From a plasmid: DNA of 64,000 nucleotides. How positions within the stretch are numbered: position 1 is the first letter of the stretch; every line of letters begins with the position of its first letter. The translations under genes were made by a program, and so were the position numbers. Under the pieces are notes generated by a model. The model was not told the DNA's origin. It ran no database searches and worked only from the letters and a program-made list of their open reading frames with translations. The stretch is from the sequence record NZ_CP033968.1; one strand, given 5' to 3'. Positions 1-64,000 of the stretch are shown here, piece after piece.

Positions 1-225
1 AGGCAATTGCGTCTCGTCGCATCGCAGCTCGATCGGTTCGACGTAGTGCGGTGTAAACTGAAATTTTCCGCAGTAATACCACATGAAGAATGGCCAACTC
101 ATTAGCGCATACAGGAGGGGAGGGGCCCACCAGTACCCGTGGCCAGGATTGGCTTTAACCGTGATCACAACACAGATTGCCACGGCGTAGAACATTGCGT
201 AGCACATCCATCGTTTTGCTTTCAT
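1..225 (-). CDS. hypothetical hydrophobic protein, N-terminal part; the gene runs off the window start
   Basis: The ATG at 225..223 on the minus strand opens a frame with no stop before position 1. It reads MKAKRWMCYAMFYAVAICVVITVKANPGHGYWWAPPLLYALMSWPFFMWYYC, which is hydrophobic and Trp/Tyr-rich. The local GC is lower than the rest of the window, and the track omits it because it lacks a stop. Confidence 0.3.
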   Translation of the reverse strand, partial: MKAKRWMCYAMFYAVAICVVITVKANPGHGYWWAPPLLYALMSWPFFMWYYCGKFQFTPHYVEPIELRCDETQLP

Positions 226-396
226 CTGCTGCACCCTTGCGCGGTAGTCTGGACGCGAGAGAGATGACGAACATCCGCGAAGAATGGGTACTTGTCTCGG
301 GTGGAGAACGAGAAGGTGGCTTCCATGTCAGCCGTTGGGGGCGCAGCAATGAGAAAACCCGGCCACGAAATGTGGCCGGGTCGGAGGGGTTACCAA

Positions 397-1140
397 TCAG
401 ACGAGCGATTTGAGTCGGTTCCACTCGGCGTCAACGTCCCAGGCTGAGACTGCGGAGAATCTCGCGACAAGTTCGTGGATGGTGATGTCGTGGGTGGGCT
501 CATCAAGCGTGAGTATCGCGCTCAACTGGGGAGCGCCGCTTTCAAACGCCTCAAGGCAAGTGAAGACATGATCAATCTCGCTCGGCCACCCGCTTGTGCC
601 CTGCAGCTGAAGACTCGGCGTCGGCAGTCCAACCTGTTGCGCAATTAGCAGCCCGCCTTGTTGCAGCTTTCCGGCGATCAAAGCAAGCTGGTCATTGGAG
701 ATCGCTCCTGCGACGACGACACACTCACTTACCTGGCAGCTAGCAGCGTCGCAATACACCAGCTCAAGTTTTGTGTTCTCACCTTGGTACCGTATGCCAT
801 GGTGGTGGGGATCGTCGAACACCGTGGTGACCAGTTCGCGATACGCTTCCGGAAGGAGGCGCGTGTCGAGGCCGGCGGCCGTATCAAAGTCGATCACCTC
901 GATGGTGACCTGTCCATCGTGAGCGGTGTTGAGGATACCGTCCTTGGTGGTGACAAGAACGATAGCCGGACTGACTGCCCCGGTGCCAGCCTCGAGCTCA
1001 ATCAAAGTGATTGCGGCTTCGAGGCCAATGATGTCGTTTTCCTTTGGATCATACAGGTTCGCTTCGATGCCGCTCCTGATATCTTCCAATTGCGCCTTGG
1101 CGGCTTCGATGACTCTCACGAGTGCTGCTTGCTGATTCAT
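397..1140 (-). CDS. hypothetical protein (247 aa), immediately downstream of the exonuclease gene
   Basis: A long ORF with typical high-GC codon usage and a GGAG ~8 nt upstream of the ATG. I recognise no motif in it. Confidence 0.6.
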   Translation of the reverse strand: MNQQAALVRVIEAAKAQLEDIRSGIEANLYDPKENDIIGLEAAITLIELEAGTGAVSPAIVLVTTKDGILNTAHDGQVTIEVIDFDTAAGLDTRLLPEAYRELVTTVFDDPHHHGIRYQGENTKLELVYCDAASCQVSECVVVAGAISNDQLALIAGKLQQGGLLIAQQVGLPTPSLQLQGTSGWPSEIDHVFTCLEAFESGAPQLSAILTLDEPTHDITIHELVARFSAVSAWDVDAEWNRLKSLV

Positions 1141-1269
1141 GCTGGGTCTCCGTGAAAGGGGAGGTTGAAGGCCGAGATGGAAAGCCTTGTGAGGAGAAAT
1201 GGCGCACAGCTCTGCGTAGATCTGGCCGCGAAGAAGAAAAAAAGCCTCCCGGGTGTGGGAGGCTTGGGG

Positions 1270-2265
1270 TTAGATGACAAGCTCGACGGTGTCTCGATAC
1301 TTGCCAAGATTCGGTGGAGCGTCGGGCACTGCGATCGCCTTCGGACGATGAATCTGCAAGGGCGTCGTATCCACGTCAGTGAGATTGAAGTCCTTTGCAA
1401 CGGTGATTCGGAAGGACTCTTTGCCTTTGCCGCGGTACGAATCCACATCCGTGTCGGTCACTACCACGCCTTTGTCAGCAAGCAGCTTTGTGTAGTCCAC
1501 TTCGCCTTTCTTGTTGGTTCTGGATAGAAGCACGCCACAGCCTTCTCGCAGCTTTTCACCAGGTGCCAACAATGCAATGAGTGCTTCACGGGCCAACTGC
1601 TCTCGTTCCTCCAACTCGTCTCTCTCGCGCTTGATAAGGAGGTAGTGAGTCGCTGCTGCTGCCCACTCATCGGACTCCCATATCCCAGACTGTACTCGCT
1701 CCCAGAAGATGACCTCTGCGGCGACAATCTGGTCAATGCGGGCCTGATCGCGAGGCACTCGCAACAAGACGCCGTCCTGGCCGTCAAACGAGTAGTAGTT
1801 CCCGTAGTCAGCCTCAGCAACGAAAATCTGTTGCTGGACCTGGTCGACGTACTCCTCAGGCACCAGGCCGCTGAGGGCCAGTTTGTGGGCACGTTCACCA
1901 GGACACTTGACCTCGAGCGGCTCGCCCGAGAACAAGTCGAAACCGTCGAACGACGCCCGAATGAACGGGTGGACGGCACTCTCGGCGACGAGGGGGGTGA
2001 CTGTGGTGTTCGTCAGCTTCTCGTACTGCGCCCGCGCAAGAGGTTCTAGGAGTTTTCCCCGCTCGCGGATCTTCTGAAGGATGGGATTGCGTTTCGGGTC
2101 GGTACCCTTACCCGTCTTATGCTTGAAAAGCTCATAAGCGCGAGTGTAGTGCGACTTTCCCATGATGATTGGGGCATCTGATGCTCCGATGCCCTTGAAG
2201 CGCCAAGCAAGCCATTCAGGTGAGCCCTGAATAGTTGCTGGCCCTGACAGGACTTGCATTGCCAT
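1270..2265 (-). CDS. YqaJ-like viral-recombinase-type exonuclease (lambda Exo / PD-(D/E)XK family) with an extra C-terminal region
   Basis: The N-terminus GSPEWLAWRFKGIGASDAPIIMGKS matches the YqaJ domain signature. I chose the internal start M12 at 2265 because AAGGAG lies 6 nt upstream; the track ORF extends to 2298. Confidence 0.8.
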   Translation of the reverse strand: MAMQVLSGPATIQGSPEWLAWRFKGIGASDAPIIMGKSHYTRAYELFKHKTGKGTDPKRNPILQKIRERGKLLEPLARAQYEKLTNTTVTPLVAESAVHPFIRASFDGFDLFSGEPLEVKCPGERAHKLALSGLVPEEYVDQVQQQIFVAEADYGNYYSFDGQDGVLLRVPRDQARIDQIVAAEVIFWERVQSGIWESDEWAAAATHYLLIKRERDELEEREQLAREALIALLAPGEKLREGCGVLLSRTNKKGEVDYTKLLADKGVVVTDTDVDSYRGKGKESFRITVAKDFNLTDVDTTPLQIHRPKAIAVPDAPPNLGKYRDTVELVI

Positions 2266-2639
2266 GGAGATCTCCTTGGGGTTGCCATGCCATAGCACGG
2301 CGTCTTCGCTTGACCCAAGGAGATGTCGAACGTGTGCAGCTAAGCCGCGCTGGTGGCCAACGGAGGGCCGCGCTAGAACGGCCTAGACAATTCCGGTGAT
2401 GATGTGAGAGGCATCGACACGGCGTAACGACCGGGGCTCCTGGGCGACGAAACCCGCGCCAACGTGATCCAGGGAAAACCGTTCCCGAAGCCGGGCCGAC
2501 AGAACGAGACGTAGGGGAAGTTACTGTCCAGCAGACAGCGGAAGTATCTAGCTGGCAGAAAACGTATTTCAGATTGAAAAAGCCCTCCGCTACGAATAGC
2601 GAAGGGCGTGTCTTACTTGCGCGGGCTTGCGAACGGTGC

Positions 2640-3074
2640 TTACTCCTTTAGGAAGAGCCCAGGCAGGATGCCAACTCCGGCACCCGAACGTAGCCTCTCG
2701 CAGTCTTGGCACCAGAAGGACTTCTTGTTACCCATCAACGTTGTGGTCAGCGGGTTCAGCCCAAGCACGAATGCGTCCTTACGGCTTGGCACCAAGATCA
2801 TGAACTCGTGCCCCTGGCTATCCCAACTCTTCCAGGTGACGTCGAACGTTCCGACGGACCCTGCCCATTGGCTGCTTGGGTCCTTCGTGACCTCGAGAGT
2901 TCCGGTTCCTTCCTTGGCATCACCACCGAAATTGTTGAGGGAGAGTTTCGCCGTGACACCGACAGAACTTCCCCCAAACATATTCGTCGCGGTGTACACC
3001 GCAGGCTTGTCCGAGCACGCAGAGACCCCAATGGCTCCAATGGCCACCAGCAGGGCGAGGAAGAGCTTTCTCAT
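2640..3074 (-). CDS. putative lipoprotein
   Basis: MRKLFLALLVAIGAIGVSAC is a signal peptide with a lipobox cysteine. The start at 3074 has a GGAG upstream; the track ORF runs further up to 3224. Confidence 0.5.
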   Translation of the reverse strand: MRKLFLALLVAIGAIGVSACSDKPAVYTATNMFGGSSVGVTAKLSLNNFGGDAKEGTGTLEVTKDPSSQWAGSVGTFDVTWKSWDSQGHEFMILVPSRKDAFVLGLNPLTTTLMGNKKSFWCQDCERLRSGAGVGILPGLFLKE

Positions 3075-3247
3075 GTATTTTTTCTCCGATAGGTTGGTTG
3101 GACGCAAGTTCATCGTCATGTCCTTGCGCGGAAGGAATGACTCACAGGAAGCCATAACTGGCGTCACGTATATGCGGTTGTCGGGCATCTCAGAGGGTCC
3201 TGCTATGCCGAATCGTCGGCACAACCTTCATTAACGGAGAGATACCC

Positions 3248-3919
3248 ATGACGCTTTACTCGAAACCATGTTCGATTCACAACCAGCTCCGGACTGGGGC
3301 TCATATGCTGAGTGGTGACGTACGCGCCTTCGTGGAGAGTCAGGCGTTCACTGATGGCTTAGTCACCGCTGAGAAGTACGATGTTGAGAAGGCCAGAATG
3401 ACCATCGCCATGCTGAAATGCGTCGCCCTGGACCCCCTGCGCGGAGCAGATCTCCATGCGTTCATCACGCAGGGGGAGGGAAAGCTTCGCTGCAACCTCG
3501 CGTTTGACCGCCTGGCAAACTTTGTGGGTTTGTTCGAGATCGATTTGGCGGCTCCGCTCGCCAAAGCACTGGTCGATGCCGTCGAACAGAACCTGCGCGG
3601 CCGAATGTTCAAAGCGGCGCAAACTAGTCGGCGTATTGAGCGTAGGTCAGTAGGCATGCTGGCAAAGGCGGCCAGGAGGGGGAATGCCGCTTATCGGGCC
3701 TCGCTTGACGCCGCCATGCCAAAAGGAGTGCTTCGCTGGAGCCCTACGCCAGAGGACTACTTCCGCGCCAACGCAGAGTTTGATCGAGCGTACGGTAATG
3801 CCAGGGAGAACATCGAGCGCCGACTTAGCGCTCTGGGCCGAGTGGCTTCGCCGGGGTTCACCGGCGGCTACACGGAAGCCGTCGCTGGATTCCTGCACAG
3901 TTACCTTTCGAGCAACTAG
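3248..3919 (+). CDS. hypothetical protein (223 aa)
   Basis: GGAGAG sits 7 nt before the ATG, and the ORF is clean with high GC3. Confidence 0.6.
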   Translation: MTLYSKPCSIHNQLRTGAHMLSGDVRAFVESQAFTDGLVTAEKYDVEKARMTIAMLKCVALDPLRGADLHAFITQGEGKLRCNLAFDRLANFVGLFEIDLAAPLAKALVDAVEQNLRGRMFKAAQTSRRIERRSVGMLAKAARRGNAAYRASLDAAMPKGVLRWSPTPEDYFRANAEFDRAYGNARENIERRLSALGRVASPGFTGGYTEAVAGFLHSYLSSN

Positions 3920-3993
3920 GCGTTTGCAGTCCATAAACAAAAAGGGCCCGCTTGTGTTACAAGCGGGCCTTCTTCTTTGTCGGTTATCCTGGC

Positions 3994-4668
3994 CTACTGG
4001 GCAATCTTGAGATTGATAGCGCGGCTGAGTCCTTCGCTGGCGTTCACCAGCCGCAGATCGTCGAGCGTCAGTTCAGGATTGTAGGAAGCCGCCACGGAAG
4101 TCGCGCAGCTGCGGCCCACCCGGCAAACCTCATACTCCACGACGAGCACGGGCTTCTTTACGGCCGCCGCGGAGCCTGCTGCCGCAGGATCGGTAGTCGC
4201 TGGATTCTGGCTAGTGAGGTCCTTATTCACGTGGTCCAGATTCACCAGCACATCGTTGGCCATATAGCTTGGGTCGGAACAAGTGCCAAAAGCCAGGCAA
4301 AGTCCAATTGAGGCTGCGATTCCAACCCCTGTGCTCAGGCTGACTTTACCGTCTTTGCCTTGTGGTGTGTACTTGTCTGCCTCGCCGGCGTAAAGCTCGC
4401 GCACGGAGTAGCGGATGCCTGGGTCGTCGTTGGAGACGTTGTACCCAGCCGCGGCAATCTTCTGGCTTAGCTTTTCAGCTACTGCCTCTTGTCCCTCTGG
4501 AGCAGTGACCCCAACCTTGCCCGAAAAGGAGCCGAGATTGGTATTCACATGCGCAGCGATAACTCGATAGTCGTCAGTCGCAACAATTGACGGCTTTGCT
4601 GCGAATGCAGGGGAACTGCAGGCCGTGATCAGGACCGCGATGGCGGCGAAAACTCCTCGAAAGTTCAT
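3994..4668 (-). CDS. putative secreted protein or lipoprotein
   Basis: MNFRGVFAAIAVLITACSSPAFA is a signal peptide, and GGAGGG lies upstream of the ATG. Confidence 0.6.
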   Translation of the reverse strand: MNFRGVFAAIAVLITACSSPAFAAKPSIVATDDYRVIAAHVNTNLGSFSGKVGVTAPEGQEAVAEKLSQKIAAAGYNVSNDDPGIRYSVRELYAGEADKYTPQGKDGKVSLSTGVGIAASIGLCLAFGTCSDPSYMANDVLVNLDHVNKDLTSQNPATTDPAAAGSAAAVKKPVLVVEYEVCRVGRSCATSVAASYNPELTLDDLRLVNASEGLSRAINLKIAQ

Positions 4669-4785
4669 GTGACCCTCCTAGTAACACGTATGTATATTAT
4701 TGCTGGGGTTGATTGTATATGGATTGTCAAGTTTTGGGGAAGTTACCCCGGGGATGTGTGATACGACTGCGCTGTGTGAGAGCTC

Positions 4786-4821
4786 ATAAAAAAACTGGGC
4801 TCGCGTATCACGTGAGCCCAG
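4786..4821 (-). terminator. rho-independent terminator candidate for a leftward transcript
   Basis: The hairpin ctgggctcgcgtatcacgtgagcccag is preceded by an A7 run on the plus strand, which is a U-run after the stem on the minus-strand RNA. Confidence 0.4.
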
Positions 4822-5617
4822 TCTTGAGAACATCGAACGCCGTAGCATTCGACCAAAGGGTGCCGAGGCACCGTTTCAAGACTGGGCCCATAGCTTTACC
4901 TGATTGGATTCGTCGACAGCAGTACGACGTTTCTAGGCTAGGTGTGCCTTTGCGACTCCCCACCAGTATGCACATGGCCGCTGTGTGATGGACTTTGCGT
5001 CCGGGGATAGTCATTGGCGCTTGCTCCCGTAGGGGGGAGCACTTGAGGGTTTGTATCTCTACGACCCATTCCTCCGTTGGTTCCGTGCGGAATCACGTGT
5101 TGTCCAACGCTCGGGAGACACCCGGCGTGCGACAGTTGTCGGTTCTCAGCGAATCCAGTGACCGAAGTCACGTTCATCTAAGACATCGGCGTGCATAGCC
5201 GTCGTCGAGCACACAAAACAATCACGTGGGAGGCGTTGGGGAAAGATACGCTCAAGCGGTGATGGGGCATTGCGCTGGCCCGTCACCCTAGATGACTACA
5301 AGGGAGGCGTCGCTACCTCGGATCAGCCTGGTGTCTCCAGTTCCTGCATCCGTTGAACCTTGCCCTTGGTGATGTGCAACATCCGCGCATACAGGGACTG
5401 GGCGGGTATGCCGTGTGACCTCTCCTTCTCCTTCCTTTCCTTCCTGTGCTGCAGCCTGCCTGTTCCTATCTTGCTGGGAGGGTGAGACCAGACCCGATGG
5501 GGAAGGGTGTCCGCGCCCGACCACCCACCGAAGCCGACCGGGGACAGTTGCTAATTCATGTGACTCATCTCTCCAGAGTCAAACAACAGCGGCGCTGCCG
5601 CCCCCTAGGAGCTTTGG

Positions 5618-5887
5618 ATGGACACTAACGAAACTCACTCTGGCGAAACGCGAATCGAGCGCATCACTGGCGGCCACAATCGCGTTCTCGTGCTGCATAC
5701 CAAGGACTCGGAAACCACCATTGTCATTCCGCCTGGTGTCAACGAGCACGATTGGATGGGACTGGAAGCCGAGCGGAACAGGCGAGAGGCGGCAAGTCTC
5801 TTCGATCGAGCACAGCAGCTGGCGGCTCGTGCTAAGCGGCTGGATTTGGCCGCCGGCTTGTGCAAGCCGTCAAATCCGTCGAACTGA
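5618..5887 (+). CDS. hypothetical protein (89 aa)
   Basis: AGGAG lies 6 nt upstream of the ATG. Confidence 0.45.
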   Translation: MDTNETHSGETRIERITGGHNRVLVLHTKDSETTIVIPPGVNEHDWMGLEAERNRREAASLFDRAQQLAARAKRLDLAAGLCKPSNPSN

Positions 5888-6096
5888 ATGGGGATCGCCT
5901 CGGCGATCGCTCCTCCTGTAACCGTGGTGCCCACCGAGTACCCTCTCACGAGGTACCGGTGGGTTTTTCTTTTCAGGGGACTCAAATGGCTACCAACTGC
6001 ATGAACTCGCCTCCCGCTCCGGCGCCGCGGCATCACCGCCACATGGCGTGTCCAAGCACCAATGAGAAAGGCCCCTCAAAGAGGGGCCGGTGGGAG

Positions 6097-6324
6097 TTAG
6101 AAGCCTTGCTGGGCCATGAGAGACCTAACAAGGGCGGGGGCCACACTGACGATGATGCCAATCAGTGCCAGTTTGAAGCCCAGAGACTGAGCGTCCAGAC
6201 TGGCCACGAATGCGCGAAGGTGGAAGGCGACAAAGACGACCTTGTACATGAAGTCAAGAATCTCTTTGGCTACCCACCCTGCGATGTTCGCGCCGGCGAT
6301 GATGATTTGGACGAATTTGTCCAT
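6097..6324 (-). CDS. small two-TM membrane protein (75 aa)
   Basis: The internal start MDKFVQIIIAGANIAGWV has a GGAG 9 nt upstream and is followed by two hydrophobic segments. Confidence 0.4.
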   Translation of the reverse strand: MDKFVQIIIAGANIAGWVAKEILDFMYKVVFVAFHLRAFVASLDAQSLGFKLALIGIIVSVAPALVRSLMAQQGF

Positions 6325-6514
6325 TGGTGCTGCTCCACGCGAGAGGTTGGCCGGCTTGCGCCGGGTGCCCGGGAAATGGGCCACCCACCGGATCGGGGGT
6401 GAGAGCGGCCAGCTCGCTGGTCTGGCGTTCGATCAAACTACTGAACTGCTCTCTCGCGTATAGCTAGGACGATTTGGACGCCTGCATCCGAACCACATTC
6501 CTTCAATCGGCTTG

Positions 6515-6850
6515 TCAAACCTGGCCTGTAGCCGCCGTTCTCAGGTAGCCGGCGTGATACGGGGCGCAGCCCATAATCCAGCGGCCTTCTAGTTCGAGGT
6601 CGTAGTCCGAGAACGACGTTCCCGACGCATTGCATCTGGCCTCGTTCTCGATGACGGCATCGAGGCGGACAATCTCTGTCTCATTAAGCGGTCGAATGCC
6701 TGTCTGGCGGGAGCTGCTAGCCCAAGCCTTGTACTCGGGAGTACCGTGCTCGTCGAGCCAATCTCGATGCTTGAACATCTCCCTGTCCGTGGTGAAGCCG
6801 AGGGCGACCGCTTCGTCGCTGACGCCTGAAATTGCTGCTTTTCCTGTCAT
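6515..6850 (-). CDS. hypothetical protein (111 aa)
   Basis: AAGGAG lies 7 nt upstream of the ATG. Confidence 0.55.
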   Translation of the reverse strand: MTGKAAISGVSDEAVALGFTTDREMFKHRDWLDEHGTPEYKAWASSSRQTGIRPLNETEIVRLDAVIENEARCNASGTSFSDYDLELEGRWIMGCAPYHAGYLRTAATGQV

Positions 6851-7037
6851 TTCGTACTCCTTCGAGTTGAACCGTGCAAGCTGATATGCCGCACACGAAG
6901 GAAGAAGGGCGAGACCTGCTCCGGCAAAAAAAGCCCGCTCCGGATGAACCGGCAGCGGGCTGGGCGGGAGTCAACGGGTGTATTGTTAAAGCCGACCAAG
7001 TTCGACGCTGCCGGGCAGCGGCAAATCGGGGTGAGAC

Positions 7038-8061
7038 CGTGATTCAGTTCCTTGCAGACCAGATAGACCAGCTCGACCTTGCTCTAGACCAGCTCGCGTT
7101 GCAGGATCGGAACTTTGACCGGTTCGCTATGATGCTGACGGACAATGTCGTCGAACTGACATTGCACCGGCATGCAGAAGACACTCGAGTACTTGAATCG
7201 GATCTGCGCCTTGGGGGCCAGACTCCAGGAATCGATCAGAAGATTGTGTCGGAAGCTTTGGGGGCGAGGTTCGACGGCAAGGTAAAGTTGGCGCGTACGA
7301 CCGGGCTGATTGATGCGGAATTGAGCGCGACGCTGCTTTATCTCCATGGTTTCCGGAATACTGCGTACCACCGCGGTGCCCGGCATGAGGGCGTTCTGCA
7401 TTCGGTTTCGCTCTTCTACGTGCGGTGCGCCTGCGAGATTCTTGCGCGGTACCAGCCCCTTGGGTGGTACTCAGCGAGCGGGGACAAGATCTCGCACCGC
7501 GCTGTGAAGTACCTTGGCTCCATGAAAGGAAAATTGCCAACCGAACCTTTCGGGCGCGCATGGGCCCAGATATCGGAAGTCGCACTGCATCTGGGGGACA
7601 GGCTCGTAGCTGATCTGCACTGCGACATGCAGAAGACTATAGAGACGTTCGCCGAAAGCCTGGGATTGCTTGCGCAGTACCCTGAGCCTGGTGGTACACC
7701 GCGCAGCACTGTGATCATTGAGAGTCAGGTGTGGCACGTTGCCTTTTCGTCCGTGGGGGAAGACTATGCTCGAGTCCACGGTGGACCGACGTCGCCGTCG
7801 GCTGACTACGTGCGCTGGATAGAAGCCAACTTCCCATGGATCGACCGCGTTGACCCGGTTCCGTCGTGGCGAAGGCGAGCCGCCACACTCGCGAAGGAAA
7901 AGAATCCGCATTCGGCCGTTAAGAAGTACTGCGACTTCATGCGGCAGTCTGAAATGTTGCGTGAAGCGATCGATGCGGCTGCTGCTCAGCTCAACGCCCA
8001 TCTGAACAACCTGGTGGATTCGTACCTCGAAGAACAGGCTCTTCAGCGAGGGAAGCCGTGA
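7038..8061 (+). CDS. hypothetical protein; the start is uncertain
   Basis: The body of the ORF reads like a real protein. The track start at 6874 precedes an A-run plus hairpin at 6925-6960, so I chose the GTG at 7038 with an upstream GGGGTGAG; the ATG at 7126 is also possible. Confidence 0.5.
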
Positions 8062-8098
8062 AGGAAAAAAATGAAAACGCCCCTTCGGAAAGGGGCGT
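8062..8098 (-). terminator. rho-independent terminator ending the leftward small-gene operon
   Basis: The hairpin acgccccttcggaaaggggcgt is followed on the minus-strand RNA by a uuuucauuuuuuu tract. Confidence 0.6.
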
Positions 8099-8110
8099 CA
8101 CAGCGGTTGA

Positions 8111-8284
8111 TTAAGCATCCTGAGCGGCGTCGCGCATCAGTGAAGTGGCCTCAGCGTACGAGAGCCCATTGTCACGATAGTAGAGCGCACCCTGATGGAT
8201 GGCGCCGTCGTGGCTGTAGCCTTCCTTGCGGTACTCGAGATACTTGTCGGTTGCCCGAGCGAGCTGTTCGAGGGTGAACTGCAT
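8111..8284 (-). CDS. small hypothetical protein (57 aa), absent from the ORF track because it is under 60 aa
   Basis: Hand translation gives MQFTLEQLARATDKYLEYRKEGYSHDGAIHQGALYYRDNGLSYAEATSLMRDAAQDA. A GAGG lies 6 nt upstream, and the terminator is immediately 3'. Confidence 0.4.
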   Translation of the reverse strand: MQFTLEQLARATDKYLEYRKEGYSHDGAIHQGALYYRDNGLSYAEATSLMRDAAQDA

Positions 8285-8332
8285 TTCTGCCTCACTTGGT
8301 GGTGCGTTGCAAAGCGCCGCGAGAACGACGGA

Positions 8333-8605
8333 CTAGAGTTGATATGCGATTGCCTGACGCAGGGCAGAGGCGTCCATGTAGGCGCCATGCTTCGCGATGT
8401 AGCGGCCGATTGCTACGTCCAGCTTGACTACTTTCAGCTTTCGCATGCTGTTCAATGCTCTGAACGCTTCTTCGCGAGTGCATCCCGTGATCTCCTGTAC
8501 TGTTTCCACGAAGTTCTCTTCAGCGTTCGCAATGCGTTGGGCGACGGGTTTCGCTCCAGGGAGCCGTGCGTTCTGGTGCATACCTGCCTTGGCCTTAGCG
8601 GTCAT
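8333..8605 (-). CDS. hypothetical protein (90 aa)
   Basis: GGAGG lies upstream, and the gene abuts the upstream ORF stop. Confidence 0.45.
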   Translation of the reverse strand: MTAKAKAGMHQNARLPGAKPVAQRIANAEENFVETVQEITGCTREEAFRALNSMRKLKVVKLDVAIGRYIAKHGAYMDASALRQAIAYQL

Positions 8606-8823
8606 CAGATGCCGCCTCCGTACCCAAGCTGGGACATGATCCAGTCGCAGACAAAGCGGCGCTTCACCTGATCAGCTTTCAGCTCCGAGTCCTCACCTGC
8701 TTCACGAATCACCACCGCTGCAATGTCACCGCGCGTGCGATCGTGGCCGACGGTAGGCAAAGAGCGAACAACTGCGCTGAAGACTCGCTTGCCCGCCGTT
8801 GCCTTGACTGCGTCAAAGTCCAT
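8605..8823 (-). CDS. hypothetical protein (72 aa)
   Basis: An ORF in an operon-like arrangement with its neighbours. Confidence 0.4.
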   Translation of the reverse strand: MDFDAVKATAGKRVFSAVVRSLPTVGHDRTRGDIAAVVIREAGEDSELKADQVKRRFVCDWIMSQLGYGGGI

Positions 8824-8885
8824 TTCTTTCCTTTGTGTTTCGACCGCAACGGCGGCCGTCGCATATGCCTGGTTGTCGATAATCG

Positions 8886-9116
8886 TCAGATCACTTGCCC
8901 ATGAAGAGCTTGAACCTCGCGATAGTTGTTGGCCATGTCATGAAGCCAGCACACCTTGATGCGTAGATCGTCCGATGAGGGAGACACGTCCCACTCAACA
9001 AGGCTGTAGCAATGCCCGCCTTCATCGAACACTCGTGCTTCTGAACTTCCCATGGAGATGCGGTTGAACCCCTTGTTTCTAAGAAATTTCTGAACGCGCT
9101 TCCCGTTTGCGGTCAT
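8886..9116 (-). CDS. hypothetical protein (76 aa)
   Basis: An AAGGGAAAG purine tract lies upstream of the ATG. Confidence 0.4.
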   Translation of the reverse strand: MTANGKRVQKFLRNKGFNRISMGSSEARVFDEGGHCYSLVEWDVSPSSDDLRIKVCWLHDMANNYREVQALHGQVI

Positions 9117-9175
9117 CGTTCTTTCCCTTGAATGTTGTGTTGTTCCATCGCCCGCCGAAGCGGGCGGGTCGGGTG

Positions 9176-9373
9176 CTAGATCTTGCGAACGGTACCGCTC
9201 GCGATGTTCCAGCCGTTAGGCGCGAAACCTTTGCGGTTTCCCCACTTGTCGCTTTCGATGAAGGAGCCGTCGTTCAGGTTGAACTGCTCGCCGCCATCCT
9301 GCAGCGGCTTTACGCTGCGAGAGTTGGCGCGAAGAAACGTGCTGGATTTCAAGATGAAGTCTTTGGCCTGCAT
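9176..9373 (-). CDS. hypothetical protein (65 aa)
   Basis: The internal start MQAKDFILK has a GAAGGGAA 8 nt upstream; the track ORF is longer, running to 9451. Confidence 0.4.
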   Translation of the reverse strand: MQAKDFILKSSTFLRANSRSVKPLQDGGEQFNLNDGSFIESDKWGNRKGFAPNGWNIASGTVRKI

Positions 9374-9414
9374 TTCTCGATTCCCTTCGCCCGGGTTTGC
9401 GGGCAGATTTGTGG

Positions 9415-9954
9415 TTAGCGTTCCGCGGATTCGCCGTCGATCTCGAAGCAATATGGGTTGCTCTCGTCCGTGGAGACTTCCGCGAGGATCGGCTCGCCGT
9501 TAGGCCATGAACCAAGGTTGGCGGAGTTGCCTTGAATACGGTCGAGCAACTTGATTGCTTCCGCCTTGCTGGTGGCCTTGACGCGCACCGCGCAGGACAG
9601 CCGTACATCAAACGCGTACTCGTGAATCTCTGTCGTAGTACCGATGGTCACCGGGTCCGTCGACATGTCGGTCAGTGCGGTCGCAAAGTAGTGACCGTAT
9701 GCCAGCGGATCGGGGTCACTTGGCATCGAAACCAGGAATAGCAGTTCATCGCATTTGGCCAATCCGTTGACCTCCATGCCGACGGCTGCAATGGAGACCC
9801 GTTGGCCGCGGTACTTCTCCAGGTTGGGCAGCTTCTGAATTGCCTCGTCAGAGAAACGAGCCGATTTGAGACTGGCAGCAAATGCAGCTGCCTTGCTCGG
9901 GTCCTTGAAAATGCTGTCTGCTCCGCAGACGAGTTTGTTGCGGGCTTCTGCCAT
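9415..9954 (-). CDS. hypothetical protein (179 aa)
   Basis: AGAGGAGAG lies 4-5 nt upstream. Its 5' region is copy 1 of the duplicated cassette. Confidence 0.55.
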   Translation of the reverse strand: MAEARNKLVCGADSIFKDPSKAAAFAASLKSARFSDEAIQKLPNLEKYRGQRVSIAAVGMEVNGLAKCDELLFLVSMPSDPDPLAYGHYFATALTDMSTDPVTIGTTTEIHEYAFDVRLSCAVRVKATSKAEAIKLLDRIQGNSANLGSWPNGEPILAEVSTDESNPYCFEIDGESAER

Positions 9955-10059
9955 GGATCTCTCCTCTTGAAGGTTGGACTTGCATGAGGCAATGAGACAC
10001 AGGCAAGACTATGTGCCAGCGGAAAGGAAAACGCCCCTCACTGGCTGGCCAGGAGGGGC
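9952..10059 (-). repeat. copy 1 of a ~110-bp intergenic cassette (terminator hairpin + promoter-like segment + RBS + ATG)
   Basis: It is about 80% identical to 10729..10838. It has an identical 24-nt 5' end catggatctctcctcttgaaggtt and an identical hairpin cccctcactggctggccaggagggg with a T-rich tail on the minus strand. Confidence 0.6.
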
Positions 10060-10082
10060 GGGGGAGTTGGGAGGTCAGAGCA

Positions 10083-10253
10083 TCAAGCCGTGTTGGAGGG
10101 CTGGTCGACGCAGAGCTCCTCGAAAGCCGGGCAGCTTTCAACTTCATCTACGTCTTCGGTTGGCCAGTTCTTCGAGCACTGGCTCAACTCTCCAGGCCTG
10201 TACGTGCAGTGCGCGCAGGTCGCGCACAGATCATCATCGGAAATTGAGCGCAT
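10083..10253 (-). CDS. small Cys-rich protein (56 aa), absent from the ORF track
   Basis: Hand translation gives MRSISDDDLCATCAHCTYRPGELSQCSKNWPTEDVDEVESCPAFEELCVDQPSNTA. AAGGAG lies 9 nt upstream, and the cassette hairpin lies 3' of the gene. Confidence 0.45.
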   Translation of the reverse strand: MRSISDDDLCATCAHCTYRPGELSQCSKNWPTEDVDEVESCPAFEELCVDQPSNTA

Positions 10254-10285
10254 TTTTCTCGTCTCCTTGCGTGGTGTTCCGTGGT

Positions 10286-10510
10286 TCAGTGGCCGCCGAG
10301 TAGCGCGGGTTGTGGTTCGGCAGTGAGGCTAGCCTTGTATTGACGGGCAAGCTTGAGGCTGTACGACGCGTTCGCCCGTGTTCTGTCCGCCAGCCAGGTT
10401 CCGGCCAGTTGGCCGCGCGCCCGGTGGATGCGAGCCCAGCGGGCGAGATATCGAGCGTCACGTACGAGCCACTCAATAGCCTCGCGGATTTCAGCCTGAG
10501 TCATGGTCAT
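10286..10510 (-). CDS. hypothetical protein (74 aa)
   Basis: An ORF whose start overlaps the stop of the upstream gene. Confidence 0.45.
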   Translation of the reverse strand: MTMTQAEIREAIEWLVRDARYLARWARIHRARGQLAGTWLADRTRANASYSLKLARQYKASLTAEPQPALLGGH

Positions 10511-10731
10511 CCCCTTGCCTGGTGACCCGGCTCAGACTTGCCCAGGTTGATGAGCGCCGCGCGAAGCTCGTTGTGGTCCATGCGGTTGATAGCTACTTGT
10601 GCCTCGATCTTCCGCTCCAGCGGCAAGAGCGCGTGGATGTTCGCCTTCAAAACCTTGCGCGCCGTTTCGCAGAATTTGATGGCGTCCAGGCCTGCTTGGT
10701 TCGGACTGTGTTGGCTGGGGATTTGTGGCAT
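10507..10731 (-). CDS. hypothetical protein (74 aa)
   Basis: Its start sits inside copy 2 of the cassette, with the same RBS as the gene at 9415..9954. Confidence 0.5.
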   Translation of the reverse strand: MPQIPSQHSPNQAGLDAIKFCETARKVLKANIHALLPLERKIEAQVAINRMDHNELRAALINLGKSEPGHQARG

Positions 10732-10838
10732 GGATCTCTCCTCTTGAAGGTTTATCTTGCAAGAGGCAATGAGACACAGGCGGGACTAAGCGTAGACGGG
10801 AAGGGAAGAAAAACCCCTCACTGGCTGGCCAGGAGGGG
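10729..10838 (-). repeat. copy 2 of the ~110-bp terminator-promoter-RBS cassette
   Basis: See copy 1 at 9952..10059. Confidence 0.6.
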
Positions 10839-10845
10839 GTGGAGG

Positions 10846-11235
10846 CTAGTTGGCAGGTACGATCCGGAGCGTGAAGGTATCCGGAAGCTTTCGCCCGAGG
10901 ATGACGGAGGCGCACTGTCGGAATCGCTCCGACCAGGCTCCGGTTGTTCGGCGCCCGCTAGGTGCGCAGATCTTCCAGGCAGTTTCAATCTGGTCGTGCT
11001 GATCCTGAGTGACTTCGATGATCGAAGCGATTTCCTTCTCAATCCACGCGTCCGCAACTTCCACAGCGCGGCAGCGCGATGATTCGGTTCCCGCCGCGAC
11101 CCAGTCGCCGCCGATTTCGCCTAGGACTTCAAACGTGCCAAGGATTCTGTTGGACGGTACGGCATGGATTACGCGAACGACGATTTCGCCCTCGACGCGC
11201 GAATACACTTCAGTTCGCTCTACTTGGTTCGGCAT
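10846..11235 (-). CDS. hypothetical protein (129 aa)
   Basis: GGGAG lies 7 nt upstream. Confidence 0.5.
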   Translation of the reverse strand: MPNQVERTEVYSRVEGEIVVRVIHAVPSNRILGTFEVLGEIGGDWVAAGTESSRCRAVEVADAWIEKEIASIIEVTQDQHDQIETAWKICAPSGRRTTGAWSERFRQCASVILGRKLPDTFTLRIVPAN

Positions 11236-11350
11236 CAGTTACTCCCTACGGGTTGGTTTGCAGAGGAGTAATGCGGCGCATGTGGGAATAACCGCGGTGC
11301 CGTAGTCGCGGGCAGGGGCACGCTGATGTGCAGGTGCCCGCAGGGCGGAC

Positions 11351-11620
11351 CTATCCATTGCTTCCACTGAACGGATTGGGTGCAACTCCCGGGGGTGCCA
11401 CGGCAACTTGATCTGGCAACGGCCCGGCCTCGAGCGAAGCGACAATCAGGTCGAGGTTTGCTTTCAATGCCTTTGCCATGCTGAGGCCCGCTTTGTCCCT
11501 TGTCAGGTCTAAGCTTCCATAGATGGATACGCGATCAAGGCGGTTCTCGATGGTCATCTCGCCGATGGCTACGACCTCGGACTCGTTTGCAAACGGGCTG
11601 AGCGTTTGTGAGGTGGACAT
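11351..11620 (-). CDS. hypothetical protein (89 aa)
   Basis: The internal start MSTSQTLSPF has an AAAGGA 7 nt upstream and abuts the upstream gene stop. Confidence 0.45.
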   Translation of the reverse strand: MSTSQTLSPFANESEVVAIGEMTIENRLDRVSIYGSLDLTRDKAGLSMAKALKANLDLIVASLEAGPLPDQVAVAPPGVAPNPFSGSNG

Positions 11621-11621
11621 C

Positions 11622-12221
11622 TCAGATCCTTTGTTCGGCCTTGCCGAGCTTTGGGGCGATCGCCTTTGCCTTGGCGACAACGTTGGTCCCGGGAATGAAG
11701 TCGTGCAGGAACTGGCCGTTTGCACTCATCAGGGGGATGAGAAGCAGCAGGCCAGCCACTGCAGCGAGGAAAGCCGGCGAAGCGATGAAGAGGAGGCAAG
11801 TCAGGGTAACCACCTTCATCGCACTTCGCAGCAGAATTTCCCCAAAGCGCAGCTTTCGGTCGGCCGCGCTGCGCGTGGCCAGTCGGAACAGCCACTTGCC
11901 GGGAGTTCCTTCCATCCGCAGCTTGGCAAACATTGATTCGTAGGCCCACCAGATGGCGGGGAGGCCGGCCATCACGTATGGCGCGATACCTCGCGCGATC
12001 GCTTCGTACCAGGCAAAAGTCAGGTGGTCAGCAGGCACACCCGCAAAGATCACCTGCAGCTGCTCGGCTGACGGCATATCCATCATCATCGCCGCTATCC
12101 ACGCTGCACCGATGGTTGCTGCGGCCACTACCGCTGCGAGGATACATGCATCTACGGCATTTGCGCCCAGCCGCCTACTGATGAGCAGGACCCTTGGCAG
12201 GACGTTTCGTTTCGTGATCAT
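11622..12221 (-). CDS. RDD-family membrane protein
   Basis: It has multiple TM segments, and the motif EGTPGKWLFRLATRSAADRKLRFGEILLRSAMK resembles the RDD family core. AGGAA lies 8 nt upstream. Confidence 0.55.
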   Translation of the reverse strand: MITKRNVLPRVLLISRRLGANAVDACILAAVVAAATIGAAWIAAMMMDMPSAEQLQVIFAGVPADHLTFAWYEAIARGIAPYVMAGLPAIWWAYESMFAKLRMEGTPGKWLFRLATRSAADRKLRFGEILLRSAMKVVTLTCLLFIASPAFLAAVAGLLLLIPLMSANGQFLHDFIPGTNVVAKAKAIAPKLGKAEQRI

Positions 12222-13075
12222 TGGGAATTTCCTATCGCGTGAGTAGTTGTGCTGCCCGGGAAAAGGTCTTTCAGGACCCGCTCGGCAGATTTTTCGATCC
12301 CCCGATCCGATCTGCCGCGGAGTTCGGGGCGGGGGAGGGGGAGCTTCGATGCCTTGGCTTCTGCCGGCAAACTTGGGAAGAAGACCAAGCCGGCCATCGC
12401 TTCAAGCTCAGGGAGTGAGACGACCTCGTAGGCTGTCCCGGGTTCGTTGTTGACAACGTAGGCCGCTCCCTTCTGTGCGGCTGGGTCGAAGACGACCTTG
12501 AAAATTCGGTCCGGGACCAGGACGCGCCCATTGAGCTGTTTGACCTTGGCGCCGGTGAAGAGTGGGCCGGTGATGACATAGAGCGAGCCGCGACGCTCGA
12601 CAAGGTTGCGGACAGCCATCTCGATTCCGGCAAAAAGGTGGCGGTTGTTGTCCGGGTCCTGAGCGACGATGTTGCTGAGTGTGAAGCTCTCATACCGGGC
12701 CTCGGGAGTGCTCATGTCGCCACTTGGGGCGAGGTGACCTCGGTCTAGCCCCGACCGTGCAAAGTCCGCTAGTTCGGCGCGGTCCTTGGATGGGAGGCGC
12801 GAATCAGGGTGAAACGCGTCCGCCCGCTGCAGCGATCGGGCGGCGCGAATACGCGAAGGCGTGAGATGTTCCGCCGACCAGATAGCCGCACGGCTTAGGG
12901 GCGAATGCATGACGGCGAACTCGGTAAAGCAGAGCTCCGTAGCGCCCTGCGCCAGGCGGGCGTTTGCGACGATAGGAGCCGTGCCCTGGTAGTAGCTTCG
13001 CGCGCAGGCTGGGTCTTGGGCGTACCCCGGGATTGCCAGCACGCACAGCAGGGCGGCGAGCAGGTGCGATTTCAT
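12218..13075 (-). CDS. secreted DNA/RNA non-specific endonuclease (Serratia NucA / EndoG family)
   Basis: MKSHLLAALLCVLAIPGYA is a signal peptide, and DRGHLAPSGD matches the DRGH catalytic motif. I chose the ATG at 13075; the track start is a TTG at 13114. Confidence 0.8.
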   Translation of the reverse strand: MKSHLLAALLCVLAIPGYAQDPACARSYYQGTAPIVANARLAQGATELCFTEFAVMHSPLSRAAIWSAEHLTPSRIRAARSLQRADAFHPDSRLPSKDRAELADFARSGLDRGHLAPSGDMSTPEARYESFTLSNIVAQDPDNNRHLFAGIEMAVRNLVERRGSLYVITGPLFTGAKVKQLNGRVLVPDRIFKVVFDPAAQKGAAYVVNNEPGTAYEVVSLPELEAMAGLVFFPSLPAEAKASKLPLPRPELRGRSDRGIEKSAERVLKDLFPGSTTTHAIGNSQ

Positions 13076-13587
13076 CGTAATCTGGTCCTCTTTGGCGGCT
13101 CGTACACAGTGCAAGGAGAGATCCCCTGGCCAATGCGTGCAGGAATGAAGTTGGCAAGTTGAGATGCGTCATCGACCCAGCCGGCCAATCCTCCGTTCTG
13201 CGCCACGTTCTGAAGGAATGCCCATTGATCGTCGGTGGGCTCCTTTCCCGGGCGCTTCACTTCCACAGCGAAGAATCGACCATCTTTCAGTTGTCCGACG
13301 ATGTCTGAGACGCCAGGGATAGAGAACCGGACAAAGCGCTTCTGATCCCCTTCGCCGTACACAGCCACGCCTGTGTTCATGCGCATGACCCAAGCAACGC
13401 TGGGATGCTGCTCGAGCAGCTCCATGCATGCCAGCAGTACTTTGGTTTCGCGCGGCGACGGCGGATCGGTCGGCTTCGCTCTCGCCGCCCGCTTCGTGGG
13501 CTTCTCCTGGGGAACCACCGGCGTGCTGGTCTTCTGAGCACGACCGAGCAGCGCCTCGTACTCCTTCTCGCTGAGCCGTTTTCCCAT
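13072..13587 (-). CDS. VRR-NUC domain nuclease (PD-(D/E)XK)
   Basis: SDIVGQLKDGRFFAVEVKRPGKEPTDDQWAFL matches the VRR-NUC core. Its stop overlaps the start of the downstream endonuclease (ATGA). Confidence 0.7.
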   Translation of the reverse strand: MGKRLSEKEYEALLGRAQKTSTPVVPQEKPTKRAARAKPTDPPSPRETKVLLACMELLEQHPSVAWVMRMNTGVAVYGEGDQKRFVRFSIPGVSDIVGQLKDGRFFAVEVKRPGKEPTDDQWAFLQNVAQNGGLAGWVDDASQLANFIPARIGQGISPCTVYEPPKRTRLR

Positions 13588-13589
13588 TG

Positions 13590-14180
13590 CTAGCCGAACA
13601 TGTCGCCAAGTTTTTCCAGTGCTTCGAGCGCTACGGGGTCGATGCTCTGGGGGCTCGCCGGCGCCGGATGCGCGGCTGGGACGGTTCCAGGGTTTGCGGC
13701 AACGGCAATGGCAGGGGGCACGATCGTGGCAGGCGTTTCCGCTTCCTCCATACCCTGCGCGAGAAGTGGTTGGATGGGCTCGACCACTGTTTCGCGCAAG
13801 GGTGGTGGTTGCTCCGCCGGCGCCTCTGCTACCGGAGACGGGGTAGCAGGACGGGCAGCCGGCCGGGCTGAAATTGCGCGGGGCTTCAGCACCCTGGCAG
13901 AGCGTCCCTTGGCGCCTCGGCGCACCTGCTTGTCGTGCGGTGCGGATTCGATGAGACCCCCGGGACCAGCCAGTGCCTCCTCAATGGCGTCATCCAATGT
14001 TCCTGCATCCCGGTGCTTGATGAACCACTGATACAGGACGCCCCGGATGAGAGGGGTTTCGGTCCGGTATGGCATTTCTGCGAGGAACTCCAGAGCCCCG
14101 GGGCAGGTTGCCTCCGCGATCACCAGGTTGATGCGCCGCTCCGGTTCGTCTGGGTCGAACACCCGGATGAGCTTAGGCAT
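13590..14180 (-). CDS. hypothetical protein immediately downstream of the parM-like gene; possible ParR-type adaptor
   Basis: The assignment rests on position in a parMR-like arrangement only. There is no motif evidence, and the C-terminal half is Pro/Ala-rich. Confidence 0.45.
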   Translation of the reverse strand: MPKLIRVFDPDEPERRINLVIAEATCPGALEFLAEMPYRTETPLIRGVLYQWFIKHRDAGTLDDAIEEALAGPGGLIESAPHDKQVRRGAKGRSARVLKPRAISARPAARPATPSPVAEAPAEQPPPLRETVVEPIQPLLAQGMEEAETPATIVPPAIAVAANPGTVPAAHPAPASPQSIDPVALEALEKLGDMFG

Positions 14181-15201
14181 CTACGGTTTCCTGTTGGCTC
14201 TGCCGCTTCATCGCTTGGCGCAGCGCCACGCCCATGCCGTAACGGCCGAAGCCATTGGCTACTGACATGCGGGGGTTGTCAAGGAGAATGCAGTGCGACC
14301 ACTTCTTCTTGATTTCCTCATAGAGCAGCGGGGCGCCACCGCCGGCCAGGATCACGCCGTGCAACTTCCGCACGTCCATGGACAGCAAGGAGTCGGCCTT
14401 GGCGTTGATCTTCTGGGCAACGTGCGAGACCGCCTTTGCAACTTCTTCGGAGATGTCGATTTCTTGACCAAACTGCAAAATCGATTTGGTCCGGATCGCG
14501 GTTTCGCACTCGATGAGATTCGAGTGAATCCCGCGGCCATCGAGAATGCGTACCAGATGCTCCGCGGCGAAATTCAGCCCTTCGCATGTGCCGGCGCCGC
14601 GTTCAACGTACTGCCCTTCGAGCATCAGCAGAAAGTCGGTCGTGAAGTGGCCGACTTCGATGACAGCCCAACTCTTCGTCCGCCCGGATGCGTCAGTGAT
14701 ATGACTCCGGATCGGGAGCCCCTTTTCGTCGAGGTAGAAGTCGCAATACGCGCCCATCGGTTGGGGCAGGACCCGCATCTCGGCCTTAACGACACGTTCC
14801 GTGACCTCTTTGAGCCGAGCTTGCTGGGAAGAGAACAAGTTCGCTGGGGTACCGATCACCAGAAGCGGCTTGTCGAGGCCCGGAACCCCCATGGCTTCAA
14901 AGCGCTTCATGGTCGAGGCGACCAACACCTGGTACTCGGGGGTGTTGATCCAGTCGTTCGACAGGCCGGCATTGGCGCCGGGGCTGCCCTGCAACCGAGC
15001 AGTGTCGCCCGTGAAGAACTGCTTTCCCTCGATTTCGACGGTTTCGATGGCGGCTCGTCGAGCGGTCGTCTCGTCGGAGATCCCGATGGCGGGCGAGACG
15101 ATGGAGGGGAAGGTGAGGGGGTAGGACTCGCCTTGGGCAAAGGCGACGGCCTTGACGGCGCTACGGCCCACGTCGAGGCCAATGATGGTTTGGGTCAGCA
15201 T
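14173..15201 (-). CDS. parM: actin-like segregation ATPase (ParM/StbA family)
   Basis: The N-terminus IIGLDVGRSAVKAV is the phosphate-1 motif of actin-fold ATPases, and the protein is of ParM size. I chose the internal start MLTQTIIGLDVG; the track ORF extends to 15345. Confidence 0.75.
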   Translation of the reverse strand: MLTQTIIGLDVGRSAVKAVAFAQGESYPLTFPSIVSPAIGISDETTARRAAIETVEIEGKQFFTGDTARLQGSPGANAGLSNDWINTPEYQVLVASTMKRFEAMGVPGLDKPLLVIGTPANLFSSQQARLKEVTERVVKAEMRVLPQPMGAYCDFYLDEKGLPIRSHITDASGRTKSWAVIEVGHFTTDFLLMLEGQYVERGAGTCEGLNFAAEHLVRILDGRGIHSNLIECETAIRTKSILQFGQEIDISEEVAKAVSHVAQKINAKADSLLSMDVRKLHGVILAGGGAPLLYEEIKKKWSHCILLDNPRMSVANGFGRYGMGVALRQAMKRQSQQETVDA

Positions 15202-15436
15202 GAAATTCTCACAGTGCAGAGTCGAAAAGGCCCCGCAACCGGGGCCGGCCACCGATGCGCAATCCGCTGTGCGCAATGTGTACTGCTCATTGTTCACTGC
15301 AGATACCGCACCTGTTACGCGTCCGCATTTTAGAATACATAACACGTATTGACAAGACGACTGTAGCGAACGGAGAATTGCCCCCCCGGGGTTGTTTACG
15401 CAATGTGATAAGCAACCCCCAAAGGACGCTTAATAC
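15202..15436. promoter_or_regulatory. divergent control region upstream of parM; candidate centromere/promoter
   Basis: It contains direct repeats of GCGCAATGTG/ACGCAATGTGA, two G/C hairpins, and the AACACGTATTGACAAG motif. Confidence 0.35.
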
Positions 15437-15961
15437 ATGGTGCGTAACCAACCCCCCGAGATCGACGATTTTGCAGTTGCCCTGACCGCGGCCCGAAAGG
15501 CGGTCGAGGAGACGGAAAACCTTATCCGAATCATTGATTCAACCCTCGAACGTATTGATTCCCTGATGTACGTGATGCAGCCGTTTCAGTCCGGCCGAAT
15601 TGGCATAAAGCGGGTGTTCAGTAACGGGAGATTGCGCTGGCAAGTGCGAATCTTTCGGCAGCTCCGTAGCCGCAAGTGGGTCTCCTCGTTTGCGAGCCAC
15701 AAGGGGTTGCGGCGCCGCGTGAAGCGTTCCCGGGAGTGGGAGGCAAACTACAAGTTCCTGCAGTTGCTCTGCGATCGAGTCACCCTGCTGTTTGAGTTGC
15801 GGTCGCAAGCGGTGGACCGGCTCTGGCGTTTCTCGCATGGATCGACCCGTTCCACCAGGGCCCGAGAGGCTGCGATAAGCGACACGGTCGCCCTAGTGGA
15901 CGGGCTGCTGGAGCGGATCGAGGCACGGTTCGAAGGCGATATGGAACTTGAGGACGAATAG
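15437..15961 (+). CDS. hypothetical protein (174 aa)
   Basis: AAAGGA lies upstream of the ATG. The ORF is clean, ends in an acidic tail, and has no recognised motif. Confidence 0.5.
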   Translation: MVRNQPPEIDDFAVALTAARKAVEETENLIRIIDSTLERIDSLMYVMQPFQSGRIGIKRVFSNGRLRWQVRIFRQLRSRKWVSSFASHKGLRRRVKRSREWEANYKFLQLLCDRVTLLFELRSQAVDRLWRFSHGSTRSTRAREAAISDTVALVDGLLERIEARFEGDMELEDE

Positions 15962-17522
15962 GCTAAGCGGGATCAATGCCGACCAAGGCCCTGGTGCAGA
16001 GACTGTGCCGGGGCTTTTTCTTTATGGGTAGCGAGTGTCTCGGCCGGGCCGGATATTGGGCGAAGATTGGATTGAGGCGGACGTAGAGGAGATAGCTGCC
16101 AGGCGGAGGTCCTGTGGGGAGTCGGGATTTCTGCCACGCGGGGTATTGGGCGGAGGGAGTCCTGGGCTCTGTGCGATGGGAGACGGGACTGGCTCTGGCG
16201 GGATCTCGGGTTTGGCCTGTTCTGCGGCTTTGCGTAGTGCGCTGTTCTGCGGGCGGGTGGATGGGCTGGTTGTCTCACTCTGCCGACCGGTGGTCGTTCT
16301 CTCGCCTGCGCGGGTGTCCGCCTTGTTCCCTTGTTCTCTCTCTGTCCGATTGGGCGGCCGGTGGTCCTGTGCTTGTTGCGGTGGGGCGGGGAGGTAGCCG
16401 GCGATGGCTTGGTGCGGAGTGAGCTTGGGCGCGGAGTGAGAACTTCGGTTGGCGGTGGCTTGGGTTTGGTGTCCCTCGGCGGCCCGTGGTCCGCCGGAGG
16501 CTTTGGTGTCGCCGGCGCATCAGCGCGGGCCCCGTGAGGGGCTATGGTTCTGCCGACGGGATAACTATTTGTCCTGCCGGGGCTCGTTCTGGTGGTGTGC
16601 GGGCTGGGCTTGTGCGCCCTCCTGCGTCGGGGTTGTTGCGCCGCCGTGAGCATAACCATTTGTCCTCTTCCTTCCTTGTGTCGCCGCGGGATCTCGCTCC
16701 CTGTTCTTCCTGAGAGCCGGGTGCGCTGCTGCTGTCCTGCTGCCGGGGCGGGATTGGGCTGCTCCTTCTTGCCCGGTCATCTCTCACCGGAACTGTGGAT
16801 GGGATCGAATGGATCTAATGGATGAAGGGGAGGGGCGGCCGGTGTCGTTCTGCCGATGGCGTGTCGGGGAGCCGGGTGGATCTGTCGGCGGGGCGGAGGT
16901 CTTGGGCTGGGGTGGTTGTTCTGCTGGCGTGGGAATGGTGCTGGTGGTGGATGGTTGTGGCGCTGGGTGGCTGGTTCTGTCGGCGGGGGATCGGGTGGAG
17001 CGGCGTTGTGCTGGCGGGAGACTGATGGTGTTGGTTCTGAGAGTGGCGGCGGTGCGGTGGTGGTGTCAGGCGGAGTGAGAAGTTTCGCTGGCGATGGTGC
17101 GAGAGAAGTCGGGTATGAGCTCGGATCGAGTGGGGCTGGTGTATCGGCAGGCGATGGCGTGGGTGAAGTCGGGTATGGGCGGGGCGGGGGCGGGAGATTG
17201 GCTGGCGATGGCGTGTTGCGGTGTGGTTGTTGGGCAGGCGGTTGTTTTGGCCGTGTGGGGGAGGGCTGGCGTACCTGGTGCCGTAGCCGCCGGCGCCGTG
17301 GGGGCGACGCCCGGCGAAGCCGGGCTGGGGTGTTGCCCCGGGGTAAATGTTTGGCCGGAGGGCTTCTCTTGGGCGCTCCCCTGTGGGTAAATGGTTGCCC
17401 CTGCTACCGGGTTCTATGACCGGCGTCGGTGAGTAAATGCTTGGCCGTTGCTGTTTCGCTGGTCTGGGTGCGGTGTATGTTGGTGTTGCTCTACCCATGC
17501 GTAACACGTATGCATAATTTGC
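15962..17522 (+). repeat. ~1.5 kb non-coding GT-skewed repeat-rich tract
   Basis: The top strand is roughly 50% G, 30% T, 13% C and 5% A. Imperfect direct repeats include GCGATGG(C/T)G at least 5 times, gttctg(c/t)(c/g)g at least 6 times, ATAAC(T/C)ATTTGTCCT twice and GTAAATGNTTG(G)CC four times. Only low-complexity P/R/H- or G/W-rich ORFs occur in any frame. Confidence 0.55.
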
Positions 17523-17551
17523 TTGATTGATCTAAGTACTGTGCGTATGAT
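17523..17551 (+). promoter_or_regulatory. sigma70-like promoter for the membrane/helicase operon
   Basis: TTGATT and TATGAT are separated by 17 bp, just after the AACACGTAT motif. Confidence 0.45.
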
Positions 17552-17588
17552 GGGTATAAATGGTTGGCCACATATGAAGGGGTATGAG

Positions 17589-17858
17589 ATGCGTACGAAG
17601 GTGAAGGTTGGTCTGATGATTGGAGGTGTCGTGCTGGTAGCAGCGGCGATCGTGCTGGCGCCCGTGCTGCGCGACCTGCCTTGGCTGAAGTGGACCCTGT
17701 ACGTGTGCGCTGCACTGATGCTGTCCCCGCTGTTCATGGGCGGTCTCGTGGACGTGCCCGCCACCACCCCGGAAGATCCGACCTTCGAAAAGAATCGCAT
17801 CGGCGATGCAAGGCAGGACGTCTGGGGGTTCAACGGCCAAGACAGCAACAACGACTAA
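17589..17858 (+). CDS. small membrane protein (89 aa)
   Basis: GAAGGGG lies 8 nt upstream. The N-terminus MRTKVKVGLMIGGVVLVAAAIVLA is followed by a second hydrophobic segment. Confidence 0.5.
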   Translation: MRTKVKVGLMIGGVVLVAAAIVLAPVLRDLPWLKWTLYVCAALMLSPLFMGGLVDVPATTPEDPTFEKNRIGDARQDVWGFNGQDSNND

Positions 17859-17893
17859 GCGCGGCGAAACTGGAAAGGATGAAAGGGGTCGAG

Positions 17894-19687
17894 ATGAGCA
17901 AGGCTACGCACGAACAACTTACCGCGATCAACAGCGCCGTCCGTCGCCTGGTGGTCCAGGCCTGCCCGGGTGCCGGCAAGACGTTCACCCTGAGGGAGTA
18001 CGCCCTGGTGCGTCCCTCGGAGCGCATCCTGTACCTCACCTACACGAAGTCTCTCCAGACTGAAGCCGAGGGCAAGTTCCCCCAGAACGTCGAATGCCGC
18101 ACCACTCACTCCCTTGCGTGGTCGTTCGGCCGTCGCTTCAAGGACGCCGGTAAGCTGGGCGACCTGCGCCCGAGCGACTTCGCCCGCGCCTTCGGCATCG
18201 AGATCGGCTTTGCCAGTATCCTGGTGACGACTGTCACGAGCTTTCTGTTCTCCGCGGATACCGACTTCGAGCCGCACCATGTGCCGGACACGATCGCCGA
18301 GGCAGATGTCGCTGAGACCCTGAAGTGGGGCCGGCTCGCTTGGGAGGCCATGCAGGATCTCGGCCGCAAGAACGTTCCCATGCCCCATGACGGCTATCTC
18401 AAGCTGTTCCAGCTTTCGAAGCCGGACCTGTCGCGTCGCTACGATCGCATCCTGTTCGACGAAGGCCAGGACGCCAACCCGGTCACGACCTCGATCGTTC
18501 TTGCCCAGAATTGCCCTGTGGTGATCGTCGGCGACCGGTATCAGGCGATCTTTGCCTTCCGGGGTGCCGTCAATGCCATGGACATGATCCAACCGGATGA
18601 AACGGTCTACCTCACCCAGAGCCATCGCTTCGGCCCTGGCATTGCCCGGCTGGCCACGATGCTCCTCTCCGCGTTCCGCGGCGAAGAGCGACCTGTGTAC
18701 AGTGCCTTCCCGGATCGGCCGACTGGCTACACGGTCGACGTTTCCAAGCCGTACGCGGTCATCGGCCGCACGAACGCCAAGCTGTTCGACAAGGCTGTCG
18801 CCATGCTGGGCAACAAGCGTCTGCACTTTGTCGGTGGGCTCAGTAATTACCCATTTGACAAGTTGGTGGACGTTTGGAACCTGATGAGCGGCCAGCCGGC
18901 CGCCGTCAAGGACCAGTTGCTCAAGACCTTTGGTTCGCTGGAGAAGCTCGAGGAGTACGCGACGGGCGTTGACGACAAGGAGATTCTCTCCCTGATCGGT
19001 GTGGTGAAGGAGTACCGCAGCGCGATCCCGTCGCTGGTCGAGAGGATCAAGGCGGAAGCAGTGGAACAAGCAGAGCACGCTGACGTTCTGCTCTCGACGG
19101 CCCATCGTGCGAAGGGTCTCGAATTCAGCCAGGTACTGCTGCTCGACGACTTTGAAGACTTCGTCACGGCCAATGGCGAGCTGCTGACTCTGGATACGCC
19201 CGAACTGGTCCAGGAACTGCACCTGCTGTTCGTGGCACTCACCCGAGCCGAGGACGTTATCGAGCTCAACGCCCAGATGCAGGACATCATCGCGATCCTA
19301 GGGGATCGCGTGCCTGAAGCTCAGCCAACCCCGGGCGAGAGGAGCACCGAACAAGTGGGGGAGCAGCTTGGCCAGATTCCGGGTTTTGATTACGTGCCGG
19401 TTGTGTATACGTGTGATGTAGCGGAAAATGTCACACGTGAACAAAAGGCACCGGTGGTCGCGCTGGCGCAAGTGCCGGTTGGTGCTGGCACTGACATTGA
19501 GAAATCGGTGGAGCTGGCGATCCTCCGGCAAGGCCTCCTCCACGTTCCGCGGCTGGCGCAAGAGGTTGGCGTGAGCCGCGAGGTGATGGCGGATGTCATC
19601 GTCGAGATGATCCGGAAGGGCCTGCTGGCCGAGTCGCTCTTCCTGGGTAGCCCGGAAGTAGTCAGCCGGCTGCGGGTGGCTGCGTGA
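17894..19687 (+). CDS. SF1 UvrD/Rep-like DNA helicase
   Basis: It carries Walker A GAGKT, a DEGQD box and QSHRFG, and is UvrD-like throughout. AAAGGGG lies 8 nt upstream of the ATG at 17894; the track ORF from 17681 overlaps the previous gene. Confidence 0.8.
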   Translation: MSKATHEQLTAINSAVRRLVVQACPGAGKTFTLREYALVRPSERILYLTYTKSLQTEAEGKFPQNVECRTTHSLAWSFGRRFKDAGKLGDLRPSDFARAFGIEIGFASILVTTVTSFLFSADTDFEPHHVPDTIAEADVAETLKWGRLAWEAMQDLGRKNVPMPHDGYLKLFQLSKPDLSRRYDRILFDEGQDANPVTTSIVLAQNCPVVIVGDRYQAIFAFRGAVNAMDMIQPDETVYLTQSHRFGPGIARLATMLLSAFRGEERPVYSAFPDRPTGYTVDVSKPYAVIGRTNAKLFDKAVAMLGNKRLHFVGGLSNYPFDKLVDVWNLMSGQPAAVKDQLLKTFGSLEKLEEYATGVDDKEILSLIGVVKEYRSAIPSLVERIKAEAVEQAEHADVLLSTAHRAKGLEFSQVLLLDDFEDFVTANGELLTLDTPELVQELHLLFVALTRAEDVIELNAQMQDIIAILGDRVPEAQPTPGERSTEQVGEQLGQIPGFDYVPVVYTCDVAENVTREQKAPVVALAQVPVGAGTDIEKSVELAILRQGLLHVPRLAQEVGVSREVMADVIVEMIRKGLLAESLFLGSPEVVSRLRVAA

Positions 19688-19808
19688 TGGTTTCCCAGGA
19701 GGGATGGCTGGTTGCGGCACCCGCGTGGCGTCGCCATAGCCGTCGGTGGCTCCTGAAGGTGGAACATCTCATGTCGTTGGATTGGTCAAGTTTCGGAGAA
19801 TTGGGACG

Positions 19809-20213
19809 ATGAAGAACAAGGTCCGAGCACTCACCGAGCAGCAGGCGAAAGAAGTCTGGGCGATTCTCGTGCGCTGCTGCGGCGCACGAGATGTCGTCAC
19901 GACGGCCGCAATCTTTGCGCGGCTCATGTCCGGTTGCACAGTCCCCATCCGATGGACGTTCGATAGCGCCAATGGCAGCGCGGTGTTCTGCGCTCCGGAG
20001 ATGCGTGTCATCCCACGGGTGTCCATTCCGACCGGCACCTGGGTGGCGATGCTCCTGCGGGCGAACGAAGAGCTCTCTTTCATCGTGCCCGCCGGCGCCG
20101 AGATCGACTGCCGCTCGCTGGCGGAGCTCGCTTCGTGTGACCGGACCCAGGCCGCGGCGTCACTGGACGCACAGGGGGCAGGGGCTCAAGCCACTGCGCG
20201 CGTCGCAATCTGA
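19809..20213 (+). CDS. hypothetical protein (134 aa)
   Basis: An internal ATG lies 18 nt after the GGATTGGTCAAG motif; the track start is a GTG at 19746. Confidence 0.45.
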   Translation: MKNKVRALTEQQAKEVWAILVRCCGARDVVTTAAIFARLMSGCTVPIRWTFDSANGSAVFCAPEMRVIPRVSIPTGTWVAMLLRANEELSFIVPAGAEIDCRSLAELASCDRTQAAASLDAQGAGAQATARVAI

Positions 20214-20243
20214 TTTTGACGTTTGGTCAAGAAACCAAGAATC

Positions 20244-20774
20244 ATGAGCTCCATTGAACTTCATACTCGCTGCGGCCTAAAGTGCGTTCGTCTCGGCGGC
20301 GGCTGGTACTTCAATCCGAAGGTCAGCACGCAGGGCTTCTGCTACGTCGGCGATTCGACGGCACCCGATACCGAGATCGGCCCCGGCAGTCGCTACTACG
20401 GTCCCGACGTATGGGAGTCCAAAGACGGACCCATGTACGGGCGTGAACTACTCAAGGTTCGCCCGGTGCACTGGGATGCATGGTTTGCCGGTCACCTCAA
20501 CGAAGCATATGGCGGCGATCGCCAGTACGACCGCATGAAGGCGTGGCCTGCGAAACTCGAGCTCACCGATGCCGGGCGCGACAAGGGGCTCCACGAACTG
20601 GATGGCCTGGTGGTGGGCAGCGAGGAAGAGTTCGTTGCTCGCCTGAAGTTCTTCGCCCAGGTGCCTGCCGTGGCAGTGCGCAAATCGGGTGTCACCGAAC
20701 AGAAGGGCGCTTTCCCGCGACCGAATCCAGTCGTGGCAGTCACGTCCGCTGCGTGGCTCGGCGCCCAGCTCTGA
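20244..20774 (+). CDS. hypothetical protein (176 aa)
   Basis: The ATG lies 14 nt after the GACGTTTGGTCAAG motif. The track start is a TTG inside the motif. Confidence 0.5.
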   Translation: MSSIELHTRCGLKCVRLGGGWYFNPKVSTQGFCYVGDSTAPDTEIGPGSRYYGPDVWESKDGPMYGRELLKVRPVHWDAWFAGHLNEAYGGDRQYDRMKAWPAKLELTDAGRDKGLHELDGLVVGSEEEFVARLKFFAQVPAVAVRKSGVTEQKGAFPRPNPVVAVTSAAWLGAQL

Positions 20775-20831
20775 CGATGGCACATCTGGATTCGACGTTT
20801 GGTCAAGTCGGAACGGGTTTGGGGGGATTCG

Positions 20832-21395
20832 ATGGAAAGGCTTGATCACGAGCCATCGAGCCGCACGGCGCGGAAGGCGCAACGGCTGCTGTCATTGGGT
20901 TTGCCAAGCGACGAGACAGCAGGGCGCCGAGGTGAATCCCGGAGCGCGGCCTGGCCTGTCGAGCCGGACCCCGCCGCGATCGACCTCGCAAAGGGGATTC
21001 TCGGTGCCCGATTCGAGGCGGACCACAAAGACCTGAATGCCATGCAGCGGGCCGCGCGAGATGCAGGGCTCGCGTTCGAGCTCACGCTCTTCGGCCCGGA
21101 TGCAGCGGATGCGAGGTGCGTTGTCACGGAGGTGGCGGCATGGAACCTGCGCATAGCGCCGGCGGCGCGAATCCATCGACGGATTGGCGCCTTGTCGCGG
21201 AAGGTGAGCAGATCGGTCGCCGCATCGGTTGCTCGTGTAGACCCGACCACCCTGGGCGGCCGTGGGGCAGCCGGCCGTCAGCGCGATCACAGCCGCGCTG
21301 CAGAAGGCCGCGCCATCCTGCGCGGCCAGATCGCCCGGCTTGAGGCCGAACTCACTCGGCGAGCAGCTGAGTCGTCAGCGGACGACCAGCGATGA
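20832..21395 (+). CDS. hypothetical protein (187 aa)
   Basis: The ATG follows GGGGGGA, 25 nt after the GACGTTTGGTCAAG motif. The track start is a TTG inside the motif. Confidence 0.5.
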   Translation: MERLDHEPSSRTARKAQRLLSLGLPSDETAGRRGESRSAAWPVEPDPAAIDLAKGILGARFEADHKDLNAMQRAARDAGLAFELTLFGPDAADARCVVTEVAAWNLRIAPAARIHRRIGALSRKVSRSVAASVARVDPTTLGGRGAAGRQRDHSRAAEGRAILRGQIARLEAELTRRAAESSADDQR

Positions 21396-21436
21396 TCGCC
21401 CGTATCCAATTCTGCGAGATCAACGGAGAACGAAGC

Positions 21437-22012
21437 ATGCCGCGCACCACCACCGAACGCCCACGCATCGACGCGCTGTACTTCGGCGAACGCCTGGAGC
21501 GCGTGCTGTCCGGCATCCACCGTTACACGCCGGCGGAGCTAGCCCGCGAGTTGACCCGCATGGCCATGGTCGCCGCTCCGGACATTGCCGTGAGGGAAAT
21601 CGAAGAGCGCCGCGCGTCGATCGGTAGCGCCGCAGCGGACGCTCCGCCGACAGAAGCTTGCAGCGAGGACGGCGTGGCCACGACCGAGGCCGCGTGTGCC
21701 GATCCGAACGGCACCGCGCTGCGCAAAGCTGTTCTTGCGGGTTTGGTCAAGCTGGGCCACGAAATCGACGATGACCGCGTCACCATCTACCGGGCAAAGG
21801 AGGATTCGGGCAACGCGCTTCACCAGGTAACCGAGGCGATCGTGAGTGCGGTGAGCGCCGTTCTCGCTCGAACGGATCTGGTATGCCGGCCGGCGTCCTA
21901 CGCAAGCCTGTTTGAAATGGACTTCGGCAATGCGGAGATCGTGGCGCTCTCCCGAGACGGGGAAAAGCAGGGCGCCGTACAGGCCGCGGCAGCCGTGGAG
22001 GCCGGACGATGA
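21437..22012 (+). CDS. hypothetical protein (191 aa)
   Basis: GGAGAA lies upstream of the internal ATG. Confidence 0.5.
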   Translation: MPRTTTERPRIDALYFGERLERVLSGIHRYTPAELARELTRMAMVAAPDIAVREIEERRASIGSAAADAPPTEACSEDGVATTEAACADPNGTALRKAVLAGLVKLGHEIDDDRVTIYRAKEDSGNALHQVTEAIVSAVSAVLARTDLVCRPASYASLFEMDFGNAEIVALSRDGEKQGAVQAAAAVEAGR

Positions 22013-22803
22013 ACCACAATCTTTCGCCGAAGCCAGTGCCGGCGATTGCCGTTCTGAGATGGGCACGACAGGCCGGGGACCTGATTCGTCGCGGCTTCAT
22101 CGCCTGGGTGGCGCTGATGGCTGTGTTCTGCATCGCCGCCAGCCTGGTCCGGACATCCGTCGTGCTGGCCACCGTGTTGTCTTCAATGGCGTTCCTCTTT
22201 GGCATTCGCGTCGCTGCACTTGTTGACGACACATCGGAACGCACGATCGGTGAGATGGTGGGCGTGGTAATGGGCGGGTTTGGCGTGACACTGCGCTACG
22301 CGGGTGTTGTCGTACTCACGGTGGCCGTACTGAACGCGCTGCCGGCGCTGCTGCTCGGCAACATCACGGCCGCCTTGCGTCCATTCCACAACCCGGGCCT
22401 GCAGTCGATCTGGAGCGCCACCGACACGTTCACCGCGATCAACGAAATGTTCGTTCTGCCGATCGCAGGAATGCTGATGTTCCTGTGCTGCTTCATCATG
22501 CCGCTCGTGGCGTCGACCTTCCAGTACCACCTGATCAGCTTCTTTGGCGTCAACTGGCGTCAGGCGTACCGAACCGGTCGAGCGGGGCTGCCGCGCATGA
22601 ACATCGGCGCCATCTTTGGCTTCTACCTGGTTGCCTTTGGACTTCTCGCCCTGACGGTCGCGTTCGCGCCGATCGCGGCGCCGGTAGTCTTCGCTTTCCT
22701 TTCCGCCTTCTCGTACGTCGCGTTCCGAGAGATCTATCTCGGAATCGGCACGAATCGGAAGGTCGCCCTGGCCGAGTTGCGTGCCGCGGCTTCCTTTACC
22801 TAA
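22009..22803 (+). CDS. polytopic membrane protein (264 aa)
   Basis: Its start overlaps the upstream stop (ATGA), and it has 6-7 hydrophobic segments. Confidence 0.6.
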   Translation: MNHNLSPKPVPAIAVLRWARQAGDLIRRGFIAWVALMAVFCIAASLVRTSVVLATVLSSMAFLFGIRVAALVDDTSERTIGEMVGVVMGGFGVTLRYAGVVVLTVAVLNALPALLLGNITAALRPFHNPGLQSIWSATDTFTAINEMFVLPIAGMLMFLCCFIMPLVASTFQYHLISFFGVNWRQAYRTGRAGLPRMNIGAIFGFYLVAFGLLALTVAFAPIAAPVVFAFLSAFSYVAFREIYLGIGTNRKVALAELRAAASFT

Positions 22804-22819
22804 CAAACAGGAGATCCTC

Positions 22820-23047
22820 ATGCATGCAGGACAAGTCAGTATGTCCAACGGAGTCACCATCGACGTGGTGCAACAGGAAACCGGTGCCGTTTTGCTCGAG
22901 TTCGGACGAGCAGGGAACTACACGGGTTTGCTGATGGCGGGCAATACCCGTGACGAGGTCCTCGCCAAGCTGGGTGAGCTCACTGCCTTGGTCGCCGCTC
23001 TGCCGCAGACGGCGCAGGCGGAAGAGCCCGCTCTGGCCGGTGCCTGA
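22820..23047 (+). CDS. hypothetical protein (75 aa)
   Basis: AGGAG lies upstream of the internal ATG. Confidence 0.4.
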   Translation: MHAGQVSMSNGVTIDVVQQETGAVLLEFGRAGNYTGLLMAGNTRDEVLAKLGELTALVAALPQTAQAEEPALAGA

Positions 23048-23100
23048 CGGCGGCCGGTCAACCACCAGAATCCAGAAGAGACCGCGCAAGGGAGCGGGCC

Positions 23101-23469
23101 ATGGCCAAAGACGATTTCATCCGCATCAAGTACACCCGCGAAGTCGACGGGCGCAAGAAGCGCAGCTCGGTTTCCGTGGACCCAGACCTCTTCGAGATCT
23201 TTGCGAAGATCCGCGGCACTGTTCCGGCAGCTCGCGCAGTGCTGCGTGAATGGGCGGTTGCGGTCGACGCGGACCGCCAGTGGCAGGATGGCCTGGGTGT
23301 CGATGGCGGCATCGGCCTTTCTCGCATGGTGCAGAGGCGGATGTTCTCCGAGATCAACACGTTCGTCGACAAGGGCATGGTGGTGATCCAGAAGGAGGAT
23401 GCGGATCTGCATCCGAACGCCCCGCGTCCGACAAGGAGCGCGGCCCGCCGGCGGAGTGTCTCAGCCTGA
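23101..23469 (+). CDS. hypothetical protein (122 aa)
   Basis: GGGAG lies upstream. Confidence 0.5.
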   Translation: MAKDDFIRIKYTREVDGRKKRSSVSVDPDLFEIFAKIRGTVPAARAVLREWAVAVDADRQWQDGLGVDGGIGLSRMVQRRMFSEINTFVDKGMVVIQKEDADLHPNAPRPTRSAARRRSVSA

Positions 23470-23484
23470 GTGAAGCTTATCGGC

Positions 23485-23513
23485 TTGACAACATTTACCA
23501 CTCACGTATTATA
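23485..23513 (+). promoter_or_regulatory. strong sigma70-like promoter for the long rightward operon
   Basis: TTGACA and TATTAT are separated by 17 bp. ACGTAT overlaps the -10, and ATACGTGTTATTA lies just downstream. Confidence 0.5.
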
Positions 23514-23549
23514 CATACGTGTTATTAATCTATTTTCAGGATTGCGGCG

Positions 23550-23777
23550 ATGAGTGCAGAGTCGGGACGTTCGAAGTTCCCCCAGTTCGTTACCAAGGAA
23601 GCTGAGCTTCGCCACAGGGAAGAAGCCTGCATCGCCAGGATCGAGAGCCTGCAACGCAAGCTTGCTGAAGGCAGTGTCATTCCGGTACCGGAGCTGCGCT
23701 CGGATCTGGCTACTGCGAAGCGGGAGTTGGCCGAGGTACGTGCGAGCATGGCGGAAGAGGGCATTGCGGCCCTGTAA
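23550..23777 (+). CDS. small coiled-coil protein (75 aa)
   Basis: It is the first ORF after the promoter. Confidence 0.45.
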   Translation: MSAESGRSKFPQFVTKEAELRHREEACIARIESLQRKLAEGSVIPVPELRSDLATAKRELAEVRASMAEEGIAAL

Positions 23778-23802
23778 TGCGAGACCTCGAGAGCAATCAA
23801 CC

Positions 23803-23931
23803 ATGAAAAAGTACGCCATGGAGTTCTATCGCCGAAACTCGGTTGTGCTGCTCGCGTTGGCGGTAACCGTGGCAAGCGTTGTATTGACTATCGGTGCTGC
23901 GCATCTGGTCCACACATTCATCCTGACGTGA
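23803..23931 (+). CDS. tiny membrane peptide (42 aa)
   Basis: It reads MKKYAMEFYRRNSVVLLALAVTVASVVLTIGAAHLVHTFILT. The overlapping longer track ORF in another frame is less plausible. Confidence 0.3.
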   Translation: MKKYAMEFYRRNSVVLLALAVTVASVVLTIGAAHLVHTFILT

Positions 23932-23932
23932 C

Positions 23933-24331
23933 ATGAAACCGCAAGAACTGGCAAAAAATCCGGCAGGACAAGACCAAATTGCACGAGCGCGGGAGCTTTG
24001 CGATGGATCTCTAGCATTGACCGCACGGTTGTCTGCGCTACTGAGGACGAAACCGACACGAGGGCAGATGCTCGACTTTCTCGAAGAGTTGAACAAGTCG
24101 GCAAAACAAACGGCGTACGAGGAAGGCATCAAGCGCATCTGTGAGGCGGTCGGCATCCTGGAGCCGTCTCCACAAGACAGGCTCATGGCTATGCAAGTAG
24201 GCATGCTTCGCGAGCAGAACGAGTTACTGCATCACATTGCAACCGGCGTTGGCGCGATTCCGAAAGACAAGCCACTTAGCTTCACCGGTGCGGTAGGCGC
24301 GGCGATTGTTGGCACCCTGCTCACACGCTGA
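23933..24331 (+). CDS. hypothetical protein (132 aa)
   Basis: It follows the preceding ORF's stop with no gap. Confidence 0.5.
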   Translation: MKPQELAKNPAGQDQIARARELCDGSLALTARLSALLRTKPTRGQMLDFLEELNKSAKQTAYEEGIKRICEAVGILEPSPQDRLMAMQVGMLREQNELLHHIATGVGAIPKDKPLSFTGAVGAAIVGTLLTR

Positions 24332-24516
24332 GCCGTGCTCCGTCTGGAATTCTCCTCTCCTTGATAGTGCTCGGCAGCCGCTGAAATGCATGCTGCTAAA
24401 CAAGGGAAAAGACGGAAGAGTAGGTCGCTGCAAGGTTGCGGTGCGTGGCCCGCGTGAGGCAAACCAACAACGACTGTAGTCCAAGTACACACAATCGACA
24501 CGTAAGGAATCGCGCA

Positions 24517-24723
24517 ATGGCAACGCACATCGACAACGACACTGCTGACCTCATCAATACTGTCGTGGACTTCGCGGCACAGTCGCGCAAGCAGTATGCG
24601 GACAGCAAGGAATGGACGACGACCGATTCGCATGGATGTGAAACCATCCGTGTTCCTGTGGCCCTGCTGAACCGCATTCGCGACCTCGGCATCGCCATCC
24701 AAAGCGCAACCTCTCACGCCTAA
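24517..24723 (+). CDS. hypothetical protein (68 aa)
   Basis: AAGGAA lies upstream of the internal ATG. Confidence 0.45.
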   Translation: MATHIDNDTADLINTVVDFAAQSRKQYADSKEWTTTDSHGCETIRVPVALLNRIRDLGIAIQSATSHA

Positions 24724-24741
24724 CCATCTGAGTGGCAGAAG

Positions 24742-25173
24742 ATGACCATCGAGATCAACATTTTTGGCGACCCGCCGACGCAGTCGGAGATTGACGGGAA
24801 CCTCCGTGCAGACAGGAGGAGCCTTACGACCGGAGAGAAGATAGCACTTGGCCCAGGCGTACTAGGCCTTGAGGTTCTGGTCGGTGCGGCCGTCGACGCA
24901 TTCAATGGTGAGTCCAACCGCATCACCGGGAAGAGCTCTCCGTGGGAAGCCGCTCCGGGCGCCATTGACTGGGACTGGTCCAGATCGATCTTTGCGGAAA
25001 GCTACGCAAACAAAGTGCGTGCCATGAAGCGCGATCTGGTGCGATGTGAAGTGACAGCATTGACGCGCCAGTTCAACCTGGAGCAAAAGGCGATCTCTGC
25101 TGTGAAGGAAGCCGGGGCGGTCGCGGGAAGCATTGCTGATACGATTCTATCCAGCGTCGTCGGCAAGAAGTGA
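24742..25173 (+). CDS. hypothetical protein (143 aa)
   Basis: An ORF within the co-directional operon. Confidence 0.5.
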   Translation: MTIEINIFGDPPTQSEIDGNLRADRRSLTTGEKIALGPGVLGLEVLVGAAVDAFNGESNRITGKSSPWEAAPGAIDWDWSRSIFAESYANKVRAMKRDLVRCEVTALTRQFNLEQKAISAVKEAGAVAGSIADTILSSVVGKK

Positions 25174-25223
25174 TCACCAGGGGCGGCGCTTAGGCTGAGG
25201 GTCTCACCGGAGGGTGCTCAAGC

Positions 25224-25520
25224 ATGGTCAATATCCTGGTTGCCGCTCTGGCAGCCTTTGGCGTTTCGGGCTGCATCGAACTTCCTGATTTCGGGGCGGA
25301 ATCCGCCGCACGCGAGGTGGCACAGGCCTATATCAGCGAGGTGACCGGCACCGACCCGGTCGCAATCAAGCAAAGTGTCCGGATCGCCGGTAGCAAGGCC
25401 TACGTTAGCGCCGAGCACGGCAACGGATTCAAAAGATGCGAGTTGGTTCTCAGACGGACCATCCAAGACAACATGACGGGCTGGCGGGTCGAGCATGCGA
25501 CTTGCGGCTACGCAACCTGA
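25224..25520 (+). CDS. hypothetical secreted protein (98 aa)
   Basis: GGAGGG lies upstream, and the N-terminus MVNILVAALAAFGVSGC is hydrophobic. Confidence 0.5.
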   Translation: MVNILVAALAAFGVSGCIELPDFGAESAAREVAQAYISEVTGTDPVAIKQSVRIAGSKAYVSAEHGNGFKRCELVLRRTIQDNMTGWRVEHATCGYAT

Positions 25521-25831
25521 AATGCCAAAGAGAGAAATAGACATTCAAGACGTGCTCAGGGAGCAATTTGAGTCCGGCGAAGCGGTCCTGGTACTGCAGG
25601 CGGAAATGCCTGATGCGGCCCTCTTGTTGGCGATCAGAACAGCCCTTTCGTATGGCGCCGCATTCAAGGTGGTGCCGGGGCAGCAGCTGCGACAGTTGAA
25701 CTGAGCGCCGGTGATCGCCGGGGCTCGCATACCAGGAGAGCAGTGAGAATAATGGAAATGGCACAACGCGAAGCGGCACCTCACCGTCCGATTAGTTTCG
25801 AGCTCGCTCAGCAACCCATGAAGCCGGCATC

Positions 25832-26140
25832 GTGATGACCGAGATCGAAAAGCGTGCGTGCGAGGCCTTGCACCAGGCATTCTGCCGGCTCCGCCACTTC
25901 TCCACGCGGGACCTGAACGAGTTGGGCCGAGAGCACTTGTTCATGGTCGCCGACGCGGCGCACAACATTCCGGATGCGTTGGCGGGGAACGCGTGCCATC
26001 GAGCGAATCTGGAGCGAGACGTTTTGGAGCTCGAGGCCCTGCTTGTGGAACCATACGAGATCGCTATCGACAGATACCTTGGTCGAGAGGAAACACGGGT
26101 GTCGTTCTTCGAGAGCCTTCGGTCCGCCATTGGATTCTGA
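25832..26140 (+). CDS. hypothetical protein (102 aa)
   Basis: An ORF with a weak RBS. Confidence 0.4.
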   Translation: MMTEIEKRACEALHQAFCRLRHFSTRDLNELGREHLFMVADAAHNIPDALAGNACHRANLERDVLELEALLVEPYEIAIDRYLGREETRVSFFESLRSAIGF

Positions 26141-26198
26141 CTAGCCGCACAGTCCCGATAAACTACCTAAGTCCGCTAACTGATTCCCCTTTCAACGT

Positions 26199-27020
26199 AT
26201 GCATACGTGTAATGTAGCGAATAGTGGTCAACAAGCGGCGCCGGTGCAGGGTCCAGTGGATTTGGATGCGACCAGGCGCGATGCCGCCAATCTTCCGCCC
26301 GAATGGCAAAGCGGGGTGATTGCCCTGGCGGAAGAACTGGCTGGGGCACGAGCCTTGATCGAGAACTCGAGCAAGGATGCGGTTGACGCTGCCGCGTATC
26401 GTCGAATCAATACCCCGGAAGTGGCGCACTTCGTGCACGCTTCGTACAACGAGGCGATGCACCAGCGATTGCGCTGGGGGCCTGCGCACGACATGGCCAA
26501 GTCCAATGAGGACTGGTATGCGCTCCTGGGTTACCTCGCCGGCAAGGCGCAACAGCCTGACATCCCGCTCGATAAGCGCCTCCACCATGTCATCGCGACG
26601 TCCGCGGCCTGCTTTAACTGGCACGGGGTCCTGACGGGCAGTTGGTCGGACCGTGAAGCCGCCGATGCCCTCGAGCGAGCGCGGACCCAACCCCGAGGCC
26701 CCATCCAACACTCCCTGAAATGTGACAGTGAAGTCTTCAACGCCGTTGCGGACGGGCGGAAGACGCATGAGATCCGGTTCGACGACCGTGATTACAGGCT
26801 AGGTGACGTACTGCTCCTCAAGGAGACTGTCTACTCCGCTGCGGAAATGCAGACCGGAGCACCGGTGCTCTTCACAGGGCAGGAGATCTGGCGAGTCGTC
26901 TCGCACGTGCTGACGGGATACGGCCTTTTCCCGGGTTGGGTTTGCCTCTCCCTTGAGTCCCCGAACACAAAGCGGGCCGCGCTGGGCCCGGACACCGCAG
27001 CGAATTCACCGGAGGCTTGA
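26199..27020 (+). CDS. ASCH (PUA-like) domain protein; the start is uncertain
   Basis: The C-terminus EVFNAVADGRKTHEIRFDDRDYRLGDVLLLKE resembles an ASCH domain. The first ATG lies inside the ACGTATGCATACGTG motif. Confidence 0.55.
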   Translation: MHTCNVANSGQQAAPVQGPVDLDATRRDAANLPPEWQSGVIALAEELAGARALIENSSKDAVDAAAYRRINTPEVAHFVHASYNEAMHQRLRWGPAHDMAKSNEDWYALLGYLAGKAQQPDIPLDKRLHHVIATSAACFNWHGVLTGSWSDREAADALERARTQPRGPIQHSLKCDSEVFNAVADGRKTHEIRFDDRDYRLGDVLLLKETVYSAAEMQTGAPVLFTGQEIWRVVSHVLTGYGLFPGWVCLSLESPNTKRAALGPDTAANSPEA

Positions 27021-27694
27021 AGATGACCACCATTCAGGAAGATGTCCCACAGAAACTTCTCGCGTTCGAGGTCCACGACGGTGACGATGGCTGGGCGATT
27101 CGCTTTGCGAGCACCAATGTCGTTGCTCGGCGGGAAGGCGCCGCAGAAATGGGTACGGACTTCGAGTCGGTCGAGCACTGCAAGCGCTCACCGAAGTTCG
27201 ACCAGTACGCTCCGGGCCCGGTGCCGGCTTCTGCCCTGATCGAGAACGGCTGGACCATCCAATGCAGCCACTGCGAGCGCGAGGTGGGCCAGCACATGTT
27301 CGACGCACTGGCAGACGAGGACCTCGATCCCGACGACTTCGAGATTGTCACGGAGGGGCAACGAGCCTTCTGCTCGCGAACGTGTCAGGCGGAGCACCGC
27401 GCGTGGTTCCGCGGCCGTGCCGCCGCAGAATCAGCACTGATCGAGCTCGTACTAGCGAAGTACCCGCAGGCGACGATCAAGCGGGTCCATATCTGCGGTT
27501 CCACGCTGGAACCCACCGAGCCTGGCGGTGGAATGCGATGTCTTGCGGAGTTTCTCTTCCCCGGCGCGAAGTACGGCGGCGCAACCTTCGTGTTTGGCGA
27601 CAAGAGCGTCTATGTCGCTCGCGGTGATGTCGACGCTTTCAATGCCCTCTATGGCAAATCCACGAAGACACAGGGCGAGGAGGTATCAGCATGA
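27017..27694 (+). CDS. hypothetical Cys-containing protein (225 aa)
   Basis: GGAGG lies upstream. The start overlaps the upstream stop, and the protein carries CxxC...C pairs. Confidence 0.6.
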   Translation: MKMTTIQEDVPQKLLAFEVHDGDDGWAIRFASTNVVARREGAAEMGTDFESVEHCKRSPKFDQYAPGPVPASALIENGWTIQCSHCEREVGQHMFDALADEDLDPDDFEIVTEGQRAFCSRTCQAEHRAWFRGRAAAESALIELVLAKYPQATIKRVHICGSTLEPTEPGGGMRCLAEFLFPGAKYGGATFVFGDKSVYVARGDVDAFNALYGKSTKTQGEEVSA

Positions 27695-29106
27695 CCCGAG
27701 CACCAGTAGTCGTCGGCTCGTCCGCCGCGATAGCGGCCATTGCGTACGCCGTCAAAGCCGACGAAGGCCTTACGTTCTTGCGCTGCTGGCAGCACGGCGA
27801 CTTCGACGAAATTCGGGCCGATTGGCCTGATGCCCCTGAAGCGGTGTTCATCGGCGCCGAGGCGTTCTCGCCGGCGACTGCTGGCCGGAGCGATTTGGCC
27901 CAGGAGCGATCGGCGTTTGCGGAGCAAGTCATCGCGATTCTGGAGGGTAGCGCATCTGCCTGGGACGAAATGCTGGCCGGCGAACCTGACGAGGTTGTCC
28001 GGGATCGGATGCGTGCGCGATCGAATGAGAACCGGGGGAACATCGAGCGCATCCGGATGCTGCTGTCGGAGCCGGGTACTCCGGCGCCGCATAGCAATTG
28101 TCCGATACCGGTAGATGCCACGGAAGCCAAAGAGCGCGAGCAGGTGGGATGCGCGCACTACGGGACGGGGGTGTATGCCGCGGGGCTGGCCCGTGCGGCG
28201 GACATCGCGGAAAGCACCTGCTCTCAAAGCCGCAACCATCTTTTCCGAAGCGCCGCAAAGATCATCGCCGGGAAGATCCGTGCAGAGTCGCCAGAGCCGG
28301 CGCCACGCGCAGGGGACGCCATGCTGCAGGCCTTCAATGCATCGGGCCTCAAGCCGTCGGCGGGGAATCGCAGGGCCTTCCGTGCCGGGTTTGTCGCCGC
28401 CGCTCCACCACCAGTCGTTTGGGATGGGCAACCGGCCGAGACTATTCTCTACTGGGCAGAGGCGTACTCCGGAAACGGGTTTGGTGGCGGGCACGGCATG
28501 GTCGTCAAGCTCCTGAACGAGTATGCGGATCTATGCGAGCTTGTTGCCGCGTTCGGTGCCTCGATTCGCCTTGCGCCATTCCAATGGCGTGTTCAGCCCT
28601 GGATGCTCGAGTGCTTCGGCGCGAAGATCGCCGCGGATCGCGCAGAGCGCAACCATCGCTTCTATGAAGAGGCAACCGAGCTCGTACAAGCCAACGGCAT
28701 GACATGCAGCGAAGCCCATCAGCTGGTCGACTACACGTTCGGCCGCCCGCCCGGTGAACTGAAACAGGAGATCGGGGGTGTGATGGTGACTCTCGCTGCT
28801 CTGTGCCTCGCAAGCGGCGCGGACATGCACCTGGCAGGCGAAACTGAACTGGCCAGGATCTGGACCATCGTCGAGAAGATTCGCGCGAAGCAGGCTGCAA
28901 AGCCGAAGCACTCGCCGCTTCCAGAGTACGTCCCAGCCGCGGTCTCGATGGATCGCTCCCTAAGCGATCGCATTTCACAGATCGCAATGGAAGCCGACGC
29001 AGCAGCGAACCTCGGTGGCAACCACCACCTAGCAACCACGCTAGGTGATATCAGTGAGCGGCTTCTGATGCTTGTCCATGCGTTGGAAGTACCAGCCAAA
29101 CAGTAA
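27691..29106 (+). CDS. protein with a C-terminal MazG-like nucleotide pyrophosphohydrolase domain
   Basis: FYEEATELV...EIGGVMVTLAALC is the EExxE-type MazG signature. GAGGAGG lies upstream, and the start overlaps the upstream stop. Confidence 0.6.
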   Translation: MTRAPVVVGSSAAIAAIAYAVKADEGLTFLRCWQHGDFDEIRADWPDAPEAVFIGAEAFSPATAGRSDLAQERSAFAEQVIAILEGSASAWDEMLAGEPDEVVRDRMRARSNENRGNIERIRMLLSEPGTPAPHSNCPIPVDATEAKEREQVGCAHYGTGVYAAGLARAADIAESTCSQSRNHLFRSAAKIIAGKIRAESPEPAPRAGDAMLQAFNASGLKPSAGNRRAFRAGFVAAAPPPVVWDGQPAETILYWAEAYSGNGFGGGHGMVVKLLNEYADLCELVAAFGASIRLAPFQWRVQPWMLECFGAKIAADRAERNHRFYEEATELVQANGMTCSEAHQLVDYTFGRPPGELKQEIGGVMVTLAALCLASGADMHLAGETELARIWTIVEKIRAKQAAKPKHSPLPEYVPAAVSMDRSLSDRISQIAMEADAAANLGGNHHLATTLGDISERLLMLVHALEVPAKQ

Positions 29107-29175
29107 GCAGCTCCGGGTCAGCATCAACGTGAAGGCGGATCTGGCCCCCACCCACTGCAGGAACCACAGATTGAC

Positions 29176-31929
29176 ATGACTGAGACCAGAGACACGCAGG
29201 AGGCGCAGCGAGCTATCGATGCCCGCATCGAACGGATGCGGGCCGATTTCGTGCGGCACTATAAGGCAAAAGGCTGGCCGAACTCCTACTTCGTCCCGCA
29301 CAGCGGTGGGTCGATCGATTTCGGCCGGGCGGAAACGCAGGCCAAATGGGAGGGCTGGCGGGATCACGAGATCTTCGAGTGCTCGGCCTCGCCACATCCT
29401 GGCAAGCGCGTGCTGGCGACGTTGACTGAGCTAGTGGGCGCGTTGGACAAAGCCAATATCACCGTCTCCCAGGAAGTTCGCACAGTGATAGCGGAAGCCA
29501 GCGCTGCCGCGGCACCTGGCTGGGTGCTGAGCGAAGAAGAGGTCAAAGCGATTGGGCTTTCGCACGGGCTGATCGTGCGTGAGGAAGGGCGCTTATTCGT
29601 TGCGGCGTTGGACTTTCCCGGAATGATGGAGGCTATCCGTTCCCTGGTTGCTACGCGGATCTGTGAATCGGATGGGCAAGCAACTTACGAGACCAGGAAG
29701 GCGGCAATCGTTCGTGCGCTCCTCACGGAACAGTTGCTTACCCTCCAACAGCACTTGGCTCACATTCCGCACAAGGATGACGGCATCAGGCGCATCAGTC
29801 AGAAGGCGGTTCAGGAGATGATCGAGACAGAGATCGAACATGTTGCGCAGCTCCCTGACTTCAAGCTGATCCCGTATCACGAGAACGCGCCCGTCGCGCC
29901 AGCGCCGACTGAGGCCGAGATTGCGCAGGCATGGGCAACATACAGCCAGCAGCAACGGATCGGCAAGCCGACGGTCGCCGCATTCGTGCTGGACATGCTG
30001 AGGAAGTACCCCGCGCCAGTGCAGACCGAATGCCAGTGCCGCCGTTTGGGTGGATGGGATGGCGAGCATCATCCGTTGTGCGATGCCGCCCCGGCACCCG
30101 TCGCACCGGCGAGCGATCCTGCGGCGAATAGCCAGTGTACGCATGGGTATGGCTATTTGTGCGGCAGATGCACTTCTGGCGCCGCCACGGCACCCGCTGC
30201 GAAGGCGGATGGCGAGACGATCTACAAGAAGGTCGTTGAGGCTATCAGGCTTGCGGACAACGTGGGCCGGTCACGTGGATCGAACAATTACGCACTGAAC
30301 CGTCGCGCAGTCGAAAAGCTCGTTGACCTGAAAATGGAGATTGCCGCCATGCTGCAGGCCCACCGGCACCAGAGCGGCGAGGCGGGGGAACACGCTGGCG
30401 ACACCTATCTATGCAAAGCGTGGGGCGAAACCGATCTACCTGCGGCGGCTATCGTCGTCGGCATGGCTGGCGTGCGCGCTTTCCTGATCTCGGAATGGAT
30501 CGGGTCTACGGACGCCGCTCAGGACGACGGCACGAATTCGCTGGAGGACGCCCTGCAAGACATGCAAGAGCAATGGGCGCGGGAAGGTGAAGCGTGGGAA
30601 TGGGCGCTGAGGTTCGAGATTGGCGGCGTTAGCGTGCAGAAGGTCGGATGCGCAGCCCCGGCACCCACTGCGCTGGCGGATCTCAGGGCGGTGTTGGTTG
30701 GCGCCATTGTCGAGCATACAGATTCGTCGGAAAGCTGGGCGGAAGGCATTGTTCAGCAGGCGATGCTGGCCGGGCCTTTCGGAGCGCCCGCGGCACGTTT
30801 GCCGAGCGGCGCGCCTACGGCGCAGGCGGGAGAACTCGGGCTCAAACGCACCTTCAAACGGTACGACGCGGACGGGAAGGAAGATCCGCACGGGGTGTTT
30901 GTGTACTTTCTCGACATGCTCGAAGCAGTCAGCATCGCAACGGCACTTCCCGGAGAACCAGATGTCGCGCTCCTGGCCAGCATGGCAACTTGTCTGAACC
31001 ACGGCTTTGGAATACTCCCAGCAGAAGCGCAGCGCAATATGCTTTATGACATGCGCAAGCTCTACAACGAGGTGGCGGGCCAAGGCTACTATCGCCCTGA
31101 AAGCCGGCAGACTTATACCCGTTGGCTATCCATGGAGATCGACGGCGGAGAGCGCGCGTCGGGCGGAATGGCGGACCTATTCGCATCGCAAGCCATTGCG
31201 CCGGAGCCGATCTACCAACTGCGTAGGGCAGACGGCTCATGGATTGACCAGGCCGAGCAGAGCTACCGAAACAACATTCAGTACGCAGCCAACATAGTGC
31301 GAATTGTCTATGAGGCCCCCGCAAGCGTCCAGCGCGTGGGTGGCCTCGCTAGTCATCCAGTCGTAGTCAAGCTGATCGAAGTTGCCCGATGTGCGTACCT
31401 CGCAATGGACGACTCGGAAGAGCAAGTGGTCGCACAACGGCGTTGTCACGTTGTGGATGCCGGGTCTTTCGATTCTCTGTCCAATGCGCTTGATGCTCTT
31501 GACGAACTGCCAGACGACCAACCCGGCCACGCCATGGGCCCCGCTCAAAAAGCAGAGTGGGCGCTGCGCGGGTCGGCGACAGGTGTTCATCAACCCAGCG
31601 CTGCGCCGCCGCCGGCGCCCGATCTGGAGGCGCCTGCTTCAGGCGCTGCGCCAGTTGAGCTCAAGGTGACGCCGGCCATGCGCGGCTGGCTTGAGCACAT
31701 CGGGCGTGGAGGCGAGATCCGGCGCTCTGCCCAGTTTTTCACGGGCCCATACTCGACTCCTGGTCGCGGCGGCTTGACCTATGTGATGGTCGGAAAGCTC
31801 GAGGATGCGGGTCTGATCGAATGGGAGCAGGACGAGCCATTGGGGACTATTCAGCACGTTCGTGCTCGCCTGACCGATGCGGGTCGCGCCGCCATTGAAA
31901 CGAAGAATGCGCGGGGTCGAAATGGCTGA
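29176..31929 (+). CDS. large hypothetical protein (917 aa)
   Basis: A long clean ORF with high GC3, internal Cys clusters and no recognised motif. Confidence 0.7.
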   Translation: MTETRDTQEAQRAIDARIERMRADFVRHYKAKGWPNSYFVPHSGGSIDFGRAETQAKWEGWRDHEIFECSASPHPGKRVLATLTELVGALDKANITVSQEVRTVIAEASAAAAPGWVLSEEEVKAIGLSHGLIVREEGRLFVAALDFPGMMEAIRSLVATRICESDGQATYETRKAAIVRALLTEQLLTLQQHLAHIPHKDDGIRRISQKAVQEMIETEIEHVAQLPDFKLIPYHENAPVAPAPTEAEIAQAWATYSQQQRIGKPTVAAFVLDMLRKYPAPVQTECQCRRLGGWDGEHHPLCDAAPAPVAPASDPAANSQCTHGYGYLCGRCTSGAATAPAAKADGETIYKKVVEAIRLADNVGRSRGSNNYALNRRAVEKLVDLKMEIAAMLQAHRHQSGEAGEHAGDTYLCKAWGETDLPAAAIVVGMAGVRAFLISEWIGSTDAAQDDGTNSLEDALQDMQEQWAREGEAWEWALRFEIGGVSVQKVGCAAPAPTALADLRAVLVGAIVEHTDSSESWAEGIVQQAMLAGPFGAPAARLPSGAPTAQAGELGLKRTFKRYDADGKEDPHGVFVYFLDMLEAVSIATALPGEPDVALLASMATCLNHGFGILPAEAQRNMLYDMRKLYNEVAGQGYYRPESRQTYTRWLSMEIDGGERASGGMADLFASQAIAPEPIYQLRRADGSWIDQAEQSYRNNIQYAANIVRIVYEAPASVQRVGGLASHPVVVKLIEVARCAYLAMDDSEEQVVAQRRCHVVDAGSFDSLSNALDALDELPDDQPGHAMGPAQKAEWALRGSATGVHQPSAAPPPAPDLEAPASGAAPVELKVTPAMRGWLEHIGRGGEIRRSAQFFTGPYSTPGRGGLTYVMVGKLEDAGLIEWEQDEPLGTIQHVRARLTDAGRAAIETKNARGRNG

Positions 31930-32057
31930 CAACAGAGCCGGACATGCCGTTGCAATAGGGGACTCGAACGAGAAGACGCTTCGGGAGTTGCTGCAGCTAC
32001 ACCGCAGCGCGGTGCATCAGGGGGACACCGATCTGTCCAATTCCCGCGATAGCGGAG

Positions 32058-32582
32058 ATGGAGGCTGTCTTGTCCACGTTTGAGAGCTTTGATTGCCCGG
32101 AGTGCGGAGGCAAGGAAACAGTCAAGATCATGCCGACTGCCGGCGGGCGCGGTACCGGCGAAGCCACCTCTTACGCGGCGAATTGCGCTGCGTGCAACCG
32201 CACGCTGGCGGAGGAACTGCCATCGAACTCCGATGGCAAACGGGCAACCGCCACGCGCGAGCTCAAGCGCATCCTTGCCAGGTGGCCAGAAGAAAAGGCC
32301 GGCCGGCCGCGCGTTATGAGGACGCCGCCAGTTGTGTCCATGCCGTCGGGTGCTGACGATCGCCAACGCCCCCAGGAGAGCGCAATGATCAAACTTGCGG
32401 ACAACACCTTCAAAGAACGTGACTTGCTGGAGCGCGCGATGCGCAATCTGCGGGCGATCGCGCCGCGGCGAGGCGAGATACGTTGGGTGTTGGTGCATCA
32501 GCTTTTCAGCACGGGTAGCACGGTCTCAGCAGCGATCTGCCGCGAGTTTGGTTACGACCCAGACGAGAAGGTGAAGCCATGA
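32058..32582 (+). CDS. zinc-ribbon protein (174 aa)
   Basis: FDCPECGG...CAACN is a C4 ribbon at the N-terminus. The start is uncertain, and a 53-aa ORF at 31922-32083 overlaps it. Confidence 0.5.
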   Translation: MEAVLSTFESFDCPECGGKETVKIMPTAGGRGTGEATSYAANCAACNRTLAEELPSNSDGKRATATRELKRILARWPEEKAGRPRVMRTPPVVSMPSGADDRQRPQESAMIKLADNTFKERDLLERAMRNLRAIAPRRGEIRWVLVHQLFSTGSTVSAAICREFGYDPDEKVKP

Positions 32583-33760
32583 GCAAGGGTAGCAAGATCG
32601 AGTGGACGGACCATACATTCAATGCCTGGCTCGGTTGCGAGCCTGTCAGCCCTGGCTGCGATCATTGCTACGCGGAAGTATCGACGCCAGTTCGCGTGCT
32701 GGGCGTGAAGTTTGGCACGAGGCAGCCGCGTCACCGGACATCCGCTGAGAATTGGAAGCAGCCCCTGCGCTGGGAACGAGAGCACGCGCAGTTCTATGAA
32801 GAGCACGGGCGCCGGCAGCGGGTGTTCAGCGCGAGTCTTTCAGATTGGCTAGACAATGCAGTGCCGATCGAATGGCTGGTGGATCTGCTTGACCTGGTGC
32901 GCAGGACGCCCAGTCTAGATTGGCTCCTGCTGACCAAGCGCATCGGCAACTTCAAGAAGCGGCTGGCAGAAGCCAGCGACTACGTTTGGAACAGCGGCGC
33001 CGGCGCTATCGCTGACGCGGGTTCATTGCGCGAGTGGATCGATGCATGGCGTACCGGACCCCCCCCTGAGAACGTCTTCGTCGGTGCCACCATTGTCAAT
33101 CAGGCAGAAGCGGATCGCGACATCTCGAAGTTGCTCGAGGTGCCGGCATACGTCCGGTTCCTTTCGATGGAGCCGCTACTAGCCCCAGTCGATATCAGTG
33201 ACTTCCTGACCCCGAGCTATCCGAACTGCGAAACCGGATTCGCCCAAGGCGAACGGATGGAGGTCGGGTATTGCGGCACGTGCGCCGGCCACGTCAGCGA
33301 CCCGATTCACAACCCAGCGATGCGTGACTTCGTCGACTGGGTGATCGTTGGCTGCGAGAGCGGGCCCTACGCAAGGCCAGCGCACCCGGATTGGGTAAGG
33401 AGCTTGAGGGACCAATGCGTAGCCGCCGGCGTCGCCTTCCTGTTTAAGCAGTGGGGTGAATGGTTGCCGTGGGATCATTTCAACGCTGCGCGAATCGACG
33501 ACAGTTTGGAGAGCACGCGATACGCCACGATGGAATGGAAGGGCGATCGCTGGGAAGACGTCGGACACCCCATCTGGTCTGATTCTGTCGACGGCATAAT
33601 TGATGACAGGCACTGTATGGGGCGCGTCGGGAAGAAGGCCGCGGGTCGCTTGCTCGACGGGAAACTCTACGACGGATTCCCGGTCGCAGGCGCACAACGA
33701 GTGCGACGTTCGTCGGCGCTGACCACTGGCGCGGCCGTGAGTTGCCTTGGATACGCATAA
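32579..33760 (+). CDS. phage Gp37/Gp68 family protein (PF07505/DUF5131)
   Basis: The N-terminus KIEWTDHTFNAWLGCEPVSPGCDHCYA is the family signature. The start overlaps the upstream stop (ATGA). Confidence 0.8.
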   Translation: MSKGSKIEWTDHTFNAWLGCEPVSPGCDHCYAEVSTPVRVLGVKFGTRQPRHRTSAENWKQPLRWEREHAQFYEEHGRRQRVFSASLSDWLDNAVPIEWLVDLLDLVRRTPSLDWLLLTKRIGNFKKRLAEASDYVWNSGAGAIADAGSLREWIDAWRTGPPPENVFVGATIVNQAEADRDISKLLEVPAYVRFLSMEPLLAPVDISDFLTPSYPNCETGFAQGERMEVGYCGTCAGHVSDPIHNPAMRDFVDWVIVGCESGPYARPAHPDWVRSLRDQCVAAGVAFLFKQWGEWLPWDHFNAARIDDSLESTRYATMEWKGDRWEDVGHPIWSDSVDGIIDDRHCMGRVGKKAAGRLLDGKLYDGFPVAGAQRVRRSSALTTGAAVSCLGYA

Positions 33761-33766
33761 CGCGTA

Positions 33767-33795
33767 TTGATAAACACACTGTTTGCTTGTTATAG
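33767..33795 (+). promoter_or_regulatory. candidate promoter after the AACGCGTAT motif
   Basis: TTGATA and TTATAG are separated by 17 bp. Confidence 0.35.
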
Positions 33796-34258
33796 TCAAG
33801 TCACGCGCGGTTTTTGGTGTTGCATTGGTCGCTGCCGATATGTGTGGGTTTGAAGTCGTTCAAGATCCCCGGCTTTTGGCCGTTTACCGGCATTGGGGCA
33901 TACCAGAGACTGCGAAGGACGGCCTTGGGGGCGTCGCATGGTGGGCAGGCGTGGTTGCGGAAGTCGCTGCCGTGATTCGGGCGAATAACGTGTCAGCCGC
34001 CGTCCAGGCAGTCCTGTTGTGGCACGCGGATCAGAGGTTGGCGAGACAGCGAGGGCAGCGACCTCGCGCGTTCGACGTGCCGCCCGAAACTCTCAAGGTG
34101 CGCGGTGTGTTCTGGAGGAACCTGCTCAATGGGAGCTTCCTGATGTTCATCGTAGGCTCTATTCCCTGCTGCATTGGGTTGTTCTTCATCAAGTTCGAGA
34201 ACAGCCCGAAGCGATAGCGATATCGCGGGCGGCCGGGCATTTAAGGAGGAAACTTCGG

Positions 34259-34684
34259 ATGAATCAAGTAACTGGTAGTGCGACGTCGCCAACGAAGTCG
34301 GTGTTTGATGCCTTTGGGGCGATTGGCTGTGGCCTATATGTCGGCGGCGTCGTTGCCGTCACGCTCTATTTCCTTCAGGAAGGCGGGATTCGCCTAACAG
34401 ACGGGCTTCCGGTTGCTGCAGTCGTCGCAGCGGCAGTAGCCGCTCTGTTGACGTTGGTCCGATGCGTGCTAACGGGCTTTTATGTGCCGTTGGCCTTGAT
34501 TGGCGTCTTCGTTCTCGGCTTTGGTGCTATCACGAAGATATCAGCCAACCTGCCTGATCCCACCGCCGGCGCTTTTGGCGCAGTTCAACTACGAATCGAT
34601 GGCGCAATGCCGTGGGTGTTTTTTGGTATCTGCATGATCGCCTTGGCGCTGGCGTGTTTGACGCCTCGGCAGGATCGTAACTAG
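34259..34684 (+). CDS. membrane protein (141 aa, about 4 TM)
   Basis: AAGGAGG lies upstream of the internal ATG. The track ORF from 34019 is probably too long. Confidence 0.55.
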   Translation: MNQVTGSATSPTKSVFDAFGAIGCGLYVGGVVAVTLYFLQEGGIRLTDGLPVAAVVAAAVAALLTLVRCVLTGFYVPLALIGVFVLGFGAITKISANLPDPTAGAFGAVQLRIDGAMPWVFFGICMIALALACLTPRQDRN

Positions 34685-34703
34685 AGCTCTGGGGAGGGAG
34701 GAT

Positions 34704-34985
34704 ATGGATCGCGCATACGAAATCTGGAAAGCTTACGCAATGTCGGTTGTTGCGGTGGTGTTTGCCTACCTGGACAAGACAGATGATTGGGGTTGGCCCC
34801 CCGTCTTAGCTGTGGCCCTTCCATTGCTTCCTCTTCTCGCTGTCGACTGGTTTGTGTCCCGCTGGGTCTCACTGGGTTTGTTCTTGCCCGTTGGCCTGCC
34901 CATTGGATGGTTCGTTGGTTCTCTGTTCTGCGCCTATTTTGCAAGCGAGCAGGGATCGAACCGTGAAGTGAAGCGGCAGAGGTGA
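34704..34985 (+). CDS. small membrane protein (93 aa)
   Basis: GGGAGGGAGG lies upstream. Confidence 0.55.
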   Translation: MDRAYEIWKAYAMSVVAVVFAYLDKTDDWGWPPVLAVALPLLPLLAVDWFVSRWVSLGLFLPVGLPIGWFVGSLFCAYFASEQGSNREVKRQR

Positions 34986-35019
34986 AGCGCACTGCCGACC
35001 GACCCCGTGAGGAGATGTC

Positions 35020-35616
35020 TTGACCATATGGGACTGGTTTTTCCCCGCGCGAAGGAAGCGCACGAGGGAAGGGTTGCCTTCGATCGATGTCTCCACCACG
35101 GCTGACTTCTATAAGGTCTTCACTTCACCGAACCCTGTTCTGAGTGCGGCGATCCACAACATAGCCGGCGACCAGGTTGGCACGGCCAGATACTCCATCT
35201 CGCCGCTGTCGGACCGCGTCTATGTCTTCGACATCAGAATTGCTCCACACCATCAGCGGCATGGCTATGGGACCGCAATGCTCTGCTACCTCGCAAAGGA
35301 GTATGGCCAGCCGATTACCCCCATCCACGAAGTTGAGAGCGCCAACGAGTTCTGGGGCGCCGCCCGTCGCTACAGGGGAGCCGGCCTTTCCGTAACCGAA
35401 GATATCTCGATCAGCGAGATGGCACTCGAGGCGACGCGTTGGCAGCATCTCGCGCCCATCGCAGAGTGCCTGGACAAACTGATCACTAGACGGCTGAGTG
35501 TCGATCGCGAACCCTGGCATGTTGCCGTTGGTCGCGGGTTTGGCGCGGAGGACAACGGCGACGCCGCTACTTCTGGGCCGGCGATATCGGACGATTCGAA
35601 TACTGTGAGAACATGA
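35020..35616 (+). CDS. GNAT-family N-acetyltransferase
   Basis: HQRHGYGTAMLCYLAKEYG fits the GNAT motif A. The start is a TTG with GAGGAG 6 nt upstream. Confidence 0.55.
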   Translation: MTIWDWFFPARRKRTREGLPSIDVSTTADFYKVFTSPNPVLSAAIHNIAGDQVGTARYSISPLSDRVYVFDIRIAPHHQRHGYGTAMLCYLAKEYGQPITPIHEVESANEFWGAARRYRGAGLSVTEDISISEMALEATRWQHLAPIAECLDKLITRRLSVDREPWHVAVGRGFGAEDNGDAATSGPAISDDSNTVRT

Positions 35617-35921
35617 GCAAACAAGAGAAGTTCTACGACTGGCTCTCGACTGGGGAGCCACCACCCATCAATAGGCGCGTCTACGAGGCAGCCAAGCTGC
35701 CGTTTGCATACTTGGCGCAGTTCCTGTGGTGGGTCTCTTCCCCTTGGCGCCGAGCTCTTCCACTGGCGCTCGCGGGCGTTGCTCTCCTCTGTGGCTTTTT
35801 GATCCTGATGGGGGATGAAACCATTACTTGGGGCGACTTCGGGACGGTCGCTACCGTCGCAACAGTTGTTCTGGGCGTAGTCGTCGTGATTCTCGACGTG
35901 CTGAGGGCAATATTCGAGTAA
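35613..35921 (+). CDS. small membrane protein (102 aa)
   Basis: Its start overlaps the GNAT stop. Confidence 0.5.
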   Translation: MSKQEKFYDWLSTGEPPPINRRVYEAAKLPFAYLAQFLWWVSSPWRRALPLALAGVALLCGFLILMGDETITWGDFGTVATVATVVLGVVVVILDVLRAIFE

Positions 35922-35955
35922 CGCTCCGCACTTCACTCCTATTGGGACGTTTTCA

Positions 35956-36690
35956 ATGAGCACAAGCCGGGCTACTCGCCGAGATCCTATGGCAGACGTC
36001 ATGCCACTCGAGCTTCTGGAAGTGGCGCATCTGCTGATCAGTAGAGGTCAGAATGAACTCTACTGGGAAAGAGTTCCCCTCCCGAAGCGACCGGTCGGCC
36101 AGGTCCGCTACGAAGTGGCTCGCCAGGCAGCGACCTTTGTTGTGCCATTGGTAGGTCTAACCTGCGCCGCGCAGATCTACGGGGCAACTGGCTTGCTGCT
36201 TGGGCTGCCGCTTGCATGGCTAGGCGGCTACTTCTTGGATCTGCAACTCAAGTCTGCGATTGGGAAGAAGAAGATTCGTGATGACATGATTGACGCTGGC
36301 CGCTACAAGGCGGTGGGCTGGCTGGCTGCGCAGATGGGTATGCGCCCAGACGAGATCACACTGGCGACGATCCGGAAGATGAACAAGGATTACGTCATTG
36401 TTAAGGCGCGTATGGACCTGGAGTTGGCTCGCCGCGAGGAAGCCCGCAAGGCCGCTCACGTACGGCAGTCGCCGTCCTCCGATGATGTGCATCATGATTA
36501 CACTCCGGGGGTAGTCGCTGCCGCCGGATTGGGTGCGGCAACCGCCTACACGTCAGTAGACGAAGATGACGACTACTATGATCGAGGCCAATCCTACTCG
36601 CCGGCCGTGAACCCTGCTAACGGGATGCCGATGGTTGCTGGCACCTATGTGGACGTCAACGGCAATATGTTTGGAACTGACACGTTCTGA
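35956..36690 (+). CDS. membrane protein (244 aa)
   Basis: An ORF with 2-3 TM segments. Confidence 0.55.
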   Translation: MSTSRATRRDPMADVMPLELLEVAHLLISRGQNELYWERVPLPKRPVGQVRYEVARQAATFVVPLVGLTCAAQIYGATGLLLGLPLAWLGGYFLDLQLKSAIGKKKIRDDMIDAGRYKAVGWLAAQMGMRPDEITLATIRKMNKDYVIVKARMDLELARREEARKAAHVRQSPSSDDVHHDYTPGVVAAAGLGAATAYTSVDEDDDYYDRGQSYSPAVNPANGMPMVAGTYVDVNGNMFGTDTF

Positions 36691-36759
36691 CGCCGGGATA
36701 TTTTGGACTTCGCGGAGCGCGCAGCCCGCGGAGAAGAGGGCGCCCGAACCGGAGCACGC

Positions 36760-37929
36760 ATGCGTCGCCATAGCCTGACCCTCACGCTGGCAAAGATCCT
36801 ATTCAAGGACGGGCCCGTGAAGTTCTTCCAGCTCGTCTACATCCTCGGCCGTTCGAAGCTACGGCGGACCTATGATTCCCACACACGGCGCTTTCTCCAA
36901 GCCGGCCACGCCGCGTTACTCGCCGCGGGTGTGATAGTGCTGTGGCTCGCTGTGCGAGATCCATCCCTGATCGATGCGAGGTCTACGGCCGGCCGGATCT
37001 TCTGCGGAGCGATCGGCATGGCTTTTACCCTGAGCGGTGCGACGTGGTTTCTCATGCCGGCATTTCAACGAGCGACGCTGCTGGGGGAGGTGACGGCCGG
37101 CACGTTGTACGGGATGCTCCTCGCCGGTGTCACGTGGTTGGGTTGGGAGCGTGCGGCGGCGCTCTACCAGGCCAATCCTGTAGCGTTAGTCGCTGGAGTA
37201 CTCGTCGTCGCGGCGCTTGTGCTGGCGTTTGCCCATCCGCTCTCGCTCTTTCTGCGTTTCCGATTGCTGCGGCTGCGCACCAATCACTATGCGTTCGAGA
37301 CCCCATATCACCAGATGCTCGCTTCGCGCCCAGCTAGAGGGCAGTACAGAGGCGTGGCAATTCATGAGGCTGGCCATGCTCTGATGTACAGCTTGGGCGA
37401 TCGGGTGCCAGAGGACGCGATCGCCTATATTGACTTCGACACCATCTCGCCGAACCTGGGGCAGGTTTCGCTGCCAACTCTGAAGGAGGGTGATATCAGC
37501 ATGGCCATGCTGGAGTGGAAAATGCATACATACCTCGCTGGAATGGTAGCGGAGGTTTTGCGTGCAGGGACTCACGGCATGGGCGTGTCCGGAGACCTCG
37601 AGGGCTGGAGTGAGCTAGTTGGCCCATACCTCTTGTTGCGCACCGATGTTGTGTACTTCGCCAATCCAAGTACCGAGCTGGAGATCGAGTCCAACAAGAG
37701 GGAGGTTGCAGCGTTGAAGAAACACATGCTGGCAGTGCTCACACGCTTTATGCGGGCAAACTGGCATGTCGTCGAGCGGATCGCTGACTGCCTTGAGGAG
37801 GTGGACTGCCTTGATCACCAGCAGTTGGCTGGCCTGATTTCTGGCGTGGTGCGCACGGGCGGGCTGCCGACGCCAGTTTGGCCAGACCACATGGATGGCA
37901 CGCCGCTGCGCCAGATCCCGGGCGCTTGA
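36760..37929 (+). CDS. polytopic membrane protein with a C-terminal FtsH-type (M41-like) zinc-metallopeptidase domain; no AAA ATPase domain
   Basis: HEAGHALMY is an HEXXH motif, and LAGMVAEVLRAGTHGMGVSGDLEGWSEL follows the FtsH peptidase pattern. GGAGCA precedes the internal ATG. Confidence 0.65.
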   Translation: MRRHSLTLTLAKILFKDGPVKFFQLVYILGRSKLRRTYDSHTRRFLQAGHAALLAAGVIVLWLAVRDPSLIDARSTAGRIFCGAIGMAFTLSGATWFLMPAFQRATLLGEVTAGTLYGMLLAGVTWLGWERAAALYQANPVALVAGVLVVAALVLAFAHPLSLFLRFRLLRLRTNHYAFETPYHQMLASRPARGQYRGVAIHEAGHALMYSLGDRVPEDAIAYIDFDTISPNLGQVSLPTLKEGDISMAMLEWKMHTYLAGMVAEVLRAGTHGMGVSGDLEGWSELVGPYLLLRTDVVYFANPSTELEIESNKREVAALKKHMLAVLTRFMRANWHVVERIADCLEEVDCLDHQQLAGLISGVVRTGGLPTPVWPDHMDGTPLRQIPGA

Positions 37930-37937
37930 CGTCGGGC

Positions 37938-37975
37938 ATAAAAAAACCGCCAACGCATAGCGCCGGCGGTTTCTG
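37938..37975. terminator. bidirectional rho-independent terminator between convergent genes
   Basis: An A7 run is followed by the hairpin ccgccaacgcatagcgccggcgg and then a T-rich tract. Confidence 0.55.
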
Positions 37976-37993
37976 TGGGTTAGAAATCAGTCG

Positions 37994-38173
37994 TTAAGAG
38001 CGCTGTTTCCGAAAGCCATGCAGGGAATCCTGCTTTTCCTTGTTCTGTTCGGTCGGTGTGCGGCGAGCTTCTTTGCGCACTGCCTGGATAGCACCGACTA
38101 GAGGTGCGAAGAACAGACGCGGGGCTTCCCGAGCTGCGGTAACAAACTCCGAGCGAAAGCTGGTCTTGGTCAT
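37994..38173 (-). CDS. small basic protein (59 aa), absent from the ORF track
   Basis: The ATG overlaps the upstream gene stop (ATGA coupling). Hand translation gives MTKTSFRSEFVTAAREAPRLFFAPLVGAIQAVRKEARRTPTEQNKEKQDSLHGFRKQRS. Confidence 0.3.
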   Translation of the reverse strand: MTKTSFRSEFVTAAREAPRLFFAPLVGAIQAVRKEARRTPTEQNKEKQDSLHGFRKQRS

Positions 38174-38442
38174 TCGAGCATCTCCTTGACGGCTCGATAT
38201 CCAGTGATACCGAGGTAGACCAAGTATAACACCGCGTCAACGATGGTGATCGTGTGCTCAAGGAACGAGATCACCTGGAGGGTAAAGGTCGGTATCCCGA
38301 CCGTTTCCAGGAACCGGATCAGCAAAGACAAGCCGACAGCGACGCTACCGATGATCAAGAAGATCAACGTGCCGACGACAGTATGTGCTGCGAAGTGCGC
38401 AACGGGCGCCCACCAGGCTTTGTGATGTTTCGTTTCAGCCAT
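38170..38442 (-). CDS. small membrane protein (90 aa)
   Basis: AGGAGA lies upstream of the internal ATG (MAETKHHKAWW). The protein has three hydrophobic helices. Confidence 0.5.
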   Translation of the reverse strand: MAETKHHKAWWAPVAHFAAHTVVGTLIFLIIGSVAVGLSLLIRFLETVGIPTFTLQVISFLEHTITIVDAVLYLVYLGITGYRAVKEMLE

Positions 38443-39061
38443 GTTTCTCCTGTGTTGAGTTAAGCACCTGGGAACCCCAGGGCTCCAAGCCTCCTTGCAT
38501 AGACCTGGCAACACAGGAATGCGCAACGCCTGGGGATAAGTTGGGGTGGTGCCTCAATGGACGTCGCCGGCCGGCCGATAGACAGAAGACCATTCAGTAG
38601 AACGTGAGCGTCACCGCCAACGAGTTGCTGCAGGATTTGGACCCGCTCGGCCCGCAGCGGCTGCTTGCCACCTTCGCACGATTTGCTGTCATCTTGACAA
38701 ATAGCACTCAATCGAACAAGATGCATAACATGTAGGTATATGCGTTGAGTATAGCAATAGCGATATTTGCTCAGTCGACAGGGCCATGCGGAAATGTTGC
38801 GGCGCATGTTGAGCGCCGGCGATGGTGTAGTCATCCTCCGCATCACCGGGGATCTCGAGCGGCATCATCCGAATGTTGAGATCTTCGAAGGTTGGGAGGG
38901 CTATCAGCGATTCTTGGCGCCAATCCTGCGCAGCGGGAAGCTTCAGAAGGGCGATGGGAGTACGCTGCTTTAACTGCATCGAGTTCGTTTTTGCGGCACG
39001 ACACGGAATTGCTCACGTTTGCGGCACTGATCAACGACGCTTGGGCATAGAAATCGCAACC

Positions 39062-39679
39062 ATGACTGCCACAATCGAAACACCGCTTGCCGCTGTGGGC
39101 AAAGCGATCAGCGGGATCAAGGCCAAGCATCCTGAACCTGATGCGGGCGGACGCGTTCCGAACGCGCAGATAGTAGAGTTCCATGAACGCCAGGTCGACG
39201 CTTGGCGTGCGCAGGCAGCGGAAGCCAGCCTGCTGGCACAGCACAAGTCAGAGTCAGGTGAGTCTGAGCTGGCGCTCGTACTATCGGAATGGAGCGAGCG
39301 GACGATGCGCGCAGCCGATGAGAGAGCTAGATATCTCACGTCTGCAGAGTATCAAGAATGGCTCGCGGGCCGGCAGGAGTGGTTGGCGGAGGCCACCGTT
39401 GACACGGTCGCAGCCGACAATAGCAAACGGGCGTGCGCGTTCGGCAAGGGTGTACGCGTCGTGATCGCTGAGGACATTGATAGGCGGTTCTGGCGCTATC
39501 GGTCAGGCCAGACCGGTACGGTCAGGTATGTGCTCGATGATGGCGGCGTGGAAGTACTGCTCGACGGCTACAAACGCGAAAAGCTATCCAACTGGTGGCG
39601 TCGCATCTGGCGAGGCGAAGGCGCCAACCTGGTCCCTTGGCGCGGCGTGTTCAAGGCCTCGGAATTGCGAGTCATTTGA
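39062..39679 (+). CDS. hypothetical protein; the start is uncertain and may lie as far up as 38873
   Basis: The C-terminal two-thirds of the ORF reads like a real protein. Confidence 0.4.
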   Translation: MTATIETPLAAVGKAISGIKAKHPEPDAGGRVPNAQIVEFHERQVDAWRAQAAEASLLAQHKSESGESELALVLSEWSERTMRAADERARYLTSAEYQEWLAGRQEWLAEATVDTVAADNSKRACAFGKGVRVVIAEDIDRRFWRYRSGQTGTVRYVLDDGGVEVLLDGYKREKLSNWWRRIWRGEGANLVPWRGVFKASELRVI

Positions 39680-39696
39680 ACCACAGGAGCCGTAGG

Positions 39697-39912
39697 ATGA
39701 GTACCAAGGTTTGGAACGTGATGTACATGCTTGGAAATACTGCCCGCATTGTTGGCGATGCGGGTAATCCTCAGGCCCGCAAGTCCGCGCTTCACGTAGC
39801 CGCAGTCATCGACAAGAACGGGTGGCGTGTCTGGGTGGAGCATCACAAGACAGGCAAGCGCCTTTTCGAGAGCGAGCGCGAGAAGACGCACCGGGAAGCT
39901 CCCCCCGTGTAG
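39697..39912 (+). CDS. hypothetical protein (71 aa)
   Basis: AGGAG lies upstream of the internal ATG (MSTKVWNVMYML). Confidence 0.45.
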   Translation: MSTKVWNVMYMLGNTARIVGDAGNPQARKSALHVAAVIDKNGWRVWVEHHKTGKRLFESEREKTHREAPPV

Positions 39913-39969
39913 AGGAGAAGGCGATACGCTGGACGAAGGGCGGCCCGGTAACAAAGGGAAAGGTCAAGT

Positions 39970-40179
39970 ATGGCAGGATCACTAGCAGGCCAAATCGGGC
40001 TGGCACTCTTCGGATTGCTCGTGGTGTCGGCCTTTTGCATGGGTGTAATTGCACCGCTCAATCGCTCGGTTGCGTTGACCACAATTGGGCTCAGCACTGC
40101 AACGGCTTTCGCGTCGTTTGTGGTGCCTGTATGGGAAGAGCTATGGAACTCGCACTTCATGGTGGCGGCAAGGTCTTGA
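39970..40179 (+). CDS. small membrane protein (69 aa)
   Basis: An AAAGG-containing RBS lies upstream, and the protein has two TM segments. Confidence 0.45.
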   Translation: MAGSLAGQIGLALFGLLVVSAFCMGVIAPLNRSVALTTIGLSTATAFASFVVPVWEELWNSHFMVAARS

Positions 40180-40406
40180 TGTCTGCACCACAGCAGAAGT
40201 GGCACGGTGATAACCCTGCCGTAGCACAGTATGCCCGTTTTGCTGGTCAGGACATGGCAGCGATAACCGACGATGCTGGCGCATTCGACTTGCTGTATCT
40301 CGGCTTTGTAACTGGCGGCTTCCCGACCATTGATGCAGCGAAAGACGCGGCGCCACAGTTTGCACGCCGGGTCTTGTCCCATTTGTCCAGCCTGATCGAC
40401 GGCTAG
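40143..40406 (+). CDS. hypothetical protein (87 aa)
   Basis: GGGAAGAG lies upstream of the internal ATG. It overlaps the 3' end of the previous ORF in another frame. Confidence 0.35.
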   Translation: MELALHGGGKVLMSAPQQKWHGDNPAVAQYARFAGQDMAAITDDAGAFDLLYLGFVTGGFPTIDAAKDAAPQFARRVLSHLSSLIDG

Positions 40407-40435
40407 GACCGCACTGACACTACGGAATAGACGAA

Positions 40436-40657
40436 ATGGACAACGAATTAGAGCTGAGAACTATGGTTGGCGAAGCCGACCGTACTTTGCTCGTGGCGGG
40501 GCTCCAGGCGCTGCATCGTGAGCGCCTTGCCGCCTACAACGCGGCCGTGTATGTGGCGTTCATTCGTGGTGAGCTCCATCCTCCCATGGCGATGTTTGGC
40601 TTGGACGAAGTGCACACGATGCTTCGGCGTGTCGGTGCAGCGCCGGCCCCGTTCTGA
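40436..40657 (+). CDS. hypothetical protein (73 aa)
   Basis: ORF only. Confidence 0.4.
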   Translation: MDNELELRTMVGEADRTLLVAGLQALHRERLAAYNAAVYVAFIRGELHPPMAMFGLDEVHTMLRRVGAAPAPF

Positions 40658-40669
40658 TCGGAAGCGGCG

Positions 40670-40912
40670 ATGAGCTTGATCGACGAAGCGAGGCGTTGGC
40701 GCCAACAGTGGGGCTACGTTGGCCGCGGCGGCGTAATAGTGGTTTTTGAGGGCAAGGCGCAGGGGTGGGTGAACGAGCTTAGGAATCCAGAACGCTGGCA
40801 GCCTGGCTGCGTGGCGTTCGATGAACAAGGCCGGAGCTGGACAACCATCGCTGGCAATGAACGAGACGGGGCGCTGATGTGGTTGCCCAATGACCCGATC
40901 AAGGGAGAATGA
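40670..40912 (+). CDS. hypothetical protein (80 aa)
   Basis: ORF with GGAAG upstream. Confidence 0.45.
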   Translation: MSLIDEARRWRQQWGYVGRGGVIVVFEGKAQGWVNELRNPERWQPGCVAFDEQGRSWTTIAGNERDGALMWLPNDPIKGE

Positions 40913-41133
40913 GCATGATCCTTACTGAAGCAGAGCGGGTCGCGATTCGCGGCTTGGCGTCAGGCGACAAGACGCAATTCGAGGCCGCGCAGGGCGCCTT
41001 TAATCGGGCAGCACGGCAACACGGCGTGGACTCCTGCGTAGAGCTCCAATTCATGGCTGAATTGCTTGCGCCGGTTCCGGATCTGCTACTGCGCTCACAG
41101 TATCGCGCGGCCGTACTGAAGCAAGCGATTTGA
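40909..41133 (+). CDS. hypothetical protein (74 aa)
   Basis: Its start overlaps the upstream stop. Confidence 0.45.
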   Translation: MSMILTEAERVAIRGLASGDKTQFEAAQGAFNRAARQHGVDSCVELQFMAELLAPVPDLLLRSQYRAAVLKQAI

Positions 41134-41151
41134 TGGGAAATGGACCAAATG

Positions 41152-41538
41152 AGCGTAGCAAAGTGCGTTGCATCACTACTTGTCCTCTCGGCTGTCACAG
41201 GCTGCGCAATGACGCAACAGGAATTGGCGCACGAACCGCCAAATGCAAAATTTGTCGTGGCTGCAGAGTTCGGATGTCTCTATGAAAAGGGCGCCGAAAG
41301 AGCTGCTGCCAGCTTGGGCGTGAGCGAACCGAAGATGAGCGGCTACATTAGCTCCAAAGGCGGCTACGCATGGTTCCGACAACCGCTGACCTTGATCATG
41401 CTGCGTTCCAAAGGCGCCGGCAGCACTGAGATCACGCGACAGCAACACGGAAGCGCGGCGGTCCTAGGCCAAGGCGAAGACATGCTTGCTTACTTGAAAT
41501 CGAATCCATGTGTGGTCGATCCCCAGCGCCCAGAGTAG
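41152..41538 (+). CDS. putative lipoprotein (128 aa)
   Basis: MSVAKCVASLLVLSAVTGC is a signal peptide with a lipobox. Confidence 0.5.
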   Translation, partial: SVAKCVASLLVLSAVTGCAMTQQELAHEPPNAKFVVAAEFGCLYEKGAERAAASLGVSEPKMSGYISSKGGYAWFRQPLTLIMLRSKGAGSTEITRQQHGSAAVLGQGEDMLAYLKSNPCVVDPQRPE

Positions 41539-41569
41539 CTTCACCAGCGAAGAGGAATAGCCATTCGAT

Positions 41570-42016
41570 TCACTGGCAGCGCGTATCAGTGCGCTTGACC
41601 ATCTCTCTCAACTCATCCCGAACGTGCTCCGGGAGTGTTACGCCGCTTGCCATCCTGAGGAATGCCGCTCGATGTGCTCGCGACCGAGAACACAAGGCTT
41701 CCAGCTTTGTGAATGCCTCGCGTGATACGCGATAGCTTTTGGTCTCGCGAAAGACCAGGCTCAAACAAAAATCAAGAATTGACACGCGCTTGCGCAGGAA
41801 GACCGCGACGATCACGTGATCTCGGGCCTCGCGCTCCTCTGGCGGTATGGCCCCTACGCGGACGTAGTCAATCGGCTCGGTGATGTACTCCTCATCAAGC
41901 GGCGTAGCCATATGGCGAGTCGTACGGCCACCCACGTTGAAGGTATAGTCAGGATCGAATGGTTCTTGTGCGTATTCCCAGGATGGACGTGGGATCGCGG
42001 TGCCTGGATACGTCAT
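41570..42016 (-). CDS. hypothetical protein (148 aa)
   Basis: It is coupled to the upstream gene stop. Confidence 0.5.
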   Translation of the reverse strand: MTYPGTAIPRPSWEYAQEPFDPDYTFNVGGRTTRHMATPLDEEYITEPIDYVRVGAIPPEEREARDHVIVAVFLRKRVSILDFCLSLVFRETKSYRVSREAFTKLEALCSRSRAHRAAFLRMASGVTLPEHVRDELREMVKRTDTRCQ

Positions 42017-42017
42017 T

Positions 42018-42458
42018 TCAGTTTTCAGCCCCCACGAAATCGCCGTTTGGGCGCTTGAGTCGCATCATTGGAATGCCTTTGTGTTCCAGGTGCTCAACGG
42101 ACCAGGTCTCGGACGTCTTTTTGCCGCCTGAACCGTAGAGGGAAACGGGAACACTCTTTGTGGCTGGGCCGAAGACGACGCAACCTGATCCGTCCACAGG
42201 ATGTCCACCCATGAACCAGAGGTACTTTGATGGCGGCACTGGTTCGCTGGGGCACAGATCGCTACCACTGATGACTGTAGCTTCCCCACCAACCACGAGC
42301 CGCGTCCCTGGTGGAATTACCGTGGTGTAGCCGGGCGACCCGATTGCCTTGTATGCTCCCGCGCCGATGTCCTCCAACATACCTGCGTGAGACACCCTTG
42401 CCAAACTGAGGGCGGCACCGACCAGCAGCGTCAAGGTTTTCAGAGTTCGCCTCTTCAT
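42018..42458 (-). CDS. secreted protein (146 aa)
   Basis: MKRRTLKTLTLLVGAALSLARVSHA is a signal peptide. Confidence 0.55.
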   Translation of the reverse strand: MKRRTLKTLTLLVGAALSLARVSHAGMLEDIGAGAYKAIGSPGYTTVIPPGTRLVVGGEATVISGSDLCPSEPVPPSKYLWFMGGHPVDGSGCVVFGPATKSVPVSLYGSGGKKTSETWSVEHLEHKGIPMMRLKRPNGDFVGAEN

Positions 42459-42763
42459 CGTTCAACCATCCCGTTCAGGTGTGTTCCCGGATGGATCGCG
42501 CCATCGCTCTCACCTTGTGGTCGGCCTGCGAAAAATTGGGATTGCCCAAACAGTGGGTAAAGGGTTAATGGCCCTGCCACGAAGAAGACATTGAGCATGA
42601 TGAAGTCCATCAGGAAAGTCTTCCCGAACCCGGCGCGGGCCTCTTCCGATAGAGCAGGGAGATTCCAGAAGGCAAGGCCCACCCCGCTCTTGATGCACGC
42701 CATCACGAAAGCCGCGAGCGTGACACCTAGCATCAGGGCGCCGATCATATCACTGCGTTTCAT
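42455..42763 (-). CDS. small membrane protein (about 102 aa)
   Basis: AGGAG lies upstream of the internal ATG (MKRSDMIGALML). Confidence 0.5.
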   Translation of the reverse strand: MKRSDMIGALMLGVTLAAFVMACIKSGVGLAFWNLPALSEEARAGFGKTFLMDFIMLNVFFVAGPLTLYPLFGQSQFFAGRPQGESDGAIHPGTHLNGMVER

Positions 42764-43051
42764 CCTTACTCCTGTACCTGTTTCTTGTGACTGGGGCGGG
42801 GAGGAGATTGCGCCTGGCGCCATTCCGATTAGTTCTTGCCAAAGATCCGGCGAGCGCAGACATGCAGCGGAATTCCGGTGAGAAGCAACGCGACTCCGAC
42901 GATGACGGGAGTCGCCTGCGAGGTTTCAAACAATCACGATGCGCCGCCGGACTTCGCCATCAAGTACGTAACACCAGCAACACGGACGCCACCGCAATAA
43001 CGGCGAATATACCTGGCCCAAGGGGAGCCAGTAAGTCTTTGGGAGTCTTGT

Positions 43052-43345
43052 TCACTGGATAAACTCCACCGGCTGCCCGCCGATCACGGGGCGCTCGTGC
43101 TGCATCGGCAGGCTACCGATCCTTGGTGGTGCCGAAACGTTCGGGCGAAGTGAGGCAGGAGTGGCGCGGGTTAGGGCGCGCAATGCGCTCGGAGAGATCT
43201 TGAGCGAGCGGTCCGCGTCGACATGGTTCAAACCCTGCAGCAGCTCGTTGGCCGTGATGCTCAGGTTCTGCAGAATGTTGTCCGCCTCCCATTCCGGTAT
43301 GCGGGTCTCGTCGATACGCATTAGGAACGTTTGCTCCGTCATCAT
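43052..43345 (-). CDS. hypothetical protein (97 aa) downstream of abiEii
   Basis: ORF with an AAGG upstream. Confidence 0.45.
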   Translation of the reverse strand: MMTEQTFLMRIDETRIPEWEADNILQNLSITANELLQGLNHVDADRSLKISPSALRALTRATPASLRPNVSAPPRIGSLPMQHERPVIGGQPVEFIQ

Positions 43346-43354
43346 TTGTCGGCC

Positions 43355-44305
43355 TTATTGGGTTGTCGTGAGGAGTGCATCGAAACGTTCGCGGAGCAAC
43401 TTCTCTTGGTCTGCGAAGCGGGCGTCCCCCGAGTCCCTCAGCTTCATGATGTTCTGGAGCTTCCAACGGACGGCCGGCAAGTCCTTGAGGTGAGGGAAGG
43501 CCGGCATCAGAGTCCAGTCGGGCTCTGCCTTCACAAACGAGATGAGGAAATCGCGGTGAGCCGGGGTCAGCGCCGCGGGCAATTCGGTCTGAAGCCGCTG
43601 TTGGACGGCGACCAGGCGGTCGAGGCTTACCTCTTCAGTTGTCATACCCACAAACTCGCCGTAGCTCTCCTCGAGGTTCTTCTGCTTTGGGAACAGCACT
43701 TCATGGGTTGGTCGATTGTGTCCTGCCAGGTAGCCGACAAAGCAGTCGACGAAATCGGCTTGCAGGCCGAACATCTCATAGCAGTGCATGACATCGAAGA
43801 TGTCTCTCGAGTGCTGCCGATCCATCGCGGCAACCAGCTTGCTTCCGTACAGCTCTGCCTTCTGAAGGACCGGAACCGAGATGGACTTGTTGAAGAGCTC
43901 CTGTGCTTTTGGCACGAGTTCATGCATCACAGGGGCCAGCAACGTGCCCCGAAACACATAGTTGACTTCGACCTTCACGGACGAATCGGCAGATACCGCT
44001 GTCAGCTTGACGTCGTCCCCCTTGATCTTGCTGTTCGATGCGACCTTCGTGAAATGAGCCTCGTATCCCAGCTTCTCAATCGCCTCTTTTGCGCGGGCCA
44101 GCTCTTCTCCGATGCTCTGGAGCGCCGCTTCGCGGTCCATCGTGTGCTCGGTGAACACGACGTCGATATCGACGGACAAGCGGGGTAGGTCCTGGAGGAA
44201 CAGGTTAATGGCAGTTCCCCCCTTCATAGCGAACTTGTCAGTATCGAAGACGGGCGGCGCGATATCAATGAGCAGGCGGACGGTGTCGAGATAGGTATTG
44301 TTCAT
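43355..44305 (-). CDS. abiEii: AbiEii/AbiGii-family nucleotidyltransferase toxin (DUF1814)
   Basis: FAMKGGTAINLF and DIDVVF match the family signature. It overlaps the upstream antitoxin gene by 4 nt. Confidence 0.85.
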   Translation of the reverse strand: MNNTYLDTVRLLIDIAPPVFDTDKFAMKGGTAINLFLQDLPRLSVDIDVVFTEHTMDREAALQSIGEELARAKEAIEKLGYEAHFTKVASNSKIKGDDVKLTAVSADSSVKVEVNYVFRGTLLAPVMHELVPKAQELFNKSISVPVLQKAELYGSKLVAAMDRQHSRDIFDVMHCYEMFGLQADFVDCFVGYLAGHNRPTHEVLFPKQKNLEESYGEFVGMTTEEVSLDRLVAVQQRLQTELPAALTPAHRDFLISFVKAEPDWTLMPAFPHLKDLPAVRWKLQNIMKLRDSGDARFADQEKLLRERFDALLTTTQ

Positions 44306-45027
44306 GGTTCTTGTGCGATGCTGTGCTTCAGCTTGTTCGACAACCGTTTGGCTTCGACGCGTAGATCAACATGTTCTTGGAGGTGTTTTCCCCAGTCAAA
44401 GCCGCTTTCCTCTCCCAAGACCTTCACTAGCTTGAGGACTTTCAGGCGTGTGCAACTGTCCAAGAACATGTGGAGGACCGGTGGGCGGAGGCTTCGCATC
44501 GTGACGATGATGTTCTCCACCTCTTCGAGAGTCTGGTTCTTGCCGACATCGCTCACGAGCTCGAGGAACGCGCGCTCAGGAACGGATACGAGAACAGATG
44601 GGTTTCCGTTCGGCAGCGGCTTCAGGCCTTCATCGTAGGGGAACGACTCGCCAAACAGGTTGGTCGTCTGATAGCTATAGGTAAGGTGCTTGCCGACCCA
44701 GTCCGGAAATCTGTACGCACTCTGGCCCCAAAGCACTACCTTCTCTCGGAATGCGATGTTGTGGCGGACACCTTGCCAATCCAGGGCAGTTTTCCCCCCG
44801 ACGTGCAGCCCTTTGATCCGTCGGCTCAAGAACGCCAGGATTCCGTCCCGGGTTGGTTTGTCGCCCCGGAGCAGATAGGCGCTTCTCCCGAGTTGTTCGA
44901 GCCAGGCCTCGCTGACCATATGGCTAAGGGAGCGCTCAGACACGCCCATTTCGCGGAGCATCTCTGTGTCCATCGGCTGGCCGCGTGGCGCTTGCGCCAT
45001 CAGATTGTGGAGTGGCTTGTTACGCAT
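44302..45027 (-). CDS. abiEi: AbiEi antitoxin / transcriptional regulator (type IV TA)
   Basis: It has an N-terminal wHTH, and its position and size match AbiEi. The true start may be internal. Confidence 0.8.
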   Translation of the reverse strand: MRNKPLHNLMAQAPRGQPMDTEMLREMGVSERSLSHMVSEAWLEQLGRSAYLLRGDKPTRDGILAFLSRRIKGLHVGGKTALDWQGVRHNIAFREKVVLWGQSAYRFPDWVGKHLTYSYQTTNLFGESFPYDEGLKPLPNGNPSVLVSVPERAFLELVSDVGKNQTLEEVENIIVTMRSLRPPVLHMFLDSCTRLKVLKLVKVLGEESGFDWGKHLQEHVDLRVEAKRLSNKLKHSIAQEP

Positions 45028-45051
45028 TTCTCCATTCTAGTTGATTACTGA

Positions 45052-45085
45052 TGCAAAAACCCTCGCCAAAGTGTACGTTTTTGCA
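45052..45085. promoter_or_regulatory. inverted-repeat operator candidate in the abiE promoter region
   Basis: TGCAAAAAC and GTTTTTGCA are separated by 16 bp, and the repeat lies 25 bp upstream of the abiEi start codon. Confidence 0.45.
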
Positions 45086-45192
45086 TGAAAAATGTGAAAG
45101 GCATCGAGCGCACAGAGCTCTTACATACCAAGGGGCACCAATCACGTCATCATTGGATGCTATAATTTGTGCTTGTACTTGCGGAGGCTCCT

Positions 45193-45390
45193 ATGCGTAC
45201 GACCATTGCGCTTGACGATGAACTGTTGGCCAAGGCCCAAGCCTATACGGGGCTGGAAGAGAAAACGGCACTTGTGCGCGAGGCGCTAAAGGCCTTGATC
45301 CAGCGTGAAGCCGCCAAACGACTCGCGAACCTTGGCGGGAGCCAACCGGGCATCGAAGGGGTACCGCGTCGCCGGCAGGACACCAAATGA
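45193..45390 (+). CDS. vapB: VapB-type antitoxin
   Basis: MRTTIALDDELLAKA resembles a type II antitoxin N-terminus. GGAGG lies upstream, and a TATAAT is at 45161-45166. Confidence 0.8.
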   Translation: MRTTIALDDELLAKAQAYTGLEEKTALVREALKALIQREAAKRLANLGGSQPGIEGVPRRRQDTK

Positions 45391-45758
45391 TTCTTGTCGA
45401 CACGTCGGTCTGGATTGACCACCTCAACGCTTCTGATCCGATGCTGATCAGCCTCTTAACCCAGGAGCGTGTGCTGATTCATCCCTATGTGATCGGTGAG
45501 ATTTCGCTTGGTAGTCTGCGGGACCGAGATGTCGTGCTTGGCGCTCTGCGCGATTTGCCGCGAGCGCCTGTCGCAACACCAGAGGAGACCCTGTATTTGA
45601 TCGAGCGCGAAGGCTTGTTCAACCGTGGAATCGGATATGGCGATACATCATTGTTGGCATCCGCGCGTCTCCAACCAGGCATCGCCATCTGGACGCGTGA
45701 CAAGCGATTGAAGAAAGTTGCTGATGAACTCTGTCTCGGCGCGGTCCTTTCGCACTAG
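45387..45758 (+). CDS. vapC: VapC PIN-domain toxin
   Basis: ILVDTSVWIDHL fits the PIN domain, and the gene overlaps vapB by 4 nt. Confidence 0.85.
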   Translation: MILVDTSVWIDHLNASDPMLISLLTQERVLIHPYVIGEISLGSLRDRDVVLGALRDLPRAPVATPEETLYLIEREGLFNRGIGYGDTSLLASARLQPGIAIWTRDKRLKKVADELCLGAVLSH

Positions 45759-45835
45759 CTCGCGGTAGTGCGGAAGCGGCCGGCCGTGCAGTCAATCACC
45801 AGGCCGGCCCTCTGGTGGACAGGAGAATTAGAAGA

Positions 45836-46483
45836 ATGACCATGGAAGTCAAACACCACCTGTTGAATCCGGATGGATCGTATAGCCCGATCATCCCGGA
45901 TGAACCGATTGGAGGCACTGCCGCGCAGTACGCCAGTTTTATTCAGGCTGAAAACGAGAGAGACGCTGAGGCGCGGGCTCTCATGATGGCCGGGAAGGTT
46001 GTTCTGGGCGCGATTGCCGAGAGAATGGCCGCGCCAAACGACCGCGCGCAACATGAGGCTGAACCACTCGGAATGCGGATCGCAGAAGACCTCGCGGTGG
46101 TGTTCGCAGCGACGATGACGAAAACAGGATCGGTGAGCCACCAGACGGTGGATCAGATTAAGACCATTGAGGCCCCGGTACAAGTTGTCAATGGCGACGC
46201 ACCGAATACGGTAGACGAAGAGGCCAAGGTCCTTGCAACGTCACTGCCAGGCGTGGAGTCGGTCGCCGGCGAAGACGGCTCGATGCTCGTCCGGTTCAGC
46301 GACGGAACTGAGGCTACTGTCACGCGCAGCTTTCTCGCGTGGACGGGCGATCCGACGTTTGAGCTTTGGCTCCCTCGTGATGAGCGGACTGGCATGGCCA
46401 AGATGATGCCCAAGCTTTCAAGAGGTGAAGTACTTAACCCGCTCGGTCAACTCGCGGCGGCAGCCGCGAAGCGCGCAGCATAG
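45836..46483 (+). CDS. hypothetical protein (215 aa)
   Basis: AGGAGA lies 8 nt upstream of the ATG. Confidence 0.5.
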   Translation: MTMEVKHHLLNPDGSYSPIIPDEPIGGTAAQYASFIQAENERDAEARALMMAGKVVLGAIAERMAAPNDRAQHEAEPLGMRIAEDLAVVFAATMTKTGSVSHQTVDQIKTIEAPVQVVNGDAPNTVDEEAKVLATSLPGVESVAGEDGSMLVRFSDGTEATVTRSFLAWTGDPTFELWLPRDERTGMAKMMPKLSRGEVLNPLGQLAAAAAKRAA

Positions 46484-46503
46484 GCGGATGCCTTCCTTGC
46501 ACC

Positions 46504-48078
46504 ATGCGCCAAGTTACCCAAGCTGATTTTCTTGCCCGCGCGCTCGAGGTGCACGGTGACCGCTACGACTACAGTCGTGCCATCTACAGTGGTTCAAATT
46601 CCAAACTCACCATCGTCTGCCGCACTCACGGGCCTTTTGAACAAACGCCCAGCAATCACTACAAGGGAAAGGGCTGTCGAGCTTGCGCCGGCGTCCAACC
46701 GTACACACTGCAGTCATTCGTTGACCGAGCGCGATCGCTCCATGGCGATCGGTATGGCTACGCCGAAGCCTTGCTGGTCAACGCACTGACCCCGCTCACA
46801 ATACGCTGCTCGGTACATGGGCTGTTCGAGCAAACGCCGCGTAGACACCTGTCCGGCGGCGGTTGCCCAAAATGTGCGATCACGCTTGGCGCAGATCGCC
46901 AGCGCGGTACGGCCGATAGCTTCATTGCCAAAGCCCATTCGGTGCATGGGGATCGATACGACTACAGCCGCGTCGCATATGCCGCGACGCACACGAAGGT
47001 TGTAATTGTCTGTCCCGAGCACGGGCCTTTTGAGCAAACCCCTGCGGCCCATCAGCGCGGCGCGGGCTGCCCAGCGTGCGCGGGCGTGGCTCGATTGGAC
47101 ACGAGTTCATTTGTCGCCCGCGCACGCGCAATCCATGGGCAGCGATTCGGATACGAGCGCACGGTGTATAGCAGTACGGCCAGCAAGCTCGTCGTGACCT
47201 GTCCGGAACACGGCGACTTTGAGATCCACCCGAGCGTGCACCTACGAGCAAATGGAGGTGGCGGCTGTCGATCGTGTATGGCCGAGCGTTTGTCTACGCG
47301 ATTCAGCAGAGGGACGGCTGGCTTCGTCGCCGACGCCCGCAAGGCGCACGGCGACAAGTACGACTACAGCGCAGTAGAGTATGTGAACAAGGAGCTCGAG
47401 GTTGTCATCGCTTGCCCGGTCCATGGTGAATTCCGCCAGCGGGCCGGCGTGCACATCACGGGCGGCGAGTGCCCGGCGTGCAGCTACGCCAAGCGCGGCG
47501 ATAAGCAGCGAATGAGCGAGGGCGAGTTTCTGGGGCGGGCGCGAGCCGCGCACGGTGACAGATACGACTACGGCCTCCTGAGCTACGCTGGCATGCACGA
47601 CTACGTGACGATCGTGTGCCCGGAACACGGCCCTTTTGAGCAAGTCGCAAACAGCCATATGCGGGGATGTGGGTGTCCAAGCTGCGCCGAACACGGGTTT
47701 GACCCCGACCAACCAGCCACGGTCTATGTCCTTGTCGTCATTGGTGACGAGGGTGGCTTTACCGGGTATGGCATCACGCGGGATCTGGACACCAGGCTGC
47801 GTGCACATCGGAAAAATCTGTCCGACGCCGGTTGGACTATCGCCAGGCTACATTTCGCAGAATTTGCGCATGGCCGAGACGCCCTCGACGTGGAGGCGTT
47901 GATCAAAGAGACCTTCGAGCTGACTGCTCAGGAGATCGATGGCTTTCGCACTGAGGCGACCCATCCGTGCAACTATGAGAAGATCATTCGGATCGTCGAC
48001 GAGCGTAAGCGGAAATGCAAAGGCGGAACATCAGTTGGACAAACTCAAATACAAGATCAAGGCGGCCAAAATCGCTAA
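46504..48078 (+). CDS. protein with six tandem ~50-aa zinc-ribbon modules and a C-terminal T5orf172/GIY-YIG-like domain
   Basis: The module HGDRYDYS..V.Y......KV.IVCPEHGPFEQTP..H..G.GCP.CA is repeated six times. The tail VYVLVVIGDEGGFTGYGITRDLDTRLRAHRK fits the T5orf172 pattern. Confidence 0.7.
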   Translation: MRQVTQADFLARALEVHGDRYDYSRAIYSGSNSKLTIVCRTHGPFEQTPSNHYKGKGCRACAGVQPYTLQSFVDRARSLHGDRYGYAEALLVNALTPLTIRCSVHGLFEQTPRRHLSGGGCPKCAITLGADRQRGTADSFIAKAHSVHGDRYDYSRVAYAATHTKVVIVCPEHGPFEQTPAAHQRGAGCPACAGVARLDTSSFVARARAIHGQRFGYERTVYSSTASKLVVTCPEHGDFEIHPSVHLRANGGGGCRSCMAERLSTRFSRGTAGFVADARKAHGDKYDYSAVEYVNKELEVVIACPVHGEFRQRAGVHITGGECPACSYAKRGDKQRMSEGEFLGRARAAHGDRYDYGLLSYAGMHDYVTIVCPEHGPFEQVANSHMRGCGCPSCAEHGFDPDQPATVYVLVVIGDEGGFTGYGITRDLDTRLRAHRKNLSDAGWTIARLHFAEFAHGRDALDVEALIKETFELTAQEIDGFRTEATHPCNYEKIIRIVDERKRKCKGGTSVGQTQIQDQGGQNR

Positions 48079-48198
48079 GCGTCTGAAGAAGGCGCAACGC
48101 GATTTGAAGCGCGGCGACAAACGCGCTCAAGAGCGCATAGCACACCATGAACAACAGCAGGTACTTCACAAGCTGACGGACCGATAGGGAAAGCAAAC

Positions 48199-48531
48199 AT
48201 GAGCAACTTCGCAGAAGCAGCTGCCGTAGACGCGATGGCAGACAAGATCGCCCAACTGGAAAGCCAGGTTGCGCATCTGCAATTGCAGTTGGAGAACGAG
48301 CGCGCGGCGACGCTCGGCGCAATGCTCGGCCCGTTGCGAGCGAGGGAGATCGTTCTGCTCAACATTGGCAGCGACAATTCATCGAAGCTGGTCGAGCGTC
48401 TGTCGCAAGACTTCGGGCCGCATGTCGACGAGGTGGTCCGCCACTTGTTTGATTTGAACCACGCTCCCTGTTCGGATCAGAAACGTGAGGAATTCCGGAC
48501 GCTTTTCAACAAAGGCATGACGAAGTTCTGA
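48199..48531 (+). CDS. hypothetical protein (110 aa)
   Basis: GGGAAAG lies upstream. Confidence 0.5.
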   Translation: MSNFAEAAAVDAMADKIAQLESQVAHLQLQLENERAATLGAMLGPLRAREIVLLNIGSDNSSKLVERLSQDFGPHVDEVVRHLFDLNHAPCSDQKREEFRTLFNKGMTKF

Positions 48532-48560
48532 TCGAAGCATCGGAAACCAACGGGAACAGT

Positions 48561-49064
48561 ATGAGCACGCAAAACGACGTAGACGAACAGAAAATCGCGA
48601 GTGATGAGTTTGCCTACAAGGACGCCGCGGATCGCTGGATTGCGGGCTTCTCTTCGCGTCGCGACGCGATGCTCGCTGGCATCAATGTTGGCCTTCATTC
48701 CGTCGTTACTGCTGAGGTATCGCCTCAATGTCCTTCGTACTTCGCTCGGTTCGAGGCACGACACGTCCTTCGCCAGATGATTGACGGTCTAGCGTACGGA
48801 GAGCAGCACGGTAAATTGGTGTCGTCGGAAGAGGCTCGGGTGATCTTGAGCCCGATCGCTGACGCGAGTTTGGCAGACGGACTCGAAGGTGGGCAGTCCA
48901 GCCCCGAGTGGCTGAAGCAGCTGGATTTGATGAATCGCCTTGAGCAATGCGTTGCAGATTGGGTTGCCGCAACCAACCCGACCATGCCGCATCCCAAGTT
49001 CATTCGCTACGGTTCTGAGCAGGTGCATGTGGCCGGCGGGAACTTGGGCATCCCTTTCCTCTAA
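48561..49064 (+). CDS. hypothetical protein (167 aa)
   Basis: ORF with an RBS-like GGGAAC upstream. Confidence 0.5.
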   Translation: MSTQNDVDEQKIASDEFAYKDAADRWIAGFSSRRDAMLAGINVGLHSVVTAEVSPQCPSYFARFEARHVLRQMIDGLAYGEQHGKLVSSEEARVILSPIADASLADGLEGGQSSPEWLKQLDLMNRLEQCVADWVAATNPTMPHPKFIRYGSEQVHVAGGNLGIPFL

Positions 49065-49128
49065 GTAAAGCACCGAGCGAGAGCTACGCCCCGCACCGGC
49101 CGGATGCCGGCGTTTGCCAGGGGATCAT

Positions 49129-49677
49129 ATGTCGGGAATCTGGCGCAAGATGCGCAACGTGGTGATGCGCGGCTTCGGGTACGTGCCCAACGAGAAGGCC
49201 GTGCGAGCCGAGGAGCTTTTTGTTGACGGGGTCGTGAAGTATCTGGAACTGATGGGCAGTGCGCTAGATCTGGCTTGGCGGCGCATTCCTATCGATTCCG
49301 CCACGCCCTTGGTGGGCTACGTCTACGGGCTGTGCAAGGCACTAGCGATAGCTGCTGAGGAGAAAGACCCGGAAGTGTTCTTCTATGGCGCGTGGCGTGT
49401 GTTGTACCGCGCCTATCCAGGTCGTAAGGACTTCGAGGCGATCTTGCAGCGTTGCGAATTCGATGCGCCGGCCTTTGTTGAGGGTCGGGACTTTGGCTTT
49501 GCAGACGCAGCACTCATTCTCACAGGCAGCAGCCCGGTTTCAAGATTTACCGCCTTGCTGGCTCGCCACTGTCCGCAGTGTATCGGCAACGAGCTTATTC
49601 TGGAGAGGGCGCTAGAGGCCGAGAGCCCCGGCACCCTGCGGGCGGCTGGGCCGGAGGCGCCAGGACGACGGCAATAG
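49129..49677 (+). CDS. hypothetical protein (182 aa)
   Basis: CAGGGGA lies upstream of the internal ATG. Confidence 0.5.
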   Translation: MSGIWRKMRNVVMRGFGYVPNEKAVRAEELFVDGVVKYLELMGSALDLAWRRIPIDSATPLVGYVYGLCKALAIAAEEKDPEVFFYGAWRVLYRAYPGRKDFEAILQRCEFDAPAFVEGRDFGFADAALILTGSSPVSRFTALLARHCPQCIGNELILERALEAESPGTLRAAGPEAPGRRQ

Positions 49678-49688
49678 GGGAGCCCTCT

Positions 49689-50237
49689 TCACTGGCGCGG
49701 TTCGCCGCTCACGACCGAAGGTCTTCCGCCGCGTTTCCCGAAGTACGAATTGACCCGCGCCTGTTGGTCCTCTACCAGCAAAGCATTGGCTGGATTTTGC
49801 GCGAACTGGATCATCCACTCTTCGTCTACGCGCTTGACTCTGCTCTTGTCTATTGCGCGAGCGACAAGGTAGTACCTGTACGCAGGTCCAGCGAGTTCCA
49901 ATCCGACCGCGCGTCGTGCCATTAGCCATGCGCTCTTGGCCGCCGGCGCGTGCGTTGCTGGATTGCCCAGACGATAGTTCTTCATCCGTTTGCGCCAGCG
50001 CCTATGTATCGTGATATCCGCGAGTTCCCTTCCGCGCCAGTGCACAAAGCCCTCGACCGAACCTGTCCACTTGCCGTTCTCCCAGGTCACCCGATGGGGC
50101 TTGCGAATTTCGTCGGCGGTCGGTTCGGCCCGTTGGAGTTCATACGGTCCGTTGTGGACCGGCTCCTCCTTCATCGGCATCCAAACCCCGACCACAAACG
50201 GAGATTTCTTCTTCTTGTCGACTGCGTTCTCTTCCAT
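49689..50237 (-). CDS. hypothetical protein (182 aa)
   Basis: AGGAA lies 4 nt upstream. Confidence 0.55.
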   Translation of the reverse strand: MEENAVDKKKKSPFVVGVWMPMKEEPVHNGPYELQRAEPTADEIRKPHRVTWENGKWTGSVEGFVHWRGRELADITIHRRWRKRMKNYRLGNPATHAPAAKSAWLMARRAVGLELAGPAYRYYLVARAIDKSRVKRVDEEWMIQFAQNPANALLVEDQQARVNSYFGKRGGRPSVVSGEPRQ

Positions 50238-50457
50238 TGTTCATTCCTGCACGGTGTGCCGTTATCGTTCCTTGGTCAATCTACGGGCGATCGTGAATCT
50301 CGGCAAGTGGCGAATGGGACACTATTCACTCAATGAAATTTTTCTAGCTAAAACATACATTTCGACGAGGGTATTTGCGCGCGGAATGATGTTTTTTGTG
50401 TGAGGCACGTATTCGGTCGGAAGGTGCGCGGAGACGAATCGAGTCCAGATAACGGTT

Positions 50458-51192
50458 CTACTCAGAATCCGCGGCCTCGGCGCGGCCTTCCGCCCATGCC
50501 TGCAACAGGATAGGCTCGTCGGCAAACATGATGGGGGGCTCATCCAGGCCTGCGTGGTAGTCACGTCTACCGACGGCCTCAGCTGCTCTCTCGACGGCCT
50601 CCCTTTCACTGCGCCATTCCTCAGGGTAGGCAATGCGGGTGATGCGTGCCAGCGCGAGAGCAATCCGCTCGTCCAGCCCTCGCATGCGAGGGGCAGGTGG
50701 CTTCGGGCGGGATTTCGGCGCCGGCAACATTCCGAAATGGGCCTGAGAAATTGATACTCGCCGACGAAGGTGGGTCGCCTGAGCTCGAAGCCCCTTCGCG
50801 GTACTGAAGTTATCCCAGCCAGCCTCGATGGACGCTTCAGACGCGAGTTCACCGGCCTGGGTAAGCATTGCGGCCCATTGCTCGGGTGAGTCAAACTCGG
50901 TTAGCCAGCCATTCCCCTCATAGCATTGAAGGACCGCCTCGTCGCAGTTCAGGAGGAGGACGCGGCTCGGCGTGAACTGGCCGTCGTACTCTTCGTATTC
51001 GTCCGCTGACCTCGACTCGGCGTGATACCGCTGCCACGCTGATTCAGCGAGGGCCTTGCCATCCGTCATTGAAAGCGGATGACTGATCGGCACCTGCCGG
51101 CGGCCATCCATGTAGAAGTACGCGAGCCCTGGATGCTCGTCGTACATGTCTCGGCATACCTGGCCCTCTACAACAATGCTGGAGACCTGCAT
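50458..51192 (-). CDS. hypothetical acidic protein (244 aa)
   Basis: A long ORF with a weak RBS. Confidence 0.5.
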   Translation of the reverse strand: MQVSSIVVEGQVCRDMYDEHPGLAYFYMDGRRQVPISHPLSMTDGKALAESAWQRYHAESRSADEYEEYDGQFTPSRVLLLNCDEAVLQCYEGNGWLTEFDSPEQWAAMLTQAGELASEASIEAGWDNFSTAKGLRAQATHLRRRVSISQAHFGMLPAPKSRPKPPAPRMRGLDERIALALARITRIAYPEEWRSEREAVERAAEAVGRRDYHAGLDEPPIMFADEPILLQAWAEGRAEAADSE

Positions 51193-51257
51193 TTGTGCAC
51201 TCGTGTGGTGAATACCGCTGCCCTGAGAACTAACGCGCCTCGTTCATCTCTACTGCG

Positions 51258-52109
51258 CTAGCGGGCGGATAGCAGGACGCTGAGAGGGGCAAGGAGGCTC
51301 CTGCCGCCGGCGAACACGCCGACCATCTGTGCGGCGCCGAACAAGAACAGCAGGAGGCCAAACCCCTTGGCAAACCGGTGGCGGTTCCTAGCGTCGGGCC
51401 GCAATGGCTCGAAAGCGTTCAGAAATACGGACAGGACGATGGCAATCGTGGCCACCGCCAACATTCCCAGCCACGACAGCATCAGGCCGCGGCTCTTGCT
51501 CTGATCGGTTGCCGCCGGCGGTATGTTCATCTCCTCGAGGGGGGCGGCTGCCGGGGCTGGCTCTGGCGCGGAGGCGATCGGCGCAATCGGCGTCGGCATG
51601 GGCGGCGCCGGCGGGGATGAGATTGCTTTCACGGGGGAGGGCGTGCCCTTGACTTTGAACCGCGCTTCCTGCGGCGGGAAGCAGACGCCCACCCCGGCAC
51701 AGCCCTGATACCTGACTGTCATCTTGAAGCGATGGGGGGCTTGCTCTGCCACTGTCAGCCGCACCGTGGCGTCCCTGGAAAACACCTTCTGCTGACCAAG
51801 AACCCGATCCACCCTCACTTCTGCTGCTGGGAAAACAGGGTCGCTAAGGCCGCCAGGTGGGTCGGTCTCGATGCGGATCTTGTCCCGATAGAGGTGATAT
51901 CCGTCGGCGATCGAGAACCGGATCTCAATCTCGTGCCCGTGCTGCTGCACCGTCGGGCGGAATGCCTGGTCGGGGCTGAGGGTTTGCTCAACGGCCACGC
52001 CGGAAGAGGCAATGGCCATCGCGATGGGATCGTCGGTAGGCGATGCGAGTGCGATCGCCGGAACTGCGGCTATGACTGCCGCGGAAACTAGGGAAAATGC
52101 TGCCCACAT
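51258..52109 (-). CDS. DsbD N-terminal (nDsbD/DsbC-like) domain protein with a signal peptide and a C-terminal TM anchor
   Basis: YHLYRDKI and YQGCAGVGVCFPP are nDsbD signatures. The start is MWAAFSLVSAAVIAAVPAIALA, and the track ORF extends to 52247. Confidence 0.6.
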   Translation of the reverse strand: MWAAFSLVSAAVIAAVPAIALASPTDDPIAMAIASSGVAVEQTLSPDQAFRPTVQQHGHEIEIRFSIADGYHLYRDKIRIETDPPGGLSDPVFPAAEVRVDRVLGQQKVFSRDATVRLTVAEQAPHRFKMTVRYQGCAGVGVCFPPQEARFKVKGTPSPVKAISSPPAPPMPTPIAPIASAPEPAPAAAPLEEMNIPPAATDQSKSRGLMLSWLGMLAVATIAIVLSVFLNAFEPLRPDARNRHRFAKGFGLLLFLFGAAQMVGVFAGGRSLLAPLSVLLSAR

Positions 52110-52165
52110 GTTGAGTCTACTTGTCACACATAAAGTTGCCGGGCACGTGGGGCTCGCAGTACATC

Positions 52166-52570
52166 TCATCCGCGACTGCGCTGCGCCCCGCATTCGGGAC
52201 AACGCATCGATGAAGCTCTCTGGCTCGGAGTTTGACGCTTCAACCACCTTTCGAACGGGAGCATCGTGGCAGCTCCGACGGCCATGACATAGATCGTGAC
52301 CACACCGAGTGTCAAAGCGAAGGTCGTCAGGTCATGAAATAGGGTTCCTGGCTCAGGTATGGCGCTCGAGAACCACGCGCGCAATGGAATGAGCCATGGT
52401 TCGTACATTGCCAAAGCCGAGAAGAACAGGAAGATCACCCCGAGCAGTATCGTTAGCACATGCGTAGCTGCATCACCGTTACCCATGCTTCGATGCTCGA
52501 CATAGACACTGCGAGCAAGGATGCATACTCCGGTGATCAAACAAATGCCCGCCCAAATCCAATCCAACAT
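52166..52570 (-). CDS. membrane protein (134 aa) with a C-terminal CPEC motif
   Basis: AAGGACAGGA lies upstream of the internal ATG (MLDWIWAGICLIT). Confidence 0.5.
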   Translation of the reverse strand: MLDWIWAGICLITGVCILARSVYVEHRSMGNGDAATHVLTILLGVIFLFFSALAMYEPWLIPLRAWFSSAIPEPGTLFHDLTTFALTLGVVTIYVMAVGAATMLPFERWLKRQTPSQRASSMRCPECGAQRSRG

Positions 52571-52708
52571 GGTCCTGTCCTTCATTTGGGCCCCTGCGCG
52601 GAGCGTTCTCGAAGCGCCGGCTGCCGGCCGACCGGTACGGCCCACTCTGCCGTTACGCGGCGGGTTGCCGCTCCCTTTCCAACTCACGAAATCTGTCGTG
52701 CACCGGCC

Positions 52709-52945
52709 TCAGAACGGCATCGGCGGCAGCAATGGGCTGGCCAAGGACAACAGCACGACCACAATCACCGCCGCAAATCCGGCACTCCATCGGCGTTGGG
52801 TAATCATCATTGCCCCCGCAATGATGCACGCAGCGGCTGGCAACAGACCTTTGAGGAGGCCCAGCCAGTAGCCCAAGCCACAAAGACAAATTGCGAAAAC
52901 CAGTCCAGCCACGCCTGCCATCTTGGATCGATCAGCTGCTTCCAT
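52709..52945 (-). CDS. small membrane protein (78 aa)
   Basis: GGAGGGG lies upstream of the internal ATG. Confidence 0.45.
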   Translation of the reverse strand: MEAADRSKMAGVAGLVFAICLCGLGYWLGLLKGLLPAAACIIAGAMMITQRRWSAGFAAVIVVVLLSLASPLLPPMPF

Positions 52946-53073
52946 TTTCCCCTCCGAAGGCGAGCGCAACGCACTCGGGTACTACCGGCTCCCGGCCGGT
53001 GCGGTGTGCTCCAATACAGGCACAGCGAATACAATACGCGTATTGTTACCTGTTATTGTAAATTTCGTCAAGT

Positions 53074-53358
53074 TCATGTCATCCCGGCGGCTTGCCGTTC
53101 GCATGCTTGAGGCGCTCTCGCCTCCGCGTCGGCGTTGAACTTCTGATCGAGCTCGCGCCGAGACTCTTCGCTGAGTACTCCATCGTCAAACAGCAAGGTG
53201 CACGGCTCCACCTTGGTTCGGAGGCCCCTCCACGCCCTCCGAACGAATGGCACCCAATCCTTGGCAGCCGCTTTGCTCGGATAGGCATTTCCAATGCGCG
53301 TCCATCCCGAGGCAGGATGCAAGATCATCGTGAAATACACAGTCTTTGTCGTTCGCAT
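53074..53358 (-). CDS. hypothetical protein (94 aa)
   Basis: GAGGA lies 8 nt upstream. Confidence 0.45.
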   Translation of the reverse strand: MRTTKTVYFTMILHPASGWTRIGNAYPSKAAAKDWVPFVRRAWRGLRTKVEPCTLLFDDGVLSEESRRELDQKFNADAEARAPQACERQAAGMT

Positions 53359-53384
53359 GGGTACCGTCCTCGCCCAGGGGCAGC

Positions 53385-53681
53385 CTAGGGCGTTGGTGGA
53401 TTCTTGGCCTTCATGACGGCCATGTGCGCAGCGACTGCTTCATCCTTGAGAACGATCACGATCGGGCCCTCTCGGAAGTCGCCACTCATGGTCCCGTGCA
53501 GGGCGTCCTGTTCGTCCTCGGTGAGATTGCGCCATTTCGCAATCCAGTCGACTTTCCCGAAGAGCAACCCGGACGGCCCGGTGGCACATGACTGCCCCAC
53601 TGATATACCGTTCTCGCGGCACCATGCGCGGGCCGCTTCTAGCGCGCCCCATGTGCCTTGCTGGCAGAATTCGATTTGCAT
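53385..53681 (-). CDS. hypothetical protein (98 aa)
   Basis: ORF only. Confidence 0.45.
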   Translation of the reverse strand: MQIEFCQQGTWGALEAARAWCRENGISVGQSCATGPSGLLFGKVDWIAKWRNLTEDEQDALHGTMSGDFREGPIVIVLKDEAVAAHMAVMKAKNPPTP

Positions 53682-53742
53682 GTGACTTGATCAATCCGAA
53701 AGAGATTCACACTTCCAACGTCTGCGCGACATAGCAACGATC

Positions 53743-54021
53743 TCAGTCGCCAAGGCTCTCGATGCAATAGGGGCGATTCTCATTGCCCGGGAGATTCCAG
53801 TCCCACGCTGAAACCTTGGCGCTGCAACCAGCAACAGGACATTCCAAAGGAGAAAGGTCGCGCGCACGGTCTATGGGCTCTGCCTGGATCGAGAGGCTCA
53901 ACGGCTGGCCATGTACTGGGCACAATCCACGTTCCAGTCTCCACAAGCGTTGTAGGTCAACGGGTAGTCGCCGCTTGCTCCGCGCATCAGCCGCCAGGAA
54001 CGACGAGAAATCCCCGGTCAT
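53743..54021 (-). CDS. hypothetical Cys-containing protein (92 aa)
   Basis: ORF only. Confidence 0.4.
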   Translation of the reverse strand: MTGDFSSFLAADARSKRRLPVDLQRLWRLERGLCPVHGQPLSLSIQAEPIDRARDLSPLECPVAGCSAKVSAWDWNLPGNENRPYCIESLGD

Positions 54022-54206
54022 TTACTTGCCTTCGCTTCCAAGAACAACGCGGCATCGGAAAAGGCTCTTGCAGCCGCCCCAACAGAGTTCGCATAGCGGT
54101 CAAACCCCAACTCGCGTAACTTGGCTGCTTTCTCTTCGGCGTCATACGCTTGGCGCCACAGGCCTTTAGTGAGCCGGGATACCGATGGTTTCTTACGTTG
54201 TTTCAT
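54018..54206 (-). CDS. small basic protein (62 aa)
   Basis: GAGGGG lies upstream of the internal ATG (MKQRKKPSV). Confidence 0.4.
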   Translation of the reverse strand: MKQRKKPSVSRLTKGLWRQAYDAEEKAAKLRELGFDRYANSVGAAARAFSDAALFLEAKASK

Positions 54207-54280
54207 GTCGCCCCTCAGTCGTGTTTGGCGTTGGAATTCACGGAGATGGTTGTGCCCGCGACAACGCGTCAAAAGGTGGT

Positions 54281-55720
54281 TCAAGCGAACGGAGCGTCGA
54301 TCGGCATCTTCCTGAGCAACGTTGTGGTCAGCGAGAAATAACCCCCCTCCAGGCGCGGGGCGTAGTCACGCACCCATTGCGCTGCGAGAGGCGAGCGGAG
54401 CGCGGCCTCGACTCGATCAAGCACGCCAGGCTCACCGCACACGATGCTCAGGTTGTGGTTGATCGGCAGAATGCCGGGCGGGACGCGCACGGCCTTAGGC
54501 GACGTGGCGATCCGCGGCACGAGCAATGTCTCGCGGGACAGATCCATGCGGTGAAAGGTCTCCGGCGGTAGCCAGAAGGTACCCCGCCGGCCCCGTGCCG
54601 CCATCTTGTGCATATGGCGCTGCAAGTGCTCAATCAGGCGATTGCACGGCGTCACACCAGGCGCCGTCCTGATGGCGAATCGCCGCGGCGTGCAAAGGCG
54701 GCCGTCGACAATGTCATCGGTGTCGACCGCTGGCACCAGGTACTCGCCCGGCAGCGTCGCGGCCGTTTCTTTGTCCACCACAAAGATCCCGGAAGAGCCG
54801 AGCCATGGTGCGATGCGTACCTGGGCGAACTGTTCCAGCGTTGGAAGGCCTTCATAACGGCTTTCGTCGACGCCTGGATAGATTGGCCGCTCCGTAAGCA
54901 CGCGAAAATCGTGCGAACGCTGCGGAGGCTCGGCCGTCGCCTTCAGCACGACAGACACAGGGTGAACCCGCGGGGGCGTGCCCGAGCGACGGTTCTTCGG
55001 GCGATAGAACACCGAGCTTGAATCCAACCGTTCAAGGTGGGAAATGGCAAGCCGGGTCCCTAAGGTCGCGCGAAGTTCCGCGGCCCCGGCATTCAGGAGC
55101 CAACGATCGGCAGTTACAAACCCGATCTGACCATCCGGATGAATGGCACGACTGCAACGCTCCAGGAAGCTATGCAGAAGATCTTTCGCAGCGAAATCCG
55201 GGACATGGCCGGAATAGAGGTCCTGCAGAACGGGCGGGACGTTGACCCAGCGCAGGTAGGGCGGATTGCCGGCGACAACGTGATAGACGGCCGTTTGCGG
55301 CCCGTCAGTCAGGAAATCCCGGTTATGGACCATCGACTCGGCCACTTTGGTGGCAGTCGCGTGGTCATAGCCATGTCGGCACAGCGTAGCTGCGACACGT
55401 GCACGCGCCTCGATGCACGCGCCTGCGTGCACCTCCCAGCCCTCGACTTGCGCCAGCAGACTGGCGCTTGTTAGGCGCGAGTGCTTGCTGGCTGCAAGGA
55501 GCTTTCCAAGGGCACGCTCAAGGAACATGCCGTCACCGCAGCTCGGGTCGACCAGCCGGCGCCCATCCCGAGGCCAGTCAAGCCGCCCAAGGAGTTGGTC
55601 CACCACCGGCCCCGCGGTATAGATCGCCGTCGCCTGGTGCAGTCGCTCAACCGCTTCTGCTCGAGCCTGATCAATTTGGCTGTGCTGTGACTGCCGATAC
55701 TCAGTGATTTCGGTCTGCAT
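54281..55720 (-). CDS. N6-adenine DNA methyltransferase (gamma-class; N-terminal catalytic domain followed by a long TRD-like region)
   Basis: Motif I is DPSCGDGMFL and motif IV is GNPPY. The start is the internal ATG (MQTEITEY) with GGGAAA upstream; the track begins at a GTG at 55849. Confidence 0.8.
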   Translation of the reverse strand: MQTEITEYRQSQHSQIDQARAEAVERLHQATAIYTAGPVVDQLLGRLDWPRDGRRLVDPSCGDGMFLERALGKLLAASKHSRLTSASLLAQVEGWEVHAGACIEARARVAATLCRHGYDHATATKVAESMVHNRDFLTDGPQTAVYHVVAGNPPYLRWVNVPPVLQDLYSGHVPDFAAKDLLHSFLERCSRAIHPDGQIGFVTADRWLLNAGAAELRATLGTRLAISHLERLDSSSVFYRPKNRRSGTPPRVHPVSVVLKATAEPPQRSHDFRVLTERPIYPGVDESRYEGLPTLEQFAQVRIAPWLGSSGIFVVDKETAATLPGEYLVPAVDTDDIVDGRLCTPRRFAIRTAPGVTPCNRLIEHLQRHMHKMAARGRRGTFWLPPETFHRMDLSRETLLVPRIATSPKAVRVPPGILPINHNLSIVCGEPGVLDRVEAALRSPLAAQWVRDYAPRLEGGYFSLTTTLLRKMPIDAPFA

Positions 55721-56095
55721 TGTGTTTCCCGGAGGGCCGGGCGGATCTCCCGCCCGGTGCATTCCTGTTGCGTTAGGAAGCCTTATCGGCATCGGCGAAT
55801 GGCTCCGGCACGGCTTCATAGCGGTGCGCTTGACCTCGGAGTGCGGCACCTTGGTTCCCGCAGCTCACGAGTGTCTGTGCCAAGTTTGGGTCTAGGACGT
55901 CGTCACGAACCAACACGCGCTCGCCATTCGCTTCGATAAGCCAGATTTCGTACACGTAGTGCGCCCCCTCTCTCTATGCAGAGCTCTGGCAAGGACAAAA
56001 CGATCAGCCGACAGGCCGGTGGATGTCTGCCGCTCTCACTCTGGCGACGATTTTGCGTATGATATAGTATAGATACGTGTTACGTATCGAAGCGT

Positions 56096-56464
56096 ATGTA
56101 TTCGACGACATCACTACCGCCCATGAACCAACTAGTCAGTGAACCAGCGCCACCACAGACGGTGGAATCCGAGGCCCTCTTCCTGTGTGGTGAGGCGTTC
56201 ATGCAGATTCGCAAGCTCAGCGGGATCGTGGCAGAGCCAAAGCCTCGCCGCGGCGTTTTCGGACGATTTTCCCCAACTGATCGGGGTGCGGCGGATCGCC
56301 GTTCCAGGGCCGCCGCGTTGATCTACGAGCTTTCCGACGTCGCCCACAACCTGCCCGAGATGGTGAGGCTGGGGGTGCATACCAAACAGTTCGCCTACTT
56401 CTCTCAGCAAACGAACAAGCTTGCGGGGGCGCTAGTAGAGGCACGCAGCCTAGCGAGGATTTGA
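56096..56464 (+). CDS. hypothetical protein (122 aa)
   Basis: The first ORF after an AT-rich promoter-like island, with no clear RBS. Confidence 0.4.
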   Translation: MYSTTSLPPMNQLVSEPAPPQTVESEALFLCGEAFMQIRKLSGIVAEPKPRRGVFGRFSPTDRGAADRRSRAAALIYELSDVAHNLPEMVRLGVHTKQFAYFSQQTNKLAGALVEARSLARI

Positions 56465-56946
56465 CTATGGAGATCAGTTACACCGGTCTTGTGGTCGTCT
56501 GCGCGATCCTCGCGGTGCTCGTCTACCTCGTCGTCAAGAGGCTGCAGTCGGGGTCGAAGTACTCCCCCAAACACTACCAAACGATCCCACTGTTGACCGA
56601 GCATGAGCAGGACTTGTTCTGGCGCCTGAAAGAGGCCGCCGGCCGGGACCTGATCGTCGCACCACAGGTGGTGTTTGGAGCGTTCCTCAAGGTCAAGACC
56701 ATGGCGTTGGTCGACAAGACAAAGGCGCGTCACCAGGTGGCCCACAACCGCGGCGACTTCATCGTCTGCAACAAGGAATTCCGTGTGGTCGCTGTCATCG
56801 AGCTCGACGACGCGACGCATGACAAGAGCGCGCAGAAGGCGCTTGACCGCCGCCGCGACCAGCTGCTGAAGACCGTAGGGGTCAAGGCAATCCGGTACCG
56901 GAAGATGCCTGAGGTCGCGAAGATCCGTGCGGATCTCGGGCTTTGA
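56461..56946 (+). CDS. DUF2726 (NERD/PD-(D/E)XK-like) domain protein with an N-terminal TM helix
   Basis: GDFIVCNKEFRVVAVIELDDATHD fits the DUF2726 core. GAGGA lies 8 nt upstream. Confidence 0.6.
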   Translation: MTMEISYTGLVVVCAILAVLVYLVVKRLQSGSKYSPKHYQTIPLLTEHEQDLFWRLKEAAGRDLIVAPQVVFGAFLKVKTMALVDKTKARHQVAHNRGDFIVCNKEFRVVAVIELDDATHDKSAQKALDRRRDQLLKTVGVKAIRYRKMPEVAKIRADLGL

Positions 56947-57350
56947 GTATCTCCACAATACCTACCAGTATGATCATGCTCCACTCAATCGGCTTCGTCC
57001 TTCTCTCTGCTGCGGCAATCGCGGTTCTCTACTTCCTCTGGCGCAAGACGCCCAAAGCCCCGGTACTGCTGGAAGATCGCGTGGCTGCAAGCCTGTCCCA
57101 TTTCGGCATCGTCATTGCCCTGGCGCTTGGAATCGGGGCAGTTGTCCTCATTGACGAAGAGCTCCTGTCGGCATGCCGTTGGGTTGCGTCATTTGTGCCG
57201 GAGACAAACTCGCCGCTTGACGCTGTGCCGGTCACGATTCTTGACCTGGCCGGCAGCTTTGGCATTGTTGCTGCGATCTTCGCCGCGGCGCTGCTCATTG
57301 CTATCGCTGACGATCGCGCCCGTCCCTGTTCCTTGCCCGTAGGCCGGTGA
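56943..57350 (+). CDS. membrane protein (135 aa)
   Basis: Overlapping start; 4 TM segments. Confidence 0.5.
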   Translation: MSISTIPTSMIMLHSIGFVLLSAAAIAVLYFLWRKTPKAPVLLEDRVAASLSHFGIVIALALGIGAVVLIDEELLSACRWVASFVPETNSPLDAVPVTILDLAGSFGIVAAIFAAALLIAIADDRARPCSLPVGR

Positions 57351-57835
57351 CCATGGACAGGCTCGAGCTTCTTTCGACCGCAATGCGAGCGGGTTGCTTC
57401 TATGCGGTCTACCGGTTGGTGATCGCGATCTTCTACCCTTGGCTTGCCAGTGCTGTGTGGCAAGAGTCGGTGGGGCCGCTGCTGGTGAGGCACTGGCCCA
57501 GGCTGGCGCAAGCTGATGACGCAGCGAGGATGTCGTATCTGCCTTCTCGACAGAGCGAGCCGGCGGTCTTCCGCCTTGGCACGCTCTCTATCAGCGATGT
57601 GACTCAGGGGGTTCGGGACGGGCTGCTGCTCGGCGTGCTCGCGGCGCTTGTGCCAGAGATCGTTCGGCCGTTCTTCTTGACGTCGCTACTTGCCTTCGTC
57701 CTCGCAATTCAAGGCTGGCGGTTTGCCCGAGCGCAAGGCGCTGCGGCCACCGACATCGGGTTTGACGCGGTGAGGGACGTTCTGCTGTTCGCCGGCGCGA
57801 TCGCCGCGGTGCAGTGGAGTGGGGTGCTTGCGTAG
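57347..57835 (+). CDS. membrane protein (162 aa)
   Basis: Overlapping start; hydrophobic. Confidence 0.5.
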   Translation: MTMDRLELLSTAMRAGCFYAVYRLVIAIFYPWLASAVWQESVGPLLVRHWPRLAQADDAARMSYLPSRQSEPAVFRLGTLSISDVTQGVRDGLLLGVLAALVPEIVRPFFLTSLLAFVLAIQGWRFARAQGAAATDIGFDAVRDVLLFAGAIAAVQWSGVLA

Positions 57836-57885
57836 AGGCGGCGAGCAGCGCCGCAGTTCGTCAAGTGAGATAGGGGAGGTCTGTC

Positions 57886-58734
57886 ATGTCCATCAACGCT
57901 CAGTCGCAACGAAGCATCAAGATCCTCCTCAATCTGTCGGCGGGACTTGAGGAAACCGGGCGTACCTACCCAGACGGTGTTGTGAGATTGAACTCCAACA
58001 TCCGCCACGCCGCTGCCGCCGGCGCCGCGGCCCTCAGCCAGCTGCAGGGGGTGCCACTGCCGACCGTGCCTGAGAAGGCGGGTGCCGCCGCTGACGCAAG
58101 GAAGCGCGCACCCGAGGCCGGGCCGGTCGAGATGCCGTCGCCAGTCGAATGGCTGGATCGCCTCAAGCTCGCCAAGGGCTTCCATGCGGACGTCACCCTT
58201 GCCGAGTATCTCGGCGTGTCGAAGCAGCATTTTTCGCAATGGCGCACTGGGAAGGCGTCGCTGTCCGTGGACGAAGCCTGGAAAGTCGCACTGGGTCTGG
58301 ATGTCGATCCGCTGCTTGTCATCGCCAGCGTTCAATTCCACGCCAGCCAGAATGACAAGCGCCAGGTCTGGATAGATCTCGCGCGCACACGGCTGGTGGG
58401 GACATCCGACGGTGCGACGCCCAAGGCAGACACTGATCGCGCTCCTGGGCTGGAATCCAAGGGATCGAAGTGGTCGCCGGAGGAAGATGCGCTCCTCAAG
58501 GATGAGGTTGAGCGCAAGGTGCCCTACGTTGACATCGCAGCTTCGCATCGCCGCTCGGTGGCCGCCATTCTTTACAGGCTGTACAACGTGCACGATCTGT
58601 TGGGCGATGCTGAGATGGAAGAGCTCTGCGGCCTCCACTCTGTTCGGTTCTCGCCGAAGGCAGTAGCCCCCGCTGAAGAGTCGAGTGCCAAGCCTGAAGA
58701 CCCCCCTGTAGCGGGCGATCGGGTCTTCATCTGA
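57886..58734 (+). CDS. XRE-type HTH regulator with a C-terminal Myb/SANT-like motif
   Basis: LAEYLGVSKQHFSQWRTGK is an HTH, and WSPEEDALLKDEV resembles a Myb/SANT motif. GGGGAGG lies upstream. Confidence 0.55.
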   Translation: MSINAQSQRSIKILLNLSAGLEETGRTYPDGVVRLNSNIRHAAAAGAAALSQLQGVPLPTVPEKAGAAADARKRAPEAGPVEMPSPVEWLDRLKLAKGFHADVTLAEYLGVSKQHFSQWRTGKASLSVDEAWKVALGLDVDPLLVIASVQFHASQNDKRQVWIDLARTRLVGTSDGATPKADTDRAPGLESKGSKWSPEEDALLKDEVERKVPYVDIAASHRRSVAAILYRLYNVHDLLGDAEMEELCGLHSVRFSPKAVAPAEESSAKPEDPPVAGDRVFI

Positions 58735-58854
58735 GCGGTTCTGCGGGCGTGAAGCCGATGATCCTCCGCGAGGCCGCAGCTTAAATGCAAGCCGCTCCAG
58801 GGGACTTCTCAGGCGTCTGCCCAACTAGGTGAAGACGCGCCAAACTAGCTTCAC

Positions 58855-58890
58855 GCGCCCCCACGTAACGGTGGGGGCTTTTTTCTTTCT
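58855..58890 (+). terminator. rho-independent terminator
   Basis: The hairpin gcgcccccacgtaacggtgggggc is followed by ttttttctttct. Confidence 0.65.
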
Positions 58891-58915
58891 GAAGCTCGTG
58901 TGCGGCGGTGTGCCA

Positions 58916-59914
58916 ATGTCCTCTAACAGCTGGCCGACATGCTCAACAAAAGGGTGCTGTCGGGTGCTCTATACTGCGCAGATCACAGAGATCCATCATG
59001 GAGTTCGTGCAATGGCCCGTGCTAGCAATTCCTCCGGTTCGTCGGGGCCCTATCGTGCCGCGACTCGGCAGCAGTTGGCAGGACATGATGCCTTGCTTAG
59101 ATGGGCGATTGGCGTCGACGGGGTTGGCCTCGCGTTGGCGGAGTTGCGGAAGCAGCACTGGTTGGCAGCAGCCTTTAAGTCAGCTTTGCCGTCACTTAGA
59201 AAAGAAATCGAGGGGGACTTGGATGCACTGGAGTCGGACGCCAGGCAAGCCCAGATCTGGCGTCAGATTCCTGAACTCACTTTTGGCAAATGCGTAGAGT
59301 CTTTCGATTTCCAATTCAATCCAGGTGTGGCTCAGTACTCTGAGCATTCCGTGACCAAGCAGGTTTGGGGCGGGCGGGAAGAGGTAGCTGAATATCGCCC
59401 ACTCACCGTATGTGACGCGACCATACAAGTGCGAGCAAGAGCCAAGCCAGAGTTTCATCTTGTGCGTAATCCTACGTACGTCGGGAGCAAACGCACGTAT
59501 GAACACATCAAATCCCCTATTGATGGTCTACGGAGTTTCTACAGGCATTGGGATGGACAAGTAGTGGTCAACTGTTACCCAGAGGAATCCCCGCTCACCA
59601 TGATGGGAAATGACCTTGCCCTACTGAGCAGCTCATGCACAGAGTACAAGAAGCGGCGCAATGGCTCTGGGAACATCCTGTTTGTGGTCGAAGACGAGGA
59701 GGCGTATGACTTTCTGCGTAGATCGTGCAACGTTATCCTCCACGACTGCGGAGGTATTGCGGCAGAGGAGCTTTCATTCTTTGATCAGTGGATCTCAAGC
59801 AAAGGCGATGAGGTCGAGGTTACTGACCTCGACCTTGCAGACGCGCTTATCCCAGAGGAGGGGTCTGATACGAGTGGAAAAGCGACTCGACGTACCCGTA
59901 GAACCAAGAGTTAG
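58916..59914 (+). CDS. hypothetical protein (332 aa)
   Basis: The start is the first ATG after the terminator. The track ORF from 58829 spans the terminator and is unlikely. Confidence 0.5.
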   Translation: MSSNSWPTCSTKGCCRVLYTAQITEIHHGVRAMARASNSSGSSGPYRAATRQQLAGHDALLRWAIGVDGVGLALAELRKQHWLAAAFKSALPSLRKEIEGDLDALESDARQAQIWRQIPELTFGKCVESFDFQFNPGVAQYSEHSVTKQVWGGREEVAEYRPLTVCDATIQVRARAKPEFHLVRNPTYVGSKRTYEHIKSPIDGLRSFYRHWDGQVVVNCYPEESPLTMMGNDLALLSSSCTEYKKRRNGSGNILFVVEDEEAYDFLRRSCNVILHDCGGIAAEELSFFDQWISSKGDEVEVTDLDLADALIPEEGSDTSGKATRRTRRTKS

Positions 59915-60186
59915 CGAGTTTCCGCATGGGCCACATCCGTCATTGCGTGAACTTTCAATCAGGAACAAATGTCGCTAACCGCTCAGTTGCTCTCCACCAC
60001 TCTTGCAACCATGCATTTTGCACTCGTCTCGTGCGATTGGGAGAAGGCCGAAGCGGCGGCCCATGCGGCGCGGGATCTGGCCGCCCGCCTTCTTGCCGGC
60101 GAGTACGAGTAGGAGAACGCAATGCAAGCGCCTTGCCCAATTGCAGCCTACTCCAAGCCAGTTGGTCGTCCAGGTAGGGGAAGCTG

Positions 60187-61278
60187 ATGCGCCATGAGTA
60201 CGATGTCCATACGGACGTCCTTGAGACTATCGTTGCGGCGACACCGGTCACGAAGAAGCACTCTGCGTTGCTGACTGCATTCGCGACCCGCACGGAGTTT
60301 CGTGGCGCCAGGTACGTGACAAGCAGCGACGAATTCAGCAGCCGTCCCGCACGGATCTTGAACTCCGATGGCGATGAGATTGCTGCAGACTACCGTGTGT
60401 GGGTTCAGCAGCAACTCGACGAGCACCGCGGCAATATCGATGCGCTGTGTGCCAGTAGTCGCGGCAAGGGCTACCTGCTGACAGAGATCCAGCCCGTCCT
60501 GCACTACTTCGTTCATGACCGTGGTTGCGCCCAGGACAACTTCGTTCAGATCGAGGTTTGGGCGGAGGTGGAATTTTGCGAACGCGAATTGTTCGCCCGC
60601 CGGGCGCCTAACTGGGGCCGTCCGTCTTTGCAGGAGCTCCGTGATGGCCGGCCTGACATGGGTTTGGAGGAGCGCTTCGAGCGGCGGGACTTGGGGGCCG
60701 CCCGATACAGGCTTGAAAGCGCCATCGACATGCAAGCGTTTGTCGCTGTCGCGGAATCGCTCTGTTCCGAGCGGCACCGGAAAGGCGGTAACATCCTTGT
60801 ACGTGTCACGGATGCCGATACCGGGGAGGAGTCTGTGACATCGGTACGGGATCTGACACCGGGCTATGATCAACTGCGCGTACGGGAGCGGCGGATATTT
60901 GACGACTGGACAGCTTCAAGTGCGGGGCGGTCCGGCGAACGCATCTGCATGCGCTGGGTGTTCCAGACGTCGGATTGGCCAGACGAGAAGGGTGTTCGTT
61001 GGGTCTCCTTTGTCCCGCGGTGGGCACACAAGAAGAACATTGCCGCGCTGAAGAACACCGGCAAGCTCGACGCATATGGCCTATACGGGCGCCTCACTCA
61101 ATTCGACAGCCGCATCGGGATGCCTTTCGCCTGGTATTTTTACGGGCTGCATGGCAACCGGGTGAGGGATGCCCACCTTGAGCGCGTTGTCGAGGCGGCC
61201 GAGGAAGGTCTGATCGTACTGCCTGAGAATGACTATCGCGTGCTACGGCGTTGGCGTGATGTTCCCTATGGTTTTTGA
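60187..61278 (+). CDS. hypothetical protein (363 aa)
   Basis: AGGGGAAG lies 4 nt upstream. Confidence 0.55.
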   Translation: MRHEYDVHTDVLETIVAATPVTKKHSALLTAFATRTEFRGARYVTSSDEFSSRPARILNSDGDEIAADYRVWVQQQLDEHRGNIDALCASSRGKGYLLTEIQPVLHYFVHDRGCAQDNFVQIEVWAEVEFCERELFARRAPNWGRPSLQELRDGRPDMGLEERFERRDLGAARYRLESAIDMQAFVAVAESLCSERHRKGGNILVRVTDADTGEESVTSVRDLTPGYDQLRVRERRIFDDWTASSAGRSGERICMRWVFQTSDWPDEKGVRWVSFVPRWAHKKNIAALKNTGKLDAYGLYGRLTQFDSRIGMPFAWYFYGLHGNRVRDAHLERVVEAAEEGLIVLPENDYRVLRRWRDVPYGF

Positions 61279-61307
61279 CGGACGGATGATGCTGGAAAAG
61301 ACTTTGG

Positions 61308-61589
61308 ATGTATGTATGCAAGCTCCGCGAGCTGCTGGAAGAAACTCATGGTTCGCGAGCCATGGTGTACAAGGACCTCTTCGCCCTTGGCTGCTGGCTC
61401 CATCTGAACGGTAAGAGGGCCGTTGGGGAGAAGATCATCAAGGAGGTCATCACTTCCGTCTCGGGACTAGGCAACCGCACCTATCTCGCCTCCGTTGCAA
61501 AGCAGATCGCTGGGAATGAGGGAGGCTGGGCTGCTGAGATCTTCGCGCACCAGGAGGTCAACGATTTGTTCGCCAGCGAGGCAGCGTAG
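61308..61589 (+). CDS. hypothetical protein (93 aa)
   Basis: ORF only. Confidence 0.4.
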   Translation: MYVCKLRELLEETHGSRAMVYKDLFALGCWLHLNGKRAVGEKIIKEVITSVSGLGNRTYLASVAKQIAGNEGGWAAEIFAHQEVNDLFASEAA

Positions 61590-61845
61590 GCCCCTGGCCC
61601 CACTGCATGGGCAGCTTTCTCCGTTTGGGCCCGATAGCATCTACCGAATACCACCGACGCAATCGCGTCATCCCGAAGTGACAACGTCGACCGTGTACCG
61701 GCTGTTACGCCGGCGCAGTGAGTATTGGTAGAATTTGTCAAAAGTACATAAAACGTGCATCGGGAGGATTTCGAGTGCAGGATTTTCAGGGAAGCGTTGG
61801 CCGGCTCGGCGGCCTGGTGGGGGCAGTAGGACTGGGGTCGAAGTG

Positions 61846-63528
61846 ATGGGTGGCCCTGTCGTGCTTGTCGACTTCGAGAATGTGCAGGCGATCGATTTTG
61901 GGCGGCTAGCGCCGGACACCCGCATCGCCGTGTTCGCGGGCGAGCTGCAGCGGAAAGTACCGATCGAGGTGGCCATGGGGCTGCAGGAGATGGGGGAGCG
62001 CGCTCGCTGGGTGCGCTCGAGCGGCACCGGTCCAAACGCACTTGACTTTCATATTGCCTTCGAGCTCGGCCGAATGGCGCAGGCTGGTGAGCAGGGACCG
62101 GTGGTGGTCCTGTCTCGGGACAAGGGCTTTGATCCGCTACTCGATTGGCTCCGGACTCAGCACGGAATCCCCGCCAGCCGTGTTACGACCATCGCAGAAG
62201 CATTCGGATACACTCCAGACGCCCCATACGCGCCGCAGGCAGCAGAGCCGATTGTGGTTGACTTTGGGGCCGTGACGCCGGCGCCAAGGCCGACGCAACC
62301 GGCCTTGCAGAGCAATGGCATGCATGTCGCGGAACCGCATTTCATGCGATCCCTTCAGGCAGAGGCAAGCAGCGTGGTTCCAAGGTCGGTACCCCAGGCA
62401 GTGCCTGTGCCGGCGAGCAAAGCGGTTGGCGCCAGTGGCGCGATGCACAGTACAGAAAAGCGCCGCCTTCGTTGGTACCAGCAGACTCTCAGGCGGGCTG
62501 GCGTCCTTGAGCGTGTCGAGGGTGAGAGGGGGGTTTGGAAGCTCGCCGATGCGGCGAGCAAGGATCTGTGCAAGGCGCAGGCGACGACGAAACTGGTTGC
62601 CTTCAGTACAGATCTCGGCGTCGCAATATGGAGCAAGGCCGAAAGCACCTTCCCCAGTTTTGACGAGCCGATCGCGCTCGTGGTCACTTCGACTCCATAT
62701 CCATTGAGACGGCCGCGTGCGTACGGGAACCCGACGGAGGCCGATTTCGTTGACTTCATCTGCCATGCTGTAGAGCCGATTGCCAAAAATCTGATCCCGG
62801 GCGCCTCAGTGATATTGAACATTGGCCTGGATATCTTCGAGGAAGGGAGCCCGGCGCGTTCTCTTTACCCTGAACGGCTTACTCTGGCCCTGCGCGATCG
62901 ACTCGGATTGAGCCTTATGGACCGCATCCCCTGGGTGAACTACTCGAAGCCGCCGGGCCCCACGTACTGGGCCTGTGTGAAGCGGGTCCAGCTCTCCGCC
63001 GCATATGAGCAGGTGCTCTGGCTGACAAACGATCCAATGAGGGTCCGATCCGATAACCGGCGCGTACTTGAACCGCATACAGATCGACACTTGGAGCTCA
63101 TGCAGAGCGGCGGCGCCAACCGGACTGCAGTCTACGGGGACGGAGCATACCGACTGCGGCCAAACTCCTTTGGCAAGGTCACTTCCGGCAAGATTCCGCG
63201 AAACGTCATAGAGCGCGGTCATGCCTGTTCGGACACACGCGCCTATCGCCAGCATGCGAAGGCGCTTGGCCTTCCGATTCACGGCGCCATGCAGCCGACC
63301 GATATCGCGGACTTCTTTATCCGCCTCTGCACAGAACCTGGTGAGTTGGTGGTTGACCTCTTTGCCGGGACCGTGAAGACGGGGCTGGCAGCAGAACGCC
63401 TGGGCAGGCGGTGGCTGGTGACCGAAATGATGCTCTCCTACCTCCGAGGTGCGGCGGAGATGTTCCGCGGTGCGCCTGGATTCGATCTCAATCCTGCGCT
63501 CGAGTGTGTCGGTGGGATGCGCAGCTGA
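61846..63528 (+). CDS. NYN-domain (PIN-like RNase fold) protein fused to a beta-class N4/N6 DNA methyltransferase
   Basis: The N-terminus VVLVDFENV is an NYN domain. Motif IV TSTPY precedes motif I VVDLFAGTVKTGLAAERLGRRWLVTE, which is the beta-class order. The start ATG overlaps the stop of a 23-aa upstream ORF (tgATG) that has GGGAGGA as its RBS. Confidence 0.75.
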   Translation: MGGPVVLVDFENVQAIDFGRLAPDTRIAVFAGELQRKVPIEVAMGLQEMGERARWVRSSGTGPNALDFHIAFELGRMAQAGEQGPVVVLSRDKGFDPLLDWLRTQHGIPASRVTTIAEAFGYTPDAPYAPQAAEPIVVDFGAVTPAPRPTQPALQSNGMHVAEPHFMRSLQAEASSVVPRSVPQAVPVPASKAVGASGAMHSTEKRRLRWYQQTLRRAGVLERVEGERGVWKLADAASKDLCKAQATTKLVAFSTDLGVAIWSKAESTFPSFDEPIALVVTSTPYPLRRPRAYGNPTEADFVDFICHAVEPIAKNLIPGASVILNIGLDIFEEGSPARSLYPERLTLALRDRLGLSLMDRIPWVNYSKPPGPTYWACVKRVQLSAAYEQVLWLTNDPMRVRSDNRRVLEPHTDRHLELMQSGGANRTAVYGDGAYRLRPNSFGKVTSGKIPRNVIERGHACSDTRAYRQHAKALGLPIHGAMQPTDIADFFIRLCTEPGELVVDLFAGTVKTGLAAERLGRRWLVTEMMLSYLRGAAEMFRGAPGFDLNPALECVGGMRS

Positions 63529-63663
63529 TACCCCGGGGTAATAGTAGTTGCCAACAGAATTTGGCTGCGGTCTAATGTACACATGTTGAGTGACAAACAC
63601 TCTTTAACCGAATTCTGACGCTCCTGAGTTGGAAATGGCCTGACGGCCAACCTTGCACCACGA

Positions 63664-63697
63664 GGCCCGCCCTTAAAAAAGGCGGGCCTTTTGGTTT
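63664..63697 (+). terminator. rho-independent terminator
   Basis: The hairpin ggcccgcccttaaaaaaggcgggcc is followed by ttttggttt. Confidence 0.6.
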
Positions 63698-63826
63698 GTG
63701 GGCTTTACCTGCAGCGCGGGGAGTAATCCCTAGGGGAATGCCGAACAAATTGGGTCTTATTCCGCGTCCTGCCCCGGACTTGTCTATAGTAGGATGTTAT
63801 AAGCAAGGTAAATTGGAGACCGGTGA

Positions 63827-64000
63827 ATGGCTACATTGAAAGACCTTCTTGCCCAGAAGGAAAAATTAGAGGCGCAGATCGCGGAGACTCGCCAGACTGA
63901 GGTGGCGGGCGTCATTCAGAAGATTCAGGAACTGATGGCGGAATATGGGCTGACGGTGGACGACGTCGCCAAGCGCTCGCGGCGCGGCCCTAAGAAGGGC
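63827..64000 (+). CDS. H-NS-like nucleoid protein, N-terminal part; the gene runs off the window end
   Basis: MATLKDLLAQKEKLEAQIAETRQTEVAGVIQKIQELMAEYGLTVDDV resembles an H-NS family oligomerisation domain. GGAG lies upstream. Confidence 0.65.
   Translation, partial: MATLKDLLAQKEKLEAQIAETRQTEVAGVIQKIQELMAEYGLTVDDVAKRSRRGPKKG

Follow-up and report, generated by a model that had tools for sequence, protein, structure and literature searches.

The 23-nt sequence repeated before consecutive genes of this Cupriavidus metallidurans plasmid forms the start-proximal half (Box 2) of a bipartite gene-junction element whose other half (Box 1) copies the origin iteron of a related plasmid family. We propose, with somewhat less than even confidence, that Box 2 would act on translation of the next cistron, and that Box 1, in plasmids carrying the cognate initiator, would bind Rep and might thereby affect copy number. 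The window, that is, the whole 64,000-nt stretch of DNA analysed, is part of a pMOL30-family megaplasmid and not of a phage. The junction element is restricted to an accessory cluster of g1- and g2-family genes located 3′ of a UvrD-type helicase gene in pMOL30- and pBVIE01-type megaplasmids.

The repeated 23-mer and the junctions that carry it

The features of the cluster, in window coordinates, are as follows.

14460–14482, minus strand: parM-internal copy GATTTTGCAGTTTGGTCAAGAAA, identical to site B at 21 of 23 positions and reading in the same sense as parM
19750–19792, plus strand: site A, a decayed bipartite element, with a Box 1 remnant CTCCTGAAGGTGGAACATCTCA at 19750–19771 and a Box 2 variant GGATTGGTCAAGTT at 19779–19792
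19809–20213, plus strand: g1, hypothetical protein of 134 aa, with site A 5′ of the gene
20209–20231, plus strand: site B, the first 23-mer, with the Box 2 core CGTTTGGTCAAGAA at 20220–20233
20244–20774, plus strand: g2, hypothetical protein of 176 aa, with Box 2 (site B) before it and an iteron-type Box 1 (site C) after it
20768–20809, plus strand: site C, the full bipartite element, with Box 1 GCTCTGACGATGGCACATCTGG at 20768–20789 and Box 2 CGTTTGGTCAAGTC at 20796–20809
20832–21395, plus strand: g3, the cistron 3′ of site C, a deletion derivative of a DEDD 3′-5′ exonuclease gene

The two 23-mers, TCTGATTTTGACGTTTGGTCAAG at 20209–20231 and TCTGGATTCGACGTTTGGTCAAG at 20785–20807, are identical at 20 of 23 positions without gaps and have in common an exact 14-mer (GACGTTTGGTCAAG) that occurs nowhere else in the window. 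A 19-nt pattern allowing up to three mismatches matched twice in the window, against 0.01 matches expected from shuffles, confirming that the near-identical copies reported by the sequence-only reading before the 20244 and 20832 starts are present far above chance. They occupy a 30-nt gap before ATG 20244 and a 57-nt gap before ATG 20832, at measured distances of 12 and 24 nt from the start codon, where 14 and 25 nt had been given. The weaker related string described before the 19809 start was also found (GGATTGGTCAAGTT), its GTCAAG lying 18 nt from the ATG. The distant variants listed by the same reading do exist, at 4721–4735, 33792–33805 (not 33770) and 53064–53075, but only at chance level: GTCAAGTY occurs five times in the window, against 3.45 expected, and its distant sites adjoin another, AT-rich operator/promoter family. 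The element occupies only 3 of about 28 gaps of the same-strand gene array, and a complete 198-kb relative contained neither further copies nor an antisense copy.

Box 2 can be written as GTTT-R-GTCAAG, which is the motif seen by the earlier reader and is accompanied in the 23-mer by a lineage-specific spacer. Box 1 has the form CT(A/G)A-N4-RYGGCACAT(T/C)T, is found at sites A and C, and begins at the stop codon of the upstream gene. At site C, Box 1 includes the g2 stop codon TGA, and Box 2 corresponds to the 3′ portion of the second 23-mer. The site A Box 1 varies in close relatives (GGAAC, GGCAC or GGCACG) and reads GGAAC at site A itself. Site B lacks an intact Box 1, and the corresponding bases (GTCGCAATCT) code for the g1 C-terminus; the g1 stop codon (20211–20213) lies inside the element. 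Its Box 2 scores 19.9 with a Box 2 position weight matrix (PWM), the site carries an inverted repeat TTGAC-N5-GTCAA, and 43 nt around it are identical in four Cupriavidus plasmids.

The earlier reading had overlooked the Box 1 copies of sites A and C, as well as the minus-strand copy within parM. The latter encodes a conserved ParM segment, SILQFGQEI, and nothing matching the motif stands at the corresponding place in Burkholderia parM, so the copy does not co-vary. A functional link with it was considered and is at most a possibility. The proteins g1, g2 and g3 are non-paralogous when compared among themselves, and gene duplication was therefore dropped as the source of the repeat. A metagenome search for relatives of g2 found none.

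Two deletions lie in this region. The g3 gene is missing 895 nt relative to the intact DEDD 3′-5′ exonuclease gene of C. campinensis, and in pMOL30 a deletion (19480–22692) removed the whole block with no obvious harm. Both break away from the elements, and a recombination linker was rejected on this ground. Other repeat classes fared no better: no dispersed copies of the REP or MITE kind were found, and integron attC sites (imperfect palindromes of at least 57 nt, with RYYYAAC...GTTRRRY ends) were matched only partially at their core sites by an element of about 40 nt without palindromic arms.

The TTG-initiated open reading frames said to read through the element do so, from 20223 and 20799. 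The start of g3 is annotated by PGAP at TTG 20799 in one record and at the ATG in another, and the junction element gives annotators a reason to favour ATG 20832 over TTG 20799.

Conservation and position of Box 2

Both boxes stay in place even where the flanking proteins of the plasmids compared share only 42–61% identity, and they are therefore conserved independently of the coding sequence. The DNA of these diverged plasmids aligns only within the g2 core. In the window, in L009 (61% g2 identity), and in pBVIE01 and Caballeronia (where tblastn gave about 47%), the g1 and g2 orthologs have Box 2 before them, and Box 1 comes 3 nt after the g2 stop, although the protein C-termini differ among them. 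The g1 ortholog of the TMH.W2 plasmid, 45% identical, likewise has Box 2 before it. Alignment of homologous junctions thus bears out the proposal that the element is non-coding and conserved apart from the flanking genes. The stretch from Box 2 to the ATG, by comparison, diverges rapidly even in close relatives.

Across 13 junctions in four plasmids, the end of Box 2 lay 6–24 nt from the start codon, with one case at 37 nt (12–24 nt in the window; 6–21 nt, plus the case at 37 nt, in the other plasmids). Box 2 was co-oriented with the downstream gene in every case and sits directly 5′ of that gene's ribosome-binding site (Shine-Dalgarno). Copies fall in differing reading frames, indicating that the constraint on Box 2 acts at the nucleotide level. 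As a caveat to the start association, any element within a short gap must be near a start codon. Box 2 is start-proximal in long gaps too (121, 296 and 490 nt).

Box 1 and the origin iteron

Box 1 matches the origin iteron of RepB-type replicons, including pBVIE01, YI23, Caballeronia and Pseudomonas megaplasmids. YI23 carries more than 20 Box 1-type copies in both orientations upstream of rep, and a P. aeruginosa plasmid about 20 upstream of repB; the Reps of these two plasmids are 42% identical. An iteron PWM was derived solely from 35 iterons at the origins of YI23 and the P. aeruginosa plasmid, with no window sequence included; by this matrix, site C was the top match of the window, with a score of 21.7. 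True iterons score 12.8–32, and 21.7 was reached by 4 of 1,000 shuffles. The cluster copies in L009, L003 and L005 scored 24.6–31, and site A scored 13.7, which is noise level.

Iterons outside the origin are also found in Pseudomonas, in the same array, and co-oriented iterons precede the start of rep itself. The extra-origin copies occur in small groups, tandem pairs included; their distance to the origin is 55 kb in YI23 and about 40 kb in a Cupriavidus relative. In all three Box 1-carrying lineages, g2-family genes are always followed by an iteron. The cognate Rep and the origin array are on the same replicon in YI23, and presumably so in pBVIE01 and Caballeronia, to judge from shared replicon typing.

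Initiator sites away from the origin work by titration both on plasmids and on chromosome II of V. cholerae (PMC3937223); on the latter, RctB titration sites lie about 40 kb from the origin, and on plasmids such sites act by titration or handcuffing (PMC3937223, PMC5397158). Box 1 resembles such sites in sharing the sequence of the roughly 20-nt direct repeats beside rep in cognate plasmids and in occurring in small groups tens of kilobases from the origin. Unlike them, Box 1 copies stand singly in short gaps between co-oriented genes, over the upstream stop codon and always after a g2-family gene; moreover, the cognate initiator is missing from the window plasmid, and Rep binding and any effect on copy number are putative.

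The Rep of the window family is only 22–23% identical to the YI23 and Pseudomonas Reps, and the plasmid's own iteron is ATGGTGCAAT-N3/4-TTGGYCCGCA. Because the plasmid has this different Rep and iteron, its Box 1 copies are orphans. From their sequence, that of site C is an intact and that of site A a decayed orphan iteron. Window elements scored with PWMs of the plasmid's own iteron gave no match, no second Rep was detected in the window or in the complete 198-kb relative, and no Cupriavidus record was found among the plasmids with Box 1-type arrays. Given the lack of a cognate Rep, the lack of an own-iteron score and the decay of site A, a local function of Box 1 is doubtful, and in this plasmid it is probably vestigial. 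Box 2 was also considered as half of the plasmid's own iteron, with which it shares TTGGTC, and rejected on a background PWM score. It was absent from the origin regions searched.

These observations raise the question of whether both boxes might be functionless here, as remains of an iteron cluster and of translation-initiation regions, inherited or recombined together with the g1/g2 block from a pBVIE01-like ancestor. The lack of a cognate Rep or Box 1-type origin in the plasmid family, the decay of the site A Box 1, the deletion of the block in pMOL30 and the nature of g3 as a deletion remnant itself would all be consistent with relics, and the close relatives, at 95–97% similarity, are too alike to demonstrate selection within the family. 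However, the window and L009 have kept Box 2 at three orthologous junctions, despite 45–61% protein identity and randomised intergenic surroundings. Site B, in addition, retains its 43 identical nucleotides in four plasmids whose g1 proteins are only 90–93% identical, and the elements are free of breakpoints. We consider it unlikely that both boxes are relics.

Possible readers of the element

According to our preferred reading, Box 2 is probably a control site for the downstream cistron, acting on translation. It would be a start-associated cis-element on the polycistronic transcript of the helicase operon, placed directly 5′ of the Shine-Dalgarno sequence, where the ribosome itself, or some protein or small RNA that recognises the sequence, would read it and set translation of the next cistron. 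Scanning of the neighbouring proteins revealed no nucleic-acid-binding domain that would mark a candidate for such a factor. Proximal Box 1 copies open frames that either enter the next gene, stop in an ATGA overlap (site A and L009 4509) or stop 11 nt beyond the ATG (site C); the short frames that begin in Box 1 of sites A and C terminate on or shortly after the downstream ATG. Strict stop-restart coupling at Box 1 was dropped, since 4 of 20 copies have ACG or GCG, and not a start codon, at the RY dinucleotide preceding GGCAC. Where the cognate Rep is present, Box 1 would bind the initiator away from the origin, as titration or handcuffing sites do, and the bound Rep may also render expression of the neighbouring gene Rep-dependent. 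In the pMOL30-family plasmid, with its different Rep and iteron, Box 1 would be an orphan and probably vestigial.

An internal promoter had been among the functions proposed from the sequence, and it did not hold up. No sigma-70 match with a usable −10 was found: the sole candidate, in site B (TTGACG-18-AATCAT), places its −10 over the ATG, and site C has none. Sigma-54 was rejected as well, since TGGCAC is present but GC follows at N8 (GG-N8-GC) and not at N10. A promoter for an alternative sigma factor would have its −35 in the GGCAC or GGAAC of Box 1 and its −10 in the GTCAAG of Box 2, similar to the ECF/RpoE type GGAAC-N16-TCAAA. The GGAAC of site A and the promoter-like geometry of the Cupriavidus copies, with 22–24 nt from the start of GG(C/A)AC to the start of GTCAAG, would suit this arrangement, but the spacing is 5–6 nt shorter in Burkholderia, Box 1 is absent beside most Box 2 copies, and a transcript starting after GTCAAG would abut or lose the Shine-Dalgarno sequence. 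The identity of Box 1 is, besides, already accounted for by the origin iteron, and no sigma factor or RNA polymerase that could use the motif was detected among the neighbouring proteins. With box spacing inconsistent across lineages, we rejected the ECF-type promoter as highly improbable.

Binding to DNA or mRNA and RNA processing had also been suggested, and any of these may apply, but the list was too narrow in that the 23-mer is only half of a bipartite element. Folding of the RNA at the elements, the check asked for by the sequence-only reading, yielded z-scores of −1.5 to +1.1, and Rfam gave no match at E≤1, which gives no support to a structured RNA or an Rfam family. The RTG-GCA-CAT mini-hairpin could pair in 85% of cells, compared with 84% for shuffles; one compensatory change was seen, and no covariation was detected. 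Other signals at the RNA level include an RNase E-type processing site (AC/AUUU in Box 1) and seed pairing of a small RNA with GUUUGGUCAAG beside the ribosome-binding site. Every transcript, that of parM included, carries the motif in sense, small RNA targets typically lie just 5′ of the Shine-Dalgarno sequence, as Box 2 does, and Box 1 contains a string like RN/WUU, the RNase E consensus. That consensus is, however, much too loose for conservation over 11–20 nt, and iteron identity explains Box 1 better. Neither a candidate small RNA gene nor any additional or antisense copy was found in the complete 198-kb relative, arguing also against a plasmid-wide regulon. We consider such RNA-level signals very unlikely.

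A further explanation, unlikely in our view, is that a plasmid or host protein binds Box 2 as an operator on the DNA, which would work as a roadblock to transcription within the operon, in the manner of a stoperator, or as a partner of iteron-bound Rep. Box 2 is asymmetric, has a single fixed orientation and occurs in short intergenic gaps; its partner Box 1 is a protein-binding site at the DNA level, putative here; site B carries the inverted repeat; and the sense-oriented parM copy could be an additional site. Its GTCAAG ending, moreover, resembles the stoperators of the mycobacteriophages L5 and Bxb1. Against this, three copies with no others in 198 kb are not what a regulon or a set of stoperators would look like, the other copies lack the inverted repeat, and the distance between Box 1 and Box 2 shifts by about 6 bp between lineages, which would be awkward for a fixed complex on duplex DNA. 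In long gaps a roadblock could stand far from the start codon, whereas Box 2 stays close to it, and no candidate regulator was found among the neighbouring proteins.

The stoperators of Cluster A mycobacteriophages, which reportedly read GGTGGMTGTCAAG in L5 and GTTACGWDTCAAG in Bxb1, offer a parallel to such an operator, being asymmetric sites of about 13 nt in short gaps within operons, with one orientation to transcription and a (G)TCAAG end. Cluster A genomes carry 20–35 of them, and their repressor is known. The present element differs in having three intergenic copies and in its host phylum. Orientation and gap location fit, whereas a dispersal of at least 20 copies was seen neither in the 64-kb window nor in the 198-kb relative, and no immunity-repressor homolog was found among about 25 neighbouring proteins, a subset of the plasmid's open reading frames, using Pfam, PHROGs and NCBIfam. 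Phage origin and membership in the Cluster A stoperators were rejected: there was no phage match, the window is plasmid DNA and the copies are far too few. The GTCAAG common to both is most likely a coincidence.

The translational reading of Box 2 has its own phage analogue in the start-associated sequences (SAS and ESAS) reported from Cluster K mycobacteriophages, whose function is presumed to be translational. Like them, Box 2 is a short conserved motif at a constrained short distance directly before the starts of several unrelated co-oriented genes, sometimes with a second conserved element at a variable distance upstream. We regard this as analogy and not as membership: SAS includes the ribosome-binding site, precedes 10–20 genes per genome and is unlike Box 2 in sequence, whereas Box 2 is placed 5′ of the Shine-Dalgarno sequence and is confined to 3–6 junctions within a single gene cluster of a proteobacterial plasmid. 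PeSL, said to be mobile regulatory cassettes of T4-type phages, are similar as repeated units between small genes without known function in a plastic region, and here too gene order varies in relatives. They consist of an early promoter and a stem-loop, however, neither of which is present here, and no breakpoints coincide with our elements. Literature searches by sequence or topic returned nothing on the element.

For the window itself the message is a modest one: a real, conserved repeat belongs to an element of which the other half is an orphan iteron, and its supposed distant variants are noise. It is quite unlikely, but conceivable, that Rep, acting through the iterons at the stop codons of g2-family genes, and a second factor reading Box 2 near the ribosome-binding site form a circuit coupling expression of the accessory cluster to initiator concentration or replication state. 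Rep would then double as a regulator at gene junctions, beyond titration of the origin, and the diverged pMOL30-family Rep could cross-read the orphan sites. In the megaplasmids of Cupriavidus, Burkholderia and Pseudomonas, uncharacterised genes form long arrays whose regulation is uncharted. Sites of the initiator-binding type at specific gene junctions 40–55 kb from the origin, in three lineages, provide concrete sites within these arrays, and Box 2 is flagged as a start-associated motif in search of a reader. Taken at the level of sequence, these findings suggest that replication control may be linked to the expression of accessory modules in these plasmids.

The repeat and its gene array

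Window positions 17000-23500 match p1, a plasmid of Cupriavidus metallidurans BS1 (NZ_CP037902.1; 364 kb, MPF_F/MOBP, rep_cluster_332), at 100% identity and three further Cupriavidus plasmids at 95-97%, while pMOL30 carries this region only in part. No phage match was found. Relative to the RefSeq record NZ_CP037902.1, the window has a single-base indel between ~14300 and ~19700, which shifts the locus offset from 3001 to 3000. A long same-strand array of hypothetical genes follows the helicase and continues past g3 with g4, g5 and others.

Local map of the window
14173..15201, minus strand: parM
15962-17589: unannotated strand-skewed stretch of 1.6 kb
17589..17858: small gene
17879..19687: UvrD-type helicase
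19809..20213: g1, hypothetical, in the same-strand run after the helicase
20244..20774: g2, hypothetical, in the same run
20832..21395: g3, in the same run

The near-identical 23-mers reported before g2 and g3 in the sequence-only reading are present at 20209-20231 and 20785-20807. They agree at 20 of 23 positions and share an exact 14-mer found nowhere else in the window, and the 19-nt core pattern has two matches against 0.01 expected. The weaker relative noticed before the g1 start was likewise recovered (GGATTGGTCAAGTT at 19779-19792). These junctions, here called sites A, B and C (before g1, g2 and g3), are the only motif-bearing gaps among ~28 in the array. Gene duplication was ruled out as the source of the repeat, since the g1, g2 and g3 proteins are mutually unrelated.

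A further copy, overlooked in that reading, lies within parM (14460-14482, minus strand) in the parM sense orientation. It matches site B at 21 of 23 positions and codes for the conserved ParM peptide SILQFGQEI; the Burkholderia parM showed neither a counterpart motif nor co-variation. Its codons end in A/T, which is unusual in this genome, and a chance origin is very unlikely when the copy is judged as a targeted match.

The GTCAAGT "variants" proposed at ~4716, 33770 and 53062 do exist, at 4721, 33792 and 53064, but only at chance level, as GTCAAGTY is not enriched in the window (5 found, 3.45 expected). All three adjoin an unrelated family of AT-rich palindromes (ATACGTGTTA/ACGTAT-type) that overlap or abut strong sigma-70-like promoters, such as TTGACA-16-TATTAT at 23485 and the divergent parM promoter. 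This family resembles a set of operators for a plasmid-wide repressor, and it divides the gene array into operons.

AT-rich palindrome sites
Window: 4685-4702
Window: 15327-15378
Window: 23485-23521
Window: 26195-26214
Window: 33751-33767
Window: 53027-53048
pBVIE01 locus: ~16230-16260
pBVIE01 locus: ~19950-19990
pBVIE01 locus: ~24130-24170

Other features were observed in the region. The stretch at 15962-17589, which separates the parM side from the helicase operon, shows a GC skew of +0.28, an AT skew of -0.32 and imperfect repeats of 54-60 nt, with equivalents in L019 (a further plasmid locus; ~2650-4430) and the pBVIE01 locus (~9720-11670). No gene is listed there in the PLSDB table, from which pseudogenes and RNA genes are left out, and the long ORFs are low-complexity Pro/Arg/Ser strings that share no homology from plasmid to plasmid. 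In the Pseudomonas plasmid, the corresponding stretch includes a high-scoring iteron (a Rep-initiator binding repeat). The stretch may be non-coding and related to the origin or to transfer. Elsewhere, a ~125-nt repeat including a GC-rich hairpin (CCCCTCACTGGCTGGCCAGGAGGGG) spans the beginnings of two minus-strand genes (9933-10058 and 10710-10838; 79-93% identity), and a 524-aa ORF at 46504-48078 contains four internal DNA-level repeats, with units of ~200-400 nt, encoding a recurring ...HGDRYDY... motif.

Two boxes at orthologous junctions

Homologs of g2 were found by tblastn in the pBVIE01, Caballeronia, YI23, SFA1 and M701 plasmids (about 47% identity) and, at 61% identity, in the Cupriavidus sp. 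TMH.W2 plasmid (L009). Although the DNA alignment of L009 with the window is confined to the g2 core, related elements recur in the L009 gaps ahead of consecutive genes. Mapping the elements across all loci compared yielded a two-box architecture. The start-proximal Box 2, GTTT(G/A/T/C)G(T/A/C)CAAG(A/T), corresponds to the motif of the sequence-only reading and has the orientation of the genes in every case mapped. In the window, 12-24 nt separate its end from the start codon, against 6-21 nt elsewhere (37 in one case), and it sits directly 5′ of the Shine-Dalgarno sequence, a position held even in gaps of 121, 296 and 490 nt. The upstream Box 1, C-T-(A/G)-A-N4-R-Y-GGCACAT(T/C)T, starts at the upstream stop codon or close to it. 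Both boxes are present at site C and degenerate at site A, and at site B the g1 C-terminus occupies the Box 1 position.

The reading frames offer a hint of action at the level of translation. Each Box 1 copy has a TAA or TGA, and in 16 of 20 an ATG or GTG comes 2-3 nt after it. Frames opening there run in frame into the next gene, stop in an ATGA overlap with the next start (site A; L009 4509), stop 11 nt beyond the next start (site C) or stop at the TAA of the following Box 1. Box 2 is read in differing frames between copies, which indicates conservation at the nucleotide level.

Four lineages share the block "stop, 3 nt, TGGCACAT" without change at the junction that follows g2, while their protein C-termini and all else differ, and in L009 Box 2 precedes the orthologs of both g1 (45% identity) and g2. 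The element is thus conserved independently of flanking coding sequence, as the sequence-only reading had proposed to check. Neither pM7012 nor the distant g2 homologs that lie in tight operons (28% identity) have the boxes. In two distant plasmids (L010 5992-8307, L011 5992-8301), the g2 homolog belongs to a tight operon and is immediately followed by a DNA cytosine methyltransferase gene, a context that fits an early-expressed anti-restriction or leading-region module. By these sequence comparisons, it is established that the repeat is real, local to this gene cluster, bipartite and kept at orthologous junctions.

Gene order around the boxes differs between lineages. Relative to window 19480-22692, the pMOL30 locus (~8072-8077) has lost 3.2 kb that reach from within the helicase gene into g5; the deletion junction has a 5-nt microhomology and leaves pMOL30 with a different helicase C-terminus. 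Window g3 (20832-21395, compared with 6817-8274 of the C. campinensis MJ1 locus) is a fusion, made by an 895-nt deletion, of the first ~19 codons of a DEDD-type 3′-5′ exonuclease gene, intact in MJ1, with the downstream gene. Both deletions have breakpoints away from the elements, and a role of the boxes as recombination linkers on recent time scales therefore finds no support.

Box 1 and the origin iterons of related replicons

When a Burkholderia Box 1 copy was used as a short BLAST query, it matched unannotated DNA of Pseudomonas and Stenotrophomonas megaplasmids. In the P. aeruginosa AR19438 plasmid, the match falls inside a 1.85-kb stretch upstream of a RepB-family initiator gene that holds about 20 copies of CTA(A/G)C-NN-RTGGCACA(T/A)TT in both orientations. 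The YI23 plasmid, which shares its replicon type with pBVIE01 and Caballeronia p2, has a Rep 42% identical to the Pseudomonas Rep and more than 20 copies of ACTAA(A/C)-NN-TGGCACATTT(C) upstream of rep, identical in sequence to the gene-cluster copies. By their architecture, these repeats are classical origin iterons, to which Rep would bind.

Against a weight matrix built from 35 origin copies only, site C gave the top window match (21.7; true iterons 12.8-32), a score reached by 4 of 1000 shuffles. Cluster copies of L009, pBVIE01 and Caballeronia scored 24.6-31, and site A (13.7) was noise. Four high-scoring iterons of the Pseudomonas plasmid are at a long distance from the origin and occupy gaps in the same array downstream of the helicase, and in the Box-1-bearing lineages an iteron follows each of the four g2-family genes (4/4). 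At rep itself, co-oriented iterons lie upstream of the start and an inverted one overlaps the -10, so rep likewise has an iteron shortly before its start. The assignment of the upstream half to the iteron-type sequence of a related replicon family is established by this comparison.

The window family has a Rep only 22-23% identical to those of YI23 and Pseudomonas. The pMOL30-family origin iteron is ATGGTGCAAT-N3/4-TTGG(T/C)CCGCA(A/G), with at least 16 copies at ~38-nt spacing upstream of rep (origin region of NZ_CP026546.1, a relative of the window's plasmid; locus positions 10815-11690 and 13470-14600), and the window elements gave no score against matrices of this iteron. No second Rep was found in the window or in the complete 198-kb relative, whose sole Box 1/Box 2 copies are sites A, B and C and the one inside parM, and no Cupriavidus plasmid was among those with Box-1-type arrays. 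Box 1 in the window's plasmid is thus an orphan iteron and probably vestigial; that the boxes are altogether a relic, with no present function there, is rather improbable. The NZ_CP026546.1 origin region also holds ten parS-like TTTTCACGGTGAAAA palindromes between parB and rep, and the palindrome occurs in the YI23 origin region too.

Possible roles of Box 2

None of the three origin regions has a Box 2, and the motif gives no alignment with the iteron. Box 2 is not a sigma-70 promoter. Box 1-Box 2 spacing is 22-24 nt in Cupriavidus and about 18 nt or undefined in Burkholderia, and this variability argues against both a fixed -35/-10 pair and a rigid complex on duplex DNA. An alternative-sigma promoter is a highly improbable reading, and a DNA operator or roadblock at Box 2 is unlikely. 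The neighbouring proteins examined gave no clue to its role.

An RNA structure found no backing: predicted folds were no better than those of shuffles, and an Rfam search with the element returned nothing. For a possible RTG-GCA-CAT mini-hairpin in Box 1, pairing was 85% (shuffles 84%), and a single compensatory change was seen. That the element is an sRNA target or a processing site is very doubtful.

The element is a genuine conserved junction element, resembling two known kinds, extra-origin iterons and start-associated motifs, as a variant of both. Extra-origin initiator sites acting by titration are known (PMC3937223), and in cognate plasmids Box 1 may similarly bind Rep outside the origin. 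Box 2 would be a start-associated cis-element setting the expression of the downstream cistron, most likely acting at translation initiation on a polycistronic transcript.
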